Shown here: piece after piece, positions 1 through 64,000 of the stretch
How positions within the stretch are numbered: the first letter of the stretch is position 1
Layout of the letters: each line of letters begins with the position of its first letter
Sequence record: PZ242158.1
DNA from: a phage
Length of the DNA: 64,000 nucleotides
Strand: one strand, 5' to 3'
The notes under the pieces: model-generated
Seen by the model: the letters and a program-made list of their open reading frames with translations, nothing else
The model's database searches: none
What the model was told of the DNA's origin: nothing
Translations under genes and position numbers: made by a program

Positions 1-20
1 TACCTCCTTACAAGTTCCAA

Positions 21-473
21 GTGGTTGTGTTTGGTGGTGCAACGGAGGACATTTGCCAAGCGCTTTACCAAACTATCGCCTGTACGAACAGGACTTATGG
101 TAATATTTTCTACGATGTCACTACATCTGACGGTCAAACTGAAAGAATTTATTACTCCAAGGCAAATACCTACCGCTTGGATGTAAGAATTACCTACTCC
201 GGTGCTGCGCTTTCCACAACCGAAAAAGATGCCATTGTAGAGGCTCTTTTGCAGGTTGTTAACGGACTGGATGTTGCAGATACGTTATACAATATCCAAT
301 TGGTCGGTGCTGCATCCGCTGCTGTGTCAATAGGCAGATTTAATAGACTGGTAATTCAAGTTAAATCCGTAGGAGCTTCTGATGAAGCTTACACTACAAA
401 CGATATTGTTGCGAACATGACCGAGGTGTTTGACCTCGACGAAAGTAATATAACTTTCCAACAAACTATTTAA
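21..473 (+). CDS. hypothetical virion-module protein, probably 5'-truncated by window edge
   Basis: Frame is open from nt 3 to the GTG at 21 with no stop, so the gene likely starts upstream of the window; sits in the + strand structural operon; no motif recognised. Confidence 0.4.
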   Translation: MVVFGGATEDICQALYQTIACTNRTYGNIFYDVTTSDGQTERIYYSKANTYRLDVRITYSGAALSTTEKDAIVEALLQVVNGLDVADTLYNIQLVGAASAAVSIGRFNRLVIQVKSVGASDEAYTTNDIVANMTEVFDLDESNITFQQTI

Positions 474-484
474 GGCGGCGAGAT

Positions 485-1171
485 ATGGCAGAGATTAAGT
501 CGGATGTTAACCACATCCACACTCTGCCAGATTTTGTTCAGGGAGGTCTTGACTACCTACCTGGAGATTTTCTGGCTGAGAAGGTTAATTTAGTCACATT
601 CTTAACCGTATACCTTAAAAGGTTGGAGGATGTTGATAAGATGCTGGTAGGTTTGGCTGAAGGAAGATTGCTTAACAATGCCAGCGGAAGATACCTTGAC
701 GAAGTTGGTAATCAGCTTGGTATTCTTAGGAATGGACTTTCAGATGCTGATTTTCGTGCCACACTAATTATTCAGCAGGCTGCAGCATCAAGGGGCGGGA
801 CTCGCGAAGATGTCATCTCCACCTTGCGACAATTGTTCGGAAGAGACAATTTCGATACGTGGAAAGGAGACAACTTCAGGTTTGACATAAATATTAGAAA
901 AACTTGCTTTGACATATTGCAGTCTATCGATCAGATCTTAGATATGCTACCATTACCTTGTCATTTGCGTCTTACAGAATCGCAAGGGCAAGCTTTTGGT
1001 TTTGAAGGGGACTCTACAGCTCTTGGCTTCGGATCAGTGTGGGAAGAAAGCCAATTCGGAGTTGGTGGGCTGGCTACTTTGCTATATGTTCCTGACGTAA
1101 GACCTGATTGGGACACCACAACCATTTATTGTGAAAGTATTACAGTAAACGCAACTAGACAGGAGGGTTAA
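485..1171 (+). CDS. hypothetical virion-module protein
   Basis: 228-aa ORF, ATG 8 nt after GGCGGCGAG, stop overlaps next start (TAATG); no motif recognised. Confidence 0.45.
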   Translation: MAEIKSDVNHIHTLPDFVQGGLDYLPGDFLAEKVNLVTFLTVYLKRLEDVDKMLVGLAEGRLLNNASGRYLDEVGNQLGILRNGLSDADFRATLIIQQAAASRGGTREDVISTLRQLFGRDNFDTWKGDNFRFDINIRKTCFDILQSIDQILDMLPLPCHLRLTESQGQAFGFEGDSTALGFGSVWEESQFGVGGLATLLYVPDVRPDWDTTTIYCESITVNATRQEG

Positions 1172-3243
1172 TGGCAACAGCTGTTTTTAAACCTTACCGT
1201 GATTACTCTACAATGGCTGCACAGTTTCATTACCGAACAGTTCAGGATACTGCCGTTCCTGGTAGGGATTATAATCATGTTGAGGGCGATATAACTATCC
1301 CAGTTGGGGCAACAAGTATTGAGATCCCCGTGGAAATTGTTGACAAATTACCCAACAGGTTGCCAAGAAGCTTCTTTATGGAGTTTTCATCAAAATCCCA
1401 AGGGGTAATGATTGGAACACAAAGGGCGAAATGTACAATAGTTTCAGATGAGAATCTTGACAGGATATCTTGGGATACTGTTGAGGAGAGAATGTTTCAC
1501 CCAAGGTATTGGGTTACAACTACTCAGCAGACTGAAAGTACCTGTATTGTTGCAGATAACAACTGTTGTATTAACCGTTTAGTGTCAAGAACATATGGAG
1601 GTATGGCTGGGTGTATTTGGGAAACAGTTGACAAGTATGACCATTTCGGCATTGGGTTTGATGATCACTATGAGATGAGAAACACCAAGCTCTGGTTCAG
1701 AATGTCAATAACCAACGCCAGCAACTTCTCCACTCCTGAAAAGATGATTATGACTGTAGACCTTGTTGATGGCACAATCATCTATGTTCCTTTAGCTCAA
1801 TATGCTGTCAGCATCTCAGAGGATAAGAATGTTGCAGAAATTCATATTGATTTTGAGGACTGCGTCGGGATGGACCAGAACAACAACATGATGGGTGTTG
1901 ATCCTCGGCAGGTGAGAAGGATTTTAATACCACTCATGCCTAAAGACTGGGTAAGTAATAGCACAGACCCGAGAACGGAAAATGTAGAGTGTGAGTTGCG
2001 CCTAGATCTGCTTCAGCCAGACACAGGCTGGAAAATGATGCAACTTAACAATATTCAGGTTAAAGAGCACGACGTTGGGATCTGCACCGCATATGACGAT
2101 ATGTGGAACGTATCTCCTTTAAGGGTGTTGAACAATATCAAGCGTCTGGGCTATACCGGAACCATAAACCATTATGTTGGTATGAGTCATTATTATGACT
2201 ACACATGGTCAGGAACCCAATGGTCTATAAACAGAACAGGGGCGCTAAACGCTGCAGCTTATAAATGGCATGATGATTTTATGTACAATGCCAAACGACA
2301 TAACTTCGACGTTATGCAATCTGTAAGTTTTGAGCTTTTCAGCGATGCCTGCCCGTTGGAATGGACCCAAAGAGACTGGAACGATAACTACGCTAAAACA
2401 GGGTATACACCCTGTAGCTACCTCCTGTCTCCAACCATTGAAGAGGGTATGAATTTCCTTACTGCAGTATTTAAGAATTTTGCATCAGCCGCTATGAGAA
2501 ACAACCTGCCAGTGATTATGCAGGTTGGTGAACCGTGGTGGTGGTACAATACCGATACTCGTAGACCTTGTATTTATGATTACCCTACAAAACAGGCGTT
2601 TTATGATGAGACAGGCGAGTATGCATTAGATATTGGGACTATTGACGATCCTAAAACTGGCGGTGTTTACGATAAGTATGTAGCATTTTGTCGTGGTAAG
2701 CTTGGCGCTCGTATTGCGGCTATTTCAAAGGCAATAAAGGCACACGCTGCATCAGCTCAGATGACAGCTCTGCTGTTTTTCCCAACCATTATGGAAACCG
2801 AGCTTACGCAAAAGCTTAACCTTGCTGACCAATATAAAAAGGAAGCAGGTGCTCTTGATTTCTTCTGCACCGAGTGCTACGATTGGGTGATGCAGGGAGG
2901 TATTGAAAAGGCAAAAGAGTCTGTAAACATACCTATCGTTAAGTTAGGTTGGCAACCGTCTGAAATACAATACCTTGCAGGGTTCGTTCCTAGTAAAGAG
3001 CTTGCTCCGGTATATGGTTACGACCCAACCAGGAATTACCAAGAATTTTTATGGAGATGTATTTGCGGAAACATGGCAACTATAGAGTATAGATATCCTG
3101 AGGTAAAACAGTATGTGTGGGCATACCCGCAAGTAATGTCTGACAGCATCACTGTTACCGCTAGAGATTCTACCGTGCTTCATATGGGGCAGGTTGCTCT
3201 GAAAGGGTATGTAGAAGATGTTGTCCCGCCAGACTTCTCATAA
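1171..3243 (+). CDS. large virion structural protein (baseplate or tail associated, function unknown)
   Basis: 690-aa ORF translationally coupled to upstream gene, immediately 5' of the tail-fibre genes; no catalytic motif recognised. Confidence 0.45.
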   Translation: MATAVFKPYRDYSTMAAQFHYRTVQDTAVPGRDYNHVEGDITIPVGATSIEIPVEIVDKLPNRLPRSFFMEFSSKSQGVMIGTQRAKCTIVSDENLDRISWDTVEERMFHPRYWVTTTQQTESTCIVADNNCCINRLVSRTYGGMAGCIWETVDKYDHFGIGFDDHYEMRNTKLWFRMSITNASNFSTPEKMIMTVDLVDGTIIYVPLAQYAVSISEDKNVAEIHIDFEDCVGMDQNNNMMGVDPRQVRRILIPLMPKDWVSNSTDPRTENVECELRLDLLQPDTGWKMMQLNNIQVKEHDVGICTAYDDMWNVSPLRVLNNIKRLGYTGTINHYVGMSHYYDYTWSGTQWSINRTGALNAAAYKWHDDFMYNAKRHNFDVMQSVSFELFSDACPLEWTQRDWNDNYAKTGYTPCSYLLSPTIEEGMNFLTAVFKNFASAAMRNNLPVIMQVGEPWWWYNTDTRRPCIYDYPTKQAFYDETGEYALDIGTIDDPKTGGVYDKYVAFCRGKLGARIAAISKAIKAHAASAQMTALLFFPTIMETELTQKLNLADQYKKEAGALDFFCTECYDWVMQGGIEKAKESVNIPIVKLGWQPSEIQYLAGFVPSKELAPVYGYDPTRNYQEFLWRCICGNMATIEYRYPEVKQYVWAYPQVMSDSITVTARDSTVLHMGQVALKGYVEDVVPPDFS

Positions 3244-3255
3244 TCAGGAGATAAA

Positions 3256-4296
3256 ATGTCAAAACCTAGTTTTCCATTAGAGATTTGGGCAGAGGAGGAT
3301 CAGGTTCTGCCTAACACCCACAGACAGAACAGGCTACGCCCGATTGATGATTTGTGGAGAAAAGGTTGGGATCTTGGTCAAAAGCCCTCATGTGAAGAAC
3401 TTAACTATATTTTCAATATGCTCGGGACTTGGGCAAAATACATCGCTGACGAGCAGATTCCCGCTCAAGAAGGCCGTTATCTGGTACGTGATAATAACTT
3501 GAGTGATCTTTTGAACATTCCTGTTGCCCGTAGAAACCTTGGGATTATTACTAAGGAAGAGGCAGACGCCAGGTATGTAAAAGTTACAGGTGATACAATG
3601 ACAGGCCCATTGGGTTTGCAACGTATCAACTTTAAAGCTGCCGAGTCAGATAAGGCTTGGATAGAGACAACTATTGGCCCAGATAAGACAACTCTCGACT
3701 TTGGGTTAAGTGATAATACCGGGTCGTTTGATGATGGTGGTACATCTACAGTGGATGCGTTCCGTTGGAGATTCCAGCCAACTCAGCCGGATATTAATCC
3801 AGAGTTCACTTTGATGTACCTTAACGCGATCACGGCTAACCGTGCGCTGTTGAAAGTGGTAGGCAATGTTGAAGTTGTCGATAACATGAGGTGCAATAAC
3901 CTTACTATCAGCAATACAGCGACATTCACCAACTGTAATGTGGCTAGTCAGTTGACGGCTGGGTCAGTGTATGTTAATGGTGGTGCAAGTTGTGACAGTA
4001 TGGTTGTAAGAAGCCAGCACTGTGTTGTCGGTAACAGAAATGTGGTTCGCTCTGTGAACGGAGTGACGGCTAACGGTAACGGTGATGTAACGATCACTAT
4101 CCCGCAGACAGGTGTGCAAGACATCAGAATCGGTGCAAGACTTGTGGACGGAGTTTCTGAATCTCCAATCCGCAACGGCTACGTTGTCACAGGCTGGCAT
4201 TTCGGTGACAAAAAAGAGATGCGTGGTTCAACCTACTGGGCAGGACCTTTACAAAAACTTGTAAATGGTCAATGGATCACTGTTAATTATGCATAG
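3256..4296 (+). CDS. tail fibre protein, paralog A
   Basis: AGGAG SD; blocks LGLQRI, PDKTTLDF, FRWRFQP, LNAITANRA and C-terminus QKLVNGQWITVNYA shared with ORF 5308..6354; fibre-like Gly/Asn/Thr/Val-rich repeats. Confidence 0.6.
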   Translation: MSKPSFPLEIWAEEDQVLPNTHRQNRLRPIDDLWRKGWDLGQKPSCEELNYIFNMLGTWAKYIADEQIPAQEGRYLVRDNNLSDLLNIPVARRNLGIITKEEADARYVKVTGDTMTGPLGLQRINFKAAESDKAWIETTIGPDKTTLDFGLSDNTGSFDDGGTSTVDAFRWRFQPTQPDINPEFTLMYLNAITANRALLKVVGNVEVVDNMRCNNLTISNTATFTNCNVASQLTAGSVYVNGGASCDSMVVRSQHCVVGNRNVVRSVNGVTANGNGDVTITIPQTGVQDIRIGARLVDGVSESPIRNGYVVTGWHFGDKKEMRGSTYWAGPLQKLVNGQWITVNYA

Positions 4297-4310
4297 ATCG
4301 GAGGACTAGC

Positions 4311-4895
4311 ATGAAAATACTTCAAGAGTTTAAACTTTACCAACCGGGATCTGGCGAATACCGCACCAACAAGGAAACCAAGGAGCTGACCCCTCAAGAG
4401 GTTGAGGATTACACAGCATACACTGGGTATTTTTTACGTAATGATGATGGCGATTGGTATGTGCAGTCACGAACATTACGACAAGAAAATCCGGGGTGTA
4501 TCTTCCTACTTGTTGACGAGAAGGGAATTCTTAAGACATCTACAGAAGAACCTGATGCCTTATGGCCTGCTCCAGGTCTTCGTGTGGTTATCGCCAAAAA
4601 AGAAGAGGTACCAGAAAACATTATGCTTCACCACGACGCTTTGCGTTTAGTTGGTGATGAATTTGTCACAGACAATGAATTCTTTGTTCAACAGGCAGAG
4701 GGTGTCATAGAGACAGAACTTGCTTGGGCTACTGCTAGAATTGGTGCCTATCAAGACATGATTGACCTTGAATATGATCTTACTGATGACCAGAAACGTA
4801 ACATCAGAGATTTGAAAATGTACAGGGTAAAACTTCTTGAAATAGATACATCTAAAGCCCCTGACATTTTCTTCCCGGAGCGACCTACCCTCTAA
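4311..4895 (+). CDS. tail fibre assembly chaperone (Tfa-like)
   Basis: 194 aa directly after tail fibre A; C-terminus MYRVKLLEIDTSKAPDIFFPERP resembles the conserved C-terminal region of lambda/P2-type Tfa proteins (from memory). Confidence 0.5.
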   Translation: MKILQEFKLYQPGSGEYRTNKETKELTPQEVEDYTAYTGYFLRNDDGDWYVQSRTLRQENPGCIFLLVDEKGILKTSTEEPDALWPAPGLRVVIAKKEEVPENIMLHHDALRLVGDEFVTDNEFFVQQAEGVIETELAWATARIGAYQDMIDLEYDLTDDQKRNIRDLKMYRVKLLEIDTSKAPDIFFPERPTL

Positions 4896-4906
4896 GAGGA
4901 GGTGTT

Positions 4907-5221
4907 GTGGAGTTGGATTTGGCGGCATTGTACGGTATCTGCATGGGTACCGTTGTCCCGATCTGTGTATGGGCTTTCAACCAGTGGCACACCAAATGGA
5001 AAGGCATTTCCAAGAGGTTGGATGAACTGGAGAAAGACCTCATCTTAGTGAAAAACAGTATGGTTACAAAAGATAAACTTGATTCCGTTATCGAGACCCG
5101 GTTAAGTAAGCTAGAGGCCGATATTAACGACCTTAAGCAGGATGTCAGGACAGATGTCTCCGGTATCCGAGCTGATGTACAAAAGATTTTGCACATGCTC
5201 GTAGAGCATAGTAAAAGGTAA
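4907..5221 (+). CDS. membrane-anchored coiled-coil protein
   Basis: N-terminal hydrophobic segment LAALYGICMGTVVPICVWAF followed by a heptad-like charged region; lies between the two fibre paralogs. Confidence 0.35.
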   Translation: MELDLAALYGICMGTVVPICVWAFNQWHTKWKGISKRLDELEKDLILVKNSMVTKDKLDSVIETRLSKLEADINDLKQDVRTDVSGIRADVQKILHMLVEHSKR

Positions 5222-5307
5222 ACAAAGGTCAGAACGGAAAGGACTCCGTTCTTGCATTTTGTTCCCTAAAGTGTTAAAATAGTCCTAAGGAATTTTCTCA
5301 GGAGAAC

Positions 5308-6354
5308 GTGATGACTAAACCAGTTATCCCTCTTGATATTTGGGCCAATCAGGATGTTGTGCTTGAAAATACGGGAGAGTTGAATAAGTCTCAACCAAAA
5401 AAAGAAGAGAGATTGAAAGGTTGGGATATGACACAAAGAGTGGCATGTGAAGTTGTTAACTTTGAACTTCACATGCTTTCTGCGTGGTTAAAGCATTTAA
5501 CAGAAGATGTTGTCCCGGGATGGGATAATAGATTCTTAAGGGTCACTAATAATCTAGCAGACGTTCCAGACAAAGCTGCTGCACGTCAAGTTCTCAATGT
5601 ATACTCGCCTGAAGAAATGGACGATCTGTATGTTGACAAGTCTGGAGACATAATGACTCAGACTCAAACTTTAGGTCTTCAAAGAATCGAGTTTGCATCT
5701 GCGTCAACAGACAATGCGGCAATATATACCACCATAACTCCAGACAAGACGACGATGGATTTCTGGATTATGGACAACATCGGTGGTGCTGACGGCACAG
5801 ACCTTGATGATCCTTCTCACCAAATAGACGGGTTCCGTTGGAGATTTCAACCTTCTGGTGGGCAGCCTGTGTTTTCGGCTATGAAGCTCAATGCTATAAC
5901 TGCCAACCGTGCAAGACTGGCTATCCAAGGGAATCTTGAATGCAACGATGCAAAAAGTTCCTCTGCAAATGCCAATGCGGTCACGATACCAAGAGCCACT
6001 GTTAATGGACAACAATCCTGCGGAAGCGCTCAAATAGGTGGAAGAGTTGATTGTAACGATGAAACCGTCAGGGGCCAATATGCAACAGTTGGTGGAAGAA
6101 ACGTGGTCCGCAGGGTAAATGGTAACGGCGCAGACAGTAGTGGTAACCTTACTATTCCTATGCCTAGCAGAGGGGTTGATGATGTAAGGATAGCAAACCG
6201 TTTTAAAACCACCTACAGAGAGTCAAGAGTCTACCCTGGACATGTGATGTGCTCTGGTAACTACGCTTATAAACACCCTTATCAAGGTGATTACTGGACA
6301 GGTGCTATCCAAAAACTTGTAAATGGTCAATGGATCACTATATCTTATGCTTAA
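5308..6354 (+). CDS. tail fibre protein, paralog B
   Basis: 348 aa; same conserved blocks as 3256..4296 and near-identical C-terminus QKLVNGQWITISYA. Confidence 0.6.
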   Translation: MMTKPVIPLDIWANQDVVLENTGELNKSQPKKEERLKGWDMTQRVACEVVNFELHMLSAWLKHLTEDVVPGWDNRFLRVTNNLADVPDKAAARQVLNVYSPEEMDDLYVDKSGDIMTQTQTLGLQRIEFASASTDNAAIYTTITPDKTTMDFWIMDNIGGADGTDLDDPSHQIDGFRWRFQPSGGQPVFSAMKLNAITANRARLAIQGNLECNDAKSSSANANAVTIPRATVNGQQSCGSAQIGGRVDCNDETVRGQYATVGGRNVVRRVNGNGADSSGNLTIPMPSRGVDDVRIANRFKTTYRESRVYPGHVMCSGNYAYKHPYQGDYWTGAIQKLVNGQWITISYA

Positions 6355-6365
6355 AAAGAGGGTAA

Positions 6366-6632
6366 ATGAAACTAACTCAGTTTTTATGGGGACTGGTTGC
6401 GGCATCTGATGACCCTACGAAAGTGTCCCAATCTAAGCTATGGTCGAACATAGGCATGGCGGTGATGACTGGGGTGTTTATTCATATGGGGTATAATGAT
6501 ACGCTTCCTGAATGGTATGCGTGGATATACGCGCCTTCAGTAGCTTGCCCCCAGCTTATTAGCAAATTCATCTCGCTCCGGTGGGGTTGCCAGCACCCTG
6601 ACCACGTTAAAAACGAAGAGCAAAAAGCTTAA
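6366..6632 (+). CDS. small membrane protein
   Basis: 88 aa with hydrophobic segment WSNIGMAVMTGVFIHMGY; SD GAGGG upstream. Confidence 0.35.
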   Translation: MKLTQFLWGLVAASDDPTKVSQSKLWSNIGMAVMTGVFIHMGYNDTLPEWYAWIYAPSVACPQLISKFISLRWGCQHPDHVKNEEQKA

Positions 6633-6641
6633 GGAGAAATC

Positions 6642-8387
6642 ATGGCGCAAGACATGACAAGCTTTGAGCAGGCGGTAGATCAAGTAATTGTTGATTCTGA
6701 ACGTTTGCACCTGATTGTCAACGGTAACGCTGTGGATGAAGTTGTCGTAGAGGATGGGACCACCATCCCTACGGTACGAAAAGCCATGCTTGACACCCTT
6801 TATTTTAAAACGCCACCGATCCCTTGGGCGTATGGTGCATCCACAACAGTTTTTAACCAGCTGTACGAGTTTAAAGGGGACACAGGCCCTCAGTGGTGGT
6901 ACGCTCCCGCAGCATCAAAATCTAACCCGGTTAGAATGCCAGCAGATCCTTCACAATCTCCAAACTGGAGATTATATACCGATTCTGCAGTAATGGCAAA
7001 ATACTACGCAAAACTTAACAGTCCGAGGTTCGAAGGTGACCCGCGAGTACCTACGCCTCCAATGGACGACAAATCCGAGTCTATAGCAAACACAGAGTTT
7101 GTTGTTGACTATGTGGATAGCATATTTGAAGCCATGGAGGGAATGAAAGTTACTGTAGGGTCTTTGGTGGTAAAAGGTCTTACAGAACTTGCTAACACTA
7201 TAGTTGGTGGCACACTCACCTTACATGGGCCTGTTAATGGAGCAGATTCTACTGCACGCTTCAGGAACCTAATCCTCACGGCAAATACTTCTACACTTAC
7301 TTTTGCGTGGAGTGATCCTAAGCATGCAGACTGGAGAAGCACAGAGCTGCAACCTCATGAAGTGTCCACCCACAGGGTTATAGCTGACACTATAACTTCT
7401 GGGAAACCAGTGGCTAATAATAACGATGTGCATTTTGATGGTCTAGGTAATAACTTTTTTGACTACGTGTACATTCGTGGTAATGCCATGAAGGCAGCAA
7501 CCGAACCGACATTGCAGGTAGATGGAACCACCAGGGTTAAGAACCTTGAGGTGACAGGCACTGTTACAGGGATAACCTACTCTGTCGATGGCACCATGAT
7601 TTACCCTAGCTATATTGAAAGCACGGGGGACGCATTAATAAATGGTGATTTAGAAGTTGGCGGATCTGTAGTTATTCGAGGTACAGCCTCTATCCAAAAC
7701 ATAGCTCTGAATACCCTAAGAGTCAATGAGCGTGCAACTTTTGAAGGGGAAGGGCTTACAGCCAACAAAGGTGTAATTACCGAGCTGACAACCACTACTT
7801 TAACTGCAACAACTGCAAACTCTGAAAACTGCAACGTTACCAGAAACTTGCAGGTAAATGGAGATGTTAGTTTAAACGCAGCAGGGACGGGCACCACCTA
7901 CCTTCACAACCTTGAAATATCCGGCACAGTGACTGGGTGGCTGCCAGACTTCTCTAATGTCAACTTTGTTTGTAATGGCATTAACTCCAGTGGCAAGATA
8001 ACCACCTCTCAAGAAATTGAGGCGGGTAAAACCATCACTGCCCCTACTTTCCACGCAGGAAAGGTAGATTTTGATTTAGAGGAGGTTGACGCGTCCAGTG
8101 GGACATGGACACCTAACGGGCAGGCCAGTATGTATGTTGTCCACGCGAAAGGGGATTTTACAATAGGACAGTGGCCTGGGACATCAGCGGAAGATAAACC
8201 TTATCCATTCACTGCAGTTATCTATGTCATTCAGGATGCTGTAGGTCACAACGTGACTTTGCACGATAAGTATGCTATCCTGTCGGCAACACCTGTTATT
8301 AACAACAAGGCTAACAGTGTTACCTTGCTGCAATTAACGTATTGTGGTGTTGGTGATATTGTAGACGTAGTAATTGCACAACGTTAA
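6642..8387 (+). CDS. tail fibre or tailspike-like protein
   Basis: 581 aa, Thr/Gly/Val/Asn-rich repetitive beta-type composition; SD AAGGAG; in fibre cluster. Confidence 0.5.
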   Translation: MAQDMTSFEQAVDQVIVDSERLHLIVNGNAVDEVVVEDGTTIPTVRKAMLDTLYFKTPPIPWAYGASTTVFNQLYEFKGDTGPQWWYAPAASKSNPVRMPADPSQSPNWRLYTDSAVMAKYYAKLNSPRFEGDPRVPTPPMDDKSESIANTEFVVDYVDSIFEAMEGMKVTVGSLVVKGLTELANTIVGGTLTLHGPVNGADSTARFRNLILTANTSTLTFAWSDPKHADWRSTELQPHEVSTHRVIADTITSGKPVANNNDVHFDGLGNNFFDYVYIRGNAMKAATEPTLQVDGTTRVKNLEVTGTVTGITYSVDGTMIYPSYIESTGDALINGDLEVGGSVVIRGTASIQNIALNTLRVNERATFEGEGLTANKGVITELTTTTLTATTANSENCNVTRNLQVNGDVSLNAAGTGTTYLHNLEISGTVTGWLPDFSNVNFVCNGINSSGKITTSQEIEAGKTITAPTFHAGKVDFDLEEVDASSGTWTPNGQASMYVVHAKGDFTIGQWPGTSAEDKPYPFTAVIYVIQDAVGHNVTLHDKYAILSATPVINNKANSVTLLQLTYCGVGDIVDVVIAQR

Positions 8388-8435
8388 TATATCTAACCGC
8401 TCCTGACGGGGCGGTTTTCTTATCTGGAGAACACA

Positions 8436-11400
8436 ATGCTTCCAATCCCTTTGCTAAAACTTGGTCGTCATTTCCTCGATAAGAGGGGTGGAATTAAGGA
8501 ACTTGCTGTTCTGTCATACCCAATAGACAACAGTGATGGTACAAGCAACACAGTATCCTATGTAAATAGCTTAGCTATACTTTTTGATGATGGTCAGCTT
8601 AATATTACTGGCTATAATAGGTTCGGAGAGTGTCGGACTGGAGATCTTGATACAATAAACTATCCTAATGAGGCAGCTTGGAACGTAGACCATGTTTGGA
8701 GAGCTGACCGTGCATTTGTAATCCGCACATTCGATAATAAATTTTTCTATATTGGTTGCACAGCTGGTCTTATCGGATCGGAGGCAGCAGGTGGAAACGA
8801 TGTTTGTGTCAGAGAGTGGACACCTTTGCCGGAACAGATCGTAACAGGGTTGCATTTGGACACCCATCCTGAGAGACTTGTTGAAGTAATGGGTGGCGTA
8901 AACAATACAGTGTGGGTAATTGCTGCACCAGAGGATGATGGTATGCTTCACCTGTACGGCTCTGGCAATAATACTTACGGCTCTCTTCATGTTGACAAAA
9001 GTCAACACGCTACTCCAGTTAAGATCGGTGAAACATCTGAAAGTCCAGAGACAGGTCCTTGGAAAAATCCAAGAATTAATTGTGAAGTTCATGACAACTC
9101 GGTTATTTTTGGTGGTCCTAACGGATTCTGGATTGCAGGTTACGATTTCTTAAGAAATAACAGCAAAAACACACTAGTTTATCCAGCCGAGCATGTGACT
9201 CTTGACCAGTTTAAAGGCATCCCGGTGGGCGAGACATGGAAAGGATTCATGTGTGGACCTAATGGTGCAATTATAGCCACAGAAAGGATGCACAAACCTG
9301 ATGACCAACAGCTTGTTAATGTGTTTTATGGTCAGGATGTTTGGGGTGACGACACGTGGAGAAGCCTTAACATCACCTATACCCATGAAGTAATTATGGC
9401 TCGCGGGTACGGGACTAGTGGAATTTTCTTCAATAATGGTACAAAACAGTACCGTGGTTTCTCCAGAAACCTGTGTAACGATATTGGTGCTCAATCTGCT
9501 AATAATAGTCCTAGGGCCAATTTTATTCATTACAGAGCGCTGGCAACAGCTAAGTTTGTTGAACAGACAGAGCCAGTAAGCTGGACAGAAAGCGTTTATT
9601 TCCAGGGTATCCACAGAGAAGGTTTCTTAGGGACCTTTACTGTTGTTAATGGCAAACTTTGGTGGTCAGGCATCCCAAGGGGAAGTTTTGCAGGCTCTAA
9701 TAACCTGTTTGGCGGCAGACTTAATAGTCAGGGGTTCACAGAGGTTCCTGAGAATTGGTATAAAAATGTCCCAGTAGACAGTTGGGGCGTTGATGATATT
9801 TTCGACGTTAATGGTGTTAGTAGTGTTAGCAATATCTACATTGGTGACACGGTCAAGATGAAATTGAAGCCTCAGCCAGAGGGGGCTACGTTCATTATTG
9901 ACAAGATTGAGTTGGTAAATGCTGCAGGTACGGTTGTTACAGATGCAAATTACCAATTCTCCACCAACTGGAACCACGGTGGGGCCAACGAAGTTGTTGT
10001 TACCCAGTATAACAGAAATGTTAACAGACGTGGCCTGTACTCTGTAAAAATAACCTATCATGACAAGCATGGCACAGGCAGAACCCATACGACAAGAACT
10101 TTGAACTGGAACACCATAGTTCCTGCGTATCCGTCCAACGGCAAGTGGCATACTGTCGGTAGAAACAAACAGTTCCATGTCAACGATACTGTATACTTCG
10201 GGCTTAACGCAGCTCAACCTGTTGTAGAAGGCGATACATCGTATATGGTACGACTCCATAGAATGGATGCCGGGTCTGTAACCTACGATGTGACTCAAGA
10301 GATCTACGATCAGAGACGTACCACGTATGACAATGTTGTGAAAACACAAGCCTTGTGGGAGTTCAACCCTAACGGCAGAGGCGGTAAAATGTTGCAGGTC
10401 AACGAGCAAAACGGAACATCGTTGACTGTCCATGAACATCCAGATCCTTGGCCTGATCCTGGAAAACCTAACTCTGGGGCTCGTACACTGAAAATTGTCA
10501 GCCATGATGCAGGATATTTCGGAATACGCTGGGAAGCTACAGTAAGATATGTCGACGGGACAACAAACAACATAGGGATTACACTTGGCGGCACTAGTGA
10601 AGATAACTCGCTGAAAATTGCCTACACGCCCAGAGGTATCTCTATTGATAATATGGATGTTGTTCGCAATGGTTACGGCGATGTGAATGTCAAAGTTACT
10701 CTTGGCGAACATCTTGGTGGGGAAAGGATCATCATGTATGCCTTTGATCATGATCCGCGCACCAATGGGACTTATGCAAATCAGGCATGGAGTTACCTGA
10801 TAAATGCACCTGAGCCGAATACTAAAGAGTTCTACTATGGTATGAAGCGAGATGTGTGCAAGAAAACAGGAACACATGACTGGATTGCTATCTGCGTTAA
10901 AGATGAGCGCACAGCTTGGGATGAGCCTGTTAACAGATGGTTCATAGGTATTCCTACCAGAAGTGATAAGTATGTCGCAGAATATATTGTATGCATGGGC
11001 GGTACCAACCTGAACATGTGTTGGAACGAAGATGTAAACAAATACTCTGATTATGACTATATGAGGGATTACTCTTGCAATCTGTGGTTTAACCAAACTA
11101 CAGGTTACCCTCCGCGTCAGGCAAGGGTAAATCCTGCAATCTTTACAGATACTCAGGTTTTCTTGACAAAACAGGCAAACGAGGTTCAGACCTTCAAGAA
11201 TAACTATGACCCTAACAAGTGGTTCTATAATTGTTACGGGGCATACTTTTGGGGGCCTGCTGAACTGCCTGACAGCGGTTCTTGCTTCGAGGCTGCAACC
11301 TACGGCAGCGACTATATCATGGGACAGGTCAAGAAGTACAAGATGATCCCAGGGCCTGAAACTTTAGGTAACGCTGTTGACCCATACATAAATTTCGCAG

Positions 11401-14072
11401 CTTTGCATGCGAATATGGATGGTGCAAGGTATCCGTTCGACGTTCCAGTTGCCAATGGGTACAGACGTGTCGTGATGATTATTAAATGCGATCTGATCGG
11501 AAAGCAAGTTCTTGCAGAAAACGGAACATCCACACATCCTTTTGAAGTTGCTCTGCACTACCAGTTTGCAGACTCACCATATGCGGGAGATAAAAGAATC
11601 TCCGACACAGACTCTAAGCGCTGTAAGAAAGTTTTACTTGGAGCCGGGTGGTGGTGGTACGAGTTTGATTTGACAGATAAGTTCACAGATGATACCAAAA
11701 CTCTCACAGGTATCCGTCTGGACCTTGGTGAAAACATGCACAAAGCTGTTTGTGATGGCACCTACGGTGATCCTACAGTATACTTGAAGTATGTCTCTCT
11801 TGAGCATCCAGAGGATGCCGTAATCGGTCCTAAACTGAAATTGTTCGGCTCATGGATTGCCAAGGATAGGGTAGGAATGGGTAAGAAAGTGAGAGGATTC
11901 CTGATAGACGCAGGGACAGAGGACATGCTGGTTAATGCAGTGTGGCCTACGCTAGAAGGCACCGCCTACAACAATGCAGCCAGGTCTATAAATTGGTTCA
12001 ACATTCACAGGGCTATGTGGACCACTAACTGCTACTTGTGGAGAGAGCTTAACGATCAGGCCTTTGGCTTTAGTGACGGCAGAAGGATGGCGATCATTTG
12101 CTGGACAACATTGCAAAGATGTTATGACCATGACTACGAGATTGGCGGTAGAGCATGGAAAGATATCAGAGATAGGGTTATATACAATTTTGCAGACGAC
12201 AACGGTGGTGGAGCATATAACTTTGGCACAAGCAGACTCATCCATTTGAACGGATCCTCAGCCTACAAGAAAGAAGGTTACTCCGGGTCCATGATCGAGT
12301 GGGGTCTGGTGAAAGATGCTCGTGTATTGATGGGCCAGCAACTTGCTGCTGCAATAGGTCCTAGTGCAGTGCAGTCTGCTAAACCAGCGTGGTTCGATAT
12401 CCCATTATGGTCCTCTGGAACACCAGGAGCTGCTGCAATCAACCCTACCACTGGGGATCTAGAAATCTCCTGGGAAGACCTGAAGCAGGTCGGTGGTTGG
12501 GACAAAACAGGGTATCAGGTTCAATGGTGGAGGGCTGACGGATCTTTAGCCGCTGATGAGTTTGTTAAGGACAATTTCTACACCATGTCCTCTGCAAAAG
12601 CACAGCAATTGTTCGGACAGGCTACTCCGTCAACAATCACCATGTCTATGTGCTGTAAAGACAACAGAACTGGAGCTCTGGGGCCAAGGGTTGCTAAAGT
12701 TTTCTCAGGTATTAAATGGAATCTACCTGTCCAAAGTATTTCATGGAAGCAAATAGGTGATAACAAGCTGCTGGTTACCCCTGCCTGTCAGTTCAACGCA
12801 ACTCTTAACGTTGATCCTGCTGTTGCGGCAAACTCAGCTAAAGCTTCTGACTTCTCTGTGTCTAACACTGCTATGGCAGATGTGAGGAAGATTGACACGC
12901 TGAACGCCAGAATTACCTGTAAAAACACTTATGGCACATTCCAAATCATCAACAACTTCACAGATGCTGATTCTAAGGTAGTGAGGACAGCAAGCCAGAC
13001 TCTGAGTTTAGGAACTCTGGCCTATGCGGCCCTGATCACCGAGCAGTCGGCAACACTCCAAGGAGGTGGTGTAGGCAAGTCCATTGCAACACCTGTGTGG
13101 AAGCCAAATGAGTGGGTTGTGTTTGATTTGACTGTGGACTTCTCCAGCGATAATAACTGGACATGGGTAAGGAATTGTTTGTCACAATTGATGGGAGGTC
13201 CAAGCTCCGTTAGTGATAGTCACGACTCTACTGACCCGAGTGTGTTCCAGGTAGGTAAAACTCACCCAGAGACTGGAGAAACGTTGCCTGACAGGAAGTA
13301 TGCGTTGGTTTGCATCTCTTACGGGAAGGCAGATGTCACCTTCTCAGGGACACACACTTATAACGGAACCTACAACTTCTCAAGGAAGTATAGTCTCAAA
13401 GCAGGGAACATTGTAGACGAGGTTGGTGTGCTGTATAATCCAGGTAACGGCATAGGGATTGTGGGTGGTAAACTGCAGATGCAGGAACCTTCTATTACCC
13501 CTTCCAACGTATCCGGTATTAGAAAGACTTGGGAAAGTAGTAATACCAACATTGCAACAGTGGATGCTGCCACAGGGCTGGTAACATTTAAAGCTACTGG
13601 GAATGTCACCATAAAGTTTGTAGTTACTGATGATGCAGGGCGCAAAACGTCTTCAACATCTTTTACTGTCAAACAGATGGCACCACAGTGGAGAATGTGG
13701 ATAGGTACAGCAACAAACGGGGCATACCCTAATCCGGCAGGTACTTCTGGTATGAAGACTTTCTCTACAAGCAAACCGATGGAGTACGGCAGCGGTCCTA
13801 AGGTAGGGCAGATGGTGTACTTTGGTGCGTATATTCCTGAAATTATAGGGCTTCCTAGAAGTCAGCTTCAGTTGCTGTTTGGGGCTGGTGTTGACGATCT
13901 TGCCACTTTCGGGTATAGCGACAACATCGAGGCTGCAAGGAGTTCAGGATGGGTAGGGTTCAGAATGGAGTCCGGAAAGGAAGGCAGGATTCTAGGGACA
14001 GCCTCTATAGGTGTTATGTTCCCTGGTGACCAGCAGTATCGTCTAGAAGCCTACGCAACCTTTTCTCGTTAA
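8436..14072 (+). CDS. giant fibre/adhesin-like virion protein with bacterial Ig-like (BIG2) domain
   Basis: 1878-aa ORF; near C-terminus SGIRKTWESSNTNIATVDAATGLVTFKATGNVTIKFVVTDDAGRKTSSTSFTV matches the BIG2 Ig-like fold pattern; last gene of structural operon. Confidence 0.6.
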   Translation: MLPIPLLKLGRHFLDKRGGIKELAVLSYPIDNSDGTSNTVSYVNSLAILFDDGQLNITGYNRFGECRTGDLDTINYPNEAAWNVDHVWRADRAFVIRTFDNKFFYIGCTAGLIGSEAAGGNDVCVREWTPLPEQIVTGLHLDTHPERLVEVMGGVNNTVWVIAAPEDDGMLHLYGSGNNTYGSLHVDKSQHATPVKIGETSESPETGPWKNPRINCEVHDNSVIFGGPNGFWIAGYDFLRNNSKNTLVYPAEHVTLDQFKGIPVGETWKGFMCGPNGAIIATERMHKPDDQQLVNVFYGQDVWGDDTWRSLNITYTHEVIMARGYGTSGIFFNNGTKQYRGFSRNLCNDIGAQSANNSPRANFIHYRALATAKFVEQTEPVSWTESVYFQGIHREGFLGTFTVVNGKLWWSGIPRGSFAGSNNLFGGRLNSQGFTEVPENWYKNVPVDSWGVDDIFDVNGVSSVSNIYIGDTVKMKLKPQPEGATFIIDKIELVNAAGTVVTDANYQFSTNWNHGGANEVVVTQYNRNVNRRGLYSVKITYHDKHGTGRTHTTRTLNWNTIVPAYPSNGKWHTVGRNKQFHVNDTVYFGLNAAQPVVEGDTSYMVRLHRMDAGSVTYDVTQEIYDQRRTTYDNVVKTQALWEFNPNGRGGKMLQVNEQNGTSLTVHEHPDPWPDPGKPNSGARTLKIVSHDAGYFGIRWEATVRYVDGTTNNIGITLGGTSEDNSLKIAYTPRGISIDNMDVVRNGYGDVNVKVTLGEHLGGERIIMYAFDHDPRTNGTYANQAWSYLINAPEPNTKEFYYGMKRDVCKKTGTHDWIAICVKDERTAWDEPVNRWFIGIPTRSDKYVAEYIVCMGGTNLNMCWNEDVNKYSDYDYMRDYSCNLWFNQTTGYPPRQARVNPAIFTDTQVFLTKQANEVQTFKNNYDPNKWFYNCYGAYFWGPAELPDSGSCFEAATYGSDYIMGQVKKYKMIPGPETLGNAVDPYINFAALHANMDGARYPFDVPVANGYRRVVMIIKCDLIGKQVLAENGTSTHPFEVALHYQFADSPYAGDKRISDTDSKRCKKVLLGAGWWWYEFDLTDKFTDDTKTLTGIRLDLGENMHKAVCDGTYGDPTVYLKYVSLEHPEDAVIGPKLKLFGSWIAKDRVGMGKKVRGFLIDAGTEDMLVNAVWPTLEGTAYNNAARSINWFNIHRAMWTTNCYLWRELNDQAFGFSDGRRMAIICWTTLQRCYDHDYEIGGRAWKDIRDRVIYNFADDNGGGAYNFGTSRLIHLNGSSAYKKEGYSGSMIEWGLVKDARVLMGQQLAAAIGPSAVQSAKPAWFDIPLWSSGTPGAAAINPTTGDLEISWEDLKQVGGWDKTGYQVQWWRADGSLAADEFVKDNFYTMSSAKAQQLFGQATPSTITMSMCCKDNRTGALGPRVAKVFSGIKWNLPVQSISWKQIGDNKLLVTPACQFNATLNVDPAVAANSAKASDFSVSNTAMADVRKIDTLNARITCKNTYGTFQIINNFTDADSKVVRTASQTLSLGTLAYAALITEQSATLQGGGVGKSIATPVWKPNEWVVFDLTVDFSSDNNWTWVRNCLSQLMGGPSSVSDSHDSTDPSVFQVGKTHPETGETLPDRKYALVCISYGKADVTFSGTHTYNGTYNFSRKYSLKAGNIVDEVGVLYNPGNGIGIVGGKLQMQEPSITPSNVSGIRKTWESSNTNIATVDAATGLVTFKATGNVTIKFVVTDDAGRKTSSTSFTVKQMAPQWRMWIGTATNGAYPNPAGTSGMKTFSTSKPMEYGSGPKVGQMVYFGAYIPEIIGLPRSQLQLLFGAGVDDLATFGYSDNIEAARSSGWVGFRMESGKEGRILGTASIGVMFPGDQQYRLEAYATFSR

Positions 14073-14083
14073 CAAGGGGGTAA

Positions 14084-14116
14084 ATAAAAAAAGGGGCCGT
14101 TTGGCCCCTTTCTTTT
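14084..14116. terminator. bidirectional intrinsic terminator between convergent operons
   Basis: AAAAAAA + AGGGGCC-gttt-GGCCCCT (7-bp GC stem) + TTTCTTTTT; A-run on one side, T-run on the other. Confidence 0.65.
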
Positions 14117-14121
14117 TATAG

Positions 14122-14322
14122 TTAGTAATACTCCCAACATGCCCCATCTTCAGACGGCTTGACGCGCTTACCTTTATGGTCAACATAGGTATAGCCACAA
14201 CCTTCACAAATAACAGGTGCTGCATAGCCTTCCTTCCACTGATCCTCAGTGATCAATCCTTTCAGATCTCCGCAGTCACGACCAAACAACTCTTCAGAAC
14301 AGTCTTTACAAAAATCAGCCAT
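14122..14322 (-). CDS. small zinc-ribbon protein
   Basis: 66 aa with CxxC...CxxC (CKDC, CEGC) spacing. Confidence 0.4.
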   Translation of the reverse strand: MADFCKDCSEELFGRDCGDLKGLITEDQWKEGYAAPVICEGCGYTYVDHKGKRVKPSEDGACWEYY

Positions 14323-14391
14323 CTCTATCAGTCTCCATATTTAACCAATCTATATTACATATTGCCGAAGAAACAGTATTTCATTTCATCA

Positions 14392-14610
14392 TCACAGATC
14401 TCCAACAACTTCCCAAATACCCCAGTGAGCATCTATATCCTTGATAAAGTATCTTTCTCCACGGTTTGTCCACACACCTATCCCAACTTTACCATCTATC
14501 CCATTGTATACATCTGCCTCATACTCTTTGCCCGGTGTAAAGTGTACACCCATCATAAGGGCTGTTATTCCATTAGGATTTTTAAATTTAACAAATTTTA
14601 CTTTGCTCAT
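14392..14610 (-). CDS. hypothetical protein
   Basis: 72-aa ORF packed tightly with neighbours; no motif recognised. Confidence 0.35.
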   Translation of the reverse strand: MSKVKFVKFKNPNGITALMMGVHFTPGKEYEADVYNGIDGKVGIGVWTNRGERYFIKDIDAHWGIWEVVGDL

Positions 14611-14611
14611 A

Positions 14612-14941
14612 TTACTTAATCCTTGCAGTTACAGTAGCGCTATACCCCATGTAGTTATGAGACATAAAGAATGTAAGCCCTTTAAGTTCAGGATTCTTTC
14701 TAAGAAATCGTTTCAATTTTCGAATGCAATTAACACCATGATCATAGTTTGAGAAATTAAATTTAATACCCTGCTCCATCATAGTGCACACTTCTTCATG
14801 GGTATGCCATTGTCTATCGTGGTCACAAAACCAGTAACCAATACCTTCTTTTTCTTGGATATGCAATCCCCAAAATACTTTATGCATTGGATATTTTGGT
14901 TTTCTACCATGATAATGTAGTTTAATATTCACATGTGCCAT
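14612..14941 (-). CDS. hypothetical protein (His/Cys-rich)
   Basis: 109-aa ORF, stop-start abutting downstream gene; no motif recognised. Confidence 0.4.
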   Translation of the reverse strand: MAHVNIKLHYHGRKPKYPMHKVFWGLHIQEKEGIGYWFCDHDRQWHTHEEVCTMMEQGIKFNFSNYDHGVNCIRKLKRFLRKNPELKGLTFFMSHNYMGYSATVTARIK

Positions 14942-15110
14942 TTTTTTGTTACTCCGTTCTGTATCTGTGATAATGAGAATAGCAAACTGGGGTGTGTGCT
15001 GTCAACAACATTTTTAAGCGTTTTGGGGAAGTTTTTTGAAAGGTGGGTGTAATCACAAGAGAGGGTGGAGTTATTGAAGGCACAGGCCTCTTTTGAGGCC
15101 TTAAAATCGA

Positions 15111-15491
15111 TTATGACACTTTGACGTAGCGCTCTGACAGAGCTGGAAAGCCAAAAGCAGTACCTATACTACCGTATGCTACCCACCATTGAAGTTCATC
15201 GTGACACCATTTTCCGATCAGGAAGGTGCTGGGGTAGCGGGTCAGTATTTTGGCATAAGCTTTAGGGTCTGCATCTTCTGGGATAATGATACTTGGAACA
15301 TCTTTGTTATGGCCACAGCAGCAGTTTAGAGTTTTCAATCCTGCCGCCCATAGACTCATGATAGGCTTAGCCATGCACTTATCAAGGCACACACGTTTTT
15401 TGCCGTCACGGAGCTTTTTAGGCACATCAACGATAACATTTTGATGCTTGGCACCTTTCACTTTCCAATTATAGGATTTACACTTGCACAT
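15111..15491 (-). CDS. hypothetical Cys-rich protein
   Basis: 126 aa with several Cys clusters (CKCK, CLDKC, NCCCGHNKD); possible metal binding. Confidence 0.4.
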   Translation of the reverse strand: MCKCKSYNWKVKGAKHQNVIVDVPKKLRDGKKRVCLDKCMAKPIMSLWAAGLKTLNCCCGHNKDVPSIIIPEDADPKAYAKILTRYPSTFLIGKWCHDELQWWVAYGSIGTAFGFPALSERYVKVS

Positions 15492-15688
15492 TTAATCAGT
15501 CTCCATCTAGAAAGCAATACTTTACTTAAAATCTTTGTCACCTATTACGATTGCACGAATCCACTCATTGTGATGTTCAATGGCGGTAAGGTGTAACATA
15601 ATGCAGTGATTGTCATTACCAAACACGGTGCGGTAAGCTTTAGCAGCACCATGATATAACTTCCACATCAGGTAATGATATCTTCGCC

Positions 15689-16168
15689 TCATGGCTCTTT
15701 CTCCGGTTCAGGATCTGGGTAATCTTCAATAATAAAGGGCCATCCGTTCCGCTTAGCCTCAGACTTGTACTCAATCTCCTTCATTGCAAACTCTAACTGA
15801 TTTTTAGCCGGAATACATGCCGGAGAATCATCAACCCAGATATCTGGGTAGATATCAAACTGCGCCAGGTAGGCTGCCTTCTGAACACCGCCAGTATAAA
15901 ACACACCAACATCGAGCTCCTTGCGCCAATACTCAATATCCACATTGTCTTGAGTAATGAATCGGAAAGTCACAAGGTATACTGTCCACCCCTCCTTCTT
16001 CAGGTCCCTGATCAGGCGGGAGAAGATGAAAGGGCTCGCATTAAACGTTCCATCAAAGTCAATGGCAATGATGTGCGTGCCGTGGCGAGTCTCATATGGA
16101 TTGCTTGTGGTAAGATTGCTGTAGTTAAAAGGGACCTCTTCCCCGCAGTAGCTGTAGTCCATATTCAC
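15689..16168 (-). CDS. HAD-superfamily phosphatase (possible nucleotidase)
   Basis: HAD motif I IAIDFDGTF (DxDGT), motif II-like VYLVT, motif IV-like DIWVDDSP. Confidence 0.5.
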   Translation of the reverse strand: MNMDYSYCGEEVPFNYSNLTTSNPYETRHGTHIIAIDFDGTFNASPFIFSRLIRDLKKEGWTVYLVTFRFITQDNVDIEYWRKELDVGVFYTGGVQKAAYLAQFDIYPDIWVDDSPACIPAKNQLEFAMKEIEYKSEAKRNGWPFIIEDYPDPEPEKEP

Positions 16169-16440
16169 ACCTTCTCGTTGATAAATTTACGGGCGGTTTG
16201 GTGAGTTGTTTCTGCTGTCTTCAGAATAATATTAATTTTATCGTCAAGATCATTCATCTCAGCAGTTAATTCAGGAATCTCTCCGGCATGCATAGTGAAA
16301 TCATACATAGACATGCCAAGAATCTCATTGATTCGGCGGTTGCATTCTGCAGCACGCTGGTTCATTTTCCAAGCTAACACCAGAGCCTCTTGCGTAGCCT
16401 CCAGTGCAAAGTCTAATACGTCAGCTTCTTCTTTCGTCAT
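16165..16440 (-). CDS. hypothetical protein
   Basis: 91-aa ORF overlapping neighbour by 4 nt. Confidence 0.35.
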   Translation of the reverse strand: MTKEEADVLDFALEATQEALVLAWKMNQRAAECNRRINEILGMSMYDFTMHAGEIPELTAEMNDLDDKINIILKTAETTHQTARKFINEKV

Positions 16441-16495
16441 CTCAGTCTCTCTTGTTGTATTGTTGGTAGGTGCATGAACACCTTATATCTCACTT

Positions 16496-17062
16496 TTATT
16501 CAAACTGCAATAGTAAGTCCACCACCGCGCTAGGTCTGTCAACAAATTCCCCAGGTCCACATGCCCACAGAGGGTATCCGTCTACATACCGCCAAATCCA
16601 ACCTGCAGTGTGTAGCTCAAGCAGGGCAGTACCGTCCTTACTGTCAACCACTCTTTCCCACAGTGTTGGGCAGCGAAGCTTGAGAATCGGATCACCTCCC
16701 TTATACCCGTCCATGTAGATACCCATTGCAAAGTTCAGCATCATCTTTTTGTGCACTGATCTCTTACTGAGAGTGCTCATCACTTCCTCTTTGTGAATGT
16801 TTGTAAGCTTCTCTTTGGCTACCCGCAGATCGTTGCAACCATTGTTCAGCAGATCTTCCAGACACTTGATCCGAAGGTCGTGAATGTCTTTGTCGTGTAC
16901 CGTTGGCACAGGGTCGTAGCGGTATAGCACTGTTGATACAAGGTTGCTCGGGTGTGGGTCTGACAGCAACCCATAACCCCAATACTCTTCTGTATCTGAA
17001 AGGACAAGACACCCAATGTCTCTGTCAAGCTTTCCTGTGTTGTAAGCCACATTGACCGCCAT
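16496..17062 (-). CDS. hypothetical protein
   Basis: 188-aa ORF; no motif recognised. Confidence 0.4.
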   Translation of the reverse strand: MAVNVAYNTGKLDRDIGCLVLSDTEEYWGYGLLSDPHPSNLVSTVLYRYDPVPTVHDKDIHDLRIKCLEDLLNNGCNDLRVAKEKLTNIHKEEVMSTLSKRSVHKKMMLNFAMGIYMDGYKGGDPILKLRCPTLWERVVDSKDGTALLELHTAGWIWRYVDGYPLWACGPGEFVDRPSAVVDLLLQFE

Positions 17063-17064
17063 GA

Positions 17065-17310
17065 CTATAGCTCCACTAACAAAGTGCTTTCAAAGTGCCG
17101 TTCATGCAGACCGTTGTAAGGGACCACTTCTACAACGCCATCACGGACATATGGGGCCATCATGGTGGTATAATCTCCAAACGGGTTGGTATTGTCACTA
17201 ACCACAACCACCTTCTGCCCTTCCTTGGCAGAGTGCCAAATAGATCTGCACTTCATCAGGTGTTCGAGAGCTCCAGGTAAAATTTTGTTACGTTCTTTAC
17301 GGGTCTTCAT
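17065..17310 (-). CDS. hypothetical protein
   Basis: 81-aa ORF overlapping upstream gene by 4 nt. Confidence 0.3.
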   Translation of the reverse strand: MKTRKERNKILPGALEHLMKCRSIWHSAKEGQKVVVVSDNTNPFGDYTTMMAPYVRDGVVEVVPYNGLHERHFESTLLVEL

Positions 17311-17756
17311 AATAGGTATAGCTCCTTATGAAAGTAGTCTTTTAATTTCTCACTGAGAAACCTCTTGATACCTTCCTCTAAAGTGTTTTCGATGTAGTCC
17401 AGCTTAACTGCTTCGATGGACATATCATAGATCGCCAGCTCTAAGCTGTCAAGTCCCATCATAGCATGAACCATAAGATTTTCATCTTCAGATACATTCA
17501 GGGGACTTCCTATAACATCTGTAGGTAGGATAGTTTCCCAATTATTCTGGGGGGTAGTTCTCCCACCCTCCACTTTACGGCGCAGTTCGAAGGTGTTCTT
17601 AGTGTAGAACACTTCATAAGAAACGATACGACTATCGCTCTCATAATAAACGAAGTTCAGGTAGGAGCCTAGCCGCAGTCGGCAAACTTCTACCCCAAAC
17701 CATTGTTTCTTATAAGAATTCAGGCTAATGCTGTCGCATTCACGCTTGCTCAACAC
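17307..17756 (-). CDS. hypothetical protein
   Basis: 149-aa ORF; no motif recognised. Confidence 0.4.
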   Translation of the reverse strand: MLSKRECDSISLNSYKKQWFGVEVCRLRLGSYLNFVYYESDSRIVSYEVFYTKNTFELRRKVEGGRTTPQNNWETILPTDVIGSPLNVSEDENLMVHAMMGLDSLELAIYDMSIEAVKLDYIENTLEEGIKRFLSEKLKDYFHKELYLL

Positions 17757-17772
17757 GGCTATCTCCTTTTTG

Positions 17773-18006
17773 TTAATCTTCGTAAATCAGGATCTCTGCT
17801 TTAGGTTTTCGTGCTTTCAGGTCCAGCTCTATCCAGTGCACCATAGCTGTTTCAAGAAAAACAGCCTGTATGCATCCGTCTTCAGCGTGCCCTACCAGCA
17901 TAACAAGATCTTCACCTTCATCATCTGCATCACGAACATACAAAATCTCTCCAGATTCAAAGTCTTTCACAACCTGATTGCTGGATAATTTACGAATTTT
18001 TGCCAT
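17773..18006 (-). CDS. hypothetical protein
   Basis: 77-aa ORF. Confidence 0.35.
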   Translation of the reverse strand: MAKIRKLSSNQVVKDFESGEILYVRDADDEGEDLVMLVGHAEDGCIQAVFLETAMVHWIELDLKARKPKAEILIYED

Positions 18007-18007
18007 A

Positions 18008-18271
18008 TCAGAAACCCTCTAAAAAGCTCTTGTAGAAAATAATCTCAGTATCCACACCAGTCACGATCTTGTCGTTCCTGATTTCATCTGTAAGATAGGT
18101 GTCAAAACGCAGCACCTGTGTGGTATTGTCACACATCCACTCGGCTGTGACCATGGCAAAAATCTTAGCATCTTCATTATCCGGTGTGAATGTTACCACC
18201 TCACCGCATTTAAACTTTTCGATAGGTTGCGTGTTAGCTTTTGGTTCTGCAATAGTGATTTTTGTAGTCAT
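18008..18271 (-). CDS. hypothetical protein
   Basis: 87-aa ORF. Confidence 0.35.
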   Translation of the reverse strand: MTTKITIAEPKANTQPIEKFKCGEVVTFTPDNEDAKIFAMVTAEWMCDNTTQVLRFDTYLTDEIRNDKIVTGVDTEIIFYKSFLEGF

Positions 18272-18537
18272 TACTCTTCCTTCATAGTTTCACCAAATAC
18301 TTCGATACGAGCGTCAAGCTCTGTTGCTTTCAGCTCCCCAACAAAATCTTTTAGTTCTTTCTCGTCCAGATCGTAAGCCCACACACAAGAAGAACATGCA
18401 GATTTCACAATCAGCAGCGTAGATACACGACCTGACTCTGTGATCATGCTCACAATGGTTCCCACAGGGAACGTGTTGATAGCTTTTTTAACTGGGCGTT
18501 CAGCTTTAATTACTACCTCTGTTGCCATAAATAACAT
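18271..18537 (-). CDS. hypothetical protein
   Basis: 88-aa ORF, stop-start overlap with neighbour. Confidence 0.35.
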   Translation of the reverse strand: MLFMATEVVIKAERPVKKAINTFPVGTIVSMITESGRVSTLLIVKSACSSCVWAYDLDEKELKDFVGELKATELDARIEVFGETMKEE

Positions 18538-18543
18538 CCTCTC

Positions 18544-20004
18544 TTACTTAGCGTACTCGATTAATTCCACAGTTTTACCAAAGCTAGGGATATAATTTTT
18601 ATTATACCCTTCGGTGAGAACCCATAAAGTATCGTACTTTTTCCACTTGTTGTCAACAGCCTTTTGTTCAAAGTTATGCTCAAAGTATAGGTCGGTCAGG
18701 ACGATGACATCTTTTGCATTTGGTATGTTGGCATCTAGATACTCGAACACGCAAGCAGCTGTTGTGCCCCATGTTGAGTGGACCTCATAGTTGATCATTT
18801 CGTCTATGTTGCCGCGAGTATATACTTTAACCTCTCCGACTTCAGTTGACCAACAGAACATTGTAACCTTAAACTCTTTATACAGATTGCACAATCCGGT
18901 GATTTCATTGAACATTTTCTTTAAAGTTCTTTGAGAGATTGAGCCAGAAACGTCTAAAGCTACCACAATATCTATGGTGTTTTCCGGATTACGACCAGGA
19001 ACAATAACGTGCTGGTTCTTGTTTATAGCCCCAACTTTTCGCATTGTGCTGGTCAAAGACCCAGATCGGCGACCAGGTTTTCTGTAGGTCAGTTCAGCCT
19101 TTCGTTTAGACAATATGCGTTGCTTAATAATGTCTATATAGTTGATTACAGGCTTACCTCTGTTCTTGACGAACTCACGCACCGCCTCAGGGCAACGACC
19201 TCCGGAAGCTTGCATTGCTGCCTCCAGCATGTCACCAGAGTCCTGCATGGCCTGATCTTTATCAGATTGGCTGATTACAGGTTGTGGCTGATCATACCCC
19301 ATAGCCTTTCCAAGATCATCACTGGTGCCACCGTTCCCACTCATGTGATCATCGGTTTGTCGCTTATCCCCTTGAGAGTTCTCACCTTTACCGCTCTTAC
19401 TTTTACCGTTATTCTGATCTCTTTGCTTATCAAGAACTGCATAAACGTTCTCAGCAATCCATCCATGAAACTTCATGTCGCAGTAGCAGCTGGCTAAGAA
19501 GCCAAAAGGCTTACCTTCCACAAACGTAGTGCTTTTCCCCTTCGGGAAGAAAACACAAGGAGGCTTACTAAAGTCAACCACAAGACCTGTGTTGATAACG
19601 TGATCACAAGCAATATTGAACAGTTCCGGCTCAAAACTTTTACCACGGACCAGGTGATCACAGATAATATGCCCCACCTCATGTGACAGAAGAAAGGCCA
19701 CCTCCTTCACAGATTTGGGGGAATAGAAAACCTCAGCCATCCCAAACTGTTCGTCAGTTAGAGAAGCCTTAAGAATAGCCCTGCGTTCATCAGCCAATCC
19801 CATAATGAACTCAGGACTGTAATAGATGCGTTTATGGTCGGTTGCCATGGTAGAGCACCATGTGTGGTTTTCTACAAACTGCAACCCTGACAGTAGCGTG
19901 CCATAAAACGGCAGCTTTTCAAGGAGATACATACGTGCAGCCTGCAACATTCTCAGGGCATCATCTTTCTGTGAGGCAATGATTTCTGAACTTCTGCTAT
20001 CCAT
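18544..20004 (-). CDS. VWA-domain protein with N-terminal HExxH metallopeptidase-like motif (CobT/DUF2201-like partner of MoxR-type ATPases)
   Basis: SHEVGHIICDH in N-terminal half; MIDAS-like VVALDVSGSI in C-terminal half; start moved to ATG 20004 (GGAG SD) because the TTG at 20025 lies inside an upstream hairpin. Confidence 0.6.
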   Translation of the reverse strand: MDSRSSEIIASQKDDALRMLQAARMYLLEKLPFYGTLLSGLQFVENHTWCSTMATDHKRIYYSPEFIMGLADERRAILKASLTDEQFGMAEVFYSPKSVKEVAFLLSHEVGHIICDHLVRGKSFEPELFNIACDHVINTGLVVDFSKPPCVFFPKGKSTTFVEGKPFGFLASCYCDMKFHGWIAENVYAVLDKQRDQNNGKSKSGKGENSQGDKRQTDDHMSGNGGTSDDLGKAMGYDQPQPVISQSDKDQAMQDSGDMLEAAMQASGGRCPEAVREFVKNRGKPVINYIDIIKQRILSKRKAELTYRKPGRRSGSLTSTMRKVGAINKNQHVIVPGRNPENTIDIVVALDVSGSISQRTLKKMFNEITGLCNLYKEFKVTMFCWSTEVGEVKVYTRGNIDEMINYEVHSTWGTTAACVFEYLDANIPNAKDVIVLTDLYFEHNFEQKAVDNKWKKYDTLWVLTEGYNKNYIPSFGKTVELIEYAK

Positions 20005-20016
20005 TAAAACTCCAGA

Positions 20017-20033
20017 AGGGGCCAATGGCCCCT
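20017..20033 (-). terminator. weak hairpin terminator after HNH gene
   Basis: AGGGGCC-aat-GGCCCCT hairpin; downstream on the - strand TCTGGAGTTTT, only moderately U-rich. Confidence 0.3.
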
Positions 20034-20037
20034 GTCA

Positions 20038-21081
20038 TTATTTAACGTGTTTGAAAATACCTGCCAACTCGGTCATTGTCATGCGGGTGGTCTTCATAAG
20101 ATCTGTCATAGCTTTCTCCATAATTGGAGATACTACCATAAAGTTACCTTTGGTGAAACCTTTATTCCAGTCGGTCACTAACAGGGGCTTAAGTCCAGCT
20201 CCGAGACGTTCACCAGTTAAAGCACAGCATTTGCGAACATACGAACTCTTAAATTGGCTGAACGACAGATCAACTTTCATACCTGCATCGTAGAACGTTT
20301 GACAATAGAAAGTGTAAGCCTTAGCAACCTCAACATCATCAGGCAGTGCAGGAACCTCTTCTGCAATCTCCTCTTCGACCTCCTGAGGCTCTTTTTCCTC
20401 TTCAGAGTTCTGTTCTCCAATTTCTTCTGTCACAGTTTCGTTTACGATGTCTGAAATGTGTTTGTTGGCTGCACGATCAGCCATGAAATTTTTAAAGTCC
20501 TGCATTGGTGACATATCTTCTTCCTCTTCGTCAAAAAGTGCTAGTTTATCTTCTTCTGTCCCGTATTGCAAGATGAAATCTTCAAAAGTATAATCACCTT
20601 TCAATTTCTCCATACGCTCTTCGCTCAGGTGAAGCATCATCTGCTGGACAATTTTTCGATCAGTTTTGTCTTTTATCAATATTGCAGTCTTTTTATCTAC
20701 CAGACAGTCTTTCAGAGCGTTGCACCTCAACCCTACCACACAACAATTGTCAATTGCGTAAGGACCTTCATCATCTATCCGCTCCAGAGATGGGTAGAAA
20801 GGATTCCCCAGCCCGTTTTCATCTGTGTGCATGTCGAAAGGTATAAGAGTATAGTCGCATACCCCCTCTCCTAAAAGTTTTTTACCAAATAGGAGGTATT
20901 CTTCCCATGACAGGTTGAACTCTATATCTCGTTTCCGTGCATTATTTTGTTTGCGTCTGTATTTTTTGAGCAGGCGCTCTAACTCTTCTGGTGTATAATA
21001 TTTTTCAAGATTCATGAGTTGTCTCTCGTGCTCTATAGGTGAAGAAATCTTATCAAGTGCCTCGACAGATGTCAACCTCAA
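20038..21081 (-). CDS. free-standing HNH-family endonuclease with acidic C-terminal extension
   Basis: SLERIDDEGPYAIDNCCVVGLRCNALK (xRID...N...N..K HNH pattern); start uncertain (alternative ATG at 21015). Confidence 0.5.
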   Translation of the reverse strand: MRLTSVEALDKISSPIEHERQLMNLEKYYTPEELERLLKKYRRKQNNARKRDIEFNLSWEEYLLFGKKLLGEGVCDYTLIPFDMHTDENGLGNPFYPSLERIDDEGPYAIDNCCVVGLRCNALKDCLVDKKTAILIKDKTDRKIVQQMMLHLSEERMEKLKGDYTFEDFILQYGTEEDKLALFDEEEEDMSPMQDFKNFMADRAANKHISDIVNETVTEEIGEQNSEEEKEPQEVEEEIAEEVPALPDDVEVAKAYTFYCQTFYDAGMKVDLSFSQFKSSYVRKCCALTGERLGAGLKPLLVTDWNKGFTKGNFMVVSPIMEKAMTDLMKTTRMTMTELAGIFKHVK

Positions 21082-21088
21082 AAACGTG

Positions 21089-21117
21089 TTGACTTTACTA
21101 TAAATCTACGATATAGT
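21089..21117 (+). promoter_or_regulatory. sigma70-like promoter for the + strand early/replication operon
   Basis: TTGACT, 17-nt spacer, TATAGT; in the divergent intergenic region. Confidence 0.5.
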
Positions 21118-21157
21118 GCACCCATTCGAAAGAAAACGAACACAGGAGCACTTAATC

Positions 21158-22057
21158 ATGGCAAATCTTAACAGCTTTAGCACTCGGTGGAAACAAGATA
21201 TCACAACCAATCTCTCAGCAGGTGATATCCTTTCTGCAATTTACGAGGCTTTGGATGATAAAGCTACTTCAAAATCGGTTTGTACCAACCCGCTAATTCC
21301 TATAGTAATGAAGGTTATTGAGCGTAGGCTGGTATCCGGATCTGATAAGTGGACATATCTGGATAATGGAGGCCACACTTACTCCAACGGCTATGTCGAT
21401 ATAAAAGTAGAATATGCGGTATCATATCGCCGGAGCGGCTCTGTAACTTTCAACTTTTCTGGAGGTTTCCGATCTCTGGCAACTTCACCTTTTGTTTCCT
21501 CAGAGGAGAGGTTTGAACTTCCGTTCCTTTGGATGATGGCTAACGCGACAGGCAAAACCCCTGTAAGCATTCGCGTAAAATACAACTACAACGGATCTAG
21601 TAAGATCTATGCCGAGAGTGTCTCAGCAAGTTTTTATTTTGTGATGGGGGATGGAATCCTCAAACATATAAAGATGTGTGATATGCATGATGTTATAAAT
21701 GAAGTGACTGATAAGAATGTTCTGGTGAAGGATCTCAACAATTTTTATACACCGGGAGACTATTACGTCAACCGTCCACTGTGCATCTTTAATGCTGCAC
21801 ACCCTTTAGGTGAGTATTTGATTGCCAATAGTGATATTGCCAATAACCGCTTCGAGGTAGCAAGAGTACAGAATGAGGTATTGACATCTTGCAAGAGCGG
21901 TGATAAGTTCACCGAAGAAGAGATGGGCGTTTTAGAAATGATGGGATATAAGTGTAGCCTTTGGGTAGATGAGGTGTTTAATGACGGCATCTATGGACAG
22001 GATATTTACCCGTTAAAGAAGTATACTGATTCCAGTTTAATTTACGCGGAGATTTGA
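21158..22057 (+). CDS. hypothetical protein
   Basis: Start moved to ATG 21158 (MANLNSF, SD ACAGGAG) because the tracked start at 21116 overlaps the promoter -10. Confidence 0.45.
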   Translation: MANLNSFSTRWKQDITTNLSAGDILSAIYEALDDKATSKSVCTNPLIPIVMKVIERRLVSGSDKWTYLDNGGHTYSNGYVDIKVEYAVSYRRSGSVTFNFSGGFRSLATSPFVSSEERFELPFLWMMANATGKTPVSIRVKYNYNGSSKIYAESVSASFYFVMGDGILKHIKMCDMHDVINEVTDKNVLVKDLNNFYTPGDYYVNRPLCIFNAAHPLGEYLIANSDIANNRFEVARVQNEVLTSCKSGDKFTEEEMGVLEMMGYKCSLWVDEVFNDGIYGQDIYPLKKYTDSSLIYAEI

Positions 22058-22332
22058 CTATGATGAAGGCATGTGGTAGTGTATACTATGTGGGTGAAAA
22101 TGTTCAGGCAGACAATGTGTGGAAATCCATTAAGTCCACCACCGATGATGCCTTCTTGAGCGGGTTATGTTTCCCCAATCCAGGGGACATCCTCCCTCAC
22201 CCTGGAGATTTTGTTGTTAACAAGATGGACGGTTATACCGTGTGCCTGATGGTTGAAAAAATCTTTTTAGACACTAGACACAATCACCGTCTTGTGTTAA
22301 AATTTCAAGAATGTAAAATGACAATTGCCTAA
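22054..22332 (+). CDS. hypothetical protein
   Basis: 92-aa ORF with 4-nt overlap to upstream gene. Confidence 0.35.
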   Translation: MTMMKACGSVYYVGENVQADNVWKSIKSTTDDAFLSGLCFPNPGDILPHPGDFVVNKMDGYTVCLMVEKIFLDTRHNHRLVLKFQECKMTIA

Positions 22333-22345
22333 GGAGGCCTTACCG

Positions 22346-22702
22346 ATGTCTAAAGCTACTTATCGTGCAGCTATTTACTGCAATGAACACCCCATCAATA
22401 ATGATGGTCACTGCCTTTTTAAAGAAAATCAGTTGGGCTGTATTGTCCTACCTGATGAAGGGAAAGGTTATCTGATTGCATTGACAGGGTTCGAGCCTGA
22501 AGCTTTGGAAGCCAATCTGGACTATCTGGTAGAAGAGGGTGCTGCAGACCTGGTTTCCAATGGCCTCGCCATAAGCCTTGACGAGGTGGAGCGCTTCATG
22601 GGCAATTACCGTGTAGTGCGTGAGTTTACTATCGAGGTGGAAACTCCAGAGTGGGGTAGCACTGAAACTAACGCCGAAGAAAAAGAAGAGGAGGCAGAAT
22701 AA
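22346..22702 (+). CDS. hypothetical acidic protein
   Basis: Start at ATG 22346 after AAGGAGG; acidic C-terminus EEKEEEAE. Confidence 0.4.
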   Translation: MSKATYRAAIYCNEHPINNDGHCLFKENQLGCIVLPDEGKGYLIALTGFEPEALEANLDYLVEEGAADLVSNGLAISLDEVERFMGNYRVVREFTIEVETPEWGSTETNAEEKEEEAE

Positions 22703-22959
22703 TGAAAGTGCAGATCTTGACTAATGCCGAGAAGATGTTTATTGAAGATACACCTTTTGAAGCTGGTGAGCTACAGTTCGTTTATTTTGTTGACTTAGAT
22801 AAGGTGTTCCCTGCACTGAATCTGGGTCTGGATGAAGTTCCTCATAAAGTTTTGTGCCAAGTTGTTCGTGCCTTAGCGGCAGATGGGGATTTCCACACCC
22901 TTGAAGATATCCAGACCTACGGGTATCTTGAACTGCAACGAGAAGAAGAGGTGGACTGA
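22702..22959 (+). CDS. hypothetical protein
   Basis: 85-aa ORF, TAATG overlap. Confidence 0.4.
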   Translation: MKVQILTNAEKMFIEDTPFEAGELQFVYFVDLDKVFPALNLGLDEVPHKVLCQVVRALAADGDFHTLEDIQTYGYLELQREEEVD

Positions 22960-22961
22960 TA

Positions 22962-23342
22962 ATGGCCCGGTGGAAGACAACAGTTGACCTTCATGATCAG
23001 TGGTTAGGACGCATCGCTGAAGACGGGAAACTAGTAGAGTGGGACAATAAGCATGTTAGCGAGTTGGCAAGCATTGTGGCTGGCAAGTTACGCTCCAAGT
23101 TCCCTGAACAACTGGATCCTGATAGTTCAAAGTTCGATCCTGAGTTGGAGGATGTTGTATACTACTTCGATACCGTGGATGACTACGATGCGTGGTTTGC
23201 AGCACGGGAGCTTTACCCACAAGGCTCTGCTATGCGCCAGATGGAAGAAGATTATCCTCCGTGTGAGCAATTCAATAGTGCAATGACTTGCCTCTATGAT
23301 TGGGCAGATAAGAACCTTGTCTGGATTCGGACTGCATTTTAG
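22962..23342 (+). CDS. hypothetical protein
   Basis: 126-aa ORF. Confidence 0.4.
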   Translation: MARWKTTVDLHDQWLGRIAEDGKLVEWDNKHVSELASIVAGKLRSKFPEQLDPDSSKFDPELEDVVYYFDTVDDYDAWFAARELYPQGSAMRQMEEDYPPCEQFNSAMTCLYDWADKNLVWIRTAF

Positions 23343-23386
23343 TGGGCAGTAATGGCGGCAAGGATGCTGCTTAAGGAGTAGTAGAG

Positions 23387-23656
23387 ATGTTATACCAGCA
23401 ATATGAACTTCGTGCAGAAAAAGAGTTAAATTTTGACAAAGATATTCACAGATATTATTATGGGAAAGTTAGAGGGCAAGCAAGAAAGTGTACTCCAACA
23501 CTCTTTTATGCCAGCAGACGACTAGCGCCAGAAGAGGCAACAGCAGAAAGGGTTGCGTTCAACTGGAAAGTCACGTATAATATTGACAGATCCGATGTGA
23601 TATCTGTTTTGGAAAACTTTGAAAACACTTACACACAAGTAGAGGACTTTTACTAA
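23387..23656 (+). CDS. hypothetical protein
   Basis: 89-aa ORF, SD AAGGAG. Confidence 0.4.
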   Translation: MLYQQYELRAEKELNFDKDIHRYYYGKVRGQARKCTPTLFYASRRLAPEEATAERVAFNWKVTYNIDRSDVISVLENFENTYTQVEDFY

Positions 23657-24840
23657 TGTCAAGAAACGTATTCGAAAGTGGTCAAATCACTGTCCGTGAG
23701 TTGCCAGCTATTATTCAGTTTGCCCAACGTCATAGCCGATCTGTCCTAATTTTGGGACCAATGGGTGTGGGTAAAAGCCAGGTGATGAAGCAGATCGCTG
23801 ATAATATGTTCGGTGAGCGAGATGACAACCTTGTTGACGTGCGACTGTCAGATAAAGATCCTGCCGACTTATCTGGGCTACCTATCCCTGTAGAAGCGGA
23901 TGGAACTACACGTACAGTGTTTGCAATTCCAGAATTTTGGCCTGCGGATCCTGACTGGAGCGGAATTATCTTTCTGGATGAGCTCACTCATGCAGATAAC
24001 TACCTGCAAAAGGTTGCAATGCAAATTATGCTTGACCACAAGTGCGGCACCTATGCATTCCCTAAGGGTTCTGTTTTTGTGGCTGCGGGTAACCGTTCTA
24101 CAGATGGTGCGGTTCTTTCGGCGCTCGAAGCCCCTCTGGCTAACCGTTTTATCATTGTAGAGGTTACAAGCAATGCAGAGGTGTTTATTGAGGACTACGC
24201 ATTCCTCAACGGGGTTCACTCCTCTGTAATTGGGTATCTGAAAAGAGTTCCATCAGCTATTGATAATTATGAGGCTATGGCTGAGATTAATTGTCCATCT
24301 TTTGCCACACCACGATCTTGGGTTGCTGCATCTGACATCTTGCACGATTTTGACAGCGGTATTATTTCTGACGCTATGGCCCGTGTTCTTCTACAAGGTG
24401 CTATTGGTCACACTGCAGCGGTAGAGATCTGGACTTACCACACCAAGAAACGTAATTTACCGGAAATCGGTCGGATTATGGCAGGTGGCTGCAAAGAATA
24501 CGTAGGTCCTAAGCAGCCAGACATTTTGTGGATTCTTGGATCTGAAGGTTGTATCGCTATTCGCAATATGATGGAAAATGCAAGTATCTCAGACGAAGAT
24601 CTTGTCAGCTGCGTGGCAAACTTCCTCGATTTCCTTTGGGAAAACTTCAAGGACGAGAACCGAGATTTTGTATTCTCAGTCTTTATGGCGATGATGAAAC
24701 CTAATGCCTTAGGAAATGCCTTGCTTATCGGTAAAGGGCGTGACAAGATTGTTGCTCAGCTGATCAAAGCATACCCAAACCTGATGAAGATTGTAAAAGA
24801 GTTTGGTGAAGAGTTTAGCGCCATTTTGGCTAAAGCTTAA
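23656..24840 (+). CDS. AAA+ ATPase, MoxR/AAA_5 type (CobS-like)
   Basis: Walker A LILGPMGVGKSQ, Walker B IIFLDELTHA; about 390 aa as expected for MoxR-type ATPases. Confidence 0.6.
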   Translation: MSRNVFESGQITVRELPAIIQFAQRHSRSVLILGPMGVGKSQVMKQIADNMFGERDDNLVDVRLSDKDPADLSGLPIPVEADGTTRTVFAIPEFWPADPDWSGIIFLDELTHADNYLQKVAMQIMLDHKCGTYAFPKGSVFVAAGNRSTDGAVLSALEAPLANRFIIVEVTSNAEVFIEDYAFLNGVHSSVIGYLKRVPSAIDNYEAMAEINCPSFATPRSWVAASDILHDFDSGIISDAMARVLLQGAIGHTAAVEIWTYHTKKRNLPEIGRIMAGGCKEYVGPKQPDILWILGSEGCIAIRNMMENASISDEDLVSCVANFLDFLWENFKDENRDFVFSVFMAMMKPNALGNALLIGKGRDKIVAQLIKAYPNLMKIVKEFGEEFSAILAKA

Positions 24841-24850
24841 GGGGGGTTGT

Positions 24851-25231
24851 ATGGCTAAAGTAGGTAAGCGGGGAAACTACCTGGTGGTATTGACCGAGGA
24901 GCCGGAGAAGGAGTACGAATGCAGCTCCACTTGCGTGATCGATATCCGAGAAAAAGATGTAGATGAAGTCTGGTTTAAAATATTGGACGCTTGCGATAGC
25001 AGTGATTATTTCTTCATTTATGTCAACGATAAGGCTGGATTCTTCCATGACGACGGAGAGTTGCCGTATGAAATCTATGAACTTGTAGAGGCTTGCCATC
25101 GTGGAGATGCGGAGTTGTTTGGCCTACGGCTGAAAAGCGGTAAATTCTTCTATCAAGATGAGTGCATAAATCTTCATAACTTTGTAGAGGGAACTTGCAA
25201 CGATGGAGAGATTTTGGCACACTACGATTAA
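24851..25231 (+). CDS. hypothetical protein
   Basis: Start chosen at ATG 24851 preceded by GGGGGG SD (track start 24803 overlaps upstream gene). Confidence 0.4.
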   Translation: MAKVGKRGNYLVVLTEEPEKEYECSSTCVIDIREKDVDEVWFKILDACDSSDYFFIYVNDKAGFFHDDGELPYEIYELVEACHRGDAELFGLRLKSGKFFYQDECINLHNFVEGTCNDGEILAHYD

Positions 25232-25244
25232 TTTCTAAGACCTC

Positions 25245-25271
25245 CCCCGCTTCGGCGGGGATTTTCTATTT
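25245..25271 (+). terminator. intrinsic terminator
   Basis: CCCCGC-ttcg-GCGGGG (6-bp stem) followed by ATTTTCTATTT. Confidence 0.6.
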
Positions 25272-25280
25272 GGAGTTATT

Positions 25281-25781
25281 GTGAAAATTAAGATCTTTGC
25301 TATTATTTTGAGCGCATTTTTATCGCTGCCTGTTGTTGCAGCACCAAAACAAAAAGTATATCATACTTGCAAGCCCTCAGATACTAAGGAAAACATTCTG
25401 GCATGCAATATCTACAGGGAGGCTAGAGGGGATGGCACGATGGGTATGCTGGCATCAGGGTTTGCCACACTAAACAGGAAATCTCACCCCAAATACCCAG
25501 ACACTATAAGAAAGATTGTCTACCAACCTAACCAGTTTTCGTGGACAAACCACGGCAAAATTTTTAAGGTGACAGAAAAAGATTCATGGGATCACGCTAA
25601 AAGTCTTGCAAAGATGCTTCTAAAGGTCTATAATAACAACCATGTTGCATACATGGCTATGGACATAACAGGTGGAGCAACACACTACCATACAACCAAA
25701 GTACGACCGAAATGGGCAAAAAAGATGCAGAGGACAGCTCAATTCGGGAGTCATATCTACTACAAGGAGCGCAATAAATGA
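25281..25781 (+). CDS. secreted cell-wall hydrolase, SleB/CwlJ (Hydrolase_2) type
   Basis: N-terminal signal-peptide-like MKIKIFAIILSAFLSLPVVAAP; Hydrolase_2-like motifs YREARGDG, ATLNR, QPNQFSW; GTG start with GGAG SD. Confidence 0.55.
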   Translation: MKIKIFAIILSAFLSLPVVAAPKQKVYHTCKPSDTKENILACNIYREARGDGTMGMLASGFATLNRKSHPKYPDTIRKIVYQPNQFSWTNHGKIFKVTEKDSWDHAKSLAKMLLKVYNNNHVAYMAMDITGGATHYHTTKVRPKWAKKMQRTAQFGSHIYYKERNK

Positions 25782-27760
25782 TTGTAAACAGTAATGAAAC
25801 TAAAGCAGTACTAACCGGAAATATGGAGGTCACCAGGGGCTCAATTTCTCTTAACAAAGAGACTTTTGGGCTAATCATTAAAGGGATTTACGAAGATAAG
25901 GTGCTGGCAAGCTGCCGTGAACCAATCTTCAATGCTGTGGACTCTCATGTTGAGTCTGGACGGGGTGATGTGCCGATCATTATTCACTCTCCTACAGACC
26001 TTGAACCATACTTCTTTGTGCAGGACGTTGGATTGGGCATGTCAGAAGAGATGGTCCGCAACACTTTCATGAACCTCGGTGAGTCAACCAAGCGCAACAG
26101 CAACGCTCTGGTTGGCAATAAAGGTGTTGGTTCAAAGGCTCCGTTCAGCATGGTGGACACTTTCGATGTTATCAGTGTGCACAATGGTATTGAAAGCACA
26201 TATCTATTATTCTTGGATCAGGGTATCCCAAACGTTACCAAGATCCGCGAGCGGAAGACTGAAGAGCACAACGGGGTAAAAGTTCAGTTCCATGTTAAGA
26301 AAGAGCATGTCCTGAAATATCGCACTGCTATTGCATCGTGCTTACGCTATGCGAAGTTTCCGTTCATCGTCACCGATCCAATGACCAGTAAGATGTTAGA
26401 AGGTGACAAGGTTGAGGCACAGTATCATTACGAGAAGGATGGCTGGAAAATGACCATCCTGAAAGGTTATACCAGTTCTGATGAGAGCCGTGTTGTGATG
26501 GGTCACCAACCTTACCGCTCCAAGTTCCTGGAGACATTGACCGATTACCCTGCAATCTGCGTAGAGATCCCTATCGGGGATTGCAATATTAACCCTGGGC
26601 GTGAATGGACCATAGAGGGCCATGACGACGGTGGATTCCAGGATCGCCTGGAGGCATTTGTCAAAGAAGGTATACGTCTTCGCGGGGCAGAAGTTGTTGC
26701 AGAACTGGAGACGGCAAAAACCTCCGCAGAAGCACGTGAAATGATGAAGAATAGTGGGGTGTTCGGACACATCTTCGGCAAAAACTTTATGTGGAACCGT
26801 TGGGAAGAAACAGGGCTTGGAGACTTAGGCGATTGTGAAATTTTCGCTGGCGGCTTAAATAAAGGCCGCATAGGCTATGCTCGTTATGGAAAGTCAGAGT
26901 TTTTGCGGGGAGTCTATTTAGTATTTAACGACGGAGACGGCAAATATAACCGAAATAAGTGTAACTACTTAAGCGAGATCACCGGACGCAACGTTTTCTA
27001 TTGCCGTAACACGGATCTGGTGGAAGAGATTAAAGAAGCGGCACACCACCCGTTCTTTGCAGATACGGTCAAATTGTTATCAGAGCTCCCTCGCCGACCT
27101 GTCAAGAAAGGTGAAACAAAAACTCGTTATGAGCCAGGTTATTGGGTTAAAAAACTTGAGAAGGATGGTTACTTTCGCCGTGAGCGTATTACTAAGGCAG
27201 AGTTCCGGAAGATTAAACACTGCATCCCTTATGAGGGTGATATCCAACGTGGAAGTTGTTGGCTGGGACAGCTGAGTAACATCTACCAGCAAAATTATGA
27301 CCGTGTGCGTGCGGCACTTCAGATTCCTGAAGGGGAAGATCTGTACCTGGTATCAGAATCTCGTCTGCTTTGGACTGATCCTGATTGCCAGTATGTTACA
27401 GAGAAGAGTGTGGAACATTTGTTGAAAGAGGATGCTTGGAAATTCTTACTGACTCGCGCAGCAAATGAAACTTCATATGACAGCCTGTATAGACAATTGG
27501 GGAAAATTATCCCCATGCAAGATTTTGGAAATTATCGGCCACATTTCCACAAGTGGGAAGGTAACACCGCGTGGAAGCATAGTGAGCTAAATCATCGTGC
27601 CAAAATCTTAATCGCCAACCGAGTCAAATGCGGGAAGGCCTATATTGCAAGATTGGAAAAGAAATATCCACTTTTGAAGCATGTAGGCTTGAAATATTGG
27701 GACACCCCTGCTATGATTGAATACCGTGAGCTGATTGATACAAAGAATAACACCAAATAA
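25778..27760 (+). CDS. GHKL (HATPase_c) ATPase-domain protein, rIIA-like
   Basis: VQDVGLGMSEEMV...LGESTKRNSNALVGNKGVGSKAPFSM matches GHKL ATP-lid/G-box pattern; 660 aa; followed by a second large gene as in rIIA-rIIB pairs. Confidence 0.5.
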   Translation: MIVNSNETKAVLTGNMEVTRGSISLNKETFGLIIKGIYEDKVLASCREPIFNAVDSHVESGRGDVPIIIHSPTDLEPYFFVQDVGLGMSEEMVRNTFMNLGESTKRNSNALVGNKGVGSKAPFSMVDTFDVISVHNGIESTYLLFLDQGIPNVTKIRERKTEEHNGVKVQFHVKKEHVLKYRTAIASCLRYAKFPFIVTDPMTSKMLEGDKVEAQYHYEKDGWKMTILKGYTSSDESRVVMGHQPYRSKFLETLTDYPAICVEIPIGDCNINPGREWTIEGHDDGGFQDRLEAFVKEGIRLRGAEVVAELETAKTSAEAREMMKNSGVFGHIFGKNFMWNRWEETGLGDLGDCEIFAGGLNKGRIGYARYGKSEFLRGVYLVFNDGDGKYNRNKCNYLSEITGRNVFYCRNTDLVEEIKEAAHHPFFADTVKLLSELPRRPVKKGETKTRYEPGYWVKKLEKDGYFRRERITKAEFRKIKHCIPYEGDIQRGSCWLGQLSNIYQQNYDRVRAALQIPEGEDLYLVSESRLLWTDPDCQYVTEKSVEHLLKEDAWKFLLTRAANETSYDSLYRQLGKIIPMQDFGNYRPHFHKWEGNTAWKHSELNHRAKILIANRVKCGKAYIARLEKKYPLLKHVGLKYWDTPAMIEYRELIDTKNNTK

Positions 27761-27770
27761 GGAGACAGTT

Positions 27771-28976
27771 ATGATTTTCATCTACGAACACTTCAAAACT
27801 CGTAAAGAAGCACGCGACCGCCGTGCAGAACTTGAGAAGAAGGGTTTCACATGTGCTATTGAGAAAGGCGACACAACCTGGACACTGGCAGTGGGTGCCC
27901 CAGAGTTGTTCGATCCTGACCGTGACAGCGTCTGCTACACCCGTGAGGATTTTGAAACCCGCGAAGAAGCCCGTTTATTTCGATACGGTCTGGAAGATAA
28001 CGGTAAGTACGCCATGATCTTAGATTTAGGCGAAGGTTCCGTTAAACGTTGGGGCGTGGTATACCCACTGTGTGTTGTTCACGGTGTGGGGTTCACTGGA
28101 GTAGCAATCAAGTCAGAAGAACCTTTAGTAGAAGTCAAAGATCCGGTGCTGGAAGTGGTGAGTAGTGTGTCTCAGCAACAGACTCGAAGCATCGAACCTT
28201 TGGTAGTTATTTGCGGGGAACTCCTCCAGATCACCTGCAACGAAGGCATTTTTGAAATTCGCCGCAGCGAAAGTGAGGAAGTTTACCAGAAAGTCTTCGA
28301 CCATATCTCTGTTCAGGAATATGATGAGGCAATTGGTGAAATCCTTGTCTGGCTGGAACGCAAGAATGAGTTCACCACACTTGCAGACAACCTGATCATG
28401 AAAGATGGTAAGCTCTACTACTACGGTGTAGAGATGCGATCCACCATTGCAAAGAAAATTGAGAAAGATTATGCAGACGGAACACTGGATGACCGCTATG
28501 TGAAATTCCTCGTTCGCCTGCTACGCAATCCTTCTGCAAAATCTGTAAACATGCTCTACGACTTTATGCAGGCCAACGATATCCAGATTGCAGAAGATGG
28601 TCGAATCATTTGCTACAAAGGGGTTCAGTTTAACGGCAGCAAGTGGGTGGATTGGCACAGTGGTAAAGTCCCACAATACCAAGGTGCTTTTGTATCCATG
28701 CCTCGTAACTTTGTAGAGGATGATCCTGAAGCTGCGTGCTCCTATGGCTTACACTGCGCCAGCAAAGAGTATGCAAAGAGCTACGGCACTGTAATGACTG
28801 TTATGGTTGACCCTGCAGATGTGGTTAGTGTGCCATACCAACACAATAGCGCTAAGTGCCGTGCATGCCGCTATGAGATTGTGGTAGCTCCGGAAGCACG
28901 CAAAGATGGAGACCCTATTGAATATGTAGTTGATCGTGACGGTAACACTATCGACATTCTTTACGAGGAGGCGTAA
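27771..28976 (+). CDS. hypothetical protein, possible rIIB-like partner
   Basis: 402-aa ORF immediately after the GHKL protein; assignment by gene order only; start at ATG 27771 after AGGAGA. Confidence 0.3.
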   Translation: MIFIYEHFKTRKEARDRRAELEKKGFTCAIEKGDTTWTLAVGAPELFDPDRDSVCYTREDFETREEARLFRYGLEDNGKYAMILDLGEGSVKRWGVVYPLCVVHGVGFTGVAIKSEEPLVEVKDPVLEVVSSVSQQQTRSIEPLVVICGELLQITCNEGIFEIRRSESEEVYQKVFDHISVQEYDEAIGEILVWLERKNEFTTLADNLIMKDGKLYYYGVEMRSTIAKKIEKDYADGTLDDRYVKFLVRLLRNPSAKSVNMLYDFMQANDIQIAEDGRIICYKGVQFNGSKWVDWHSGKVPQYQGAFVSMPRNFVEDDPEAACSYGLHCASKEYAKSYGTVMTVMVDPADVVSVPYQHNSAKCRACRYEIVVAPEARKDGDPIEYVVDRDGNTIDILYEEA

Positions 28977-30346
28977 TGGAAAAAGGGCAGTATGATGTAG
29001 GCACAGATGCTGCCCTCGTTGCAATCATGAGTGGTGAGAATGTCTTCGTTTCAGGACCCGCAGGTTGTGGGAAGACGTACCTCATCAACATGATCCAGTC
29101 AATGTATGGAGACTCTTGCATAACGGTTGCCCCGACAGGGGTAGCCGCTTTAAACGTTAATGGAGCAACAGCACACCGAACCTTCGATCTTGCAGCAGGT
29201 GTGAGCATGGAGTCAGACTGGACCGCAATAAGGGCAAAAACAGCAAAGCCTTTGAAAAGCAAGGCATTTACCATCCTAATTATCGATGAAATCTCTATGA
29301 TCCGTGCTGATAAGTTTATAGAGATGGATAGGAAACTCCGCTTCCTTCGAAAAAATGACAAACCTTTCGGAGGCATACAGGTCATATTGTTTGGCGATTT
29401 TTACCAGGCCCCTCCTGTTGTCTCTTCTATGGAGAAGGAGGCCTATTTCAACTTCTACCATACGGACCTGTGTTGCTATACCGAATCTTGGAAAGAGCTT
29501 GACCTCCACAACATAGCCCTAATAGATCAGTTCCGACAGGAGTCTATTCGATTTGCCACAATGCTCAACTGTGTTCGTGAGGGTCGTCGCATAAAAGAGG
29601 TTGTAGCAGAACTTAATGCTCGCTGTTACAAAGGTGGTGTACCAACAGATGCTCTCACAATTTGCGCCACCAACAAACAAGCAGAGGAAGTGAACAGAAG
29701 GTTCTATGATGCCATCAACGCCCCAGAGAAGGTATACACTGGTGAAATGAAGGGTAAGTTTCCCTCCACCCTGCCAGTTGAGCAGGAGATGAAGTTGAAA
29801 ATTGGCATGAAAGTTATGATAACCGCCAACGATGTTGACCCGACGCACAAAGTACCTTATTATGTTAACGGAACACGTGCCACAATTGTTAAATTTAAGA
29901 ACAAGGCAGTGGTGGTAGAGCTTGAAGATGGAACACAGGTTGACATAGAGCAAAGGTTGTGGGAGAATAACGAGTATAAGCCATCTCAGAGATACAACAT
30001 TGCAGAAAGGAAGATGGAGAAGTTTATAGAGAGGGTAGTGATTGGGTCATACAGGCAACTTCCTCTGAAATCTGGGTATGCCGTAACATCTCATAAAAGT
30101 CAAGGACTTACGCTAGATTGTTACAACCTGGACCTTGGAAAGAACGGAGCTTTCTCTCCTGGGATGACGTATGTTGCTTTGAGTCGGGTTAAGACAATAC
30201 AAGGAATAAACTTGTTGCGTCCACTAAGAGAAGTTGACATTATTGTTGACCCGCGAGTCGTAGAGTTTTACAATACAACATTCCCTGACTTAGACAAAAT
30301 TGTCAGGAAAGATTTTGAAACCAGAGCAGAAGAGGGGGACGTATGA
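28976..30346 (+). CDS. SF1B DNA helicase (Dda/Pif1/RecD-like)
   Basis: Walker A VFVSGPAGCGKTY, motif Ia APTGVAALNV, Walker B LIIDEISMI, motif III LFGDFYQAPPV, motif V TSHKSQGLTLD, motif VI VALSRVKT. Confidence 0.8.
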   Translation: MEKGQYDVGTDAALVAIMSGENVFVSGPAGCGKTYLINMIQSMYGDSCITVAPTGVAALNVNGATAHRTFDLAAGVSMESDWTAIRAKTAKPLKSKAFTILIIDEISMIRADKFIEMDRKLRFLRKNDKPFGGIQVILFGDFYQAPPVVSSMEKEAYFNFYHTDLCCYTESWKELDLHNIALIDQFRQESIRFATMLNCVREGRRIKEVVAELNARCYKGGVPTDALTICATNKQAEEVNRRFYDAINAPEKVYTGEMKGKFPSTLPVEQEMKLKIGMKVMITANDVDPTHKVPYYVNGTRATIVKFKNKAVVVELEDGTQVDIEQRLWENNEYKPSQRYNIAERKMEKFIERVVIGSYRQLPLKSGYAVTSHKSQGLTLDCYNLDLGKNGAFSPGMTYVALSRVKTIQGINLLRPLREVDIIVDPRVVEFYNTTFPDLDKIVRKDFETRAEEGDV

Positions 30347-30684
30347 GTTTGTGGAGAAATATCGTTAACTACGTGTGCGGCAATCCAACTCCTGAAGAGA
30401 AGGATGTTGTGATTCACGATTTTACTAAAAGATCTCGTGAAAAAGATCTACTGCTAACAAAGGTGACTGATAAAGATCCTGCAGTAGGGGACTGGGCAGG
30501 TTTTGCGTTTACATCGGACAAATACACCTTTAACAAAGGTGACTACCTTGTTGTGGATTTTAACGAAGACATTGAGGGTGCTGAACCTTACTATCAAACC
30601 CTTATTGTTGCAGGGTGTGTTGATCTCTCTGCAGGCATGCACAGTTTGATTCTTTTTGAGCTTGACTCTGAAGACCTTGAGTAG
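30343..30684 (+). CDS. hypothetical protein
   Basis: 113-aa ORF overlapping helicase stop. Confidence 0.35.
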   Translation: MSLWRNIVNYVCGNPTPEEKDVVIHDFTKRSREKDLLLTKVTDKDPAVGDWAGFAFTSDKYTFNKGDYLVVDFNEDIEGAEPYYQTLIVAGCVDLSAGMHSLILFELDSEDLE

Positions 30685-30744
30685 TAAGATGTGAGTATAA
30701 AGGGGAGGCACTCCTCCCCACAAAAACTAAGGAAGCACTAAACG

Positions 30745-31047
30745 ATGAAACGTTATAAACCATACACTTTTGAAATCGATTTCGAACTTGACGATATGTT
30801 TACTGTGGAAGCTCAGGCAGTTGTCCAGTTGCCAGACTCGGAGTGCCGTGACTCTGATGTTGACTATTACGGGTTTAGACAAATTACCGATGTGCGTGTT
30901 TACCACAACGGTGAAGAGGTGGACTTCCACCAACTGCCAAACGATATGCGCCACTCAATTTACAAACGTGCAGCCCGTGAACTAGAGTCCTATCTGGATG
31001 CAGCGACGACAGCAGCTGCATTTGCTGAAGAAGTGGGAGGTTTCTGA
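30745..31047 (+). CDS. hypothetical protein
   Basis: 100-aa ORF, SD AAGGAAG. Confidence 0.4.
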   Translation: MKRYKPYTFEIDFELDDMFTVEAQAVVQLPDSECRDSDVDYYGFRQITDVRVYHNGEEVDFHQLPNDMRHSIYKRAARELESYLDAATTAAAFAEEVGGF

Positions 31048-31442
31048 TGATTACAGGTGTGAAGATTATCCAATACCACTTAACCAAATTGGAAGATGCT
31101 GAAAAAGAGCTTGCAGAAGTTCTGAATAGTGGATATACTTTGCTATCATGCGCCTGCTCAGACACATACGCTGTGTGGACACTTATCCGGAAGGAAGAGC
31201 CTGCGGGGATCTTGGTGCCAAACCCTAAGATCATTAGTGAGGTGGATGACTACGCTCAGGACGGCCTGCCAGAAGGCTGGGAAGTATGGGAAGGTGGTGA
31301 AAACCCTGCACCAGGTAAGTGGGTAAAATACAAACTGCGTAGTGGCGCACAGTACGCTGACTATTCTGATGACCTGGACTGGAGTCATTCTTCACCAGAA
31401 TCATCTGCAAGTTCCTATGATATCATAGCTTTTAAGGAATAA
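31047..31442 (+). CDS. hypothetical protein
   Basis: 131-aa ORF. Confidence 0.4.
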   Translation: MITGVKIIQYHLTKLEDAEKELAEVLNSGYTLLSCACSDTYAVWTLIRKEEPAGILVPNPKIISEVDDYAQDGLPEGWEVWEGGENPAPGKWVKYKLRSGAQYADYSDDLDWSHSSPESSASSYDIIAFKE

Positions 31443-31454
31443 GGAGAAGGTGGT

Positions 31455-31937
31455 ATGTCAGATTTTATGTGGAAAGTTGGTTATTCCTCCCCTGAAATGT
31501 GTAAGGCCTGTTTTGTGAAAATAGGTCGCGAGGATATCGACAAAGTGATTCTTAAGTTTCGTGATGTGGCTGTAATCGGCAACCGAGTGCTTAAGCACTT
31601 AAAGAATCTGAAGCTCACCAAAAAGAAGTTCTTTGGACTTTTCGAAGAGAAGGTTGATGCTTGGACCCATTGCATTCAGGAAGCTAAATCTCACTACAGT
31701 GCTATCATTACCCCAGAACGGGTAGCCAAGATGGAAGGATTCATCAACAGCACAGAGTTTGAGTGCCTGAAAGCTGCACTTGATAGTTATCCGAAATGCC
31801 TCAAGCACTTGGACAAGTATGTAGAAAAGGATGGGGAAATGTACCTAACCCTGGACGCATATTATGAGATGCAAGAAATTTTAAATTTAGATTTGACATT
31901 GGTATCCACCGAGTATACAATAGGTATCCGGGTTTAA
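31455..31937 (+). CDS. hypothetical protein
   Basis: 160-aa ORF, SD AAGGAGAAGG. Confidence 0.4.
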   Translation: MSDFMWKVGYSSPEMCKACFVKIGREDIDKVILKFRDVAVIGNRVLKHLKNLKLTKKKFFGLFEEKVDAWTHCIQEAKSHYSAIITPERVAKMEGFINSTEFECLKAALDSYPKCLKHLDKYVEKDGEMYLTLDAYYEMQEILNLDLTLVSTEYTIGIRV

Positions 31938-31943
31938 CACTAG

Positions 31944-31970
31944 GCCCTGCCCGAAAGGGTGGGGCTTTTT
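31944..31970 (+). terminator. intrinsic terminator (copy 1 of a duplicated hairpin)
   Basis: GCCCTGCCC-gaaa-GGGTGGGGC + TTTTT; the same 22-nt hairpin recurs at 43605. Confidence 0.6.
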
Positions 31971-31988
31971 GCATTAGGAGACAGCAAA

Positions 31989-32753
31989 TTGAAATTCATC
32001 TACAAAGAACACTACCACAAAGGTGTTGTGTGGAGTCTATTTGACGGGTCTGGTGGTGCAGTTATTGACTGGGCGAAAGCTGGGTACCTGTGCCTGTGCT
32101 TTAATGCAGAAGGTGCTGACCACGGCAGTTATGCAGAGGTGATAACCGATCATCCTAACATTCACTATGTGGATTATTGGATTGACCCATGGTTCCCTCA
32201 GGAAACTTTTTGCATGTATCCAGCTCCAGACTTTATTCTTGCATTTCCTCCGTGCACGCATTTAGCGGTATCAGGTGCTGCACATTTTAAGAAAAAGCTG
32301 GCTAAGGATCCTTTGATCCAAATTAATGCTGTAAAGGATGCTCGGGTTGCGGAAGAGTTGGGAGAGATTTACGATTGCCCGTGGCATGTAGAGAATCCTG
32401 TAGGGGTTATGTCCACACTGTGGCGAAAACCTGATTACCGTTTTCATCCTTCGGATTATGGTGGGTATTTACCGGAGGATGATGTAAACCCCTGGTTTCC
32501 TGAATTTATAGCTCCACGTGATGCCTATCCAAAAATAACTTGCGGCTGGATAGGCAATGGATTTATAATCCCGGCCACAAAACCTGTCCCGCAAATAGTT
32601 GACGCGGTTAGCGGGTATTCCATGCAACACGCCAAGCTGGGTGGAAAGAGTGCAAGAACGAAGATGATCCGAAGCCTCACGCCACGTGGCTGGGCAAAAG
32701 CCGTATTCTTAGCAAACGAGCCTGTAGTAAGGAGCAGAATTAATGGGAAGTAA
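31989..32753 (+). CDS. C5-cytosine DNA methyltransferase-like protein (small, atypical)
   Basis: Motif I-like LFDGSGG, motif IV-like AFPPCTHLAVSG (Pro-Cys), motif VI-like VENPVG; start placed at TTG 31989 after AGGAGA; the tracked GTG 31959 lies inside the terminator. Confidence 0.4.
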   Translation: MKFIYKEHYHKGVVWSLFDGSGGAVIDWAKAGYLCLCFNAEGADHGSYAEVITDHPNIHYVDYWIDPWFPQETFCMYPAPDFILAFPPCTHLAVSGAAHFKKKLAKDPLIQINAVKDARVAEELGEIYDCPWHVENPVGVMSTLWRKPDYRFHPSDYGGYLPEDDVNPWFPEFIAPRDAYPKITCGWIGNGFIIPATKPVPQIVDAVSGYSMQHAKLGGKSARTKMIRSLTPRGWAKAVFLANEPVVRSRINGK

Positions 32754-34821
32754 ATTTATGGCATCTGCATACAACCGTTTCGGTGAGCCAAACCCGAAAG
32801 CAACTAAGTATAAAAGTGGGGGGAGTGTGAAACGAGACTATCGTGATGAAAAAGAGGTTGAAACTGTAGAGACTGTTTTAGAAAATACTAAAATCGTCCC
32901 TGTCCCACAACAAAATATCGGTCTGATGGCTGCACAATATTTTGGTGTGCGATCAGCATTATCCCAAGAAGATGGTGTGACAGTCACTGCAACATATTTC
33001 CCATATTACGACCGCTACGGAAATCTGTCCGGTTTCAAAAAGCGTGACTGGACGATTCCTAAAGAGCAAAGAGGCCATTTCTCCGTTGTTGGCATAGTAA
33101 AGGCTAACTCTCAGATGTTTGGTCAAAAGCTGTGTGCATCTTCCAACAACCGTAAGCAGATTAACGTTTGTGAGGGAGAAGGTGATGTTATTGCAGCATG
33201 GCAGGCTGCATATCAGATACAAGTAAAAGGGATTCTCACCAACGCTAAAGCCCCGGCAAAGGTGAAACAGTGGGCTAAAGAGGTCCAGGACGGGATCGAT
33301 GCAGTTATCAACGGTGGCGATCTGGCAGGAAAACCATGCCTGCCTTTTGTTGGAATTAACTGTGGATGTGCAAACGCAGTAGATACTTTTGCAAACAATG
33401 AGAAGTTTATCCGTAGCTATGGAACAGTTGTGCTGGCAATGGATAACGATGCAGCTAACGAGGTAGAGAAGCAAAAACACGTCATTAAAGGTGTTGAGGC
33501 CACGCACAATATCGCAGCATTTTTGATGGCTGATAACGTTTACCACGTAGAATACCCTGGTGAAGTAAATGACCCTGACGGGGTAAAAGATATCCGTGAC
33601 ATGCTGAAGGCTAAAAAGCTGGAAGATATTGTCAACATGTTCCGGCACCCTGTTAAATATGTGCCTGATGCTGTGTCGGATTTAGAAGACTTCTCTATCG
33701 AGTCTTTGCGGAAAAAGACTTCCAACGGGGTAGATATCAGCGCAGAGTTCCCAAAACTGCAAAAAATGCTAAAAGGCTTGCACAAAGGGACACTCGTAAT
33801 GCTTACAGGGCCATCAGGGGGCGGTAAAACAACTGTAGCTAAAAAACTGGAACATTGTATTGCAAGATACCTAATGGACCCGACATGCCCGAAGGCTGAT
33901 GACTATGAAGAGGATGATCGTCTATGTATGATCCATCTTGAGGAGGACCCAGAGGAAGCAATTAACTCCTTGTATGCAAACCAGTTAGGGTTTGATGTTA
34001 AAGAGTTTGTTGAAGATCCTAGCCAGTTTTTAACTGATCAAGAACACGCAGAGATTCACCAATCATGGGCAAAAGCTGGAAAAATCAAAGTGTTCAAACA
34101 TTTCGGATCTATTCCGGTGGACGAGTTGATTACCAAGCTTAAGCAAATGGTTTGCCTGTACCATTGCCGTTATATTGTGCTGGATCACCTGTCCATGGTA
34201 ATTTCAGGGCTTAATGTTAAGGATGAGCGAAAAGAACTGGACATGGCTATGACTCAGCTGGCTGCGTTTTGTAAGCAGTTTAACGTGTTTATCTTGGTGA
34301 TCGCTCACCTCAAACGTACAGAGATTGTGCCTCCTAAGGACAAGGATGGTAACCCGTTACCTTTCTGGTATCCTGTGCGAAAAGAGAATTTGCGAGGATC
34401 GGCGGGGCTTGAACAGTTGAGTTGGGTAGTCATAGGTGTCGAGGCCGAAGAAATGGTGGATCGTTCTCGTGGACGTGTCCGTCTGGTAGGTCTTAAAAAC
34501 CGTCCAGCAAAAACTCTAGGTATTGCTGACACTTTGGTTATGGACCCGCACACAGGTAAGTTCCATGATGCCAGTAATTGGTACTGGGACAAAGAAATGC
34601 AAATGTTTACAGACGGAGAAGGTGGGGAGGTTGTTTGGAGACCTCAGGCTATGTTTGAGGATCAGGAGCATGCAGTTGTAGAAACACCTATGGGCAAGGT
34701 TGTGGCTGATAAGGTTGTAACTCCTACTGTTAAGCCTGTTGACACGCAGGAAGACCTCCAGTACGATGATCCATCCTCTGACCCGGTCCCTGGTTTTGAG
34801 GATGATGAAACGCCTTTTTAA
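32743..34821 (+). CDS. bifunctional DNA primase-helicase (TOPRIM + DnaB-family, T7 gp4-like)
   Basis: TOPRIM VCEGEGDVIAA and VVLAMDNDAANE; helicase Walker A LTGPSGGGKTT, Walker B-like IVLDHLS, H4-like RGSAGLEQLS; acidic C-terminus ending DDETPF. Confidence 0.8.
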   Translation: MGSKFMASAYNRFGEPNPKATKYKSGGSVKRDYRDEKEVETVETVLENTKIVPVPQQNIGLMAAQYFGVRSALSQEDGVTVTATYFPYYDRYGNLSGFKKRDWTIPKEQRGHFSVVGIVKANSQMFGQKLCASSNNRKQINVCEGEGDVIAAWQAAYQIQVKGILTNAKAPAKVKQWAKEVQDGIDAVINGGDLAGKPCLPFVGINCGCANAVDTFANNEKFIRSYGTVVLAMDNDAANEVEKQKHVIKGVEATHNIAAFLMADNVYHVEYPGEVNDPDGVKDIRDMLKAKKLEDIVNMFRHPVKYVPDAVSDLEDFSIESLRKKTSNGVDISAEFPKLQKMLKGLHKGTLVMLTGPSGGGKTTVAKKLEHCIARYLMDPTCPKADDYEEDDRLCMIHLEEDPEEAINSLYANQLGFDVKEFVEDPSQFLTDQEHAEIHQSWAKAGKIKVFKHFGSIPVDELITKLKQMVCLYHCRYIVLDHLSMVISGLNVKDERKELDMAMTQLAAFCKQFNVFILVIAHLKRTEIVPPKDKDGNPLPFWYPVRKENLRGSAGLEQLSWVVIGVEAEEMVDRSRGRVRLVGLKNRPAKTLGIADTLVMDPHTGKFHDASNWYWDKEMQMFTDGEGGEVVWRPQAMFEDQEHAVVETPMGKVVADKVVTPTVKPVDTQEDLQYDDPSSDPVPGFEDDETPF

Positions 34822-34879
34822 TGTTTAACAAAGAGTGGGAGGGGTAGTACAACCGCCTCCCCTTTAAGGAGAACTGTAT

Positions 34880-37303
34880 ATGAGCATGTGGTCGTTCGAT
34901 TTTGAGTCATCCGGTTTGCTGGAAGACCCAGATCTTTATTATCACTGCGGCCTGTTTAAAGAGCTGAATAAGAACCGTTTTATGCTGTTCCTTCCTCTGA
35001 ATGACCGCACACACTACTCCGAGGAGGATATAGAGAAGGCCAAGAACTTTATTCTGGCAAAGAAAACTCTTTATAAGGATTTTGAAGTTCGCATAGCAGA
35101 TTTTTCGGAGTTGGAAGGTTGGCTTACAGGAAATTCCGACTGGTCACCAACAGCTTTGAACTGCCATAACTGCTACAGTTATGACTTTATGCTGATGGAG
35201 AGATTATCCGGTATTCATTTTGATATGTTCCGTGATCCTAAATGCATGGGGACTATCAACGACCACCAGGTTAACCTGTTTGATACGTTGGCTATGAGCC
35301 GAATCTTGTGGCCTGATCGCCCTTTACCAAAAGGTTGTCCGGACGCTGTATTCAACCCGGTTACTAAGAAAATGCAACCTGTTGGTCCTCACGGCCTTAT
35401 GGCATGGGGCTACGCCCTTGGTAACCAGAAAGTTCAAATTGATGACTGGCGCGATCTTCCGCTGTGGAAATATGTGGATCGTGTGTTCGAGGACGTTATC
35501 ATCCAGGAGTTGCTCTGGAAAGAGTTGGTAGCGGAATCAAAAGGTGTATTCTACGGCAAATCTGACATGCAGAACTTTATGTATGACCCTGCCAAAGAGA
35601 AGCCTAAAGGATTCAAGAAGATTACCTGGAAGAATGCATTACGCCGAGGCATGCTGCAGCATTTCCTGATGGAGCTGCAGGCTCGACAGGGTGTGTATTT
35701 CGACATAGATGGGGCTATTGCTTTACGTGACCGCTGCGATGCGTGGATGAAAGAGATCGCTGATCGTGTTGAACCACAACTTCCTTTAAAAGAGTTATCA
35801 ATGTCTCAGCGGCCTAAGTTCCCTGAAAAGCCGTTTAACCAGGATGGGACAATCTCCAATAATGGTTGGAAATGGTTAAAAGACAAGCTTGGCTACCCTG
35901 TGGACATGAGTGCTTTAGAATTCAAAGCTCCTCCTAAGCGAGCATTTACCTCCACAGGAGATGTCAGTAAGATGGGGATAAAATGGTGTGAAGAGATGGG
36001 CTGTAAAGACCCTGACAAGATGGCGGATTTCTTGAGGGGCTATATCAAGGGCACCTCCACACCACAACCTTTACCTAAAGAGCTAATGGATCAGGCAATA
36101 AGTGATCTACAGCAGAAGCGAATGCCTGACTGCAAGATACCTATGAAAATCAGTAATCAGGACGATATTAAGCGATACCTGATCAGTGCTGGTTGGCTTC
36201 CGACAATGTGGAGAACTAAGGATGTAACTAAAGACAGCAAGAAGAAAGCTCTACCTGATGCAGATGTTGATGCACGAGTGTATGCATATATGGACGAGCT
36301 TTTAGAGTCAGAGTATTGTGACCTAATTATCAACTTCTGGAACAAAACTGATGCTAAGTTCCAGACAACCGTGCACAAGTTCCGAAGCTTTCCTAACTCC
36401 GAAAGGATTAAAAAGGAAGTATTCGGGAAAATACGTAGAAAAGCTAGGGCACTTATTACTTCTCCGCAACTGAAAGATACGTTTGGACACCTATGCCCGA
36501 ATCTTGAAAAATTGAACGGAGAGATGGCTAAAGATATCGTCTTGTGGTTATCATTGCGAAACCGCAGATCGGTCCTTGATCCAATCAAGGAGGATAAGGT
36601 TGATACTGGTCTTCTTAATCACCCACGTTTGAAGATTGACCATAAGCTTCCTGCTAAAAGTTCTGGATTAACAAACACTTCCCGACAGAAACACAGTATT
36701 TGTGCAAACATGCCTAAACCATCTCCTAAAGTGGTTATGGGTAAAGAGATGCGTAGTCTGTGGGGTGTTCCTCCAGGATACTTTGAGATCGGTATTGACG
36801 GGTCCAACTTAGAGCAGCTTATCGGGGCTTGGGGTGCCTTTGAGTTCGACAACGGCCTGTATTACGATGTTGTAAGTAACGGGGACGCACACCAAAACAA
36901 TGCTGAGGCATATACAAAAGTAGCAGGTAGAGAGGTGTCTCGTAACGACGGTAAACCTATCACGTATGGGGTTATGTATGGGGCACAAAAAGATAAAGTT
37001 GCAGATATGCTGGACATCTCTCCAGAGTTGGGACAAAGGGTAATCGATGCACTCTGGGATGCCAACCCTGGTCTTAAGGGGCGTAAAGAAGATCTGGAGA
37101 AATTCTGGGAAGCAACGGGTAAGAAGTTTATCTACTCTTTTGATGGTCATGCTATCTGGACCCGATCTAAACACTCTTTACTTAATGCATACCAACAAAA
37201 TGGCGGCGCATCGTTGTGTGACTTAGTTGGGATACTCATGCACCATCAAATGGTGAAGCGTGGGTGGTACGATGAAGGTGTTCGTCGTATTATCTATTAC
37301 CAT
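34880..37303 (+). CDS. family A DNA polymerase, exon 1 (3'-5' exonuclease plus polymerase motifs A and B)
   Basis: Exo I FDFESSG; motif A EIGIDGSNLEQL; motif B RNDGKPITYGVMYG; frame ends ...RIIYYH just before motif C, then K and stop inside the intron. Confidence 0.8.
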
Positions 37304-38145
37304 AAATAACATTGTGGCTTCGTGCAGTGATGCACGTCGAAAACCTCTTTAATTGACGGGAAGGCTAAGTTGACTTTTACACCTAAACATGGTAAAAGCT
37401 CAATATGCTAATCCGCAGCGAAGACTAAAGGGGTGTAGTTAAAATGGCTAGATCAGTTGATTATCACGGATATACCGTGTTTGATGATGGAACAATACCT
37501 TTATCGAAACGTGATCATACAACAATGTTTTGTTTTGATAATGGTCGAGGTTACCTTTGCGTAACCATGTTCATCGAGGGGAAGCAGTGCACAAAAGGTG
37601 TCCACCACTTGGTTGCTGAATGCTTTGTATCAAACCCTGATCCTGAAAGGCTCACATGGGTGAACCATAAGGACGGAAACAAATACAACAATGCATACTG
37701 GAACCTTGAATGGACCACCCCTGGTGGAAATATCAAACACGCTTATGATAATGACCTCAGAGTAAGGCCAGTCGGTGAGTATAATGCCAACGCTGTACTG
37801 ACCGAGGATGAGGTAACGGAGATTTGCGAACTGTTACAGAGTGGTCTACGACAATGCGAGATTAGGGATCTTGGGTATCCTTATGAGACGGTCAGAGCCA
37901 TAAAGCAAAGAAGACAGTGGAAACATATCTCTAAAAACTACACCTGGTAGTAACGTTCAGAGACTATCGAAAGCATAGCGCCAACATAAATTGGTGCGAA
38001 GAAGCGAGTAGAGTAGGCCAGCAAGTGCGGTCGAAATGGGAGGTGCCTTGGTAACAAGGTAGTGAGATAGTCCGATCCATACAGGAAACTGTATGGCTGT
38101 GCACGTAATGGTGCGGGGTAGCTTAACGACCTACCTGAACTATTG
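37304..38145 (+). mobile_element. group I self-splicing intron (842 nt) carrying an HNH homing endonuclease
   Basis: Conserved P (aattgacgggaagg, 37341), Q (aatccgcagc, 37400), R (gttcagagacta, 37955) and S (agatagtcc, 38065) elements; 5' exon ends in U, intron ends in G at 38145; splice joins YYH to DEYQLQV. Confidence 0.75.
37444..37950 (+). CDS. intron-encoded HNH homing endonuclease
   Basis: VNHKDGNKYNNAYWNLEWTT (HNH_3-type motif); own SD AAAGGGG; lies between the Q and R elements. Confidence 0.7.
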   Translation: MARSVDYHGYTVFDDGTIPLSKRDHTTMFCFDNGRGYLCVTMFIEGKQCTKGVHHLVAECFVSNPDPERLTWVNHKDGNKYNNAYWNLEWTTPGGNIKHAYDNDLRVRPVGEYNANAVLTEDEVTEICELLQSGLRQCEIRDLGYPYETVRAIKQRRQWKHISKNYTW

Positions 38146-38499
38146 GATGAGTACCAACTTCAGGTCCCTGACACACCTAAGTATAAGACTGTGTACACCT
38201 TCGACACAATTGAAGAATTGGAAGCATTTAAGGCAGAGCAGGAGGCCAAACTTCATGTGTTCGACGGTCATAAGTACAAAAAGGCACGCAAGGATGAAAA
38301 CGGAAACGAAGTGGTTGACAGAGACGGAAACACGGTGTACGATCCTATCCTGAACGATGACGGAAAGCTTGAACTTATCTGGAGCCCTGTGGGTGAAATG
38401 GTGGTGCATTGCTTCTGGCAAGCTTCTAAAATGATGGGAGTCCCGTTCCAGATCACAGGTGAATACTTGTGTGGTCGTAACTGGGGTGATTGTCACTAA
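38146..38499 (+). CDS. family A DNA polymerase, exon 2 (motif C and C-terminus)
   Basis: Frame opens at 38122, no ATG/SD; begins DEYQLQV (completes the HDE motif C) and ends GRNWGDCH with the C-terminal His conserved in Pol A enzymes. Confidence 0.6.
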   Translation, partial: DEYQLQVPDTPKYKTVYTFDTIEELEAFKAEQEAKLHVFDGHKYKKARKDENGNEVVDRDGNTVYDPILNDDGKLELIWSPVGEMVVHCFWQASKMMGVPFQITGEYLCGRNWGDCH

Positions 38500-38866
38500 T
38501 GTAAACTATCAACACATGGAAGTGTTGTTGAGCAAAGAGGAGACTTTTATGGTAGTAGAACCAACAAAAACATTTACATCCATGACTATCCCTGTTATTA
38601 TGCAGGTGGAGTGTGTTCAGGTATCTCAAGTGTGGCCAGGCACTAAAATCCCAACAGGGCCTGATTTCTTTCAGGTTGGGAAAGTGTACAATGTCTGGAA
38701 AGCACCAGATTGTCACCCTTTCATTAAAGAGAAGGCACCAAATTGCTACCCTTTCATCAAAGATGACCGTGGAATGCTGTGGTATCTTGGAAATGACTTG
38801 ACACTGCACCTTGGGAATGCTATTATTGCAGTATTCAGACTTAACAAGAAGGAGACTGATCAATGA
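38459..38866 (+). CDS. hypothetical protein
   Basis: 135-aa ORF overlapping the end of polymerase exon 2; start uncertain. Confidence 0.35.
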   Translation: MNTCVVVTGVIVTNVNYQHMEVLLSKEETFMVVEPTKTFTSMTIPVIMQVECVQVSQVWPGTKIPTGPDFFQVGKVYNVWKAPDCHPFIKEKAPNCYPFIKDDRGMLWYLGNDLTLHLGNAIIAVFRLNKKETDQ

Positions 38867-39090
38867 CGACTTTGGTTAAAGCTACCTTTGTAGAAGAAAA
38901 GATGACAGACCTGTCATTCTTTAAAGAAGGAAAGACCTACGAGGTTTATTACGATAAAGCTCGTGCAAACAAAATGATTAAAGACGAGGAAGGGGTTGCC
39001 TGGTATATCTCTCACCTGGCAAACGGTGAGTATCATATCTACGGAACCACTTTGCTTGCCAAGTTTGTAGTTGTTGAAGAGGACCTATGA
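38863..39090 (+). CDS. hypothetical protein
   Basis: 75-aa ORF, 4-nt overlap. Confidence 0.4.
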   Translation: MTTLVKATFVEEKMTDLSFFKEGKTYEVYYDKARANKMIKDEEGVAWYISHLANGEYHIYGTTLLAKFVVVEEDL

Positions 39091-39281
39091 AAGTAAAGTA
39101 TCTGGCTGAGGGTATGAGTAGGTATTTCACCCTTGGTGAAGAATATTGGCCCTTTACAAGCAACGGCGATGTCTACGTGAAAGATAATTTCGGCACGCCG
39201 TGGTTTCTGCACCCTAATGGGCTGGGATACTCCATTTACTGCGGTGCAGTGAACAACACAACACTTGCAGAGTTTGTATAG
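39087..39281 (+). CDS. hypothetical protein
   Basis: 64-aa ORF, 4-nt overlap. Confidence 0.4.
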   Translation: MKVKYLAEGMSRYFTLGEEYWPFTSNGDVYVKDNFGTPWFLHPNGLGYSIYCGAVNNTTLAEFV

Positions 39282-39291
39282 AGGAGGTAGA

Positions 39292-39663
39292 ATGTTAGTA
39301 AAAGGTACCCACACAGTCAAACAACGTATTGAAGTTGAGATTGATGACTGCGAGCTGAAGCATATTTTACGGTCATGCTCCAACGTTTTGCTCCTTAGCA
39401 TTCTTCAGGAGCGAGCAGAGAACGAGTTCTTAAATGCACTGGCAGGCCGTCCTGGTGACTTCTGTGTGCGTAAGCGTGGTGACAACAAGTCATGGCTGTG
39501 GGAAATCGATGCCGACTGGGATTACCACAAAAATGAGGGTATAGATGAGCCTATTCGTGAATTGACAGACAAAGAGGTTCAGACGTACAATGAAGTTTGT
39601 CATTGGGCAACACGCCAACAAATCTACCTCGACCCTGTGTGGCTGATTGAAAATAGCCATTGA
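39292..39663 (+). CDS. hypothetical protein
   Basis: Start at ATG 39292 after GAGGAGG. Confidence 0.4.
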   Translation: MLVKGTHTVKQRIEVEIDDCELKHILRSCSNVLLLSILQERAENEFLNALAGRPGDFCVRKRGDNKSWLWEIDADWDYHKNEGIDEPIRELTDKEVQTYNEVCHWATRQQIYLDPVWLIENSH

Positions 39664-39739
39664 CAAGAAGTAAGATTAGATATAAGATGCTTCACACAAA
39701 CAGAGCGTTGATTTTTAAATAACTAAGGAGACTGCCAAG

Positions 39740-39994
39740 ATGAAAATTACTTTGAAGCCAGAATGCGTTGCAAATGACCGAGCTTTTAAAGATTGCACAG
39801 TCGGTGCAATTTATGAAGCAGAGTTTTGTGAGAACCCTCTGGTAAAAGCCCTTCTGGAAGAAGGGGCCCCTTTATCACAAGAAGAGATTGATGAGCTGGA
39901 AAACTCAGCACAGTGCCTTACCTTTAAAGATGACGAAGGAGACTCTGTCTGGTGCACTGTTAATGAAGTAGTTTTTGTAAAACCTGAACATTAA
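39740..39994 (+). CDS. hypothetical protein
   Basis: 84-aa ORF, SD AAGGAG. Confidence 0.4.
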   Translation: MKITLKPECVANDRAFKDCTVGAIYEAEFCENPLVKALLEEGAPLSQEEIDELENSAQCLTFKDDEGDSVWCTVNEVVFVKPEH

Positions 39995-40057
39995 TACTTG
40001 ACAACAGTGATGGGGCCTAATATAATGGCCCTATCAAAACGAAAGGGGACCACAGCA

Positions 40058-40330
40058 ATGACCAAACAATATCAACGAATTAAAGCCAAGGTTAAGCCAG
40101 ACTATCTGGAAAAGGACTCTGCTTTTCGGGACTGCACAGCTGACAAAGTTTACACAGGGGCCGTCCTGCTGAACGATGAATTTGAAGTATATGTTCTGGG
40201 TAAAGAGGCCACTATTAAGGACGACCAAGGAGATTATGTTTGCTGCACCACACGTGAGCTAGAAATCTTAGAATACTTCGGTGAAATCTTCACCTCTCTT
40301 GATGATTACTTAGACGACGAGGAAGCGTGA
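40058..40330 (+). CDS. hypothetical protein
   Basis: Start at ATG 40058 after AAAGGGGA; resembles the 39740 product (KDC/RDCT...EVYVLGKEA pattern), possible paralog. Confidence 0.35.
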   Translation: MTKQYQRIKAKVKPDYLEKDSAFRDCTADKVYTGAVLLNDEFEVYVLGKEATIKDDQGDYVCCTTRELEILEYFGEIFTSLDDYLDDEEA

Positions 40331-40719
40331 TGAAAAATATTTGGGATATTGATATCTTTGAAGCCTCTAAGCTTGACGGTGCTGATGGAGTGATTATGGT
40401 GTCTGATGGCAAGGCAACACTAACTTCAGGAGATATCATCTATGCCTTGGACGAGCTGGCGCTTCTGAAATCTACCGGTAACACTTTAGAGGAGCGTCTT
40501 CAAGGCTTCGCCTTCAAAGAAGGCACAAATACAGCCATGATGTGCACCACACGGACAGTTCAGGTGGGTAACGGTGTCTATATGATCATTGCTGTGTGTC
40601 CTAAATTCAGCAACGTCAACAAAGATGATGCTGACGCTGTCAACGATGTGGTTGTTCTCTTCGTGGGTGACGCTATGGCAGACCTGATGAATGCAGGAGA
40701 AGCGGCAAATGAAGACTGA
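40327..40719 (+). CDS. hypothetical protein
   Basis: 130-aa ORF. Confidence 0.4.
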   Translation: MMKNIWDIDIFEASKLDGADGVIMVSDGKATLTSGDIIYALDELALLKSTGNTLEERLQGFAFKEGTNTAMMCTTRTVQVGNGVYMIIAVCPKFSNVNKDDADAVNDVVVLFVGDAMADLMNAGEAANED

Positions 40720-41011
40720 AAACATTACCCCAGCAGGGTTCTTAAAAGTATACCGTGAACTGCTATATACTACAGAGGACAGTGTTCTAGAGTATCCAGA
40801 ATATCTTTTGCTGTATAAGTATCTACAGGAAGCTGGTGAAAATCTGCCAGTTAGTGCAGAAGGCGGTCCGAACTGGGTATACAGCGCATGGAGAAAGGTT
40901 GGCATTCTCCCAGATCCAGGTAAAGATATGGTAGTTTGGCAGCTTATCAACAACATCGGGATTCCAATCTTTGATGAAGCTGTTAAAATCTATTTTGAAC
41001 TTGACGATTAA
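40709..41011 (+). CDS. hypothetical protein
   Basis: Start at ATG 40709 after GCAGGAGAAG. Confidence 0.35.
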   Translation: MKTENITPAGFLKVYRELLYTTEDSVLEYPEYLLLYKYLQEAGENLPVSAEGGPNWVYSAWRKVGILPDPGKDMVVWQLINNIGIPIFDEAVKIYFELDD

Positions 41012-41028
41012 TATCAGGAGACCTTAAG

Positions 41029-41274
41029 ATGACTGAAGTAGTTGCTCGCGCAGGACAGAAAGTACGTTGTGTTGAAGTAGGTTTTGGTGGCAAAGGGTGT
41101 CAAAACTTGACTCAAGGTAAGGAATACGCTGTTATTTCTGGTGGTGGCGACGAAAGTATTGTGTTCGAGGGCCACATCCTGGATGCTGAAAACTTTGAAA
41201 TCTTTGACGACGATGGGGATCCGATCACCTGCCTGCTGGACGGGAATTGGGGAACTTTTGAAGTGATTGGCTAA
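41029..41274 (+). CDS. hypothetical protein
   Basis: 81-aa ORF, SD CAGGAGA. Confidence 0.4.
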   Translation: MTEVVARAGQKVRCVEVGFGGKGCQNLTQGKEYAVISGGGDESIVFEGHILDAENFEIFDDDGDPITCLLDGNWGTFEVIG

Positions 41275-41357
41275 CAAATATCTATTGTAATTTACAGAAG
41301 GGGATGCTAAAATAGTGTCTCCTTCTATGTTGTTCAAATAAAATCGGAGATTCCATA

Positions 41358-41723
41358 ATGGAACAAATGAACGATCAAGCGTCGGTTGCGATGAACGAGC
41401 AAGAACAACCTCAAGAATTTTTCTTAGGGTTAAGTAAAGATCAAGTGTCTCTTCTGCTAGTGCTTTCTTCTTTCATGGGAAGACTTCAGGAGCTTACACA
41501 ACAGCCAGAGGCTGAACAATTATTTCAGGCTCTGCGCGAAGAAGAAAAATATCGTCGTTTGGACTATGCCTTAGGTTGGGTAGCTCAACAACGAGATATG
41601 CTGATGGCTCTCTCTGGGACCACAAGTTTTGCAATGGGCCTGTTGGCTCAAGTTCAGGACAAATTAATTCAGGCAGGGTTTGCACACACGGCGAACACTA
41701 ACGAAGAACAAGGAGACAAATAA
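41358..41723 (+). CDS. hypothetical protein
   Basis: 121-aa ORF, SD ATCGGAGA. Confidence 0.4.
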   Translation: MEQMNDQASVAMNEQEQPQEFFLGLSKDQVSLLLVLSSFMGRLQELTQQPEAEQLFQALREEEKYRRLDYALGWVAQQRDMLMALSGTTSFAMGLLAQVQDKLIQAGFAHTANTNEEQGDK

Positions 41724-42994
41724 TGAGCGTTATTCAACAATTCGCTAACCCGATGAATCCGCGTGAAACTGTTTTACTGGCTCACGGCATGATTAAACGT
41801 GTCAGCATCAAACCTATCAAAGGTGCTGATCCTACAACAGGTATTAAAACCACTGTGTGGCAAGGTAAGAAAATTGAATCCAGCCACACCATCTCTTTAC
41901 TGATTTCTGAACTGGATTCCTCTGATAACCTGCTTCAAGGTGGTGAAGAAGTTTGGATCAGTATGGGTGATAAGCTGCTTAAACCTGGTCATCAAGACTC
42001 TGTCTCTGTTAAAATTGATGACAAGTGGGAAACCGTAACGCCGGGATGGATCGTAAATATCCCTTTGAAGGCAAACGAGCATAACGGTAAGACCTATTAC
42101 AAAGGCTCACTGGCTAAGATGGTCAAACTGGGTGCAGGAGAGGCTCCAGCAGCGACTCAGCAGCAAAAACAGCAACAAGGTGCACAATCACAAGGTCAGA
42201 AGCAGAAACCCCAGCAGAATGCCAATCAGGACGTTTTACGCATCTATGGGGATGTGACTCAGATTGTTGGCAACGTGGTTACTGTAAATGACCACAAGAT
42301 TGGCGAAGGTGCTATGGTTGTAACTGATGAGCAGCTTAAAGACCTGGTGGTAGGTGGTCGTGTTGCAGCCATTGTTGACAAAGACACCGGAAACATTATC
42401 AGTGGTTTCAAAGCCTATCCACCTAAGGCAGAGAACGGCACTCAAGGCTCTGGTGGCAAGCGTAAATCCTCTTACGACCCTATTGGTGTAGAGACGGGGC
42501 ATAGCATCAATGCTTTGCAGATCATCCTGGATCGCGGGTTTAAGGTGGATGACCCACTAAGCGTGGCTAAAACACTGCACGTAGTCACCATTGAGCTTAA
42601 GAAAGAGTATGCTCAAGCCACCAACCGAACTGAAGATGAAGTAGGTGCCAGTGTCGGTAATGCGGTGTTGAACGCTTGTCGCCGTATTGACAAGAAAACG
42701 AAAGTTGATGATTTTGCAGCGGCAATTACTGCAGAAGCAAAAGATGTCTTGACTAATCTGGCTGAGCCGTTGTACGATTGGATCAAGAACGGTGCTGAGT
42801 CCACTGACCATCAAGAACCTCAAGCTGCCAAACAGGAAGCCGCTCCACAGCAAAACACTGTAGACGCTCCTCCTGTAAATGATGAGGAAGATGACCCGAT
42901 GGGTCAGAATCCGGCGCAGTATGACTTCTGTGATGACATACCTTTCGCTCCGGTAGGTTTGCAATATGGCAAAAGTAGAATCCACGCATTGTAA
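41723..42994 (+). CDS. hypothetical protein, possible single-stranded DNA-binding protein
   Basis: 423 aa; central Gln-rich linker [20 protein letters not shown]; acidic tail with ...YDFCDDIPF; in replication module; assignment speculative. Confidence 0.3.
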
Positions 42995-43589
42995 GAGGTG
43001 CATCAAGTGCGGAGAGGTGAAAGACCTCTCCGAGTTCTACAAACACCCAAAGATGTCTGACGGTCATCTTAATAAGTGCAAAGAGTGTTGCAAGAAGGCC
43101 AGCAGGGAGGCTGACCAATTTTCCCACGACTCTTCAGAAAAAGGTGTAATACGCGTGCTGTACAAGGCTCAAAAGTGCAACAGCAAGCAAAGAGGTCACC
43201 CGCCTCCGACTTACACCAAAAAAGAGTTTAAGGAGTGGCTATACCTAAACGGTTACAAAGAGTTGTATGATCAGTGGGTAGCCAGCGGATACGACAAAAG
43301 GAAAAAGCCTTCTTGTGACAGGATAGATGATTTCAAAGGGTACTCTTTTGATAATATCCGTTTAACGACTTGGGGAGAAAATAAAGACAAGCAGACAGAG
43401 GATATTCTGTTGCATAGAAGCACCAGCGGTAGACGGTGTAAAAATGTAAGGAGGCTGGACATGAATGGCAACGTTCTTAAAGAATGGGTATCCCACAATT
43501 CTTGTAGAAGAGAAACCGGAATATGTGTTGATTACTACATTCATGAAAAAATTCCAGCCCCAGATGGATACCTCTATGAATACTTTTAG
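42966..43589 (+). CDS. free-standing HNH endonuclease with N-terminal zinc ribbon
   Basis: Cys4 cluster CKRCIKCG...CKECCK; HNH motif [23 protein letters not shown]. Confidence 0.6.
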
Positions 43590-43604
43590 CACCTAACTAA
43601 CATA

Positions 43605-43632
43605 GCCCTGCCCGAAAGGGTGGGGCATTTTT
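43605..43632 (+). terminator. intrinsic terminator (copy 2 of the duplicated hairpin)
   Basis: GCCCTGCCC-gaaa-GGGTGGGGC + ATTTTT; identical hairpin to 31944. Confidence 0.6.
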
Positions 43633-43651
43633 GTATAAGGAGATCTGAAAA

Positions 43652-44068
43652 ATGACATTAGAAGATATCATTGTTAAACCTGAGAACTATGACCAATACA
43701 ACCTGTCAACTCAATCTGTAGACTTTGGATGCGCCACGGTCAGTGCGTGGCTGGTTAACGGAAAAGAGCTGGATAAATGCTTAGAAGCTCACATGTCTAT
43801 TAACAAGTTTCTGGATGAAAATACTCACTGGCTTGAGGGTGCAGGCGTATATGCTTCATGGTTGGAGAGTATGGGATTCGACTACCAATCTGAAGAGGGG
43901 TGGTGGAGCTATTTAGCTATCTGCCCAGAGACGCTGCAATGCTTCATGAAATATTCTGAAGATTTAGAGTATCGCGCTGTGGTTGACAGTGCTATTGCCC
44001 GTTATAGCCGTAAACCTTTTTCCCACGACATTAAAACTGTGGAAGAATTTGTTGAAGTTTTCTGTTGA
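43652..44068 (+). CDS. hypothetical protein
   Basis: 138-aa ORF, SD AAGGAGA. Confidence 0.4.
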   Translation: MTLEDIIVKPENYDQYNLSTQSVDFGCATVSAWLVNGKELDKCLEAHMSINKFLDENTHWLEGAGVYASWLESMGFDYQSEEGWWSYLAICPETLQCFMKYSEDLEYRAVVDSAIARYSRKPFSHDIKTVEEFVEVFC

Positions 44069-44164
44069 CACAGGTTGAAAGGTGTGCAATTATAACTTCA
44101 TAGAACGGGAGGACGTGATGAACGAAGAAAACTGGGATGTATAACTAACAGGAGGCCACTGCCC

Positions 44165-44362
44165 ATGATTTATAGAATCCGTGTAAGAGAAGATGCACCA
44201 GGTTGTTACTTTGACTGGCGTGGGTGGTGGTTTCTCCACCCGATGGATGGACTCACAGATAGAATGCTGGATGCTGCCCTTTATACAGATACCGATATAG
44301 AATATAATCTCTATCTGAAGGATGGTATAGATAACGGTCTATTTGAAGCAATTCCTGTGTAA
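44165..44362 (+). CDS. hypothetical protein
   Basis: 65-aa ORF, SD CAGGAGG. Confidence 0.35.
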   Translation: MIYRIRVREDAPGCYFDWRGWWFLHPMDGLTDRMLDAALYTDTDIEYNLYLKDGIDNGLFEAIPV

Positions 44363-44430
44363 GAAACTGTGATAGCCATGTTTTATGATCTTCCTGTAGC
44401 ACCACCACCTGTTGAACCCGGAGAACTAAG

Positions 44431-44856
44431 ATGATCTATGAAATGCCAAAACTGATTCGTGATGATGCCCAAAACGCTCACACCATTATTATGGGCAAAC
44501 GTATGGATATTATTTGTCATAAAGATTTCTGGGAAGGAAGTTACTTCACAGAGTATTTTGGTAAACTGGACAATGGTCTGCTGATCCAGTTCTACACCGA
44601 TGCGGAAAACAACATTCACTGGGAGTTCGAAACTGAAGATATCCATAAACTTTTCACCTTCCTCGGTATTAAGGTTGAGGCCAAGTTTGAAGAAGGTGAG
44701 TGCGACGATTGTGGATTCTATGAGGTAACAGATTTCTACCTTCCAAGTGGTAAAAATCTCTACTACGAAAGCCACTTCGGCAACTCAAATATGCCACAGG
44801 GTTGGGATGAGTTTTTGGAAATTGCAGAAGAGGAGCTGGAATACCGTGATTATTGA
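44431..44856 (+). CDS. hypothetical protein
   Basis: 141-aa ORF, SD GGAGAA. Confidence 0.4.
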   Translation: MIYEMPKLIRDDAQNAHTIIMGKRMDIICHKDFWEGSYFTEYFGKLDNGLLIQFYTDAENNIHWEFETEDIHKLFTFLGIKVEAKFEEGECDDCGFYEVTDFYLPSGKNLYYESHFGNSNMPQGWDEFLEIAEEELEYRDY

Positions 44857-45304
44857 TACTGTAAAGGGAGATCTAATCTCCATTTTCAAGAAAGGGTCAG
44901 GCCACATGATCCACGGTTGTAACTGCTTTCACACAATGGGTGCAGGTATAGCGAAAGATATTGCCCGTGAGTTCCCTCAAGCACTGGCAGCCGACAAAGA
45001 GACTGCTTATGGTAATCTAGACAAGCTGGGTATGTTTTCTTGTTGGGAGCATTTTGCCAAGGCCAGGGTCGTATATGGAATCAACCTGTATACCCAGTTC
45101 TACCCAGGGCCCAATGCTGAATACTTCTCAATCATGAAAGGTTTTGAGCGAGTCAACGAGGTATTCAAAGGTATGTCATTGCCGTTCTACATTCCTAAAA
45201 TCGGATGCGGTATTGGAGGTCTAAAGTGGAAACATGTAGAAGATGTAATTAATCTTGCAACCACAGATATTGATGTGGTTGTAGTAGAGTACAAAAAGTG
45301 TTGA
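44846..45304 (+). CDS. macro-domain protein (ADP-ribose binding/processing)
   Basis: MIHGCNCFHTMGAGIAKDI (macro N-terminal Gly-rich loop), YGINLYTQFYPGP, SLPFYIPKIGCGIGGLKW (macro diphosphate-binding loop pattern); GTG start at 44846. Confidence 0.55.
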   Translation: MIIDTVKGDLISIFKKGSGHMIHGCNCFHTMGAGIAKDIAREFPQALAADKETAYGNLDKLGMFSCWEHFAKARVVYGINLYTQFYPGPNAEYFSIMKGFERVNEVFKGMSLPFYIPKIGCGIGGLKWKHVEDVINLATTDIDVVVVEYKKC

Positions 45305-45555
45305 CGACCATCTTCTGAGGTGATATAGTTTCCACAACAACTAAGAGAGGAGAGCACTGTGGAGACTAAAATCTTAATTCTTGCTGTGGTAGATACAACC
45401 GAAGGAGCTATATTCGAATCTGCAGGAGGGTATTTCTACCTACCATACGGAAAAAGAACTTCCGAGCCAAGTAAAGATTCAATCCTCAAAGTGTTCCCGT
45501 GTGCTTTCTGGCTGGAGATTTTGGTATAAGATTGCAGATGATTTGGGAGAGAATT

Positions 45556-45750
45556 ATGAGAAACAAGAAAGAACTTTACTCTGGTGAGTGGATCAACGAT
45601 CAACAGGTGGGAGAGGTAACCTGCTTCCGATGTTTTACCAGGTACAATCTTAAAACTGCACCAAAAAGTGTTCCAAAGACTGATGGTTATTATATAAAAG
45701 AACCTCATTGCCCAAAATGTAAATGCCGATTGTACTGGAGCAATCTGTAA
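45556..45750 (+). CDS. small zinc-ribbon protein
   Basis: Start at ATG 45556 after GGGAGAG; CFRCF...CPKCKC. Confidence 0.35.
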   Translation: MRNKKELYSGEWINDQQVGEVTCFRCFTRYNLKTAPKSVPKTDGYYIKEPHCPKCKCRLYWSNL

Positions 45751-45813
45751 GAGGTTGACATCTGAAAACTGCAGTGTATAATATACGCATAAACTAACAG
45801 AGAGCGATGTATT

Positions 45814-46005
45814 ATGGTAATTTTTAACCGAGATGGTATCATAGTTAGACAGCACCCGTTCCTTGAATACTATCAAATTGAGCAATGGTGCTACGGGGAT
45901 TGCAGTCACTCCTATGGGCAAAGTTGGGGATACCGTACAGTTTTTGAATCCACAGACCTTGACAAAGTAAGACAGAAAGTTTTAGAACTTATTAACAACA
46001 AGTGA
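45814..46005 (+). CDS. hypothetical protein
   Basis: 63-aa ORF. Confidence 0.3.
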   Translation: MVIFNRDGIIVRQHPFLEYYQIEQWCYGDCSHSYGQSWGYRTVFESTDLDKVRQKVLELINNK

Positions 46006-46012
46006 GTATGAT

Positions 46013-46348
46013 ATGGTAACATTGGAAAGACGTAAAGCTATCGCCGCCACACTGGCAGACATCTTTTGGGATTGCAATTTAAAAGATACCCGATATTGTG
46101 GCGCATCTGTAGATGCATTATTCCCACGGCCCACTATTGTTGCAATGGGAAACCTGTCAAACGTGGTGTATGGAGCATGGGACAAAGAAGGTGGATTTTA
46201 TATCTGGCAACCTGACTACGGGACCTGGAAAGAGGTAAGGGGTGCGGATGACTTTGGGCCTGCAGTTGCCAAAACGATGGATGGCTGGCAAATTTATGTT
46301 GGAAATGACATGAAGCTGAAAGGCGAGATTGTTTACTGGTTACCTTAA
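46013..46348 (+). CDS. hypothetical protein
   Basis: 111-aa ORF. Confidence 0.4.
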   Translation: MVTLERRKAIAATLADIFWDCNLKDTRYCGASVDALFPRPTIVAMGNLSNVVYGAWDKEGGFYIWQPDYGTWKEVRGADDFGPAVAKTMDGWQIYVGNDMKLKGEIVYWLP

Positions 46349-46368
46349 GAAAGTGCAGGAGATAAAGT

Positions 46369-46614
46369 ATGAACAAAGGGTGGACATTTGTAGACGGCGT
46401 TGAAAACATGCCTCTAGGAAAGTATATTGTAGCCATGGCAGATGAGAATGGTAAGGTAGATTTCGGAGCTTGCGAGATTGTTCTTGCAGGATCTGGTGAC
46501 CATGTGCACAAAACTGGGATAATTAACGGTCATTTCTACTTTGATTACAACCCTGTTGTGGCGTATATGGCTATGCCAGAATTCGAGTTCCCAAAGGAGG
46601 GTGCGGATGTTTAA
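46369..46614 (+). CDS. hypothetical protein
   Basis: 81-aa ORF, SD GCAGGAGA. Confidence 0.4.
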   Translation: MNKGWTFVDGVENMPLGKYIVAMADENGKVDFGACEIVLAGSGDHVHKTGIINGHFYFDYNPVVAYMAMPEFEFPKEGADV

Positions 46615-46804
46615 GCTTAAATCTGCATGGAACATCGCTGTGGGAGACGAGATCCGCATCCCAGGCGGAAAGACAATCATGAAGATATCTCGTATCGAGT
46701 ACGAAGGTGATCGTGTATTCCACATCTTTGCAGAAGATGGTCGAGAAATTTATATACAGGCAGGTTCTCACATTTATATCCGTAAGAAAGGGGACGACAA
46801 ATGA
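46607..46804 (+). CDS. hypothetical protein
   Basis: Start at ATG 46607 after AAAGGAGG. Confidence 0.35.
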   Translation: MFKLKSAWNIAVGDEIRIPGGKTIMKISRIEYEGDRVFHIFAEDGREIYIQAGSHIYIRKKGDDK

Positions 46805-47130
46805 CAGAGATCATCATTTCAACTGCAGGGTATGTGTTCCTGACAATCATTGCACTGACTATTTTGGTTACAGTGTATGGGTTTGTTATCCTTCCTATCC
46901 TTGAGACATTTAGTTTGTGTCGGTGTTGGAGAAAAGCTTACGGGCCACAACCGTGGAAGGACTGGCCTCACCTGGTGCGCTTAGCGTTCTCTTATGCTTA
47001 CGATCACTCTAGCAGTGCATGCATAACCGGATACCACGCCCACAATTGGAGCTGGGAAGGGTTGAGGAAGTGGAATGTTACAAAGACTATACCTCTCCGC
47101 ATGTATAAACCTAAAAACAAAGATAGCTGA
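46801..47130 (+). CDS. membrane protein
   Basis: N-terminal hydrophobic stretch IIISTAGYVFLTIIALTILVTVYGFVILPIL. Confidence 0.4.
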   Translation: MTEIIISTAGYVFLTIIALTILVTVYGFVILPILETFSLCRCWRKAYGPQPWKDWPHLVRLAFSYAYDHSSSACITGYHAHNWSWEGLRKWNVTKTIPLRMYKPKNKDS

Positions 47131-47441
47131 TACTTGAAAATTTCTGGCATATCAAGTATAAGGGGGATTTCTAAAATGGATTTCCTCCTTTTTGATATTT
47201 CACCAGGCCAGATATTTTAAAATTCTTAGAAAATCAGAAAACGGATAGAAAACTAAAATGGATTTTTCAGGGTAGACACGATGAGCTGAGCCACTCATCC
47301 TATCGTTTGCGTCATATTCCGGGCTACCATTCCAGATTTTCCGCGTATGCTCACACCCTTCTACCAGAACTTTCCCACTCGCCCTTGGCCTTTTATGGCA
47401 ATAATCCAGCCACTATCTTGAAGTTGCGGTACAGCTCTCCA

Positions 47442-47529
47442 AGTACTCGATCTGTTTTTCGTTTCAAAGATTGAATTTTCTGAAAATTTTTCTCGATAAA
47501 TTTCTCAGTACTCGATCTGTTTTTCGTTT
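47442..47529. repeat. 23-bp iteron pair in an AT-rich region (candidate replication origin or protein-binding array)
   Basis: AGTACTCGATCTGTTTTTCGTTT at 47442 and 47507, a degenerate third copy near 47560; nearby (C)TAAAATGGATTT x3. Confidence 0.5.
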
Positions 47530-47732
47530 TCTGAATCGGATTTTCTGGAAATCGTTCCAGCTCTCGACCTGAAATTTTTGGGGACGAAATCGATTTTTCG
47601 TTTTCAGAAATGGATTTTTAAAATTTCTATATGGGAATATTTTATGGGATACTGTTTTATAGGAAATTGTTACGGAGGGTAATTAGCATGCTAATTAAAT
47701 TTATTAAATGCGAGGAGTTCTCATTTAGAATT

Positions 47733-47751
47733 TTGAATGATAATCATTCTC
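47733..47751. promoter_or_regulatory. Fur-box-like palindromic operator, site 1
   Basis: ttGAATGATAATCATTCTC matches the Fur consensus GATAATGATAATCATTATC at 15 of 19 positions. Confidence 0.4.
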
Positions 47752-47868
47752 GTTTGCAGAATAACGGGCAGGCCCGGTGATTGTCTCCCGGCCCCTGTTG
47801 CCCCGGCTTGTTATTATAGTATCACACAGGACAAAGAAAGCAAGGATTTTTTGCATAAATTTTTAAAT

Positions 47869-47887
47869 GATAATGATAACCGTTCTC
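47869..47887. promoter_or_regulatory. Fur-box-like operator, site 2
   Basis: GATAATGATAACCGTTCTC matches the Fur consensus at 16 of 19 positions; followed, like site 1, by ..gcag..ccccggtgRttgtctccc. Confidence 0.4.
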
Positions 47888-48406
47888 ATTTTATGCAGCG
47901 CCCATCCCCGGTGGTTGTCTCCCCCGTCACCGGTGCCTGCCGTCCTTTCGATAGGCATATTGTGCCACCTGGCGGGGCCGCTGTCAACACTTCTTCAAAA
48001 ATTTTTTCTAACATAATGCACCAACCGCTGCAACCTGGCGGGGCCAGCCTGGCAGGACCTGACTGACCAGGTAGGAGAGAGTGAAAACTTGCAAACCTGG
48101 TAGGCCTATGCTACAGGGCAGGTAACAATTGAAGAGGAGGTACAAAAATGAAAAGTAATATAATCCCCTGGAAAATGTAGCGATCAACGCCGCTGAAGTT
48201 ATCACCCTGGTTGAAAAGGCTATGGCGGGAGCGTTGGAACATAAAGAAGAGTACGAAAAATGATGGTTAACCTGGCAGGGGCGGCGGCTGGAGAATTCTT
48301 CCCAAAAAATAATTCTAACTAATGGTTGACAGCTCGGAGAGTTCTGTTATTCTTATCCTCGCAAGGTGAACAACACCACACTAATTAACAGAGAGGATAA
48401 AAAATC

Positions 48407-48604
48407 ATGAACGCCTACGGAATTAAAGTACGTCGCAACACTCACCAGGCCGTCACCGATCAAATGGTTTGCCAGGTGGACGTAACCATCAACAACGGGC
48501 AAGGCCTTTATAAATTCCGTCGCGGTCAGAGCTATACCCGGCAACAGCTTAATCGTTGCGCCCTGACAAAAGGCCAGATCAACCACTGGTTTAATAAAAA
48601 ATAA
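48407..48604 (+). CDS. hypothetical small basic protein
   Basis: 65-aa ORF, SD GAGAGGA. Confidence 0.4.
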   Translation: MNAYGIKVRRNTHQAVTDQMVCQVDVTINNGQGLYKFRRGQSYTRQQLNRCALTKGQINHWFNKK

Positions 48605-48607
48605 GTA

Positions 48608-48636
48608 TTGACATATAGTCTGACACCAAATACACT
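48608..48636 (+). promoter_or_regulatory. sigma70-like early promoter
   Basis: TTGACA, 17 nt, TACACT. Confidence 0.55.
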
Positions 48637-48668
48637 AAAAGCACAAAAGACACTAAGAGGATAAAATC

Positions 48669-49067
48669 ATGAAAACCACTACCTTTAATTTTGATAATGC
48701 GGACTTTTCTTTTTCTGATGTCAAGAACTGCCGCCGTGATCGTGGATTTTACAAGGCTTATAATCTGGTGGGCCTGGACGATGACAATAATTTGCACGAA
48801 GTAGCTGAGATCCGGTATTATGCCGCCGCCAGTGGTAACACTCACTACTGCGTGTTTTGGATTCACGACAACAAGAACAATAAGTACGGTTATACTGGCG
48901 GCAAGGCGAGCGGTCACGGTTACGATAAAGCTAACGCAGCACTTGAGAGCGCATTAAATGCTATGGGGATCACTGCCGACGGCTGGATCTACGAAGAAGA
49001 GTTTTTGTCGGCACTTGCTGACCACCTGGGCTATAAAAAGCACATTGTGACATGCGCCCACGAATAA
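48669..49067 (+). CDS. hypothetical protein
   Basis: 132-aa ORF, SD AAGAGGA. Confidence 0.45.
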   Translation: MKTTTFNFDNADFSFSDVKNCRRDRGFYKAYNLVGLDDDNNLHEVAEIRYYAAASGNTHYCVFWIHDNKNNKYGYTGGKASGHGYDKANAALESALNAMGITADGWIYEEEFLSALADHLGYKKHIVTCAHE

Positions 49068-49074
49068 AAATCAT

Positions 49075-49102
49075 TGACACGCTGCAAAATTTAAGTAAAC
49101 TA
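49075..49102 (+). promoter_or_regulatory. sigma70-like early promoter
   Basis: TTGACA, 16 nt, TAAACT; followed by leader hairpin GGCGGGAA-tgt-TTCCCGCC (49113..49131). Confidence 0.5.
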
Positions 49103-49149
49103 GACACAAAAGGCGGGAATGTTTCCCGCCAACACAAAGGAAAAAGATC

Positions 49150-49554
49150 ATGAATAAGAACGTACGCCGCATCATGAATGAACTGGCAAACGATGAAAAA
49201 ATTATTGACATGCATTTGATCAACATTTGCCGCCGTTGTGTAACATATAACAACCGCGCCGCAAAAGCGCGTGAGATGAACGCAAAAGGCACCTTAAAGC
49301 CATTCCAGGTGGTGGTAAAGGCCATTAAAGATGTAACTAATACGGCAAACCAGGTACAGGGGAGCACCAACGAGAGTACCAATATTGATCCGGCTTACAT
49401 CATGAAACGGATCCGGACCTGCAAGAACAAAGAGCAAGTGTATAATGTCATAGACTGGTTGGATTCTATGGGCGATGTGGTGTACAATAGATTCTCTGCA
49501 GCTATTGAGATCCAGCTTGACAGGTTAGACGGTAAAGTACTTAAAACTTACTAA
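49150..49554 (+). CDS. hypothetical protein
   Basis: 134-aa ORF, SD AAAGGAAAAAG. Confidence 0.45.
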   Translation: MNKNVRRIMNELANDEKIIDMHLINICRRCVTYNNRAAKAREMNAKGTLKPFQVVVKAIKDVTNTANQVQGSTNESTNIDPAYIMKRIRTCKNKEQVYNVIDWLDSMGDVVYNRFSAAIEIQLDRLDGKVLKTY

Positions 49555-49559
49555 ATTTA

Positions 49560-49600
49560 TTTTTAGATGGCCTTGACTCCAGGGCCATCAATAAAGTAAA
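49560..49600 (+). repeat. repeated intergenic hairpin element, copy A
   Basis: TTTTTAGATGGCCTTGACTCCAGGGCCATCAATAAAGTAAA; 9-bp stem GATGGCCTT/AGGGCCATC, loop GACTCC; TTGACT in the loop. Confidence 0.6.
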
Positions 49601-49634
49601 TTAATCTCAGCTAAGCGAAAAAGGGGGCTTTAAG

Positions 49635-49754
49635 ATGAGCACTACACGCCAATACACAAAGGTAACTATTATCGCCTGCGTTGTCGGTTACATCCTGGCG
49701 CAAATGTTAATGAGCAGCGCTAACAGTTTTGCAAAATTTTTCTTAAATTTTTAA
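49635..49754 (+). CDS. 39-aa hydrophobic peptide (below ORF-track cutoff)
   Basis: ATG 49635 after AAAGGGGG; MSTTRQYTKVTIIACVVGYILAQMLM... Confidence 0.3.
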   Translation: MSTTRQYTKVTIIACVVGYILAQMLMSSANSFAKFFLNF

Positions 49755-49782
49755 TTGACAAGCTAACTTAGATTGATATACT
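49755..49782 (+). promoter_or_regulatory. sigma70-like early promoter
   Basis: TTGACA, 16 nt, TATACT. Confidence 0.6.
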
Positions 49783-49833
49783 TAAACACGTAAACGGGAA
49801 AACTTCCCAGAGCACACAAAAGGAGAAAACACC

Positions 49834-50175
49834 ATGACTACTATGACCGCCGCAGAAAAAGCTATTCAGATCGCCGCACTGAAAAAACAGATCGCAGACC
49901 TTGAGAACAAGATCGATAACTTTGAAATCGACGAGGACAAGTACGACGAAAACTATGATGAATGGTTAGACGAGATCTACGGCGAAATTATGATCGGAAA
50001 CATTTCTTTTCTTCCGTCGCGTATCCTCAAGGAGCTAGATCCTATCGCTTACCGCTGCGGATTTAGCGACTACATCGACAGCCTGGATATTGAGGACGAT
50101 GAAGAATACCAGGAATTACAGACAGAGTTAGAAGAAGCAAAAGAAGAGCTTGCAGAACTGGAAGAAAACGAGTAA
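49834..50175 (+). CDS. highly acidic small protein
   Basis: 113 aa with long Asp/Glu runs (DEDKYDENYDEWLDE, DIEDDEEYQELQTELEEAKEELAELEENE). Confidence 0.45.
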   Translation: MTTMTAAEKAIQIAALKKQIADLENKIDNFEIDEDKYDENYDEWLDEIYGEIMIGNISFLPSRILKELDPIAYRCGFSDYIDSLDIEDDEEYQELQTELEEAKEELAELEENE

Positions 50176-50180
50176 GATTA

Positions 50181-50221
50181 TTTTTAGATGGCCTTGACTC
50201 CAGGGCCATCAATAAAGTAAA
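50181..50221 (+). repeat. repeated intergenic hairpin element, copy B
   Basis: Identical 41-mer to copy A. Confidence 0.6.
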
Positions 50222-50264
50222 CTTTATACTGTTAACACTGAACTAATGCATAGGAGTTAAAACC

Positions 50265-50510
50265 ATGGCAGCACTAATCACCAAATATTATGCCCCTACC
50301 AACACCAAAAGCGCCCGTATCATGGTAAAAGGCTTCGGACGTAAAAAGGTGTACACCTGGGATTATGCCTTAGACACGGAAGACAACTACACCAACGCGA
50401 TGACCGATTTTATTAATGATCTGAACACGCGGATCTTGACAAATTATAAAATTACCGATATTGCCTATATAGGGGAAGGCGGGATCTGTTTTGTCGGTAT
50501 CGTCAAATAA
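50265..50510 (+). CDS. hypothetical protein
   Basis: 81-aa ORF, SD TAGGAG. Confidence 0.45.
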   Translation: MAALITKYYAPTNTKSARIMVKGFGRKKVYTWDYALDTEDNYTNAMTDFINDLNTRILTNYKITDIAYIGEGGICFVGIVK

Positions 50511-50514
50511 GCTG

Positions 50515-50556
50515 TTTTTTCGGTGGTCCTGGTAGCAGGGCCATCTATAAAGATAG
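50515..50556 (+). repeat. repeated intergenic hairpin element, variant copy D
   Basis: TTTTTTCGGTGGTCCTGGTAGCAGGGCCATCTATAAAGATAG; 3' arm identical to other copies, 5' arm has two transitions (A>G, C>T) that keep pairing only as G-U wobbles. Confidence 0.5.
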
Positions 50557-50585
50557 TTTATCAATACAATGAAAGGAGAAAGTAC

Positions 50586-50939
50586 ATGATCAGCGGGGCA
50601 AGTTTTATTATTGGCGCTATTGCTACGGCTTTAATTGTAAACAAGATCCAATCTAAAAACGAAAAAGATAGCAACGCCCTTACAGAATACCCGTTTTGGG
50701 TATTCAACGACAATGAAGACTATATTATCAAGTACAAGAATGAGAAGGGCGACCAGGTAACACCGCGACCGATCCCGGCTTACAAGATGCAAGAAACACT
50801 ATACCGCCTAAAGGCTGGAGGCGCAAAAATCGTAGACTTTTGGGGATACGATCACACAGATCAGGAAGTTATAAAGCGCCGTATCCGGGCTATTCAGGCC
50901 AATATTGAAGTTAGCAAGGGGGGAATATATGAAGATTAA
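50586..50939 (+). CDS. membrane protein
   Basis: Start at ATG 50586 after GAAAGGAGAAAG; N-terminal hydrophobic helix ISGASFIIGAIATALIV. Confidence 0.4.
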   Translation: MISGASFIIGAIATALIVNKIQSKNEKDSNALTEYPFWVFNDNEDYIIKYKNEKGDQVTPRPIPAYKMQETLYRLKAGGAKIVDFWGYDHTDQEVIKRRIRAIQANIEVSKGGIYED

Positions 50940-51126
50940 TTTTGAGAAGATTGTAAAGCGATCTCATGCTTCCGAAGAGCTGCCGGAACGCCGCCAGCGC
51001 AACAATAAACTGAATAAGCCAAAAAGATTTGGGAAGATCTGGCGAAATCATTATGATCGCAAATTACCGGGCCTGCTTTTGGAACGTGAACGACAGGCGG
51101 AACGATACCGCCACAAAGGCAAATAA
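50929..51126 (+). CDS. small basic protein
   Basis: Start at ATG 50929 after AAGGGGGGAA; Lys/Arg-rich. Confidence 0.35.
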   Translation: MKINFEKIVKRSHASEELPERRQRNNKLNKPKRFGKIWRNHYDRKLPGLLLERERQAERYRHKGK

Positions 51127-51134
51127 CAACCAAC

Positions 51135-51160
51135 GCCCCGCCATTGTGCGGGGCTTTTTA
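51135..51160 (+). terminator. intrinsic terminator
   Basis: GCCCCGC-cattgt-GCGGGGC + TTTTTATTT. Confidence 0.6.
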
Positions 51161-51307
51161 TTTCTATCCTACGAATAGCGCCCCCGGTTGGCCCTGTAAG
51201 CGCCAAAAAGGCCCCACCTATGCAATCGCCCCCCTTTAACCTGAAAACATCGCTTAGGGCCGTTTTATGGCGTTAAAAATATCATTGACAGTGATTTTAT
51301 TTAAAGC

Positions 51308-51335
51308 TTGACATCTTAAACAGGTTAGCTATACT
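51308..51335 (+). promoter_or_regulatory. sigma70-like early promoter
   Basis: TTGACA, 16 nt, TATACT. Confidence 0.55.
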
Positions 51336-51367
51336 AACCACATCAAAGAGAGAAAGGAGTAAACGCC

Positions 51368-51628
51368 ATGCGTAAATTAAAAAATTTTGATAAAGTTGAT
51401 GTTGTCCTGAATAATTTTTACTACTGCAACAACAAGGCCATTTGGTGGCGTGATAGTTCCACCGATAAAGTTAAAGCTCGCTTTCTCCAAGGGCACTGGC
51501 AAGGCCGTCCAGTGATTAAAATACTGGGGCAACTGGTAGCGTTTAAAAATTGCCGCCGTGTTGATGACGTTGAAGAGATCTTGAACATTTTACGCCACAA
51601 TAATTTAAAAAATAGTGTTGACAAGTAA
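51368..51628 (+). CDS. hypothetical protein
   Basis: 86-aa ORF, SD AAAGGAG. Confidence 0.45.
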   Translation: MRKLKNFDKVDVVLNNFYYCNNKAIWWRDSSTDKVKARFLQGHWQGRPVIKILGQLVAFKNCRRVDDVEEILNILRHNNLKNSVDK

Positions 51629-51645
51629 ATCTCGATAAGTATACT
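51618..51645 (+). promoter_or_regulatory. sigma70-like early promoter
   Basis: TTGACA, 16 nt, TATACT; followed by leader hairpin GGCGGGAAAACTTCCCGCC (51656..51674). Confidence 0.6.
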
Positions 51646-51702
51646 TAAACACACAGGCGGGAAAACTTCCCGCCACTAACAAAGAAAATAGGAGAAAATA
51701 TC

Positions 51703-52326
51703 ATGACCACCGTTAACATTACCACAGGTTACAATTTATCTTTCGACGTGCTGACCGACGAACAAAAAGAAAAAGCTATTGAAATGGTCCGCGAAAGAGA
51801 AGAACACAGCGGGGATAATTTTTTTGCAGAAAGTGTAATTGAACACTATAAAGAATATGTCTTTCCAGAGTACGGCCTTGAAGATACCGAAGTACGTTGG
51901 TCCGGCTTTTGGTGTCAAGGCGATGGCGCGTCAATCAGTGCTGAAAACGTGGATTTAGAAAAATTCTTGCGTAAAGTAAAGGCCCTGACCAAGTTCCGAT
52001 CAATTCGTCACTTGTTCGGCACAATGCACGATGGCGAGTTATCAGCCAGTGTTGAACGTATCCCGTTTAGCCATTATCATCACGAAAACACAATAGGAGG
52101 GTGCATCGATACTAATTGGCTAGACCTGACCACCAAGCAAGAGGACAAAGTTGAAGAGCTGGAAGAGCTGATCACCGAGACGGTACGGGAGCTATCCCGC
52201 AAGGTTTACGTAGACCTGGAGGAGGCCTATCTTGAACAGTTTACTACCGAAAACCTGATCGGCCTTATTGAAGCCAATGATTGGCGGTTTGATGTGGATG
52301 AATATGGGGAGATGAGTTTTTCATAA
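51703..52326 (+). CDS. hypothetical acidic protein
   Basis: 207-aa ORF, SD TAGGAGAAAA. Confidence 0.45.
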   Translation: MTTVNITTGYNLSFDVLTDEQKEKAIEMVREREEHSGDNFFAESVIEHYKEYVFPEYGLEDTEVRWSGFWCQGDGASISAENVDLEKFLRKVKALTKFRSIRHLFGTMHDGELSASVERIPFSHYHHENTIGGCIDTNWLDLTTKQEDKVEELEELITETVRELSRKVYVDLEEAYLEQFTTENLIGLIEANDWRFDVDEYGEMSFS

Positions 52327-52334
52327 ATAAAGTG

Positions 52335-52362
52335 TTGCAATAATCTAAAAACCTGCTATATT
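52335..52362 (+). promoter_or_regulatory. sigma70-like early promoter
   Basis: TTGCAA, 16 nt, TATATT; followed by leader hairpin GGGGCGAG...TTGCCCC (52373..52392). Confidence 0.5.
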
Positions 52363-52416
52363 AAAAACTCAAGGGGCGAGATGACTTGCCCCCCACAAAA
52401 CAAAGAGGAAAACATC

Positions 52417-52797
52417 ATGAAAAACACTACTAAAGCTATTGACACCGTTATGTTTAACCTGGTTACATTCCGTGAAGATATGAAAGATCTTCCACGTGAA
52501 ACAGTGTGCGACCATATCGAAAACTATCGCAAACTAATCAAAGAGTTGCCTTTAAAACGTGACCAGTACGCGGCTAACGCTATGCTTAACGCCATGATCA
52601 AAAAGATGATCCAGTGTGATTTAACTCTGGCCTATGATTATGCAGGCGGTCGTTTTGCAGTATACAATCAGCCCGTGCCCGGTATGAGCACCACCGAAGA
52701 ATTGCACGCGTTAAATCTGAAACAAGATGTATGGGATAACATGCCCCGCGTGGTGGTGTGGGCAGAAAGCGGAAAGATTTACGGCGATAATTTTTAA
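52417..52797 (+). CDS. hypothetical protein
   Basis: Start at ATG 52417 after AAGAGGAAAA. Confidence 0.45.
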   Translation: MKNTTKAIDTVMFNLVTFREDMKDLPRETVCDHIENYRKLIKELPLKRDQYAANAMLNAMIKKMIQCDLTLAYDYAGGRFAVYNQPVPGMSTTEELHALNLKQDVWDNMPRVVVWAESGKIYGDNF

Positions 52798-52861
52798 TCA
52801 GGTAACAGGCGGCATATTTGCCGCCTTATTGTTAAACAGAACTGCAAAAGAGGTACATAGA

Positions 52862-53233
52862 ATGGAATTTATTATTTTGGCTGTAGTAGTTGCCTTGTTC
52901 AACGCCTGGATCGCTGGCAAGATGGGTAGATCCGCTTTTTTATGGTTTATTATATCTATTTTCCTGGGGGTGGTTGCAACTATTGTACTTGTTATCCTTG
53001 CAATTGTTGACAAGGGGAATAATAGAAAGGGTAAAGTATTTTCAGACCTGTACGACGCTCAAACATTTGTCAACGCCTACTACAGCGATCTTCCAGTCTC
53101 CCTACGTTGCAGCCTTGCACAACAGGTTTTCGATGAAGCTAAAACCAGAGATCACGCCCATGAGATTTGTTTAACTGAGGCGGATCGCCTATTTGAGAGG
53201 AATAGAAAATATGTGGACCAGCCGTTTAAATAA
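52862..53233 (+). CDS. membrane protein
   Basis: Start at ATG 52862 after AAGAGG; two hydrophobic helices (FIILAVVVALFNAWIA, FLWFIISIFLGVVATIVLVILAIV). Confidence 0.4.
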   Translation: MEFIILAVVVALFNAWIAGKMGRSAFLWFIISIFLGVVATIVLVILAIVDKGNNRKGKVFSDLYDAQTFVNAYYSDLPVSLRCSLAQQVFDEAKTRDHAHEICLTEADRLFERNRKYVDQPFK

Positions 53234-53432
53234 TGCCACGTTAATTAACCCCTTTAGTGAAGATTTGAAGCCAGCCGCCTGGCGGGATGGATTCAATAAC
53301 GAAAGCTTTATTTTCAGGCCTGATCTTAAGGAATTTTATAACAATGGATCGAACAACGACAGAGATAATTTTTCTTGTAATGTGCGTGGTGATAATACTC
53401 CTGGGAGCCATTGCAAACCACGTCACTGCTAA
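53211..53432 (+). CDS. hypothetical small protein (weak)
   Basis: ATG 53211 after GAGAGGAA; overlaps end of upstream gene. Confidence 0.25.
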   Translation: MWTSRLNNATLINPFSEDLKPAAWRDGFNNESFIFRPDLKEFYNNGSNNDRDNFSCNVRGDNTPGSHCKPRHC

Positions 53433-53452
53433 CAGGAGGAAAGGGGGAGACG

Positions 53453-53572
53453 ATGACACCCAAGGATAAGCCCCGCACCGATAAGGCGCGCCGTGTTATG
53501 GTATGGCTTGAGATCATCGCCCTTGAAATATTGTTAGGCGTAGGGATGTATTTTATCGCTGTAAGTAATTGA
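53453..53572 (+). CDS. 39-aa membrane peptide (below ORF-track cutoff)
   Basis: ATG 53453 after AGGAGGAAAGGGGGAG; hydrophobic VMVWLEIIALEILLGVGMYFIAV. Confidence 0.35.
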   Translation: MTPKDKPRTDKARRVMVWLEIIALEILLGVGMYFIAVSN

Positions 53573-53576
53573 TAAC

Positions 53577-53615
53577 GGCCCCGATCCCTGGGGCCTAACT
53601 TTTCAAATTTTTTTT
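53577..53615 (+). terminator. intrinsic terminator
   Basis: GGCCCC-gatccct-GGGGCC followed by TAACTTTTCAAATTTTTTTTC. Confidence 0.5.
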
Positions 53616-53626
53616 CTCCCTGAGTG

Positions 53627-53655
53627 TTGCAATCCGATCCAGAATATGGATAATA
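53627..53655 (+). promoter_or_regulatory. sigma70-like early promoter
   Basis: TTGCAA, 17 nt, ATAATA; shares core AATATGGATAATAA with the promoter at 54791; followed by hairpin GGGGAG-aca-CTCCCC. Confidence 0.5.
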
Positions 53656-53713
53656 ACAATCAACGGGGAGACACTCCCCACCGCATAGACAAAGTTCCAA
53701 AAGGAGAAACAAA

Positions 53714-53914
53714 ATGAGCAACAATATCCGCGTTATTAACTTCAAAAAAGAAGAAAAAATTGCCGTGCTGATTGACGGTCAAGAAATCTTTAAAGGTGAT
53801 TATGAAGATCATCAAACGGCGATTAGTATCACTCGCGTGATTGGTTACCATAATTTTTACCCTCAAGGCGCTGAGGCAGCAGTAAAACTAATTAAAGAGA
53901 TTGTAGGCCTGTAA
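53714..53914 (+). CDS. hypothetical protein
   Basis: 66-aa ORF, SD AAAGGAGAAA. Confidence 0.45.
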   Translation: MSNNIRVINFKKEEKIAVLIDGQEIFKGDYEDHQTAISITRVIGYHNFYPQGAEAAVKLIKEIVGL

Positions 53915-53920
53915 AATTTA

Positions 53921-53961
53921 TTTTTAGATGGCCTTGACTCCAGGGCCATCAATAAAGTAAA
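53921..53961 (+). repeat. repeated intergenic hairpin element, copy C
   Basis: Identical 41-mer to copies A and B. Confidence 0.6.
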
Positions 53962-54005
53962 TTTAAACCCTGTTAAAATAATCAGTGCAAAAAGGAGTAA
54001 TGATC

Positions 54006-54305
54006 ATGTTTATCCAGGCTAATAATCTTTATTTCTTTGATGGTCAGATCGTAGACGGCGTGGAGGTGGAAATCACCGGGTGCCCTGGCGGTCAGGTTAT
54101 GACTTTTCGGAATAATGCCTTTGATGATTCTCATATCGTTATGAGAATGGAAGTTAGTAAGCTGGATGACAAGAAAACACTCATTGATTATTCCGTGAAA
54201 GATCATCCAGACTACCACATGATCTATGGTGATTTGTGCATTGTTGACCGTGACAAGGTGGGCGGCATTGTGATCGCTATTGTGAACGATGTTTTCTCAA
54301 ACTAA
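54006..54305 (+). CDS. hypothetical protein
   Basis: Start at ATG 54006, 8 nt after AAAGGAG. Confidence 0.4.
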   Translation: MFIQANNLYFFDGQIVDGVEVEITGCPGGQVMTFRNNAFDDSHIVMRMEVSKLDDKKTLIDYSVKDHPDYHMIYGDLCIVDRDKVGGIVIAIVNDVFSN

Positions 54306-54322
54306 TTTCAGCAGGTGATTTT

Positions 54323-54673
54323 ATGAAAGTAAAACTATATTACCTTAATGAGCTTAACCCCCTTGCCCAGGTCCGCGCCCTGGCTAATACCTTGATTTGT
54401 GAGAAATCTGTATATTGTGTTGAGCTTAACTCCATGCGTGAACGTCTCAAAGGTGGTTACTTTGACATCCATGCTGCAATCAACGGCCTGAATATGGAAT
54501 TTATCCGCTTACGTAACAGCCGCCAGAATCTGGCAAGAATGGAACAAGATCCGGCCCACCTTCGTAAGCTGGTTATTGAAAATCATCTAATGTTTAATGC
54601 CGATGGTGATTATTACCATTTTCACCGTAAACGCTGGTACCGTAGCGGCAATATAGGAAAGAATGCAAAATAA
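54323..54673 (+). CDS. hypothetical basic protein
   Basis: 116-aa ORF. Confidence 0.4.
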   Translation: MKVKLYYLNELNPLAQVRALANTLICEKSVYCVELNSMRERLKGGYFDIHAAINGLNMEFIRLRNSRQNLARMEQDPAHLRKLVIENHLMFNADGDYYHFHRKRWYRSGNIGKNAK

Positions 54674-54708
54674 GGCCCCTGGCAGGGCCTGCAGCGATAT
54701 AATCACAT

Positions 54709-54742
54709 AAAGGCTATGCGGTTGCATAGCCTTTATTATTTT
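54709..54742 (+). terminator. intrinsic terminator
   Basis: AAAGGCTATGC-ggtt-GCATAGCCTTT (11-bp stem) + ATTATTTTGG. Confidence 0.6.
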
Positions 54743-54790
54743 GGCGTTACAGCGGCCCCCAAGGCGCTTAAAAAATTTTTAAAGAAGTAC

Positions 54791-54819
54791 TTGCATCAAG
54801 TCCTACAATATGGATAATA
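54791..54819 (+). promoter_or_regulatory. sigma70-like early promoter
   Basis: TTGCAT, 17 nt, ATAATA. Confidence 0.5.
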
Positions 54820-54879
54820 AAGGGTGTCGGGGGGCGGTGAGGCCTCCAATCATTAACCGGATAGATAGGAGTTAAAACC

Positions 54880-55164
54880 ATGGCTATTGTTACCGTTGGC
54901 GATGTAGTAGAAATGGAAGCCAAATACTTAAAAGCTGGTATGCATATCATACGGAATGATCAAGAATTGTTATTAACCATGGTTGAATATAATCCCGGTC
55001 AGGATTATCCAAGCATTGACTACTTTTTCCAGTATGTTGATGAAGAATTAAAAGAGGATGAGGCTTATCAGGGTGAATTTTGTAATTTCTTTTGCCCTGA
55101 TGAGGTTGTAAAAGTTATCTATCAACCTGGCGTACCTTTCCCGCTGCACGCTATCAACAAATAA
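54880..55164 (+). CDS. hypothetical protein
   Basis: 94-aa ORF, SD TAGGAG. Confidence 0.45.
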   Translation: MAIVTVGDVVEMEAKYLKAGMHIIRNDQELLLTMVEYNPGQDYPSIDYFFQYVDEELKEDEAYQGEFCNFFCPDEVVKVIYQPGVPFPLHAINK

Positions 55165-55219
55165 ACCTGGCGGGGCCGAAAAGGCCCCCAATTATGAAAA
55201 TAAAGAGAGGCAAATCATC

Positions 55220-55453
55220 ATGATGGAACAAATTAAACGCGCCGAGGCTATTAATGGCAACGTGATCTATTTTGTCAGCAAAAACGAAAAAGGCGTACCC
55301 TATGCGGCGGTAATAGTACAGCCTGACGGCGATTATTGGTGTACTGTGTACGGCGCTTATTCTTTTGGGCGTCCAGTGCATGATAAAATTTTGAAAGTAG
55401 CGAACCCTACCGGGAAAAATATCACAGCAGAAAAATTTTTTGAAAATAGTTGA
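55220..55453 (+). CDS. hypothetical protein
   Basis: 77-aa ORF, SD AAAGAGAGG; leader hairpin GGGGCC-gaaaa-GGCCCC upstream. Confidence 0.45.
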   Translation: MMEQIKRAEAINGNVIYFVSKNEKGVPYAAVIVQPDGDYWCTVYGAYSFGRPVHDKILKVANPTGKNITAEKFFENS

Positions 55454-55477
55454 CATGACCATATAAGACTGTAGTAT
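55450..55477 (+). promoter_or_regulatory. sigma70-like early promoter
   Basis: TTGACA, 16 nt, TAGTAT; followed by leader hairpin GGGGC-aa-GCCCC. Confidence 0.5.
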
Positions 55478-55524
55478 ATAAATCAAAGGGGCAAGCCCCA
55501 CCAACCACAAAGAGGATAAAAATC

Positions 55525-55704
55525 ATGGCTATTATTGCAAAGACTGAGATCGTAGGCTTGGATTCTATTCTCCTCGCATATGAGGAAGCTATAGAAATGT
55601 ATGTGGTTTCCTATGGTGAGTATATCCGTGAATATAAATCTATTGATCTGGCTTTTGAATGTTATATTCGCCAGGTTAATAAAGCGTACGATGATTATCG
55701 TTAA
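55525..55704 (+). CDS. 59-aa hypothetical protein (below ORF-track cutoff)
   Basis: ATG 55525 after AAAGAGGATAAAAATC. Confidence 0.35.
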   Translation: MAIIAKTEIVGLDSILLAYEEAIEMYVVSYGEYIREYKSIDLAFECYIRQVNKAYDDYR

Positions 55705-55794
55705 AATAGTTTGAAAACAAACAACCATCTTACAAAGCATAATACATAAGGCGGTGGAATGGTCCGCCACCTGGAACAAGAAGAGGAAAACAAA

Positions 55795-55899
55795 ATGAAA
55801 CAGAAATTAATTGATGCGGTGATCCTGGTTATTGCCCTGGGTATTGGCCTGATTGCAACCATGGCTAATGTGATCTTGTCTTCCAACGGTATCGGGTGA
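55795..55899 (+). CDS. 34-aa membrane peptide
   Basis: ATG 55795 after AAGAGGAAAA; hydrophobic DAVILVIALGIGLIATMANVIL; leader hairpin upstream. Confidence 0.3.
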   Translation: MKQKLIDAVILVIALGIGLIATMANVILSSNGIG

Positions 55900-55908
55900 G
55901 GTTGGCAA

Positions 55909-56124
55909 ATGATCACTAACAAAACAGGCAAAACGGAATTTTTACGCAACTTACAGATCGGCAAGCCTGAGATCTGGTATTGCACTAAAACACCACGTGA
56001 CGAAATGAAAGACTTCACCGCCACGCTGCAACGGGTAAAGATATCCATCACGCAGAAAAAGGCCTTGATAGTGGTGGAAGGTGAGATCCCTCAAACCGTT
56101 GTTATAGTTGAGCGTACAGCATAG
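55909..56124 (+). CDS. hypothetical protein
   Basis: 71-aa ORF. Confidence 0.35.
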   Translation: MITNKTGKTEFLRNLQIGKPEIWYCTKTPRDEMKDFTATLQRVKISITQKKALIVVEGEIPQTVVIVERTA

Positions 56125-56215
56125 TTTAATTTATACCGATACCCGAAAATTAACCAACAAAGCATAAACAGGCGGTTACCGCCGCCTTAAACGTAGCAGA
56201 AAGAGGATAGACACA

Positions 56216-56500
56216 ATGAAAAAGATGATCGCAGTGGTTGCCCTGGTTGTTGGACTTAATGCGCCTGTAATGGCTAAAGAGCTGGCAAAAGAGGTTGATC
56301 TAACGGATATCCATGCCGTCAATCAAATCGGGGTTACTTATCGCTTATGCCTTGCCGCTAAAACTTTTAATGACGGCACAACAGAGTACTACGGATTCGA
56401 GGGTATCCGGTGCGGTGAGCTTGCTCGCGACCTTAAGGAAGATCCAGACCTGGAAGATCTGCCCATCACCGTAAACGGTAAAGCTTACGTAAACCGTTAA
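56216..56500 (+). CDS. secreted small protein
   Basis: Signal-peptide-like MKKMIAVVALVVGLNAPVMA; SD AAGAGGA; leader hairpin AGGCGG...CCGCCT upstream. Confidence 0.45.
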   Translation: MKKMIAVVALVVGLNAPVMAKELAKEVDLTDIHAVNQIGVTYRLCLAAKTFNDGTTEYYGFEGIRCGELARDLKEDPDLEDLPITVNGKAYVNR

Positions 56501-56502
56501 CC

Positions 56503-56640
56503 ATGAGAAAGATAATCATCACCTTGGGGATTGTGGCGGGATCGCTGGCGCTCTTTCTCCTTATGGTTAGGTATGTGCTGATCGGTATTGTCCTGGTAGT
56601 CAGTGATCTATTGGAAACGGTTGGCACCTTGTTTTAAAGA
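56503..56640 (+). CDS. 45-aa membrane peptide
   Basis: ATG 56503; IIITLGIVAGSLALFLLMVRYVLIGIVLVV. Confidence 0.3.
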
Positions 56641-56649
56641 GCGGTAAAA

Positions 56650-56841
56650 ATGAATATCGAACAAGTTAGAAAGGTATTGGCGGTACTGCGTTATCATAAT
56701 CATAGAAAGGTCATAGACGATCCTGATTATGTCGATTCAAGCCTGGAAGGGGATACACTACAAGCCATAAGTAATATGCAAGAATTGCTAAAGCGCATGA
56801 CAGAGAAAAACCGACCGGACTACATAGGCGAAAAAATATAA
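56650..56841 (+). CDS. hypothetical protein
   Basis: 63-aa ORF. Confidence 0.4.
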   Translation: MNIEQVRKVLAVLRYHNHRKVIDDPDYVDSSLEGDTLQAISNMQELLKRMTEKNRPDYIGEKI

Positions 56842-56856
56842 TCCTTATAAACTACA

Positions 56857-56887
56857 AAACAGGGCTTGCAATGGTCCTGTTTTTTTG
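56857..56887 (+). terminator. intrinsic terminator
   Basis: ACAGGGC...GTCCTGT hairpin + TTTTTTTG. Confidence 0.55.
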
Positions 56888-56970
56888 TTATACTTGTTTC
56901 ACGGCAGGCACCTGGCGACGGGGGGAGACAATCACCGGGTGTGCCTGCTATATAAAAACTATAAAAACCG

Positions 56971-56999
56971 TTGACATCTGCCAGGTGCTGGGGTAGCAT
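56971..56999 (+). promoter_or_regulatory. sigma70-like early promoter
   Basis: TTGACA, 17 nt, TAGCAT. Confidence 0.5.
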
Positions 57000-57054
57000 T
57001 TATCTCGAAGGGGGCAAAAGCGCCCACACAACAACCGGAAGAGAGGAAAACGCC

Positions 57055-57327
57055 ATGTTAAGCTGGATTAACCAAGAAGTTGAATCACGTTTTAATGCTA
57101 TTTGGGATCTCATCGAAAAAGAAGACGGCACATCAAGCCCCTACCTCAACAATTTGGAATTCCATTTTGTGGAAGCGATGAACGCAGAACATGATCACGA
57201 AGGTGGCGCGGATGAGTTCGCTAAAGGTTATGGCTTTAACAATGCCAACGAAATGATCGAGGCGGTAGTACTCCAGGCTGAGGAAGATTATCAATTAAAA
57301 ACGCTTGAATTCTGCCGCCGCAAGTAA
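57055..57327 (+). CDS. hypothetical acidic protein
   Basis: Start at ATG 57055 after AGAGAGGAAAA. Confidence 0.45.
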   Translation: MLSWINQEVESRFNAIWDLIEKEDGTSSPYLNNLEFHFVEAMNAEHDHEGGADEFAKGYGFNNANEMIEAVVLQAEEDYQLKTLEFCRRK

Positions 57328-57389
57328 TAAGATAATGACACGGGCCAAAAGGCCCACTAAACAAAAACCACATAAAGAGGAAAAACATC

Positions 57390-57653
57390 ATGAAACGCCT
57401 TGATCAGCTCAAATTAGTTCAATATATGGCTTATCGTGTTCTTGAAGTCCAGAAAGGTAGCAAAAAAGAGGTTTGCGAGAAAGCTTATAAGATCTTCACT
57501 CGCAAAAAAGATGACTGGATGCTACGCCAGACCAAAAAGGCTGACATCTTGGGGTACCTGGAAGAAGAGATCCGACTTGAAGAGCAAGAAGAGATCCGCC
57601 GTAGTGAGGCAGATTATCAGGCAGCTTGGGAAAACTGGATGAGCAACAAATAA
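57390..57653 (+). CDS. hypothetical protein
   Basis: 87-aa ORF, SD AAAGAGGAAAAA; leader hairpin GGGCC-aaaa-GGCCC upstream. Confidence 0.45.
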   Translation: MKRLDQLKLVQYMAYRVLEVQKGSKKEVCEKAYKIFTRKKDDWMLRQTKKADILGYLEEEIRLEEQEEIRRSEADYQAAWENWMSNK

Positions 57654-57718
57654 TACAACAAGGTGCACGGTCAGGGGCTTAAAGCCCCTTGATCACATAA
57701 AAATTATGCTATCCCTGG

Positions 57719-57747
57719 TTGACAGGGATCGGCAGTTTTGCTATATT
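57719..57747 (+). promoter_or_regulatory. sigma70-like early promoter
   Basis: TTGACA, 17 nt, TATATT. Confidence 0.55.
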
Positions 57748-57796
57748 CTTTTTTGAAGGGAAGTTGTAAGAAAATTAACTAAGAGGTAAAAACACC

Positions 57797-58216
57797 ATGA
57801 ACATTAAATCTAATAATCCGGCATATAGCTTTGATAACGCTTTTTGTCACGGTCCGGCGGCGAAAGGATTCGAAATCGATGGTAAACTAATTATTGTCAA
57901 TGTTGACGGGGAAGAGGTTGCAGTATATCCGGTGGCAGACGTAAAAAGCCGTTTACAATGCCGCATGGATGTTACCGCCTATCAGCTTGATCCGGTCCGC
58001 ATAGTTGCCCTGGTCCTGGAAGAAGAAATTAAAGCCATGCACCATAGCAACAGGTTTATTGGTGACGCTCAGGATAATATGAAGGTGTGCCGCCATAAAG
58101 TTAATGAAGTGCTTAAAGAGTACGGCTATAAAGATCTTATGATCAAACGTGATGAAAAATTCCGGTACCGTAACGACCTGGCAAATCGGATTTTTGAAAT
58201 ATACGAATCATTATAA
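57797..58216 (+). CDS. hypothetical protein
   Basis: 139-aa ORF, SD TAAGAGGTAAAAA. Confidence 0.45.
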   Translation: MNIKSNNPAYSFDNAFCHGPAAKGFEIDGKLIIVNVDGEEVAVYPVADVKSRLQCRMDVTAYQLDPVRIVALVLEEEIKAMHHSNRFIGDAQDNMKVCRHKVNEVLKEYGYKDLMIKRDEKFRYRNDLANRIFEIYESL

Positions 58217-58234
58217 TTTTTTAACTGAATTATC

Positions 58235-58259
58235 AAGGGGCTTAGGTCCCTTTCTTTTT
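58235..58259 (+). terminator. intrinsic terminator ending the + strand early array
   Basis: AAGGGGC-ttag-GTCCCTT + TCTTTTT. Confidence 0.5.
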
Positions 58260-58870
58260 GTCTGCTCTTCCTCCCTACCATAAACGGCCCTACCTGGCAA
58301 GTGGAATAATTGACGAGCCATCAATCCCACACACTGTACAAATATACATGTAAAATAACTATTGCATAACCTTTCATTGTGTGGTAGCGGTGCTATTTTT
58401 ACCCGTTTTCCTTCCAAAATTGCACGTAATGCAGCTATTGCACAAAATTTAACCTGATGCGCATCTTCAATATCTTGTCAACAACTAAAAATCTTTATAA
58501 GTCATACACTTACACAAACCAAAAAGCGTGTTCTACGTGAAAAATCGAGTATAACTATAGCCGACAGATCTCAGAATTTACGTACGCTCACCATTCTATA
58601 GCCTGCTAAGTATTTATTCCGACCATAGAATAACAGAATAGTCAATACCTGCATAAAATAATTATTCGTTTAAATTGCATAACATAAATCAGCTCAGGTG
58701 TCAACATTTTTCGTAAACAGTCTGAAATTGTCACGGCAAGTTATCATAATCAGAGAAATCTTTAGTCGTCTAATGTTTACTGTACGTTACTATACTAACT
58801 GGAATCATTAGATGACTAATAGAAAGATAAGAAATAATTAACAATACAATTATTTTATCTGTAACAATAA

Positions 58871-59044
58871 GGCAACTATGCAAACGAATGGCATGGCGCG
58901 ACGGAGTCGCGACATAATATAAAAGCAGTAACCATCACCCCCGTGATAGTTTGTCTGCAATCTATTAATCAGATCATAGTTGCCTTGTATTTAGTTAATC
59001 ATGACATAACAAGCAAGGCAACTATAGATCTTCTAATAGTTGCC
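58871..59044. repeat. array of inverted 9-bp half-sites GGCAACTAT/ATAGTTGCC (operator- or centromere-like)
   Basis: Half-sites at 58871 (+), 58976 (-), 59017 (+), 59036 (-); the last pair forms a palindrome with a 10-bp spacer; 20-mer ATGCAAACGAATGGCATGGC repeated at 58878 and 59150. Confidence 0.45.
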
Positions 59045-59282
59045 CTGCTTTTATATTATGTCATATATTATTAACTTGTTAATTGTTAGTCAGTCAAATC
59101 AACAGCGTTATCATTTCAGTCTTTATTGTTGTTGATCGTTATTGTTATCATGCAAACGAATGGCATGGCTTATCATCTCTGTATAAACAGTTTATGCGTG
59201 AACAGTGAGGCATGCAATAGTAACAATTGTTATTGTGTCATCATGTCAAGGGTAAAGTGTCATAGTATGTCAGACATGTTTT

Positions 59283-59716
59283 TCCCCTCTTTGTCAAGTG
59301 CTGCATGAAAAAATTTACAAGCTGGTATGGTAGCATTTTTGCGGCCTTGTTTACATTCAGGAGTGTATGTATAATCCTTGTTGTGTGGGCGTTTATACGT
59401 CTGGACGGTCAGAAGTCTGCAGGTTAATATCTAATCTATTGGCTGCTAACTATATCCCACACAAATGATAAGAAATATAATTGTTATATGCGTAAACTGT
59501 AACTCATGTTATCAATCCCTGTATGTATCGCCAGTGGTGCGCATAATGGGTATTATGTTAAATTGCCCGTAATGATAACAGTTCTCACAATGATAGGTAT
59601 TCTCATTCATCCACACAAAATAGGTTGCAAATGTTGTGCCACTGTGTGAACGGCCTGGCCTATTAATTTCTCTCACTGCCTCGATATTTGAGAATTGTTA
59701 TAAGAATGAGAAGTAT
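59283..59716. repeat. 434-bp perfect direct repeat, copy 1
   Basis: Identical by eye to 59843..60276 over the full 434 bp; contains a promoter-like TTGTTT, 17 nt, TATAAT. Confidence 0.8.
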
Positions 59717-59842
59717 CCATGTTTATATTACATCTACTTGGTTCAGAACCAAAATGCGCGAAAGCGTTTCACGATAACTAGCGACCACGGTCTGTTCCCT
59801 GGCGGCCATACGGCTTCTACTGAACGCAGCAGAGGGCGATAA

Positions 59843-60276
59843 TCCCCTCTTTGTCAAGTGCTGCATGAAAAAATTTACAAGCTGGTATGGTAGCATTTTT
59901 GCGGCCTTGTTTACATTCAGGAGTGTATGTATAATCCTTGTTGTGTGGGCGTTTATACGTCTGGACGGTCAGAAGTCTGCAGGTTAATATCTAATCTATT
60001 GGCTGCTAACTATATCCCACACAAATGATAAGAAATATAATTGTTATATGCGTAAACTGTAACTCATGTTATCAATCCCTGTATGTATCGCCAGTGGTGC
60101 GCATAATGGGTATTATGTTAAATTGCCCGTAATGATAACAGTTCTCACAATGATAGGTATTCTCATTCATCCACACAAAATAGGTTGCAAATGTTGTGCC
60201 ACTGTGTGAACGGCCTGGCCTATTAATTTCTCTCACTGCCTCGATATTTGAGAATTGTTATAAGAATGAGAAGTAT
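59843..60276. repeat. 434-bp perfect direct repeat, copy 2
   Basis: Offset exactly 560 bp from copy 1, separated by a unique 126-bp spacer (59717..59842). Confidence 0.8.
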
Positions 60277-61304
60277 TCCCATTCCGTCCGCCTGGCAGCG
60301 CTCCTGTAGGTCCTGCAAGGACTCTAGCTTTCAGCTAGACCCTTCGGGCCTCCCTACAGGTCAGGTCAAAATCGTGGTAGAATTGGGCCTATTCAGATAT
60401 TTCTGGCTGACTCTTCAGGTCTGTGTGGGAAAAGCCAACCTCTCCGGCGGGGCAGGGGGAGGTCAATTAAAAAATTTACGTGGTGTATGAAGCGCTCTTC
60501 AGGTAAGGCAGGTATTATGGGATGAAACCCTCTTCAGGCAATGATATTTGTGGGTGTGATATTTGCTGGAAAGCCAGATATGACGGGACTCCCGGCGGGG
60601 CAGGGGTAGTACAGACAGGGAAAATATGAGAATGTAGTTGGGGAAATTGATCAGACAGGTAGAGTATGGAATATGTTACAAGTATGTTAAATATGGAGGT
60701 TGAATATCTGTAGGATTTGTGTGTAAAATCAAAGACTTAAGGGGTGTTGTGATATTTTCTATAAATAATTCAAGTTTAATAGGTGATATTTGTCTCTATC
60801 CGCTTTGTGTGGTAAACAGATTCAGATGAGATTGGTTTACAAGTGTATACATAATATACAAATTAAAGATACAAGAAACCCCCCATCCCCCTTCGGCTAC
60901 CATTCACCTTTTCCTCTGACTGGTACTTAAACACTTATTCAGACTCTTCAGGTTATCACCCATATATCATATGGCAGTGACTGGTGTCCTCCGGCCCCTC
61001 TTTCGTCACCCGTCCGCTTCGCCATGCTAATGCCATAGCCAATGGTTCGGTTGTTCACCCTGTTCACTCAGGTGTATCTCCATACCCCTTCAAACCGAAG
61101 AGAACAGAAAACCCGAATTACTCGGTAAAAGAAAAGAGAAGAACTTAATTTTATCAGGATAGGCAAGAATGTCAAGGCATGACTGCTCACTAAACAAGCA
61201 AACAGTCATGTGTGGGAGGTAAGTGATTGTGGTGGTGGGAAATTTAGTTGAAAGATGTGTTATAGGTGCGCTTCCAGCACTTTAGCCGGGCAGCTAATTG
61301 TGTG

Positions 61305-61520
61305 TCAGTCCAGTGGTTCATCACCTACTTCACTGAAATCAATGTTCATGGTCTCCTCCCAACCATCAATCTCAGCACCAGAGTAGAGATCTTTAGGACT
61401 TACTCCCAAAGCATCAGCAACAGAGTCCATATTTAACACCTCTGGCAGGTATGATTCATCGAATTCAAGGTAAATCAGGCCACGAGTGTTGTCAGCTCCA
61501 CCAAATATTTCTATCTTCAT
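61305..61520 (-). CDS. hypothetical acidic protein
   Basis: 71-aa ORF, SD on - strand (GGAGA); first gene of the - strand small-gene block. Confidence 0.4.
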   Translation of the reverse strand: MKIEIFGGADNTRGLIYLEFDESYLPEVLNMDSVADALGVSPKDLYSGAEIDGWEETMNIDFSEVGDEPLD

Positions 61521-61641
61521 GAAATCTCCTCTGGAAATGAGAGTGTGAACAGGGTTTTATACGTTCCGATGCACAGGAATTATGCACGTTTGCCTCTTCA
61601 GGCCATGCTTTAGCATGAGGAACCTGTGTGGGCTCGGTGCT

Positions 61642-61854
61642 TCATAGTCTACCACCCCTGAACTCTTCGTGCTCAGGCATAATAGAGAACCAGATATCTA
61701 CGATGTCTTCCCACGTTAGGTCATCAGCCTCAGGATCTACCTGGAGCGAAGATGGAGAATCTTCAGAATCTAAGTTTTCCTCTTTCACTGGCTCAGCCAA
61801 GGGACATATAGTCACTCCTTTGGATGTCTCTTCAGATGCATGTGTGTTTATCAT
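61642..61854 (-). CDS. hypothetical acidic protein (weak)
   Basis: 70-aa ORF, no clear SD; an overlapping + strand ORF (61628..61867) is equally plausible by eye. Confidence 0.25.
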   Translation of the reverse strand: MINTHASEETSKGVTICPLAEPVKEENLDSEDSPSSLQVDPEADDLTWEDIVDIWFSIMPEHEEFRGGRL

Positions 61855-62214
61855 GTTCCACCCGTGAGTATTCCGGCAACAGCCGCTATGGACGTAATGA
61901 TCATCAGGATCACCACTAAAACTTCGGACAATGTTCTCATTGTGTACTCCATATTCTACAAACTATGTGTGGATACTATCACTGGATCGGTAATGTGTCA
62001 ACAGAAACGCCGCGAGGGTTTGGTTAAAATCCGAGCGTATGGTGATTTGGGTCAAAACGGACGTGCGTTCTCGCTACGCTCGAAATATGGAGTTGTTTGT
62101 AGGGAGCTCTTAAACGCTCTGTAATGAGATTAACTGCCCAAGGTATGCAATCGTGCACCAGATAAAGAAAAGGACGCCACAGAGCGTCCTAGGTGTCTTA
62201 AATTTGATATTTTG

Positions 62215-62526
62215 CTATACCCACGAGGGCTTATCAAGGTTGGAGTAGCTGAAAGGTGTCAAAAGGTGACTGTCAAAATCTCTCAAACTATCCAAATCTT
62301 TTTCCTCGTCCTGACACCATCTGTGCCTACATTTGTTGTTGTAGTGCATGGAATGCATAGCGTTCTGCAACTTAACAGGCACAAGTGATTCAGGAGTAGA
62401 TAGTATTGTTGGGTATGCCAGAACCACCTCAAACAGTGGAAACACATCGAAACTAAAGTCTACCTCTGCAGAGGTTGATGGCATGTAGGAGTATTTAGCC
62501 GCCTTTGTAGACATAATCCACCTCAC
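62215..62526 (-). CDS. hypothetical protein
   Basis: 103-aa ORF, 4-nt overlap with upstream gene. Confidence 0.4.
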   Translation of the reverse strand: MRWIMSTKAAKYSYMPSTSAEVDFSFDVFPLFEVVLAYPTILSTPESLVPVKLQNAMHSMHYNNKCRHRWCQDEEKDLDSLRDFDSHLLTPFSYSNLDKPSWV

Positions 62527-62855
62527 ACAGGTTTGATAATACCTTCACCGAATAGCTCTTCGTATCTAATCTTGTCCGGATCCCACTCCTGGAGAATTTC
62601 GAAGACAATATCCAACCCAGGAACAATCACTTCTCCAGTGTCAAGCTTAGCAAGAACAAAACCGGAAGGTTGAATGGTTTCCCAGTTACGGCGATCAGAA
62701 TAAAATACTTCGAAAATATCACCAACCTCAATCCGTTTCTGTTGCTCAAGATGCTCAAGGTTCTCTTTCATACGGATGCAGCGTATTTTTCGTGCAGGCC
62801 ATAGACCACCTGCATCACGTTCATTCAATTCTTTTACAGTGATCGGTATACCCAT
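62523..62855 (-). CDS. hypothetical protein
   Basis: 110-aa ORF, SD GAAGGAGA on - strand. Confidence 0.45.
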   Translation of the reverse strand: MGIPITVKELNERDAGGLWPARKIRCIRMKENLEHLEQQKRIEVGDIFEVFYSDRRNWETIQPSGFVLAKLDTGEVIVPGLDIVFEILQEWDPDKIRYEELFGEGIIKPV

Positions 62856-62871
62856 CTCAAATCTCCTTCAT

Positions 62872-62901
62872 AGATAGTAAAAGAGGGGCCCAAGCCCCTC
62901 T
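62872..62901 (-). terminator. hairpin terminator between - strand genes
   Basis: AGAGGGGC-ccaa-GCCCCTCT (8-bp stem); on the - strand followed by TTTACTATCT. Confidence 0.4.
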
Positions 62902-62909
62902 CTTTGTCA

Positions 62910-63215
62910 TTATTCTACAGAGCGTTTGAACAGAATGTCTGCCTCGGACATGTGCTCAACCTCTTCTTCGATTTTAGCTCGACGTTTTTCAGCCTCATAG
63001 CGAATATCGAACTCGGTAGCCACCAGAGATTTGATGAATTTAGGAGAATACAGGTGATCCTGCTTCTCAACGAGAATGATATCCTTAATGGCATCTTTCA
63101 GATCTTTAATCTGAAGTTGGAGTTCCACCAGTTCTTCGATTGTCTTGCGAAGGCGATCACGCTCTGCAGTGTCAGAAGGAAGAGAGGTGAACAGTTCAAC
63201 TTTAGATTTAGCCAT
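62910..63215 (-). CDS. coiled-coil protein
   Basis: 101 aa, heptad-like charged sequence; SD AAGGAGA on - strand. Confidence 0.45.
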   Translation of the reverse strand: MAKSKVELFTSLPSDTAERDRLRKTIEELVELQLQIKDLKDAIKDIILVEKQDHLYSPKFIKSLVATEFDIRYEAEKRRAKIEEEVEHMSEADILFKRSVE

Positions 63216-63243
63216 AGTAAGAGTCTCCTTATGTTGTTTTAAA

Positions 63244-63561
63244 TTAACGTTCTACAAAAATATCGTTCAGTTCAATAACCAGGAATTTCTGGTCTTCACT
63301 GTCGTCTCGTGCCAGCACCTCACAGACGTATCGGTCATCTCCATCATCATCGCAGTCAAATACAAGACTGAGGACTTTATCATGGTAAACCTTCGCCACT
63401 ACCGCCTCGTAAGTATTGCCGATTGTGAATCCAAGATAATCTCCGATGCATTTGACAACAACATGGTCTCCAGCATTTAAGTCAATCTTCGTCATTACTG
63501 CGCTCCTTGGGTAATAATACTGTATGTAAAACTTTAACCAGAGATGTGAATAACGCCCCAA
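63244..63561 (-). CDS. hypothetical protein
   Basis: 105-aa ORF, SD AGGAG on - strand. Confidence 0.45.
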   Translation of the reverse strand: MGRYSHLWLKFYIQYYYPRSAVMTKIDLNAGDHVVVKCIGDYLGFTIGNTYEAVVAKVYHDKVLSLVFDCDDDGDDRYVCEVLARDDSEDQKFLVIELNDIFVER

Positions 63562-63650
63562 AACACACCGATAGCGCTAAAACAGACAAGGCCATCATTA
63601 AAGCTTCAGTAAAATCAGTCACCCCTCACCTCTTGTTAGTCACTATACTG

Positions 63651-63914
63651 TCATTTATCCTTGCCGTCAAGAACTTTTTTAAATCTTTCAGGGATATCGC
63701 CTGTTCTTAGATAGCTCATGACCTCACAAGGTTCCCACTTAAATTTCTTACAAAGCAGGGCGGCTGAGATTGTTTCATTGCGAAAAGAAAGGATATTAAT
63801 ATCCCATTCTGAGAACCCCAACTTCCGAAGGGTAGCTACAGAAATCCTCACCGCAACCCAGCAGCAAAAACATGCAACAAACGCCACTGCTATAACCCAC
63901 ATCAGGATGTTCAT
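63651..63914 (-). CDS. membrane protein
   Basis: N-terminal hydrophobic helix MNILMWVIAVAFVACFCCWVAV. Confidence 0.4.
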   Translation of the reverse strand: MNILMWVIAVAFVACFCCWVAVRISVATLRKLGFSEWDINILSFRNETISAALLCKKFKWEPCEVMSYLRTGDIPERFKKVLDGKDK

Positions 63915-64000
63915 ACAAGCACCTCACTGAAATACAAGACACAGTGTTAAGGTTACTGACCAGCAAATAATTAACAGTGCCGTTGCAACCTTGGCAAGAT

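Follow-up and report, generated by a model that had tools for sequence, protein, structure and literature searches.

Organization of the short tail fiber locus

The window, by which we mean the whole 64,000-nucleotide stretch of DNA analyzed here (sequence record PZ242158.1), belongs to a Vequintavirus (rV5-like) genome infecting E. coli. All features described below lie on the + strand. The short tail fiber locus is 100% identical to that of phage AlexBoehm (genes bas56_0034 to bas56_0038), whose record labels two short tail fibers and a chaperone among these genes. It is also approximately 99% identical to the locus of rV5, with the same gene order and fiber sizes (346 and 347 aa) and a paralog identity of 42 to 43%. 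The window is not AlexBoehm itself, as the match outside positions 3000 to 7000 is not full (96.4% identity).

Baseplate genes precede the fibers. The 3' end of the wedge-1 gene (positions 21 to 473), identified from the annotations of AlexBoehm, PVP-SE1, and BIS47, is homologous to phi92 gp145, rV5 gp36, and PVP-SE1 gp48; wedge-1's C-terminal domain is the attachment site of the short fibers in phi92 (PMC13450770) and phiTE (PMC11972413). A second wedge subunit, assigned by synteny and record annotations, follows at 485 to 1171 (homolog of phi92 gp146 and rV5 gp35). Next comes a 690-aa lateral fiber protein (NCTSP; 1171 to 3243) with a TIM-barrel domain like that of N4 gp65 (Pfam PF23845, E = 4e-80; PF23844, E = 1e-12), for which the AlexBoehm record notes glycosidase and deacetylase domains. 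This gene is missing from the equivalent position in PVP-SE1 and BIS47. An N4 gp65-like receptor-binding protein recognizes the NGR glycan (bioRxiv 10.64898/2026.04.02.716166), and the common family together with the deacetylase domain noted in the record makes the 690-aa protein appear to be the primary-receptor (NGR) fiber.

The first short tail fiber gene, paralog A (346 aa; 3256 to 4296), is the ortholog of rV5 gp33. After a 15-nucleotide gap it is followed by a 194-aa Tfa chaperone (4311 to 4895), the ortholog of rV5 gp32, which matches Pfam Caudo_TAP (PF02413) at residues 121 to 192 (E = 8.5e-12) and PHROG 136 (E = 2.4e-36) and aligns with Mu U and its orthologs. A 104-aa protein corresponding to rV5 gp31 (4907 to 5221) lies between the chaperone and paralog B, the ortholog of rV5 gp30 (5311 to 6354). 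The last gene of the cluster (6366 to 6632) encodes an 88-aa putative membrane protein corresponding to rV5 gp29 (PHROG 1322, E = 2.7e-32); its hydropathy is weak, and it is kept downstream of the fiber module in sister genera (PVP-SE1 gp42) and in phi92 (gp144). There is no second Tfa after B, where the 88-aa gene comes next, so that a chaperone following only the first fiber, as the initial annotation had it, holds. Of the fiber sizes given there, 346 aa stands for A, whereas 348 aa for B does not: B most likely starts at the ATG at 5311 rather than at the GTG at 5308, given the AGGAG at 5300 to 5304 with a 6-nucleotide spacer and the agreement of the records and rV5 on 347 aa.

The protein between the paralogs had been described as membrane anchored and coiled coil. 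One N-terminal hydrophobic segment (approximately residues 3 to 24; mean Kyte-Doolittle hydropathy, 1.9) bears out the membrane anchor. The coiled coil is probable, as read from the type of the weak, sub-threshold Pfam matches, which are the only ones that this protein has; its PHROG family (5345) is of unknown function. Searches with tblastn placed the gene at the syntenic position in 224 phage records, and it is conserved beside the fiber and chaperone genes across the Vequintavirinae.

The sole sizeable intergenic gap in the cluster, at 5222 to 5310, separates the 104-aa gene from B. Stem search and folding located a terminator-like hairpin at 5231 to 5252, with an 8-bp stem that includes four GC pairs and a T-tract tail (TGCATTTTGT), folding at -16 kcal/mol (z = -2.9). 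In clade 2, one of two divergent metagenomic clades considered below, a 6-bp stem survives through three compensatory changes and folds weakly (z = -1.1). With a fold that is strong here but weak in clade 2, the hairpin as a conserved terminator is no more than a lead of moderate strength. It may act as an attenuator between the unit of A, Tfa, and the 104-aa gene and the downstream B. The conserved sequence 'TAAAATAG' past the hairpin was dropped as a candidate late promoter for B since it has 18 matches against 18.7 expected in the window, and a search of the + strand gave no sigma-70-like promoter.

Similarity and predicted architecture of the two fibers

Pairwise alignment confirmed the homology of A and B over their full lengths, far beyond chance (BLASTP: 43% identity, 58% positives, E = 7e-94). 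The shared motifs LGLQRI, PDKTT(L/M)DF, FRWRFQP, LNAITANRA, and QKLVNGQWIT were all found in both proteins. Both also match PHROG 4465 (A residues 1 to 346, E = 2e-171; B residues 1 to 347, E = 4e-166; each against profile positions 1 to 342), in agreement with their designation as tail fiber paralogs. The C-terminal motif needs correction, as two residues (VN or IS) and not a single variable one precede YA. A sliding-window profile agrees with conserved termini and divergent cores: identity is 60% over the first 20 aa and 75% over the last 20 aa, falling to a minimum of 15 to 25% at approximately residues 205 to 245 and 295 to 325. The tip cores (residues 286 to 326) share only 30% identity.

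Judged from homology, A would consist of an N-terminal wedge-joint domain (approximately residues 1 to 110), a shaft (approximately 111 to 285), and a Mu-S-like tip (approximately 286 to 346). The joint matches the phiTE short fiber in the PDB (9cuy, residues 3 to 92) by phmmer, at residues 1 to 108 in A (E = 1.4e-19) and 1 to 83 in B (E = 1.3e-9), and this segment of phiTE was modeled as the joint to wedge-1 (PMC11972413). The tip of A (286 to 343) matches Mu S (5yvq, residues 440 to 501; E = 2e-6), and the family profile matches the central region of Mu S (149 to 246) with a probability of 97.6%. In the same phmmer search of the PDB, the B tip did not match Mu S directly at a significant level, and it aligns with the tip class of A. 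AlphaFold2 models of the monomers were poor, with pLDDT values of 62 (A) and 58 (B), the fibers being obligate trimers, and a Foldseek search of these monomer models against the PDB returned nothing at E ≤ 0.001. The proposed three-part architecture is thus based on sequence homology and on published trimer models of relatives.

We consider it likely that A and B correspond to the paralogous short tail fibers of Mu-S type already known in Vequintavirus, represented by rV5 gp33 and gp30, respectively, with the architecture and evolution proposed here. Kropinski et al. 2013 (PMC3606486) reported gp33 and gp30 of rV5, detected both in virions by proteomics, which speaks against the absence of either copy from the particle, and proposed two LPS chemotypes as targets of the fiber pair. 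The pair was also described by Maffei et al. 2021 (PMC8594841, S5D Fig) as the "short tail fiber" paralogs, with their chaperone, of the BASEL Vequintavirus phages. Both the gene pair and the idea of dual specificity were published in 2013, and the observation as initially stated is already known. Our additions are incremental: the uneven divergence of the two copies, the profile of selection on them, the proposed gene conversion tract, and the exchange of tips in clade 3.

Selection, proposed gene conversion, and tip exchange

A and B are both present in every listed rV5-like record (two matching places each; approximately 116 to 117 records at >90% identity), and the pair also occurs in two divergent metagenomic clades. 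Among the listed genomes, identity is at least 98% for A and at least 95.7% for B, and the genus accordingly shows no sign of the cassette swapping among related phages that the initial annotation had raised. In vB_Eco_Alma, an apparent natural loss of paralog A was rejected as an assembly artifact, this assembly having many split genes. Between clades dS is saturated, with a dN of 0.10 for A and 0.16 for B. The tips retain identities of 0.89 and 0.91 (tip cores, 88 to 90%; last 14 aa, 100%). These sequence comparisons argue that purifying selection acts strongly on both A and B, with the tips among the most conserved parts.

The 30-nucleotide segment encoding QKLVNGQWIT is the same in A (4252 to 4281) and B (6310 to 6339) but differs between clades, which points to gene conversion. 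For example, the same synonymous sites have changed in both paralogs between clades 1 and 2, and the within-genome identity of the tract has a P value of 1.3e-4 in this genome and 2.2e-3 in clade 2. In clade 3, A and B match at only 3 of 10 codons. This pattern indicates, from 30 nucleotides with few informative synonymous sites, that gene conversion between the paralogs still homogenizes their 3' ends. The tip of B in clade 3, which is metagenomic, is A-type (core identity between paralogs, 76%; last 20 aa, 100%), whereas the B-type N terminus is retained in all three clades. Tips are also swapped on near-identical shafts across the family. Together with the conversion tract and the A-type tip on B, this upholds the suggestion that the duplicated genes provide a substrate for module exchange.

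Origin of paralog B

Sequence and gene order comparisons with PVP-SE1, BIS47, and phi92 argue that A is the ancestral-type copy, which would have kept both the ancestral position and the N-terminal baseplate joint. A follows two wedge genes and precedes Tfa, with the NCTSP gene intercalated. The position of B is derived, as sister genera carry a 157-aa gene with four transmembrane segments there (PVP-SE1 and BIS47). In a tree of the shaft, A and B are sisters, and the N terminus of B lies on a long branch. At otherwise invariant columns, B has nine derived changes, eight of which fall within residues 1 to 117, whereas A has three, all conservative. The changes in B include radical substitutions (P19E, I30K/E, W34R, and G117Q, among others) where A and 24 single-copy orthologs do not vary. 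B thus probably arose by duplication within the Vequintavirus lineage, was inserted between two small membrane-protein genes, and was then remodeled in its N-terminal joint and also, in the rV5-like clades, at the tip. A recent acquisition of the B-type tip was rejected because a tblastn search with the 60-aa tip gave no match above 45% identity outside Vequintavirus.

Proposed roles of the two fibers

Each paralog would form a homotrimer whose N-terminal 100 residues or so make a globular joint that plugs into wedge-1, as has been shown for the homologous phiTE short fiber and phi92 gp147; a beta-rich shaft would follow, and the C-terminal 60 residues or so would form a Mu-S-like receptor-binding tip. 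A single Tfa would nucleate trimer folding at the distal tip, in line with the modular mechanism described for these chaperones (PMC9608196), and probably remains on the virion; the list of rV5 virion proteins detected includes gp32 (PMC3606486). From the common tip class and the invariant C terminus, we infer that one Tfa serves both paralogs. During infection, the N4-gp65-like fiber would bind the NGR glycan first, and the short fibers would then bind the LPS core irreversibly and trigger contraction.

How the two fibers differ in function can be read in several ways. As already proposed for rV5 (PMC3606486), A and B could be receptor-binding proteins of different specificity that are directed at different LPS-core chemotypes or epitopes and widen the host range. 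A difference in receptor specificity is plausible, although we rate this reading as less likely than not. Because the tips are conserved between clades despite saturated synonymous sites, two distinct tip sequences, dissimilar from each other in their cores, are actively maintained, and it is in the tip region that the family swaps its specificity-type module. PhiWec Vequintavirus phages moreover require both WaaY-phosphorylated heptose and the waaG-dependent outer core, possibly as two epitopes. However, GlcI of the LPS outer core is the terminal receptor in all phages tested, both 18 Vequintavirus with two copies and 8 Justusliebigvirus with one, and knocking out waaG or waaF alone is enough to prevent infection, which means that A and B are not independent ways of entering K-12. 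It is also the one-copy phi92-like phages whose lysis host range is the broader (PMC8594841), neither tip shows allelic variation within the genus, and the clade 3 paralogs have nearly the same tip. Persistence of the B-type N terminus in all three clades, including the one where B has an A-type tip, is instead what one would expect of positional subfunctionalization, with the lasting difference between A and B residing in the joint and shaft, so that B docks elsewhere or in another geometry or takes turns with A around the six wedges. The virion would then have two sets of LPS-binding short fibers that differ mechanically. Although we judge it somewhat unlikely, it is in keeping with the concentration of radical B substitutions in the N-terminal segment, whose homolog in phiTE is the wedge-1 joint. 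Cryo-electron microscopy of Bas49 and Bas54 (7 to 9.5 Å), on the other hand, reported one short-fiber density that is not assignable to A or B, and wedge-1 has the same length as in single-fiber genera, which leaves no obvious extra docking domain. A related and rather speculative proposal, which we rate as unlikely, is that B is more than a second specificity, namely a re-tooled second class of short fiber whose remodeled joint docks at another site or in another geometry than the canonical wedge-1 socket that A and all single-copy relatives use, one Tfa folding both classes by reading the C terminus homogenized by gene conversion. If so, tips could be kept identical (clade 3) or left to diverge (rV5-like clades) with the assembly machinery unchanged.

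Phage fibers of the Mu S and P2 H class are homotrimers. Coassembly of A and B into heterotrimers would be compatible with their equal length, same domain order, identical C-terminal nucleation segment, and single common chaperone, but we find it highly improbable given an identity as low as 15 to 25% in some stretches of shaft and tip, the homotrimers assembled by single-copy relatives, and the terminator-like hairpin between the two genes. The idea that A or B is a superfluous or decaying duplicate without a role could appeal to the single-copy relatives, which infect the same laboratory hosts. Conservation in effect refutes it: neither copy is disrupted in the examined Vequintavirus genomes or in the two divergent clades, dN is low at saturated dS with tips 89 to 91% conserved, both proteins are found in rV5 virions, and the only seemingly broken copy is that of the fragmented vB_Eco_Alma assembly.

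Few E. coli myoviruses are isolated as commonly as rV5-like phages, which serve in therapy cocktails and O157 typing, and knowing whether A and B differ in receptor epitope, baseplate position, or both would guide the engineering of host range. The design with a shared chaperone and a conserved C terminus suggests the stretch between the VQDIR and QKLVNGQW motifs as one where tips could be exchanged while leaving the assembly machinery untouched.

Comparison to known fiber systems

One counterpart is the single-copy ortholog phi92 gp147, or fiber III, a Mu-like fiber present as six trimers on wedge-1's C-terminal domain (PMC13450770). It hangs below this domain of gp145 and has been proposed to mediate irreversible adsorption and trigger contraction. 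Its joint and tip class are homologous to those described here (47% identity in these parts), and a Tfa gene (gp148) follows. Unlike the present locus, phi92 has only one copy, tblastn covers 38% of the query and does not align the shaft, and the small membrane-protein genes have no second fiber gene between them.

Phage Mu (S/U and S'/U' of the G segment) and P2 (H/G) likewise place a Caudo_TAP chaperone directly downstream of a Mu-S-like fiber, and Mu also carries two alternative fiber tips in one genome. In Mu, however, one tip is expressed at a time through Gin-mediated inversion, each with its own Tfa, whereas here two full-length genes run in the same direction, the virion contains both proteins, and one Tfa appears common to both. 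Diversity at this locus would come from duplication and gene conversion and not from a DNA switch. An invertible arrangement like the Mu G or P1 C segment was not found, A and B both being on the + strand with no flanking inverted repeats longer than 23 nucleotides, and no Gin/Cin invertase is annotated in the 28-kb neighborhood of the identical AlexBoehm locus.

T4 gp12, a short, LPS-core-binding trimeric fiber of irreversible adsorption, is a functional analog only. Kropinski et al. obtained HHpred matches to 1PDI, which is T4 gp12 (PMC3606486), whereas we found no gp12 chain among PDB matches at E values up to 1 and no Pfam match. The chaperone of gp12 is gp57A instead of a Tfa, and gp12 is folded under the baseplate, whereas the fibers of relatives point downward and are pre-deployed. 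The phiTE short tail fiber (9cuy and 9mjn) differs in its length (554 aa), long coiled coil, and Ig-like distal domains, and is a single-copy protein of a flagellotropic phage, but it shares the homologous N-terminal wedge-1 joint of approximately 100 residues and a C-terminal QK-VNG-W-T motif.

Organization and published status of the short tail fiber locus

Two paralogous short tail fiber genes, referred to as A (3256-4296) and B (5308/5311-6354) from the ORF listing, lie on the plus strand, and their products align end to end with 43% identity (E 7e-94). The initial annotation had called fiber proteins of 346 and 348 aa sharing a set of motifs. Every motif it quoted is found in both proteins and the 346 aa of A stand, whereas B likely starts at ATG 5311 and is 347 aa long, given an AGGAG 6 nt ahead at 5300-5304. 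As had also been proposed, the single chaperone follows the first copy: a 194-aa tail fiber assembly (Tfa) protein (4311-4895, plus strand) that matches Caudo_TAP in Pfam (E 8.5e-12) and PHROG 136 (E 2.4e-36). Between the Tfa gene and B, the ORF listing places a gene for a 104-aa protein (4907-5221, plus strand) described in that annotation as a membrane-anchored coiled coil. Its one hydrophobic segment, at the N terminus, agrees with the anchor, and the coiled coil is probable from Pfam matches that are weak and sub-threshold throughout and that we read as coiled-coil-typical. A gene for a putative 88-aa membrane protein (6366-6632, plus strand) follows B.

Within the fiber cluster, one intergenic gap alone is sizeable (5222-5310); it separates the 104-aa gene from B and contains a terminator-like hairpin with a T-tract at 5231-5252 (-16 kcal/mol, z -2.9). 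In a divergent clade of approximately 75% nucleotide identity, a 6-bp stem is kept through three compensatory pair changes, and the fold there is weak. Inserted between the wedge genes and A is a gene for a 690-aa TIM-barrel-type protein of the N4 gp65 (NCTSP) kind (1171-3243), which appears to be the published NGR-binding fiber type and is missing at the corresponding position in PVP-SE1 and BIS47. A 476-aa antisense ORF (9666-11096, minus strand) wholly inside the 1878-aa fiber gene (8436-14072) is almost certainly spurious.

The paralog pair is already known: Kropinski et al. published it in 2013, reporting 42.3% identity between gp30 (347 aa) and gp33 of rV5 and a gp12-like assignment by HHpred (PMC3606486). 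The notes in the records of PVP-SE1 and phi92 allow A to be equated with gp33, Tfa with gp32, the 104-aa protein with gp31, B with gp30, and the 88-aa protein with gp29. Maffei et al. related the Vequintavirus pair to the single short fiber of phi92-like phages and to GpS/GpU of Mu, and saw no considerable allelic variation of the paralogs (PMC8594841). Our additions are incremental, namely, that the baseplate joint of B has diverged asymmetrically, that both tips are under purifying selection, and that the data point to gene conversion and tip exchange between the copies.

Positions 3000-7000 match Escherichia phage AlexBoehm (Bas56, a Vequintavirus) at 100% identity, and its record labels two of the corresponding genes "short tail fiber protein" and one "tail fiber chaperone". 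Outside this interval, identity to the best matches is only about 96 to 97% (96.4% over 1-13691, and at best 96.9% over 7000-30000, to JohannBauhin), which indicates another rV5-like genome with a fiber locus that would be either markedly better conserved than the sequence on either side or recently exchanged.

Protein class and structure

A and B are matched by PHROG 4465 (tail fiber) from end to end. The first ~100 residues of each share homology with the short tail fiber of phiTE in PDB 9cuy (E 1.4e-19 for A and 1.3e-9 for B), where a globular joint made up of residues 3-92 is bound to wedge 1 (PMC11972413). The single-copy ortholog in phi92 is gp147. This protein has been assigned to fiber III, of which six Mu-like trimers hang from wedge gp145's C-terminal domain, and it has been proposed to act in irreversible adsorption and as the contraction trigger (PMC13450770). 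The tip of A (residues 286-343) aligns to Mu S 440-501 (E 2e-6), and Mu S 149-246 is matched by the family profile at 97.6% probability. Pfam and PDB sequence searches found no sequence-level similarity of A or B to T4 gp12; the relation is therefore functional only. Unlike in the Mu G segment, the two genes are co-oriented and have neither an invertase nor flanking inverted repeats, on which grounds we rejected a Mu-type invertible switch. Cryo-EM of Bas49 and Bas54 at 7 to 9.5 Å resolved one short-fiber density (class TC1, with a Mu-like C terminus) among three proximal fibers, and these maps could not distinguish the two paralogs (PMC12143355).

Duplication and asymmetric divergence of B

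Gene order in the sister-genus phages PVP-SE1 and BIS47 runs wedge, wedge, fiber, Tfa, 104-aa membrane protein, 157-aa four-transmembrane (4-TM) protein, ~88-aa membrane protein, and next fiber. By this comparison A has kept the ancestral position, while B occupies exactly the slot of the 4-TM gene. A is also closer to the single-copy orthologs (45 to 47% identity) than B is (38 to 40%). Small membrane-protein genes are kept within the tail fiber module across the Vequintavirinae and phi92 (at 4501-5570 and 4501-5574 in two compared loci of relatives, L002 and L003). To our knowledge, no rV5 protein has been firmly established as the holin (gp129 was just a guess), and roles of the small membrane proteins in lysis or superinfection exclusion are worth considering.

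Region-specific trees from a 32-sequence alignment gave different placements for the shaft, N terminus, and tip. A and B are sisters in the shaft tree, which points to a lineage-specific duplication, and both fall within the PVP-SE1/phi92 tip class, but at the N terminus B is placed outside every ortholog, with a long branch. B-type sequences carry nine changes (P19E, I30K/E, W34R, G41S/T, K43R, Y51F, Y62H, N94A/V, and G117Q) at columns invariant in the A group and 24 single-copy orthologs, eight of them in residues 1-117, compared with just three changes, all conservative, in A-type sequences. Across the family, the same alignment has at least three tip types on near-identical shafts, such that the stretch between the conserved motifs VQDIR and QKLVNGxW acts like a module that can be swapped.

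Probable gene conversion and tip exchange between paralogs

At the DNA level, the two copies share a single long match, 62 nt at the 3' end (84% identity), including a 30-nt identical run that encodes QKLVNGQWIT; the second-longest identical run is 15 nt. The paralogs of the divergent clade L005-L007 are again identical over the 30-nt tract, with the same synonymous differences from the rV5-like clade in each copy (CTT/CTG, GTA/GTC, and CAA/CAG). Nucleotide identity is not forced by the peptide, since a third clade (L009, L013, L015, L019, and L014 with L018) encodes it with 3 of 10 codons identical. Under phage codon usage, the chance of 10 of 10 identical codons is 1.3e-4, and that of at least 9 of 10 is 2.2e-3. 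Gene conversion between the paralogs is the simplest explanation of the tract.

The third clade consists of more divergent Vequintavirus-like metagenomic and IMG/VR contigs (A about 73 to 77% identical) and was not seen in the listed phage-collection records. It encodes a 204-aa Tfa and a 354-aa B homolog with an A-type tip, and a different small ORF (104 to 117 aa) stands where the 88-aa gene would be. The N terminus of this homolog is B-type (0.55 identity to B and 0.37 to A), whereas its tip core shares 0.76 identity with A of that genome and only 0.25 with B of the window, and both copies end in VQTL. That tips are more similar within a genome (0.76) than between orthologous A copies (0.56) points to whole-tip exchange between paralogs in this lineage. 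A tblastn search found no donor of the B-type tip outside Vequintavirus. The potential for module exchange raised in the initial annotation is supported by family-wide tip swapping and, between the paralogs, by the probable gene conversion and whole-tip exchange.

Maintenance of two tips and the question of specificity

Both paralogs are present in every rV5-like record among the matches listed (identity of 98% or more for A and 95.7% or more for B; about 116 to 117 records exceed 90% identity), and gene order is identical in L005-L007 (about 75% nucleotide identity). In comparison with this metagenomic clade, dS is saturated, with dN values of 0.10 (A) and 0.16 (B); neighboring genes with measurable dS have dN/dS of 0.05 to 0.11. 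Conservation of the tips (amino acid identity of 0.89 for A and 0.91 for B) matches or exceeds that of the N-terminal joints (0.87 and 0.80) and shafts (0.85 and 0.72), with no change in the last 14 residues. Low dN under saturated dS, combined with tip conservation, argues that two differing tip sequences are actively maintained and that neither copy is decaying.

The hypothesis that A and B differ in specificity and thereby broaden host range dates from 2013, and our literature search found no paper on separate roles of gp30 and gp33. The maintenance of distinct tips favors it, but receptor genetics are the same as in one-copy relatives, and the third clade carries A-type tips on both paralogs (0.76 identical within a genome). 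NGR is the primary receptor (bioRxiv 10.64898/2026.04.02.716166; PMC8594841), and PhiWec Vequintavirus phages additionally require waaF, waaG, and WaaY-dependent heptose phosphorylation. The duplicated cassette is confirmed with minor corrections, and its interpretation is partly supported: its fiber identity, single chaperone, and capacity for module exchange stand, and two specificities broadening host range are hypothetical.

Tfa binds the distal part of the fiber through a variable N-domain, trimerizes through a conserved C-domain, and in Mu remains on the virion (PMC9608196). The single Tfa of the window aligns with Mu U and orthologs, and we infer that it serves both fibers through their common tip class and invariant C terminus. 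Vequintavirus Tfa proteins have an insertion of about 12 to 17 residues (residues about 13-30) in the fiber-binding N-terminal domain, absent from Mu U and from Tfa of the single-fiber genera (PVP-SE1, BIS47, and phi92), which could be linked to serving two client fibers.

Some records of relatives require care. In vB_Eco_Alma (OV101294.1, 1584-6716), A, Tfa, and a 581-aa fiber gene are each in fragments, a pattern suggestive of frameshifts from sequencing or assembly and not of gene loss. Among the phage-collection hits, 16 to 21 unannotated GenBank records titled "Campylobacter phage" (MG0656xx, host C. jejuni) share about 99% identity with rV5-like or phi92-like phages of E. coli, and a "Listeria phage" record bears a Rosemountvirus-type fiber; these are probably mislabeled or contaminant.

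Follow-up and report, generated by a model that had tools for sequence, protein, structure and literature searches.

The window analysed here (64,000 nucleotides of phage DNA; sequence record PZ242158.1) carries a complete gene at 8436..14072 on the + strand, which begins with ATG and encodes 1878 amino acids (~208 kDa) according to the ORF listing and translation. Two observations support the start codon: a Shine–Dalgarno motif read from the sequence, GGAG at 8426..8429 (+), 6 nt before the ATG, and an N-terminus, M-x-P-I-P-L, that is invariant across the rV5 gp27 family. The next-largest ORF encodes 809 aa; no gene in the window exceeds this one in size, as originally predicted. The protein matches phrog_15684 (PHROG 15684) collinearly over its full length (1-1878/1878, 4494 bits). 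The whole gene shares 91.5–95% nucleotide identity, over its full length, with >100 Vequintavirus records, and 110 phage records span at least 80% of it at 80–95% nucleotide identity. On sequence comparison the window is DNA of an rV5-like Vequintavirus, an E. coli phage, and rV5 gp27 is orthologous to the 1878-residue protein. The counterparts rV5 gp27 (YP_002003529), LL12 gp27, bas53_0040 and bas54_0041 are 1875–1878 aa in length with 91–95% nucleotide and ~91–95% amino-acid identity (92.7% amino-acid identity for bas54_0041 of Bas54), occupy the same position and are followed by the same terminator; the window copy differs from them only by allelic mosaicism. The gene is already catalogued, its product appearing in public genome annotations as an 'Ig-like domain protein' or 'lateral tail fiber protein with intimin domain', and the Ig-like domain had been correctly spotted in a gene already annotated.

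The gene is the last + strand member of the baseplate and tail-fibre cluster. All genes upstream in the cluster are baseplate or tail-fibre genes on the + strand, and those downstream are small, convergent and on the − strand, matching the annotation of rV5 and the BASEL phages. Gene order is identical in P0015, a relative of 45% identity. A terminator scan and RNA folding place a Rho-independent terminator hairpin, flanked by an A-run and a T-run, at 14090..14111; it also serves the convergent − strand genes, and the rV5 annotation has a bidirectional terminator at the equivalent position. This arrangement bears out the earlier claim that the gene ends the structural operon. A GC-rich hairpin followed by TTTTCTT lies at 8395..8416 (+), between the upstream fibre gene, whose stop codon ends at 8387, and the ATG at 8436 (terminator scan; RNA fold dG −16.7 kcal/mol, z −3.6). 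All six Vequintavirus loci compared carry this 22-mer without a change. It is possibly an attenuating terminator or an RNA-stability element, and a conserved hairpin just upstream of the gene would fit lowered expression and a low copy number of the giant protein.

The best-conserved part of the protein, by the identity profile over the family, is an N-terminal module of residues 1–445 (8436..9770, +). Residues 1–207 (nt 8436–9056) are common to Phapecoctavirus (tblastn, 39% identity, E 1e-22), and the module has ~31% identity with Salmonella and Cronobacter phages in tblastn comparisons. The N-terminus of the window protein scores 20.5 bits (E 3.3e-4) against Pfam WD40_RLD (PF25390), under the cut-off of 150, and this RLD model is matched by 12 of the 16 members of the gp27 family. 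Two distant homologues, ESCO13 gp245 and the metagenomic P0026, exceed the gathering score of 21.7 bits for RCC1 (PF00415), with 24.0 and 25.8 bits, respectively, and are collinear with the window protein at residues 1–191 and 381–440. A PDB search with the N-terminal family profile gave no match at all, RCC1 structures included. These profile matches suggest that residues 1–445 probably form an RCC1-like β-propeller, presumed to be the virion-attachment module; in other Vequintavirinae, RCC1-like proteins have been confirmed in virions by mass spectrometry.

Residues 450–840 (9783..10955, +) are variable and β-rich. The Pfam family PF16403 (Bact_surface_Ig-like) has weak matches at residues ~506–560 in relatives only, with zero Pfam matches to the window's own segment; probably these residues are Ig-like sandwiches, a weak assignment. 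Further along, the AlphaFold2 (AF2) model of residues ~940–1125 (11253..11810, +) predicts a β-jelly-roll resembling a carbohydrate-binding module (CBM), which overlaps an internal allelic hot spot. It is followed by what we term the orphan core, residues ~1127–1325 (11814..12410, +), the second most conserved stretch of the protein. The core contains the motifs GTEDMLVNAVWP, SINWFNxHRAMW and EGYSGSMIEWG; Glu1162–Asp1163, His1191 and Glu1288–Trp1289 are examples of its invariant acidic and aromatic motifs. Pfam, NCBIfam and the PDB yielded no family for it, and an exhaustive HMMER search of residues 840–1450 against 1.84 billion representatives returned three matches, all from its own family. 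The AF2 model of residues 840–1450 has a mean pLDDT of 49, falling to ~30 in the core, where helices are predicted at very low confidence; the model is unusable there and we therefore draw no conclusion on its fold.

A series of β-sandwiches (Ig-like) follows at residues ~1330–1675 (12423..13460, +), identified by AF2 and Foldseek, with pLDDT values of 64–79 for residues 1330–1440, low values for 1440–1529 and 50–88 for 1530–1675. Pfam Big_2 (PF02368) matches residues 1682–1733 (13479..13634, +) far beyond chance, with an E value of 1.1e-8 and 35.3 bits compared with a gathering cut-off of 22.8. The corresponding model domain, residues ~1679–1749, is an all-β sandwich with pLDDT 85–97. The peptide on which the prediction of a BIG2 domain near residue 1690 was based, SGIRKTWESSNTNIATVDAATGLVTFKATGNVTIKFVVTDDAGRKTSSTSFTV, sits at residues ~1692–1744, and both the domain and its Ig-like fold are confirmed by the Pfam score and the model. 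In Foldseek searches the C-terminal model matched tandem Ig/cadherin-like arrays and S-layer proteins with probability 1.0, and also Hoc-like and Ig-tagged phage tail and head proteins. PDB sequence searches found intimin and the Sap S-layer protein over the Ig domain (E ~3e-3), and nothing beyond these Big_2-level matches when the protein and family profiles were used. Membership of the intimin/invasin family itself, whose full architecture comprises LysM, a β-barrel, Ig repeats and a C-type-lectin-like tip, was rejected: the NCBIfam intimin model NF033627 gives 22.2 bits where its cut-off is 1400, and it matches residues 1696–1734 only. The model suggests an Ig-like string at residues ~1530–1749, of which Big_2 would be the last bead.

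The protein ends in a β-rich domain, residues 1750–1878 (13683..14069, +; AF2 pLDDT 48–86), which is the most divergent part among orthologues. Allele compared with allele, it shows 44–76% identity, against 94–100% directly upstream, and the amino-acid changes fall into four patches. At the nucleotide level 75 records group at ≥90% identity and 37 at 80–90%. Judged from these alignments, there are two deeply diverged terminal-domain alleles in Vequintavirus, an rV5 type and a MaxBurger type; the window copy combines the 'rV5-type' terminal domain with its own variant of the hot spot at residues 951–1250. DrSchubert has a frameshift within the terminal domain region. Sliding dN/dS values of 0.03–0.17 over residues 1–1700 indicate purifying selection, and therefore that the gene is maintained and useful in nature. 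For the last 84 codons the apparent value is 6.17. We rejected this value: between alleles 39 of the 84 codons differ by synonymous changes only and 23 carry replacements, and the high ratio is an artefact of synonymous saturation, because saturated between-allele pairs fell out of the dS mean. The sliding dN/dS along the gene gives no evidence of positive selection.

Several known proteins provide a useful comparison. ESCO13 gp245 (891 aa), a 'tail protein' from a Phapecoctavirus, and P0026 share a homologous N-terminal module (37–39% identity over residues 1–207) and, like the window protein, possess Big_2 domains. ESCO13 gp245 is syntenic, being the last gene of its tail cluster, but is half the size of the window protein. 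Missing from it are the CBM-like domain, the orphan core and the terminal domain; it has instead a C-terminal part like the RcGTA head-spike fibre that is absent from the window protein. The Big_2 β-sandwich, on the evidence of the HMM and the model, is of the kind seen in T4 Hoc, Ig-tagged major tail and head proteins and intimin/invasin; here, however, the Ig domain is one bead in a chain of 1878 residues and not an appendage of a capsid or tube protein. Phage phi92, with its multi-fibre baseplate termed a 'nanosized Swiss army knife', follows the same locus logic, with several co-expressed fibre or spike genes (gp150, a colanidase, gp151 and gp152) after the baseplate genes. The window N-terminus has no significant similarity to phi92 gp150 (E 8.5) or gp152 (E 0.48), and only the first residues, MYPIPL, are common to gp152 and the window protein. 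The resemblance between gp27 and the phi92 gp150 N-terminus that the LL12 paper states was accordingly not reproduced. A collection of 5.8 billion proteins, searched with the full-length query and with C-terminal and N-terminal profiles, returned only the protein's own small family and fragments, and for this reason deep alignments could not be assembled.

The claim that this is a virion protein has modest published support: in the MudPIT virion proteome of rV5, gp27 (locus 27) is represented by three peptides and nine spectra (3.1% coverage). The orthologue bas54_0041 tolerates disruptive transposon insertions, with K-12 infection and the production of infective virions persisting. Both the presence in the rV5 proteome and the dispensability on K-12 are taken from the literature. 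On K-12 the receptors of these phages are ascribed to enterobacterial common antigen (ECA) and the LPS core, by way of other fibres. The suggestion that the protein is the primary host-range determinant is not upheld by these data; since it is dispensable on E. coli K-12, a gp27-type protein is a candidate accessory adhesin and not the main determinant of host range. The Ig-like array and the predicted CBM-like jelly-roll make a glycan-adhesin role plausible.

The designation 'fibre' is likewise putative. Searches of Pfam and PHROGs, and the AF2 models within residues 840–1878, revealed no coiled coil, triple β-helix or C-terminal Peptidase_S74 chaperone domain. No assembly chaperone gene adjoins 8436..14072, the following genes lying on the opposite strand, and cryo-EM of Bas49/Bas54 and of phi92 leaves the gp27-type protein and its relatives unplaced. 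These features weigh against a trimeric lateral tail fibre on the baseplate that would be the decisive receptor-binding protein on particular capsulated or O-antigen-bearing hosts rather than on K-12, as does the predicted architecture, since propellers, Ig beads and jelly-rolls are types usual in monomeric chains. Such a fibre would be consistent with the BASEL label (lateral tail fibre), the position of the gene as the last of the fibre locus, its allelic variation and two terminal-domain alleles, and the HIDEN-SEQ observation that Bas54 depends on some of its lateral fibre genes conditionally, in a host-specific way, on UPEC isolates. The variation of gp27 is, however, only moderate next to that of two other fibre genes, and we regard this explanation as possible but rather unlikely.

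Were the protein a fibre of the head or neck, or an adhesin for the environment (mucus) similar to T4 Hoc, it would influence persistence and not infection, in keeping with a gene that is dispensable for plaque formation. The C-terminal part of ESCO13 gp245 resembles the RcGTA head-spike fibre (6tb9, E 5.7e-14), phi92 gp140 and gp151 are reported to be similar to the head spike of phage Pa223, and among the matches to our C-terminal model, head and decoration proteins that bear Ig domains come up no less readily than tail proteins do. Against this, the window protein is without the RcGTA-like domain, its gene stands at the end of a baseplate and tail-fibre cluster, and the literature consulted describes no head fibre in any rV5-like phage; we consider this assignment improbable. 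Little probability likewise attaches to the idea that the orphan core is a catalytic domain, for example one that degrades or deacetylates polysaccharide, with the Ig-like and CBM-like parts targeting it to its substrate. A CBM-like neighbour is an arrangement found in many glycoside hydrolases, adjoining fibre genes of these phages bear glycosidase or deacetylase domains, and the high conservation and invariant Glu, Asp, His and Trp residues could belong to an active site. That conservation is equally compatible with a structural or oligomerization role, and the core shows no likeness to Pfam, NCBIfam or PDB entries and no relatives among the 1.84 billion representatives, with a model that is unusable. 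A more speculative picture, to which we give scant credence, is of a monomeric 'tentacle' of ~15 domains on an RCC1-like propeller anchor, in which the orphan core would be a new fold or a new glycan-active enzyme, and purifying selection would reflect hosts or niches that have not been sampled.

We favour, with some reserve, the explanation that the rV5 gp27 orthologue is a low-copy, non-essential virion-associated protein, an optional distal adhesin on an N-terminal anchor. What this analysis showed directly is the orthology and synteny of the gene, its Big_2 domain, the pattern of conservation and the existence of two terminal alleles. The protein would be a long chain of mostly β-rich domains, in which the probable RCC1-like propeller (residues ~1–445) may dock it on the particle. 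The remainder would project outward, comprising the CBM-like jelly-roll, the orphan core, the Ig-like string with Big_2 and the allelic terminal domain. In phage receptor-binding proteins conservation typically falls off from the N-terminus towards a variable distal part, as it does here, and we counted this pattern in favour of the adhesin model for that reason. Through weak, multivalent binding the distal parts may engage surface polysaccharides, either those of some hosts or those of the environment; gp27 would then give a multi-fibre 'Swiss-army-knife' one more, optional way to adsorb and would not be the primary receptor-binding protein.

Therapeutic and food-safety cocktails often include phages of the rV5 type, whose breadth is put down to the multi-fibre adsorption apparatus. 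That K-12 infection does without the largest 'fibre' gene, although it is conserved under purifying selection, gives work on that apparatus a focus. The gene product has an anchor-like N-terminus, a CBM-like hot spot and a bi-allelic tip.

The ORF at 8436-14072 on the + strand (ATG start, 1878 codons) is the largest gene in the window, as originally predicted; the runner-up in the 64-kb window encodes only 809 aa. We consider the start sound because GGAG lies 6 nt upstream of the ATG and an N-terminal M-x-P-I-P-L is invariant among all relatives of the giant protein. The gene is the final member of a + strand baseplate/tail-fibre cluster, and its predicted position at the end of the structural operon is borne out: a hairpin-plus-T-run terminator (14090-14111) directly follows, beyond which transcription goes over to the - strand. 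Just past the terminator, a + strand ORF of 147 aa (14176-14619) has no PHROG match; related phages have annotated - strand genes opposite it, and it is unlikely to be a real gene. Two short-tail-fibre paralogues (phrog_4465; 3256-4296 and 5308-6354) lie on either side of a gene for a tail-fibre assembly chaperone (phrog_136; 4311-4895); this duplication of the short-fibre locus is known in Vequintavirus.

The window derives from an rV5-like Vequintavirus, a roughly 137-kb myovirus of E. coli. More than 100 records match the giant gene from end to end at 91.5-95% nucleotide identity, including rV5 gp27 (YP_002003529, 'Ig-like domain-containing protein'); BASEL phage orthologues are annotated 'lateral tail fiber protein with intimin domain', and PHROG 15684 matches positions 1-1878 of 1878. 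The gene is therefore already known and annotated, and its product belongs to the rV5 gp27 group. The MaxBurger orthologue, bas54_0041 (MZ501093, 42024-47651), shares 92.7% amino-acid identity. The family has few members: searching 5.8 billion proteins with the full-length sequence gave 15 clusters. Across the N-terminal 76% of the protein, 13 of these show 45-58% identity, and they diverge more toward the C-terminus. The most divergent relative, 45% identical, nevertheless lies in a fully syntenic locus. Within the phage collection, the last 289 aa are confined to Vequintavirus (about 117 records).

Some database entries deserve comment. The whole gene is matched by 15 or 16 'Campylobacter phage' records (e.g. 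MG065654, MG065666 and MG065635; stated host C. jejuni), in which it is 92-93% identical to E. coli rV5-like phages. The DNA polymerase region gives the same picture, and these records look like Vequintaviruses with a doubtful host attribution. Near-identical fragments of the protein (database matches P0027 and P0022) are filed under the names 'hypothetical protein, partial [Eggerthella lenta]' and 'Ig-like domain-containing protein, partial [Escherichia coli O79:H4]'; they probably stem from phage contamination or carry-over in bacterial assemblies.

The N-terminal module (aa 1-445) is the most conserved part, 70-80% identical even in distant relatives. From sequence comparisons we infer an RCC1-like propeller. 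The window module alone falls under the cut-off of the Pfam RCC1-like domain model (E 3.3e-4), which is matched by 12 of 16 family members. The Phapecoctavirus protein ESCO13 gp245 and a metagenomic relative, P0026, exceed the RCC1 repeat gathering score (24.0 and 25.8 bits versus 21.7) and match the RPGR and HERC2 RCC1-like domains in the PDB; P0026 is collinear with aa 1-191 (E 2e-27) and 381-440 (E 3e-5) of the window protein. The family profile found no solved RCC1 structure in the PDB. RCC1-like proteins are virion components confirmed by mass spectrometry in another Vequintavirinae genus. The first 207 aa or so also occur in the 891-aa Phapecoctavirus 'tail protein' (39% identity, E 1e-22) and, at about 31% identity, in Salmonella and Cronobacter phage proteins. 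Like the giant gene, ESCO13 gp245 (L007 9001-11676) is the last of its tail cluster. It shares the MYPIPL start with the window protein and with phi92 gp152 (L008 16321-16929, 202 aa), which is without the propeller region; phi92 seems to have this last gene in a form with a deletion or a split (gp152 and gp153).

A variable beta-rich stretch follows (aa 450-840), with weak Ig-like hints in relatives. For aa 840-1450 no relatives outside the family were found among 1.84 billion representative proteins, and the AlphaFold2 model is poor overall (mean pLDDT 49), with predicted beta-sandwiches at aa ~940-1125 (pLDDT 62-88; CBM-like) and ~1330-1440 (pLDDT 64-79). The core between them, aa ~1127-1325, is second only to the N-terminus in conservation (motifs GTEDMLVNAVWP, SINWFNxHRAMW and EGYSGSMIEWG), is modelled at a pLDDT of about 30 and matched no family in searches that included NCBIfam.

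The predicted BIG2 domain near the C-terminus is bona fide. The quoted peptide is present, and Pfam PF02368 matches aa 1682-1733 (E 1.1e-8, 35.3 bits versus a gathering score of 22.8). The model of aa 1440-1878 (mean pLDDT 69) shows successive beta-sandwiches, then Big_2 (pLDDT 85-97) and a beta-rich terminal domain (aa 1750-1878; pLDDT 48-86). Foldseek matched it to tandem Ig/cadherin-like arrays, NUP210, S-layer proteins and the phage SU10 tail, and among viral models to Ig-bearing tail, head and Hoc-like proteins. Models and matches therefore support an Ig-like fold, the absence of which the original prediction had named as grounds for rejection. Intimin membership was rejected (22 bits versus a cut-off of 1400), and the similarity to phi92 gp150 given in the LL12 paper was not reproduced.

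A comparison of six intact Vequintavirus orthologues gave dN/dS values of 0.03-0.17 for aa 1-1700; dS varies in a mosaic fashion, indicating recombination. One protein-level hot spot (aa 951-1250; 72-86% identity) overlaps the CBM-like domain. The other is the terminal domain, with two alleles (44-76% identity per comparison window) split roughly 2:1 by records and differing mainly in four patches; saturation of synonymous sites accounts for a spurious dN/dS of 6.17 in the last such window. The DrSchubert orthologue (bas50_0041, L003 437-6063) is annotated at only 1818 aa because the deposited sequence has a frameshift inside the terminal domain, the remainder of which is still encoded in the downstream frame. 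Either the phage, which is viable, carries a naturally truncated protein or the sequence contains an error; the frameshift is consistent with dispensability of the protein.

The 48 nt that separate the giant-gene ATG from the preceding fibre gene contain a GC-rich hairpin with a T-rich tail (8395-8416; dG -16.7 kcal/mol, z -3.6), unannotated in the rV5 record. All six Vequintavirus loci examined have the same 22-mer, although the flanking genes vary. The hairpin could act as an attenuator of giant-gene transcription, and a low copy number of the protein would agree with that.

Among the readings considered, an accessory virion appendage of low copy number has the most support. In the MudPIT proteome of rV5 virions, locus 27 (1878 aa, 208,334 Da) is represented by three peptides and nine spectra (3.1% coverage); the running text of that paper omits it. 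Disruptive transposon insertions are tolerated in bas54_0041 (HIDEN-SEQ preprint), which is therefore dispensable for K-12 infection and for infective virion formation. These transposon data contradict, for K-12, the proposal of a candidate primary host-range determinant, which is weakened too by the stronger variation of other fibre genes. According to Maffei et al. (2021), gp27 is the last of the large lateral tail-fibre genes, its alleles vary moderately, and K-12 recognition (primary receptor ECA, terminal receptor LPS-core glucose) is attributable to other fibres.

The protein might instead be a receptor-binding fibre that acts conditionally, on particular hosts; the HIDEN-SEQ preprint reports that certain lateral fibre genes of Bas54 become essential on uropathogenic isolates. 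In cryo-EM of Bas49/Bas54, only three of the nine annotated fibres had density, and one fibre is still without assignment in the 2026 phi92 structure. Pfam, PHROGs and the two modelled segments (aa 840-1450 and 1440-1878) revealed no fibre-forming elements in the giant protein, and it has the kinds of domain seen in single-chain 'beads on a string' proteins. An association with the head or neck, or a role in mucus adhesion, draws on the resemblance of the Phapecoctavirus homologue's C-terminus to the RcGTA head spike and on a remark by the phi92 authors about gp140 and gp151. Alternatively, the orphan core could hide an enzyme.

The original interpretation is partly supported. To the existing annotation we add a domain map, and we draw attention to the conserved orphan core and to the tip with its two alleles. 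In an accessory appendage, the conserved N-terminal docking module would bear a chain of glycan-binding-type beta domains with the allelic tip at its end. The adhesin role first suggested is plausible: the appendage would add an optional adhesion route, probably weak and multivalent, to the multi-fibre apparatus.

Follow-up and report, generated by a model that had tools for sequence, protein, structure and literature searches.

A gp24/gp25-type MoxR ATPase and HExxH–VWA partner encoded on opposite strands in an rV5-like phage

The window (the whole stretch of 64,000 nucleotides analyzed, from sequence record PZ242158.1) comes from an rV5-like Vequintavirus with 98.8% identity to Escherichia phage JohannBauhin/Bas53, and it encodes on opposite strands a MoxR-class AAA+ ATPase of 394 aa and a partner of 486 aa that carries HExxH and VWA motifs. 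The two proteins are a real functional couple from a known and already annotated family, and they are not new to public phage genomes: both are homologous to proteins of the gp24/gp25 pair of N4-like phages (tblastn E = 3e-14 and 4e-21), JohannBauhin labels them 'ATPase (MoxR)' and 'putative metallopeptidase', and the GenBank records of near-identical phages name them 'MoxR ATPase' and 'putative metallopeptidase'. The separation of their genes in this phage is an old rearrangement. We consider it probable that the pair is a phage MoxR–VWA two-component machine orthologous to gp24 (ATPase) and gp25 (vWFA/DUF2201) of coliphage N4, with the mechanism, expression and rearrangement history proposed below. 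An earlier sequence-only reading of this DNA missed the identity of the pair with the annotated N4 module.

Identification of the two proteins

Both open reading frames and the motifs quoted from them in that reading (GPMGVGKS, IIFLDE, HEVGHIICDH and DVSGS) translate as given; coordinates are collected in Table 1. The assignment of the first protein as a MoxR/AAA_5 ATPase is borne out by homologues, structure and invariant residues, but not by Pfam, since the window ATPase alone reaches no gathering score (AAA_5, 16.7 bits versus 22; AAA_3, no match; bpMoxR, 15.1 bits versus a cutoff of 27). Homologues at 32–40% identity pass AAA_3 (36.7 and 38.1 bits versus a cutoff of 27), and precomputed AAA_3/AAA_5 matches exist for further homologues; Pfam membership of the window ATPase is thus only transitive. 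The Walker A residues G34–S41, Walker B D108–E109, sensor 1 N146, the arginine finger R164 and sensor 2 R220 are invariant among 32 sequences that extend down to 27% identity to the window ATPase. An AF2 model (pLDDT 82) predicts a helix-2-insert hairpin at residues ~75–90 (strands 75–81 and 84–90, between beta2 and the Walker B strand) and a pre-sensor-1 hairpin at ~129–134, ahead of strand 138–145; an extra C-terminal helical domain (~285–394) carries a conserved NFxxFxxxNF motif. Foldseek ranks 1–13 are occupied by NorQ (from NorQD complexes) and CbbQ2 (E = 1e-7 to 1e-6, TMt 0.57–0.65), and the best PDB profile match of the family is to midasin AAA domains (E = 1.4e-10). By homologues and structure, then, the product is a divergent MoxR-class AAA+ ATPase.

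Table 1. Features of the ATPase–partner region, in window coordinates
Feature	Position	Strand	Basis or remark
gp25-like partner, 486 aa	18544..20004	-	DUF2201_N and DUF2201 (Pfam)
MIDAS residue D438	18691-18693	-	family alignment
MIDAS residue T414	18763-18765	-	family alignment
VWA-like domain, C-terminal, residues ~340-486	18547-18987	-	Pfam DUF2201
MIDAS DxSxS = DVSGS (D351, S353, S355)	18940..18954	-	translation, family alignment
Disordered Gly/charged linker, residues ~199-228			followed by helical middle region
HExxHxxxxH = HEVGHIICDH (H108, E109, H112, H117)	19654..19683	-	translation, family alignment
Putative Zn-metallopeptidase domain DUF2201_N, residues 1 to ~198	19411-20004	-	Pfam
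GC-rich palindromic hairpin AGGGGCC-AAT-GGCCCCT	20017..20033	.	between Srd-like stop codon and VWA ribosome-binding site
T4 Srd-like protein, 325 aa from ATG	20038..21015 (to 21081 with TTG start)	-	PHROG, BLASTP
Sigma-70-like promoter candidate TTGACA-17-TAAGAT with TG	21047..21075	-	faces Srd-like and VWA genes
Sigma-70-like promoter candidate TTGACT-17-TATAGT	21089..21117	+	faces operon ending in ATPase, SleB, rIIA/rIIB
Six ORFs, promoter region to ATPase	21158..23656	+	21158-22057 (299 aa), 22060-22332, 22346-22702, 22702-22959, 22962-23342, 23387-23656
gp24-like MoxR-class AAA+ ATPase, 394 aa	23656..24840	+	homologues, profile versus PDB, AF2 model, Foldseek
Walker A GPMGVGKS (G34-S41)	23755-23778	+	translation; invariant
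Walker B IIFLDE (I104-E109)	23965-23982	+	translation; D108-E109 invariant

The claim that the partner combines an HExxH motif with a MIDAS-bearing VWA domain holds, with both Pfam families above their gathering scores (DUF2201_N, 99.6 bits versus 23.2, E = 3e-28; DUF2201, 43.6 bits versus 26.4, E = 3.8e-11; both far beyond chance), and the protein conforms to a VWA (Rossmann-like) fold. All five MIDAS residues are invariant, and every one of 145 diverse family representatives carries DxSxS. HExxH is kept in 136 of these 145 (94%); in the alignment neither H108 nor H112 varies, conservation of E109 and H117 is at least 90%, and H117 and D134 are conserved candidates for the third zinc ligand. 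Against PDB profiles the peptidase domain gives weak matches only (E = 0.05–0.3), all of them to M48/minigluzincins. The nine remaining representatives lack the catalytic Glu and retain both His residues and the MIDAS; proteolysis may therefore not be the conserved core activity.

The same nine proteins are what would be expected if the HExxH were a site for metal binding and hand-off rather than a protease, with the pair remodeling a metalloenzyme, whether of phage or host, that acts in nucleotide or DNA metabolism, for insertion of its metal cofactor, as NorQD does for iron in NO reductase and as CobST, BchID and CoxDE do. The closest structures, NorQ and CbbQ, point the same way, as MoxR–VWA couples typically serve cofactor insertion (PMC13036017, PMC9976466), and enzymes of nucleotide metabolism recur beside the pair across lineages: dCTP deaminase in N4-like phages, thymidylate synthase in RaK2 and L004, ThyX, OMP decarboxylase and DNA polymerase in L013, and HD-phosphohydrolase and thymidylate kinase in Ro1, PVP-SE1 and CR9. 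We nevertheless judge this explanation unlikely, for no one metalloenzyme neighbor is conserved across the lineages, the ORFs between the pair in the window all lack a Pfam family, retention of HExxH with its Glu in 94% of relatives fits catalysis, and the association with nucleotide genes may merely reflect a common early/middle gene block.

Gene linkage and rearrangement

The protein family is widespread, the VWA protein being found in 728 phage records and the ATPase in 821 with matching genus counts, and the hosts of these phages range from Escherichia to Roseobacter, Vibrio, Pseudomonas and Bacillus. In N4-like phages gp24 and gp25 are two of the 14 core genes and are transcribed as middle genes (PMC4193335). 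The expectation that such ATPase–VWA pairs are usually adjacent is confirmed both in bacteria, where a DUF2201 gene lies immediately downstream of the ATPase in 47 of 80 loci, and in viruses, where the VWA gene follows the ATPase immediately and in the same direction on all but one of the 71 informative contigs of IMG/VR (70 of 71); the sole non-adjacent locus is an rV5-like contig. The adjacent, co-directional arrangement occurs in CR9, SSBI34, PcCB7V, Jura (N4-like), RaK2, and loci L003–L007 and L012–L014, so that the lineages having it include N4-like, RaK2-like, Certrevirus and metagenomic phages. Campylobacterota also carry the pair, in chromosomal contexts that are not those of a phage. 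On one phage contig of 578 kb it lies among ClpS, ClpP and HSP20 genes.

Within the lineages examined, the split and divergent layout of the window is confined to Vequintavirus and its sister genera Mydovirus, Seunavirus and Avunavirus. An HD-phosphohydrolase-to-ATPase block is common to phages of the adjacent type (CR9, SSBI34) and of the split type (Ro1, PVP-SE1), and the breakpoint of the rearrangement falls exactly between the ATPase and VWA genes. The ancestral state would have been a single operon, ATPase followed by VWA, from which the VWA gene would have moved across the bidirectional promoter region in the common ancestor of the four genera.

Seen in the window alone, with 3.6 kb, opposite strands and seven genes between them, the two genes might be taken as functionally unrelated and merely co-located in an early region. 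This is very improbable given their adjacency and common direction, seen at 70 of 71 viral loci and throughout the other lineages sampled, the matching distributions of the two proteins over phage genera, and a MoxR–VWA partnership that is well established at the level of the family (PMC13036017, PMC9976466, PMC7159879).

The genes and promoter region between the pair

What lies between the pair was described in the sequence-only reading as a free-standing HNH endonuclease gene plus five small ORFs. The five small ORFs are there, but the intervening genes number seven and include a 299-aa ORF that had been missed, and the supposed HNH gene encodes instead a protein resembling T4 Srd. It contains a degenerate endonuclease-VII-like domain twice over, the copies lacking histidines and being connected through an acidic linker; BLASTP aligns the N-terminal repeat with T4 Srd at E = 1e-7 over 143 aa and the C-terminal repeat at E = 1e-3 (identity 21–24%), its PHROG matches are phrog_3118, phrog_1400 (Srd, E = 1.9e-9) and phrog_4592 (E = 5.3e-14), and it shares with T4 Srd the motif C-x-Y...SLERxD...GY...N...N. 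Among the searches, HNH appears in PHROG labels only: no Pfam family matches this ORF (E ≤ 0.1) or its Ro1 homologue or T4 Srd (E ≤ 1), no PDB sequence match to the ORF was found, and no histidine is invariant when the proteins of the window, Ro1 and PVP-SE1 are compared with T4 Srd, the motif in them reading SLERID, SVERID or SLERFD. On the absence of Pfam HNH and of a conserved catalytic His, and on the homology to Srd, an HNH endonuclease is rejected. T4 Srd has been reported to stimulate RNase E.

The suggestion that this gene is a strain-specific insertion is likewise rejected. The gene is full length in 209 phage records, is conserved across Vequintavirinae, and is the first gene beside the divergent promoter region in Vequintavirus, Mydovirus and Seunavirus; being fixed at one position across four genera, it is not a mobile insertion. 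None of the six ORFs on the ATPase side matches a Pfam family. In Ro1 and PVP-SE1, too, the ATPase has a counterpart of ORF 22962–23342 upstream of it.

That the pair flanks a divergent promoter region agrees with the sigma-70-like candidates that stand back to back in the 142-bp intergenic region 21016–21157. These are consensus matches only, and the count of promoter-like sites in the region (18, versus 11.9 ± 3.8 in shuffles) is not significantly raised; at the place of the leftward candidate Ro1 has TTGACA-17-GATAAT and PVP-SE1 an annotated promoter. The leftward operon begins with the Srd-like gene, ahead of the VWA gene, and heads for the tail-fibre block.

This direction of the leftward operon is one of three points that would suit a chaperone of virion assembly, in which the pair would aid folding or assembly of capsid, tail or fibre proteins as proposed for p618/p892 of Acidianus two-tailed virus (ATV). 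Roseophage RPP1 encodes four virion proteins beside its gp24/gp25 homologues (PMC4193335), and the sole viral MoxR–VWA pair with experimental data is tied to tail development (Scheele et al. 2011, cited in PMC7159879). Such a role is nonetheless quite improbable: the pair resides in early/middle blocks with sigma-70-like promoters and Srd-like, rIIA/rIIB and helicase genes, gp24 and gp25 of N4 are middle genes (PMC4193335), the neighbors across lineages belong to replication and nucleotide metabolism and not to structure, and Campylobacterota carry the same pair outside phage contexts.

The surroundings of the pair could also suggest a protease of host takeover or counter-defence, which would act early in infection to recognize and destroy a host protein such as a sigma factor, a nucleoid protein or a component of defence. 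Expression is probably early, the pair adjoins the Srd-like host-takeover gene and lies upstream of rIIA and rIIB, the peptidase domain is joined to an adaptor-like MIDAS, the 578-kb contig places the pair amid ClpS, ClpP and HSP20 genes, and MoxR–vWA proteins are common in conflict systems (PMC7159879). We give this little credence, as a pair that is core in N4-like phages and spans so broad a host range looks like a basic function, whereas accessory anti-defence genes are usually more variable, and PADLOC gave no matches.

Proposed mechanism

In the favored account of a two-component machine, the ATPase would form a hexameric ring, onto which one copy of the partner would dock by its VWA domain; the intact MIDAS site would hold an acidic residue of a target protein, and ATP hydrolysis would be passed through the partner's flexible linker to remodel that target. 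Each of these steps is proposed by analogy with NorQ–NorD and CbbQ–CbbO. The N-terminal HExxH zinc-peptidase domain may then cleave the target, or the partner itself. The genomic setting suggests expression in the early or middle phase of infection with genes of DNA and nucleotide metabolism rather than with virion genes, and we propose that the pair, lying now on either side of the bidirectional promoter region, is still co-expressed.

A bolder extension, possible but doubtful, is that the gp24/gp25-type pair represents an uncharacterized kind of two-component ATP-dependent protease, in which the HExxH peptidase is anchored by its VWA domain and pulled at its linker by the MoxR ring, with the choice of substrate falling to the MIDAS. 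If so, it would be a core device of large virulent phages, processing a key host or phage protein in the replication phase, and it would serve N4-like and rV5-like phages, RaK2-like jumbo phages and numerous marine phages; in some bacteria, Campylobacterota above all, the same machine would work with a third partner, a repeat protein. In keeping with the sequence-only reading, which offered only speculation on the role of the pair in a phage, the searchable literature yielded no experimental or functional study of the family, of its peptidase activity included.

Comparison with known systems

The nearest relatives of the pair are N4 gp24 (AAA ATPase) and gp25 (vWFA) and their counterparts in RaK2-type jumbo phages, to which both proteins are homologous and whose partner has the same DUF2201_N plus VWA-like plan. 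The N4-like and window pairs both lie in an early/middle region near rIIA and rIIB. However, N4-like and RaK2-like phages keep the two genes within a single operon, side by side or almost so, unlike the window, where they lie 3.6 kb apart on opposite strands; identity is only 22–29%, and the peptidase domain of the rV5-type partner contains additional insertions (alignment columns ~100–135 and ~190–210).

NorQ, which with NorD inserts iron into nitric oxide reductase, is the top structural match of the phage ATPase, and NorD shares with the phage partner a plan of N-domain, disordered linker and MIDAS-bearing VWA; in NorQD a VWA 'finger' enters the ATPase pore and there is a C-terminal contact with the ring (PMC13036017). 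Sequence identity is 15–20%, the phage ATPase has an additional C-terminal domain of ~110 aa, the N-domain of the phage partner is HExxH peptidase-like whereas NorD has no such domain, and the NOR target is missing in the phage. The Rubisco activase CbbQ/CbbO and E. coli RavA/ViaA also couple a MoxR ATPase to an adaptor whose MIDAS-VWA domain engages an acidic client residue (PMC9976466), but they have other clients and no peptidase domain, and, unlike the phage proteins, RavA carries a LARA domain and CbbO is much larger.

ATV p618 (MoxR-type) and p892 (VWA) are likewise a virus-encoded MoxR–VWA couple (cited in PMC7159879); their virus is archaeal, the couple has been proposed to act in extracellular tail development, and the context in the window is not structural. 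In midasin/Rea1, AAA_5-type modules act with a MIDAS domain, as in the phage pair, but in a single giant eukaryotic polypeptide with six AAA modules in cis that serves ribosome biogenesis. Bacterial MoxR–vWA ternary conflict systems (VMAP, iSTAND, FtsH and beta-propeller types) are likewise built around a MoxR and a vWA protein, the latter in some cases bearing a fused peptidase effector (PMC7159879); the phage pair has no VMAP, iSTAND or beta-propeller third component, and its peptidase is N-terminal to the VWA, whereas their effector is C-terminal. Finally, the Srd-like protein of the window has two domain copies, in which it differs from T4 Srd.

Gene layout of the region

Both open reading frames (ORFs) of the ATPase-VWA pair claimed in the sequence-only reading are present in this rV5-like Vequintavirus DNA, and the motifs cited for them are exact on translation. 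That reading had placed one HNH gene and five small ORFs between the two; the interval actually holds seven genes, namely a gene resembling T4 Srd, a 299-aa ORF and five small ORFs. In a megablast search, 122 phage records match 18000-25500, with at least 80% of that region covered at 90-99% identity in 115 of them. The best match is Escherichia phage JohannBauhin (Bas53, Vequintavirus; 98.8% identity), whose record labels the partner ORF 'putative metallopeptidase', the ATPase ORF 'ATPase (MoxR ATPase)' and an ORF between the pair 'anti-sigma factor'; the rV5_ev168 record has 'MoxR ATPase' and 'Anti-sigma factor'. Sixteen 'Campylobacter phage' records (MG0656xx) share ~96% identity with E. 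coli rV5-like phages across the 7.5-kb region, and the C. jejuni host labels that they carry appear doubtful. Rfam and tRNA scans of the window gave no matches.

Features of the ATPase-VWA region and their positions in the window
Feature	Position	Strand	Remarks
Tail-fibre genes	first 14 kb
Leftward block	about 14000-21015	-	small genes
VWA partner	18544-20004	-	486 aa, N4 gp25-like
Palindrome	20017-20033		AGGGGCC AAT GGCCCCT, perfect, GC-rich
Srd-like gene	20038-21015	-
Sigma-70-like candidate	21075-21047	-	TTGACA-17-TAAGAT, consensus match
Sigma-70-like candidate	21089-21117	+	TTGACT-17-TATAGT, consensus match
Rightward block	from 21158	+	on to SleB, rIIA, rIIB, helicase
299-aa ORF	21158-22057	+
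126-aa ORF	22962-23342	+	phrog_6318
Sigma-70-like candidate	23433-23461	+	TTGACA-17-TATTAT, 11/12; inside ORF 23387-23656
ATPase	23656-24840	+	394 aa, N4 gp24-like

The -35 boxes of the two divergent promoter candidates, which are consensus matches and not mapped transcription starts, lie 13 bp apart. The equivalent place in Mydovirus Ro1 reads TTGACA-17-GATAAT, and the record of Seunavirus PVP-SE1 has a promoter annotated there. The region's best sigma-70-like match lies ~200 bp 5' of the ATPase start and could be an internal promoter for that gene. The palindrome, which follows the Srd-like stop codon and precedes the VWA ribosome-binding site, could serve as a partial terminator or RNA-stability element inside the leftward operon.

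Two ORFs of the rightward operon deserve separate description. The 299-aa ORF carries the public label 'putative alpha 1-3 fucosyltransferase' and has no Pfam or NCBIfam match; its sole similarity is a weak local one (33% over 48 aa, E 5e-4) to a PVP-SE1 gene annotated as thymidylate kinase, which occupies the same operon position. The 126-aa ORF, with counterparts Ro1 gp021 and PVP-SE1 gp223, is the only small rightward-operon ORF conserved with those phages; all three have it on the 5' side of the ATPase (in Ro1 immediately so), which makes it a possible third component.

The ATPase belongs to the MoxR class

The window ATPase is a MoxR-class AAA+ protein. Its own sequence was insufficient for this assignment, for which homologues, a profile and structure were required: Pfam and NCBIfam gave sub-threshold P-loop matches only, and phmmer against the PDB matched only Clp/p97 Walker A regions. 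Among PHROGs it falls in phrog_1297 ('ATPase'). Hundreds of ~360-aa database homologues carry AAA_3 and AAA_5 (E about 1e-44, identity 31-36%), and those on Arcobacter and Sulfurovum chromosomes score above the AAA_3 gathering threshold. Walker A, Walker B (D108, E109), N146, R164 and R220 are invariant in a 32-sequence alignment that extends to 27% identity with the window protein, and the first PDB matches of the family profile are the midasin AAA modules (E 1.4e-10). In the AlphaFold2 model (pLDDT 82) helix 2 is followed by a beta-hairpin and the sensor-1 strand is preceded by a short hairpin; the best Foldseek matches are to NorQ (NorQD cryo-EM structures of 2026) and CbbQ2, at E about 1e-7 and TMt about 0.6. 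Unlike NorQ and CbbQ, the phage ATPase continues for ~110 C-terminal residues beyond the aligned region, and these contain a conserved NFxxFxxxNF motif. In Salmonella phage SSBI34 the ATPase (MZ520832.1, 119198-120418) evidently carries a wrong annotation, 'ribosomal protein uS19'.

The partner combines an HExxH domain with a VWA domain

The ORF described as an HExxH/VWA protein scores above the Pfam gathering cutoffs of DUF2201_N (E 3e-28) and DUF2201, 'VWA-like domain' (E 3.8e-11). Its model (pLDDT 79) opens with a confidently predicted helical domain (residues 1 to about 198); the Gly/charged linker at 200-228 is disordered (pLDDT about 30), and beyond it a helical stretch leads to an alpha/beta domain at the C-terminus. 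In the family alignment the MIDAS motif is complete and invariant (D351, S353, S355, T414, D438), as are H108 and H112 of the HExxH motif and R120, N130, A132, D134 and N138; E109 and H117 are nearly so.

An exhaustive profile search recovered 27,104 cluster representatives of the partner family at E <= 1e-3. DxSxS occurs in all 145 diverse representatives compared and HExxH in 136; in the other nine (P0190, P0220, P0229, P0230, P0234, P0240, P0251, P0256 and P0286) the Glu is replaced (HQxxH, HNxxH and others), with both His and the MIDAS DxSxS retained. In DUF2201 proteins, then, metal binding may be more conserved than proteolysis.

Searches for solved relatives of the partner found none with the single sequence and only weak integrin VWA matches with the full-length profile. 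For the N-domain no solved relative was significant; its profile gave only weak matches (E 0.05-0.3) around the HExxH helix, to M48/minigluzincin proteins (Ste24, BepA, HtpX and a minigluzincin). A fold search with the whole model returned VWA domains and a full-length alignment to Ro60 at low TM (0.24), a resemblance regarded as architectural only. DUF2201_N/VWA proteins are tagged 'HNH endonuclease' in phrog_1314 and in many RefSeq phage records, and the RaK2 entry names a 'putative HNH endonuclease' of a roseophage as the similar protein. A nuclease finds no support in Pfam or in the fold search, and the label is probably a propagated error.

The intervening gene is Srd-like

The gene next to the partner had been read as a free-standing HNH endonuclease, a description that did not hold: it has no Pfam family at E <= 0.1, HNH included, and no match in a PDB sequence search. 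It aligns instead with T4 Srd (E 1e-7; second copy of the same domain, E 1e-3), and the Srd N-terminal domain occurs twice in the protein, at residues about 8-110 and about 249-295, with a highly acidic linker in between. Among PHROGs it matches the Srd and 'decoy of host sigma70' families and, at greater distance, endonuclease VII. An alignment of the window, Ro1 and PVP-SE1 proteins with T4 Srd contains no invariant histidine; where HNH/EndoVII enzymes carry His, the Srd-like protein reads SLERID. Full-length copies occur in 209 phage records, and the gene's position is the same in three genera; it is not a mobile, strain-specific insertion.

The two genes form one linked system

Tblastn and homologous loci place the partner in the N4 gp25 family and the ATPase in the N4 gp24 family. 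These are two of the 14 N4-like core genes, transcribed in the middle phase and listed as of unknown function (PMC4193335, PMC2784036). Phage records with a tblastn match number 728 for the partner and 821 for the ATPase, with nearly matching counts by genus (partner/ATPase: Escherichia 217/216, Pseudomonas 104/108, Pectobacterium 26/26, Cronobacter 17/17, Achromobacter 17/17). The ATPase is followed directly and co-directionally by the partner in Certrevirus CR9, SSBI34, PcCB7V, N4-like Jura and jumbo phage RaK2, and the same adjacent order is seen in five metagenomic phages (L003-L007); three distant contigs outside model building (L012-L014) again have this adjacent, co-directional order (ATPase E 1e-65 to 1e-81). 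In an ATPase-profile scan of IMG/VR, the partner lies directly downstream in 70 of 80 loci, nine others being uninformative because the contig ends too early; only one locus departs from this order, an rV5-like contig of 98% identity. On this linkage there is firm evidence that the rV5 genes, though split, still constitute one system. The recurrent neighbours of the pair across lineages are nucleotide-metabolism and replication genes. One of the distant contigs (L012, a 578-kb JGI phage-like contig) carries the ATPase-DUF2201 pair among ClpS, ClpP-type protease, HSP20 and T4-type RNA ligase genes.

The statement that such genes are usually adjacent in bacteria was borne out in 47 of 80 bacterial loci, where a DUF2201 gene directly follows the ATPase; in the remaining 33, mostly from Sulfurovum, the retrieved stretch showed no DUF2201 gene, some contigs ending soon after the ATPase. 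The nearest cellular relatives of the ATPase are on Campylobacterota chromosomes, amid housekeeping genes and not in prophages (Sulfurovum sp. CS9, L063; Arcobacter sp. YIC-310, L094; most of L017-L095). Directly upstream of the ATPase these loci encode a conserved ~450-aa protein with LASNxxTP repeats and no Pfam family, of which no homologue was found in the phage loci.

Origin of the divergent layout

The divergent layout is common to Vequintavirus, Mydovirus Ro1, Seunavirus PVP-SE1 and Avunavirus Av-05. In Ro1 and PVP-SE1 the ATPase is the last gene of an operon that opens with thymidylate-kinase-like and HD-phosphohydrolase genes, and in CR9 and SSBI34 the same HD-phosphohydrolase-to-ATPase block is followed directly by the partner. 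Since adjacent-type and split-type phages share this block, the breakpoint falls exactly between ATPase and partner, and since all outgroups have the genes adjacent, the split is the derived state. The partner now lies 3' of the Srd-like gene, across a short intergenic region from the rightward operon. An inversion of the whole block, in which the VWA gene's 3' neighbour would have moved along with it, was considered and rejected: BLAST gave no match between CR9_128 and the genes that follow the VWA gene in Ro1 and PVP-SE1, and only the ATPase/VWA breakpoint is supported.

Significance and proposed mechanism

The pair itself is already known: it is annotated in the GenBank records of near-identical phages, it has Pfam and PHROG families, and N4 gp24/gp25 have been on record as N4-like core genes since 2009-2014. 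Family, domain content and presence in rV5-like and N4-like phages are likewise in public annotation and papers. What is added here, the lineage-specific split and the corrected labels, is small. Searches of the available literature, two phage Tn-seq preprints included, turned up no functional study of the pair or the DUF2201 family. The module is present in more than 700 sequenced phage genomes, belongs to a family of ~27,000 protein cluster representatives and is among the few universally conserved N4-like genes. The rV5-like phages, for example the Bas53-type BASEL phages, offer a natural 'unlinked' version in which either gene can be deleted without polar effect on the other. The analysis corrects two labels that are common in databases: 'HNH endonuclease' on DUF2201 proteins and 'HNH' on the Srd-like gene.

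The phage proteins are MoxR-VWA homologues with intact catalytic and MIDAS residues and tightly linked genes. Possible rival roles are those of a metallochaperone or an assembly chaperone, and also counter-defence; PADLOC returned no defence-system match. It seems rather unlikely, if worth considering, that the pair represents a split AAA+ metalloprotease of a new class that belongs to the core of many large phages.

In NorQD/CbbQO one VWA partner is held by a hexameric ring through a pore finger and a C-terminal contact; the MIDAS engages an acidic patch on the client, and the partner's linker is where ATP hydrolysis takes effect (PMC9976466, PMC13036017). By analogy, a hexameric ring of the phage ATPase would hold one VWA partner, the MIDAS would target the client, and ATP hydrolysis would work through the partner's linker. 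The favoured reading is an ATP-driven, MIDAS-targeted machine that would remodel and process a target in the early or middle phase. It is preferred because the phage partner shares the NorQD/CbbQO plan of N-domain, disordered linker and VWA domain but, unlike those systems, has an N-domain that is HExxH peptidase-like.
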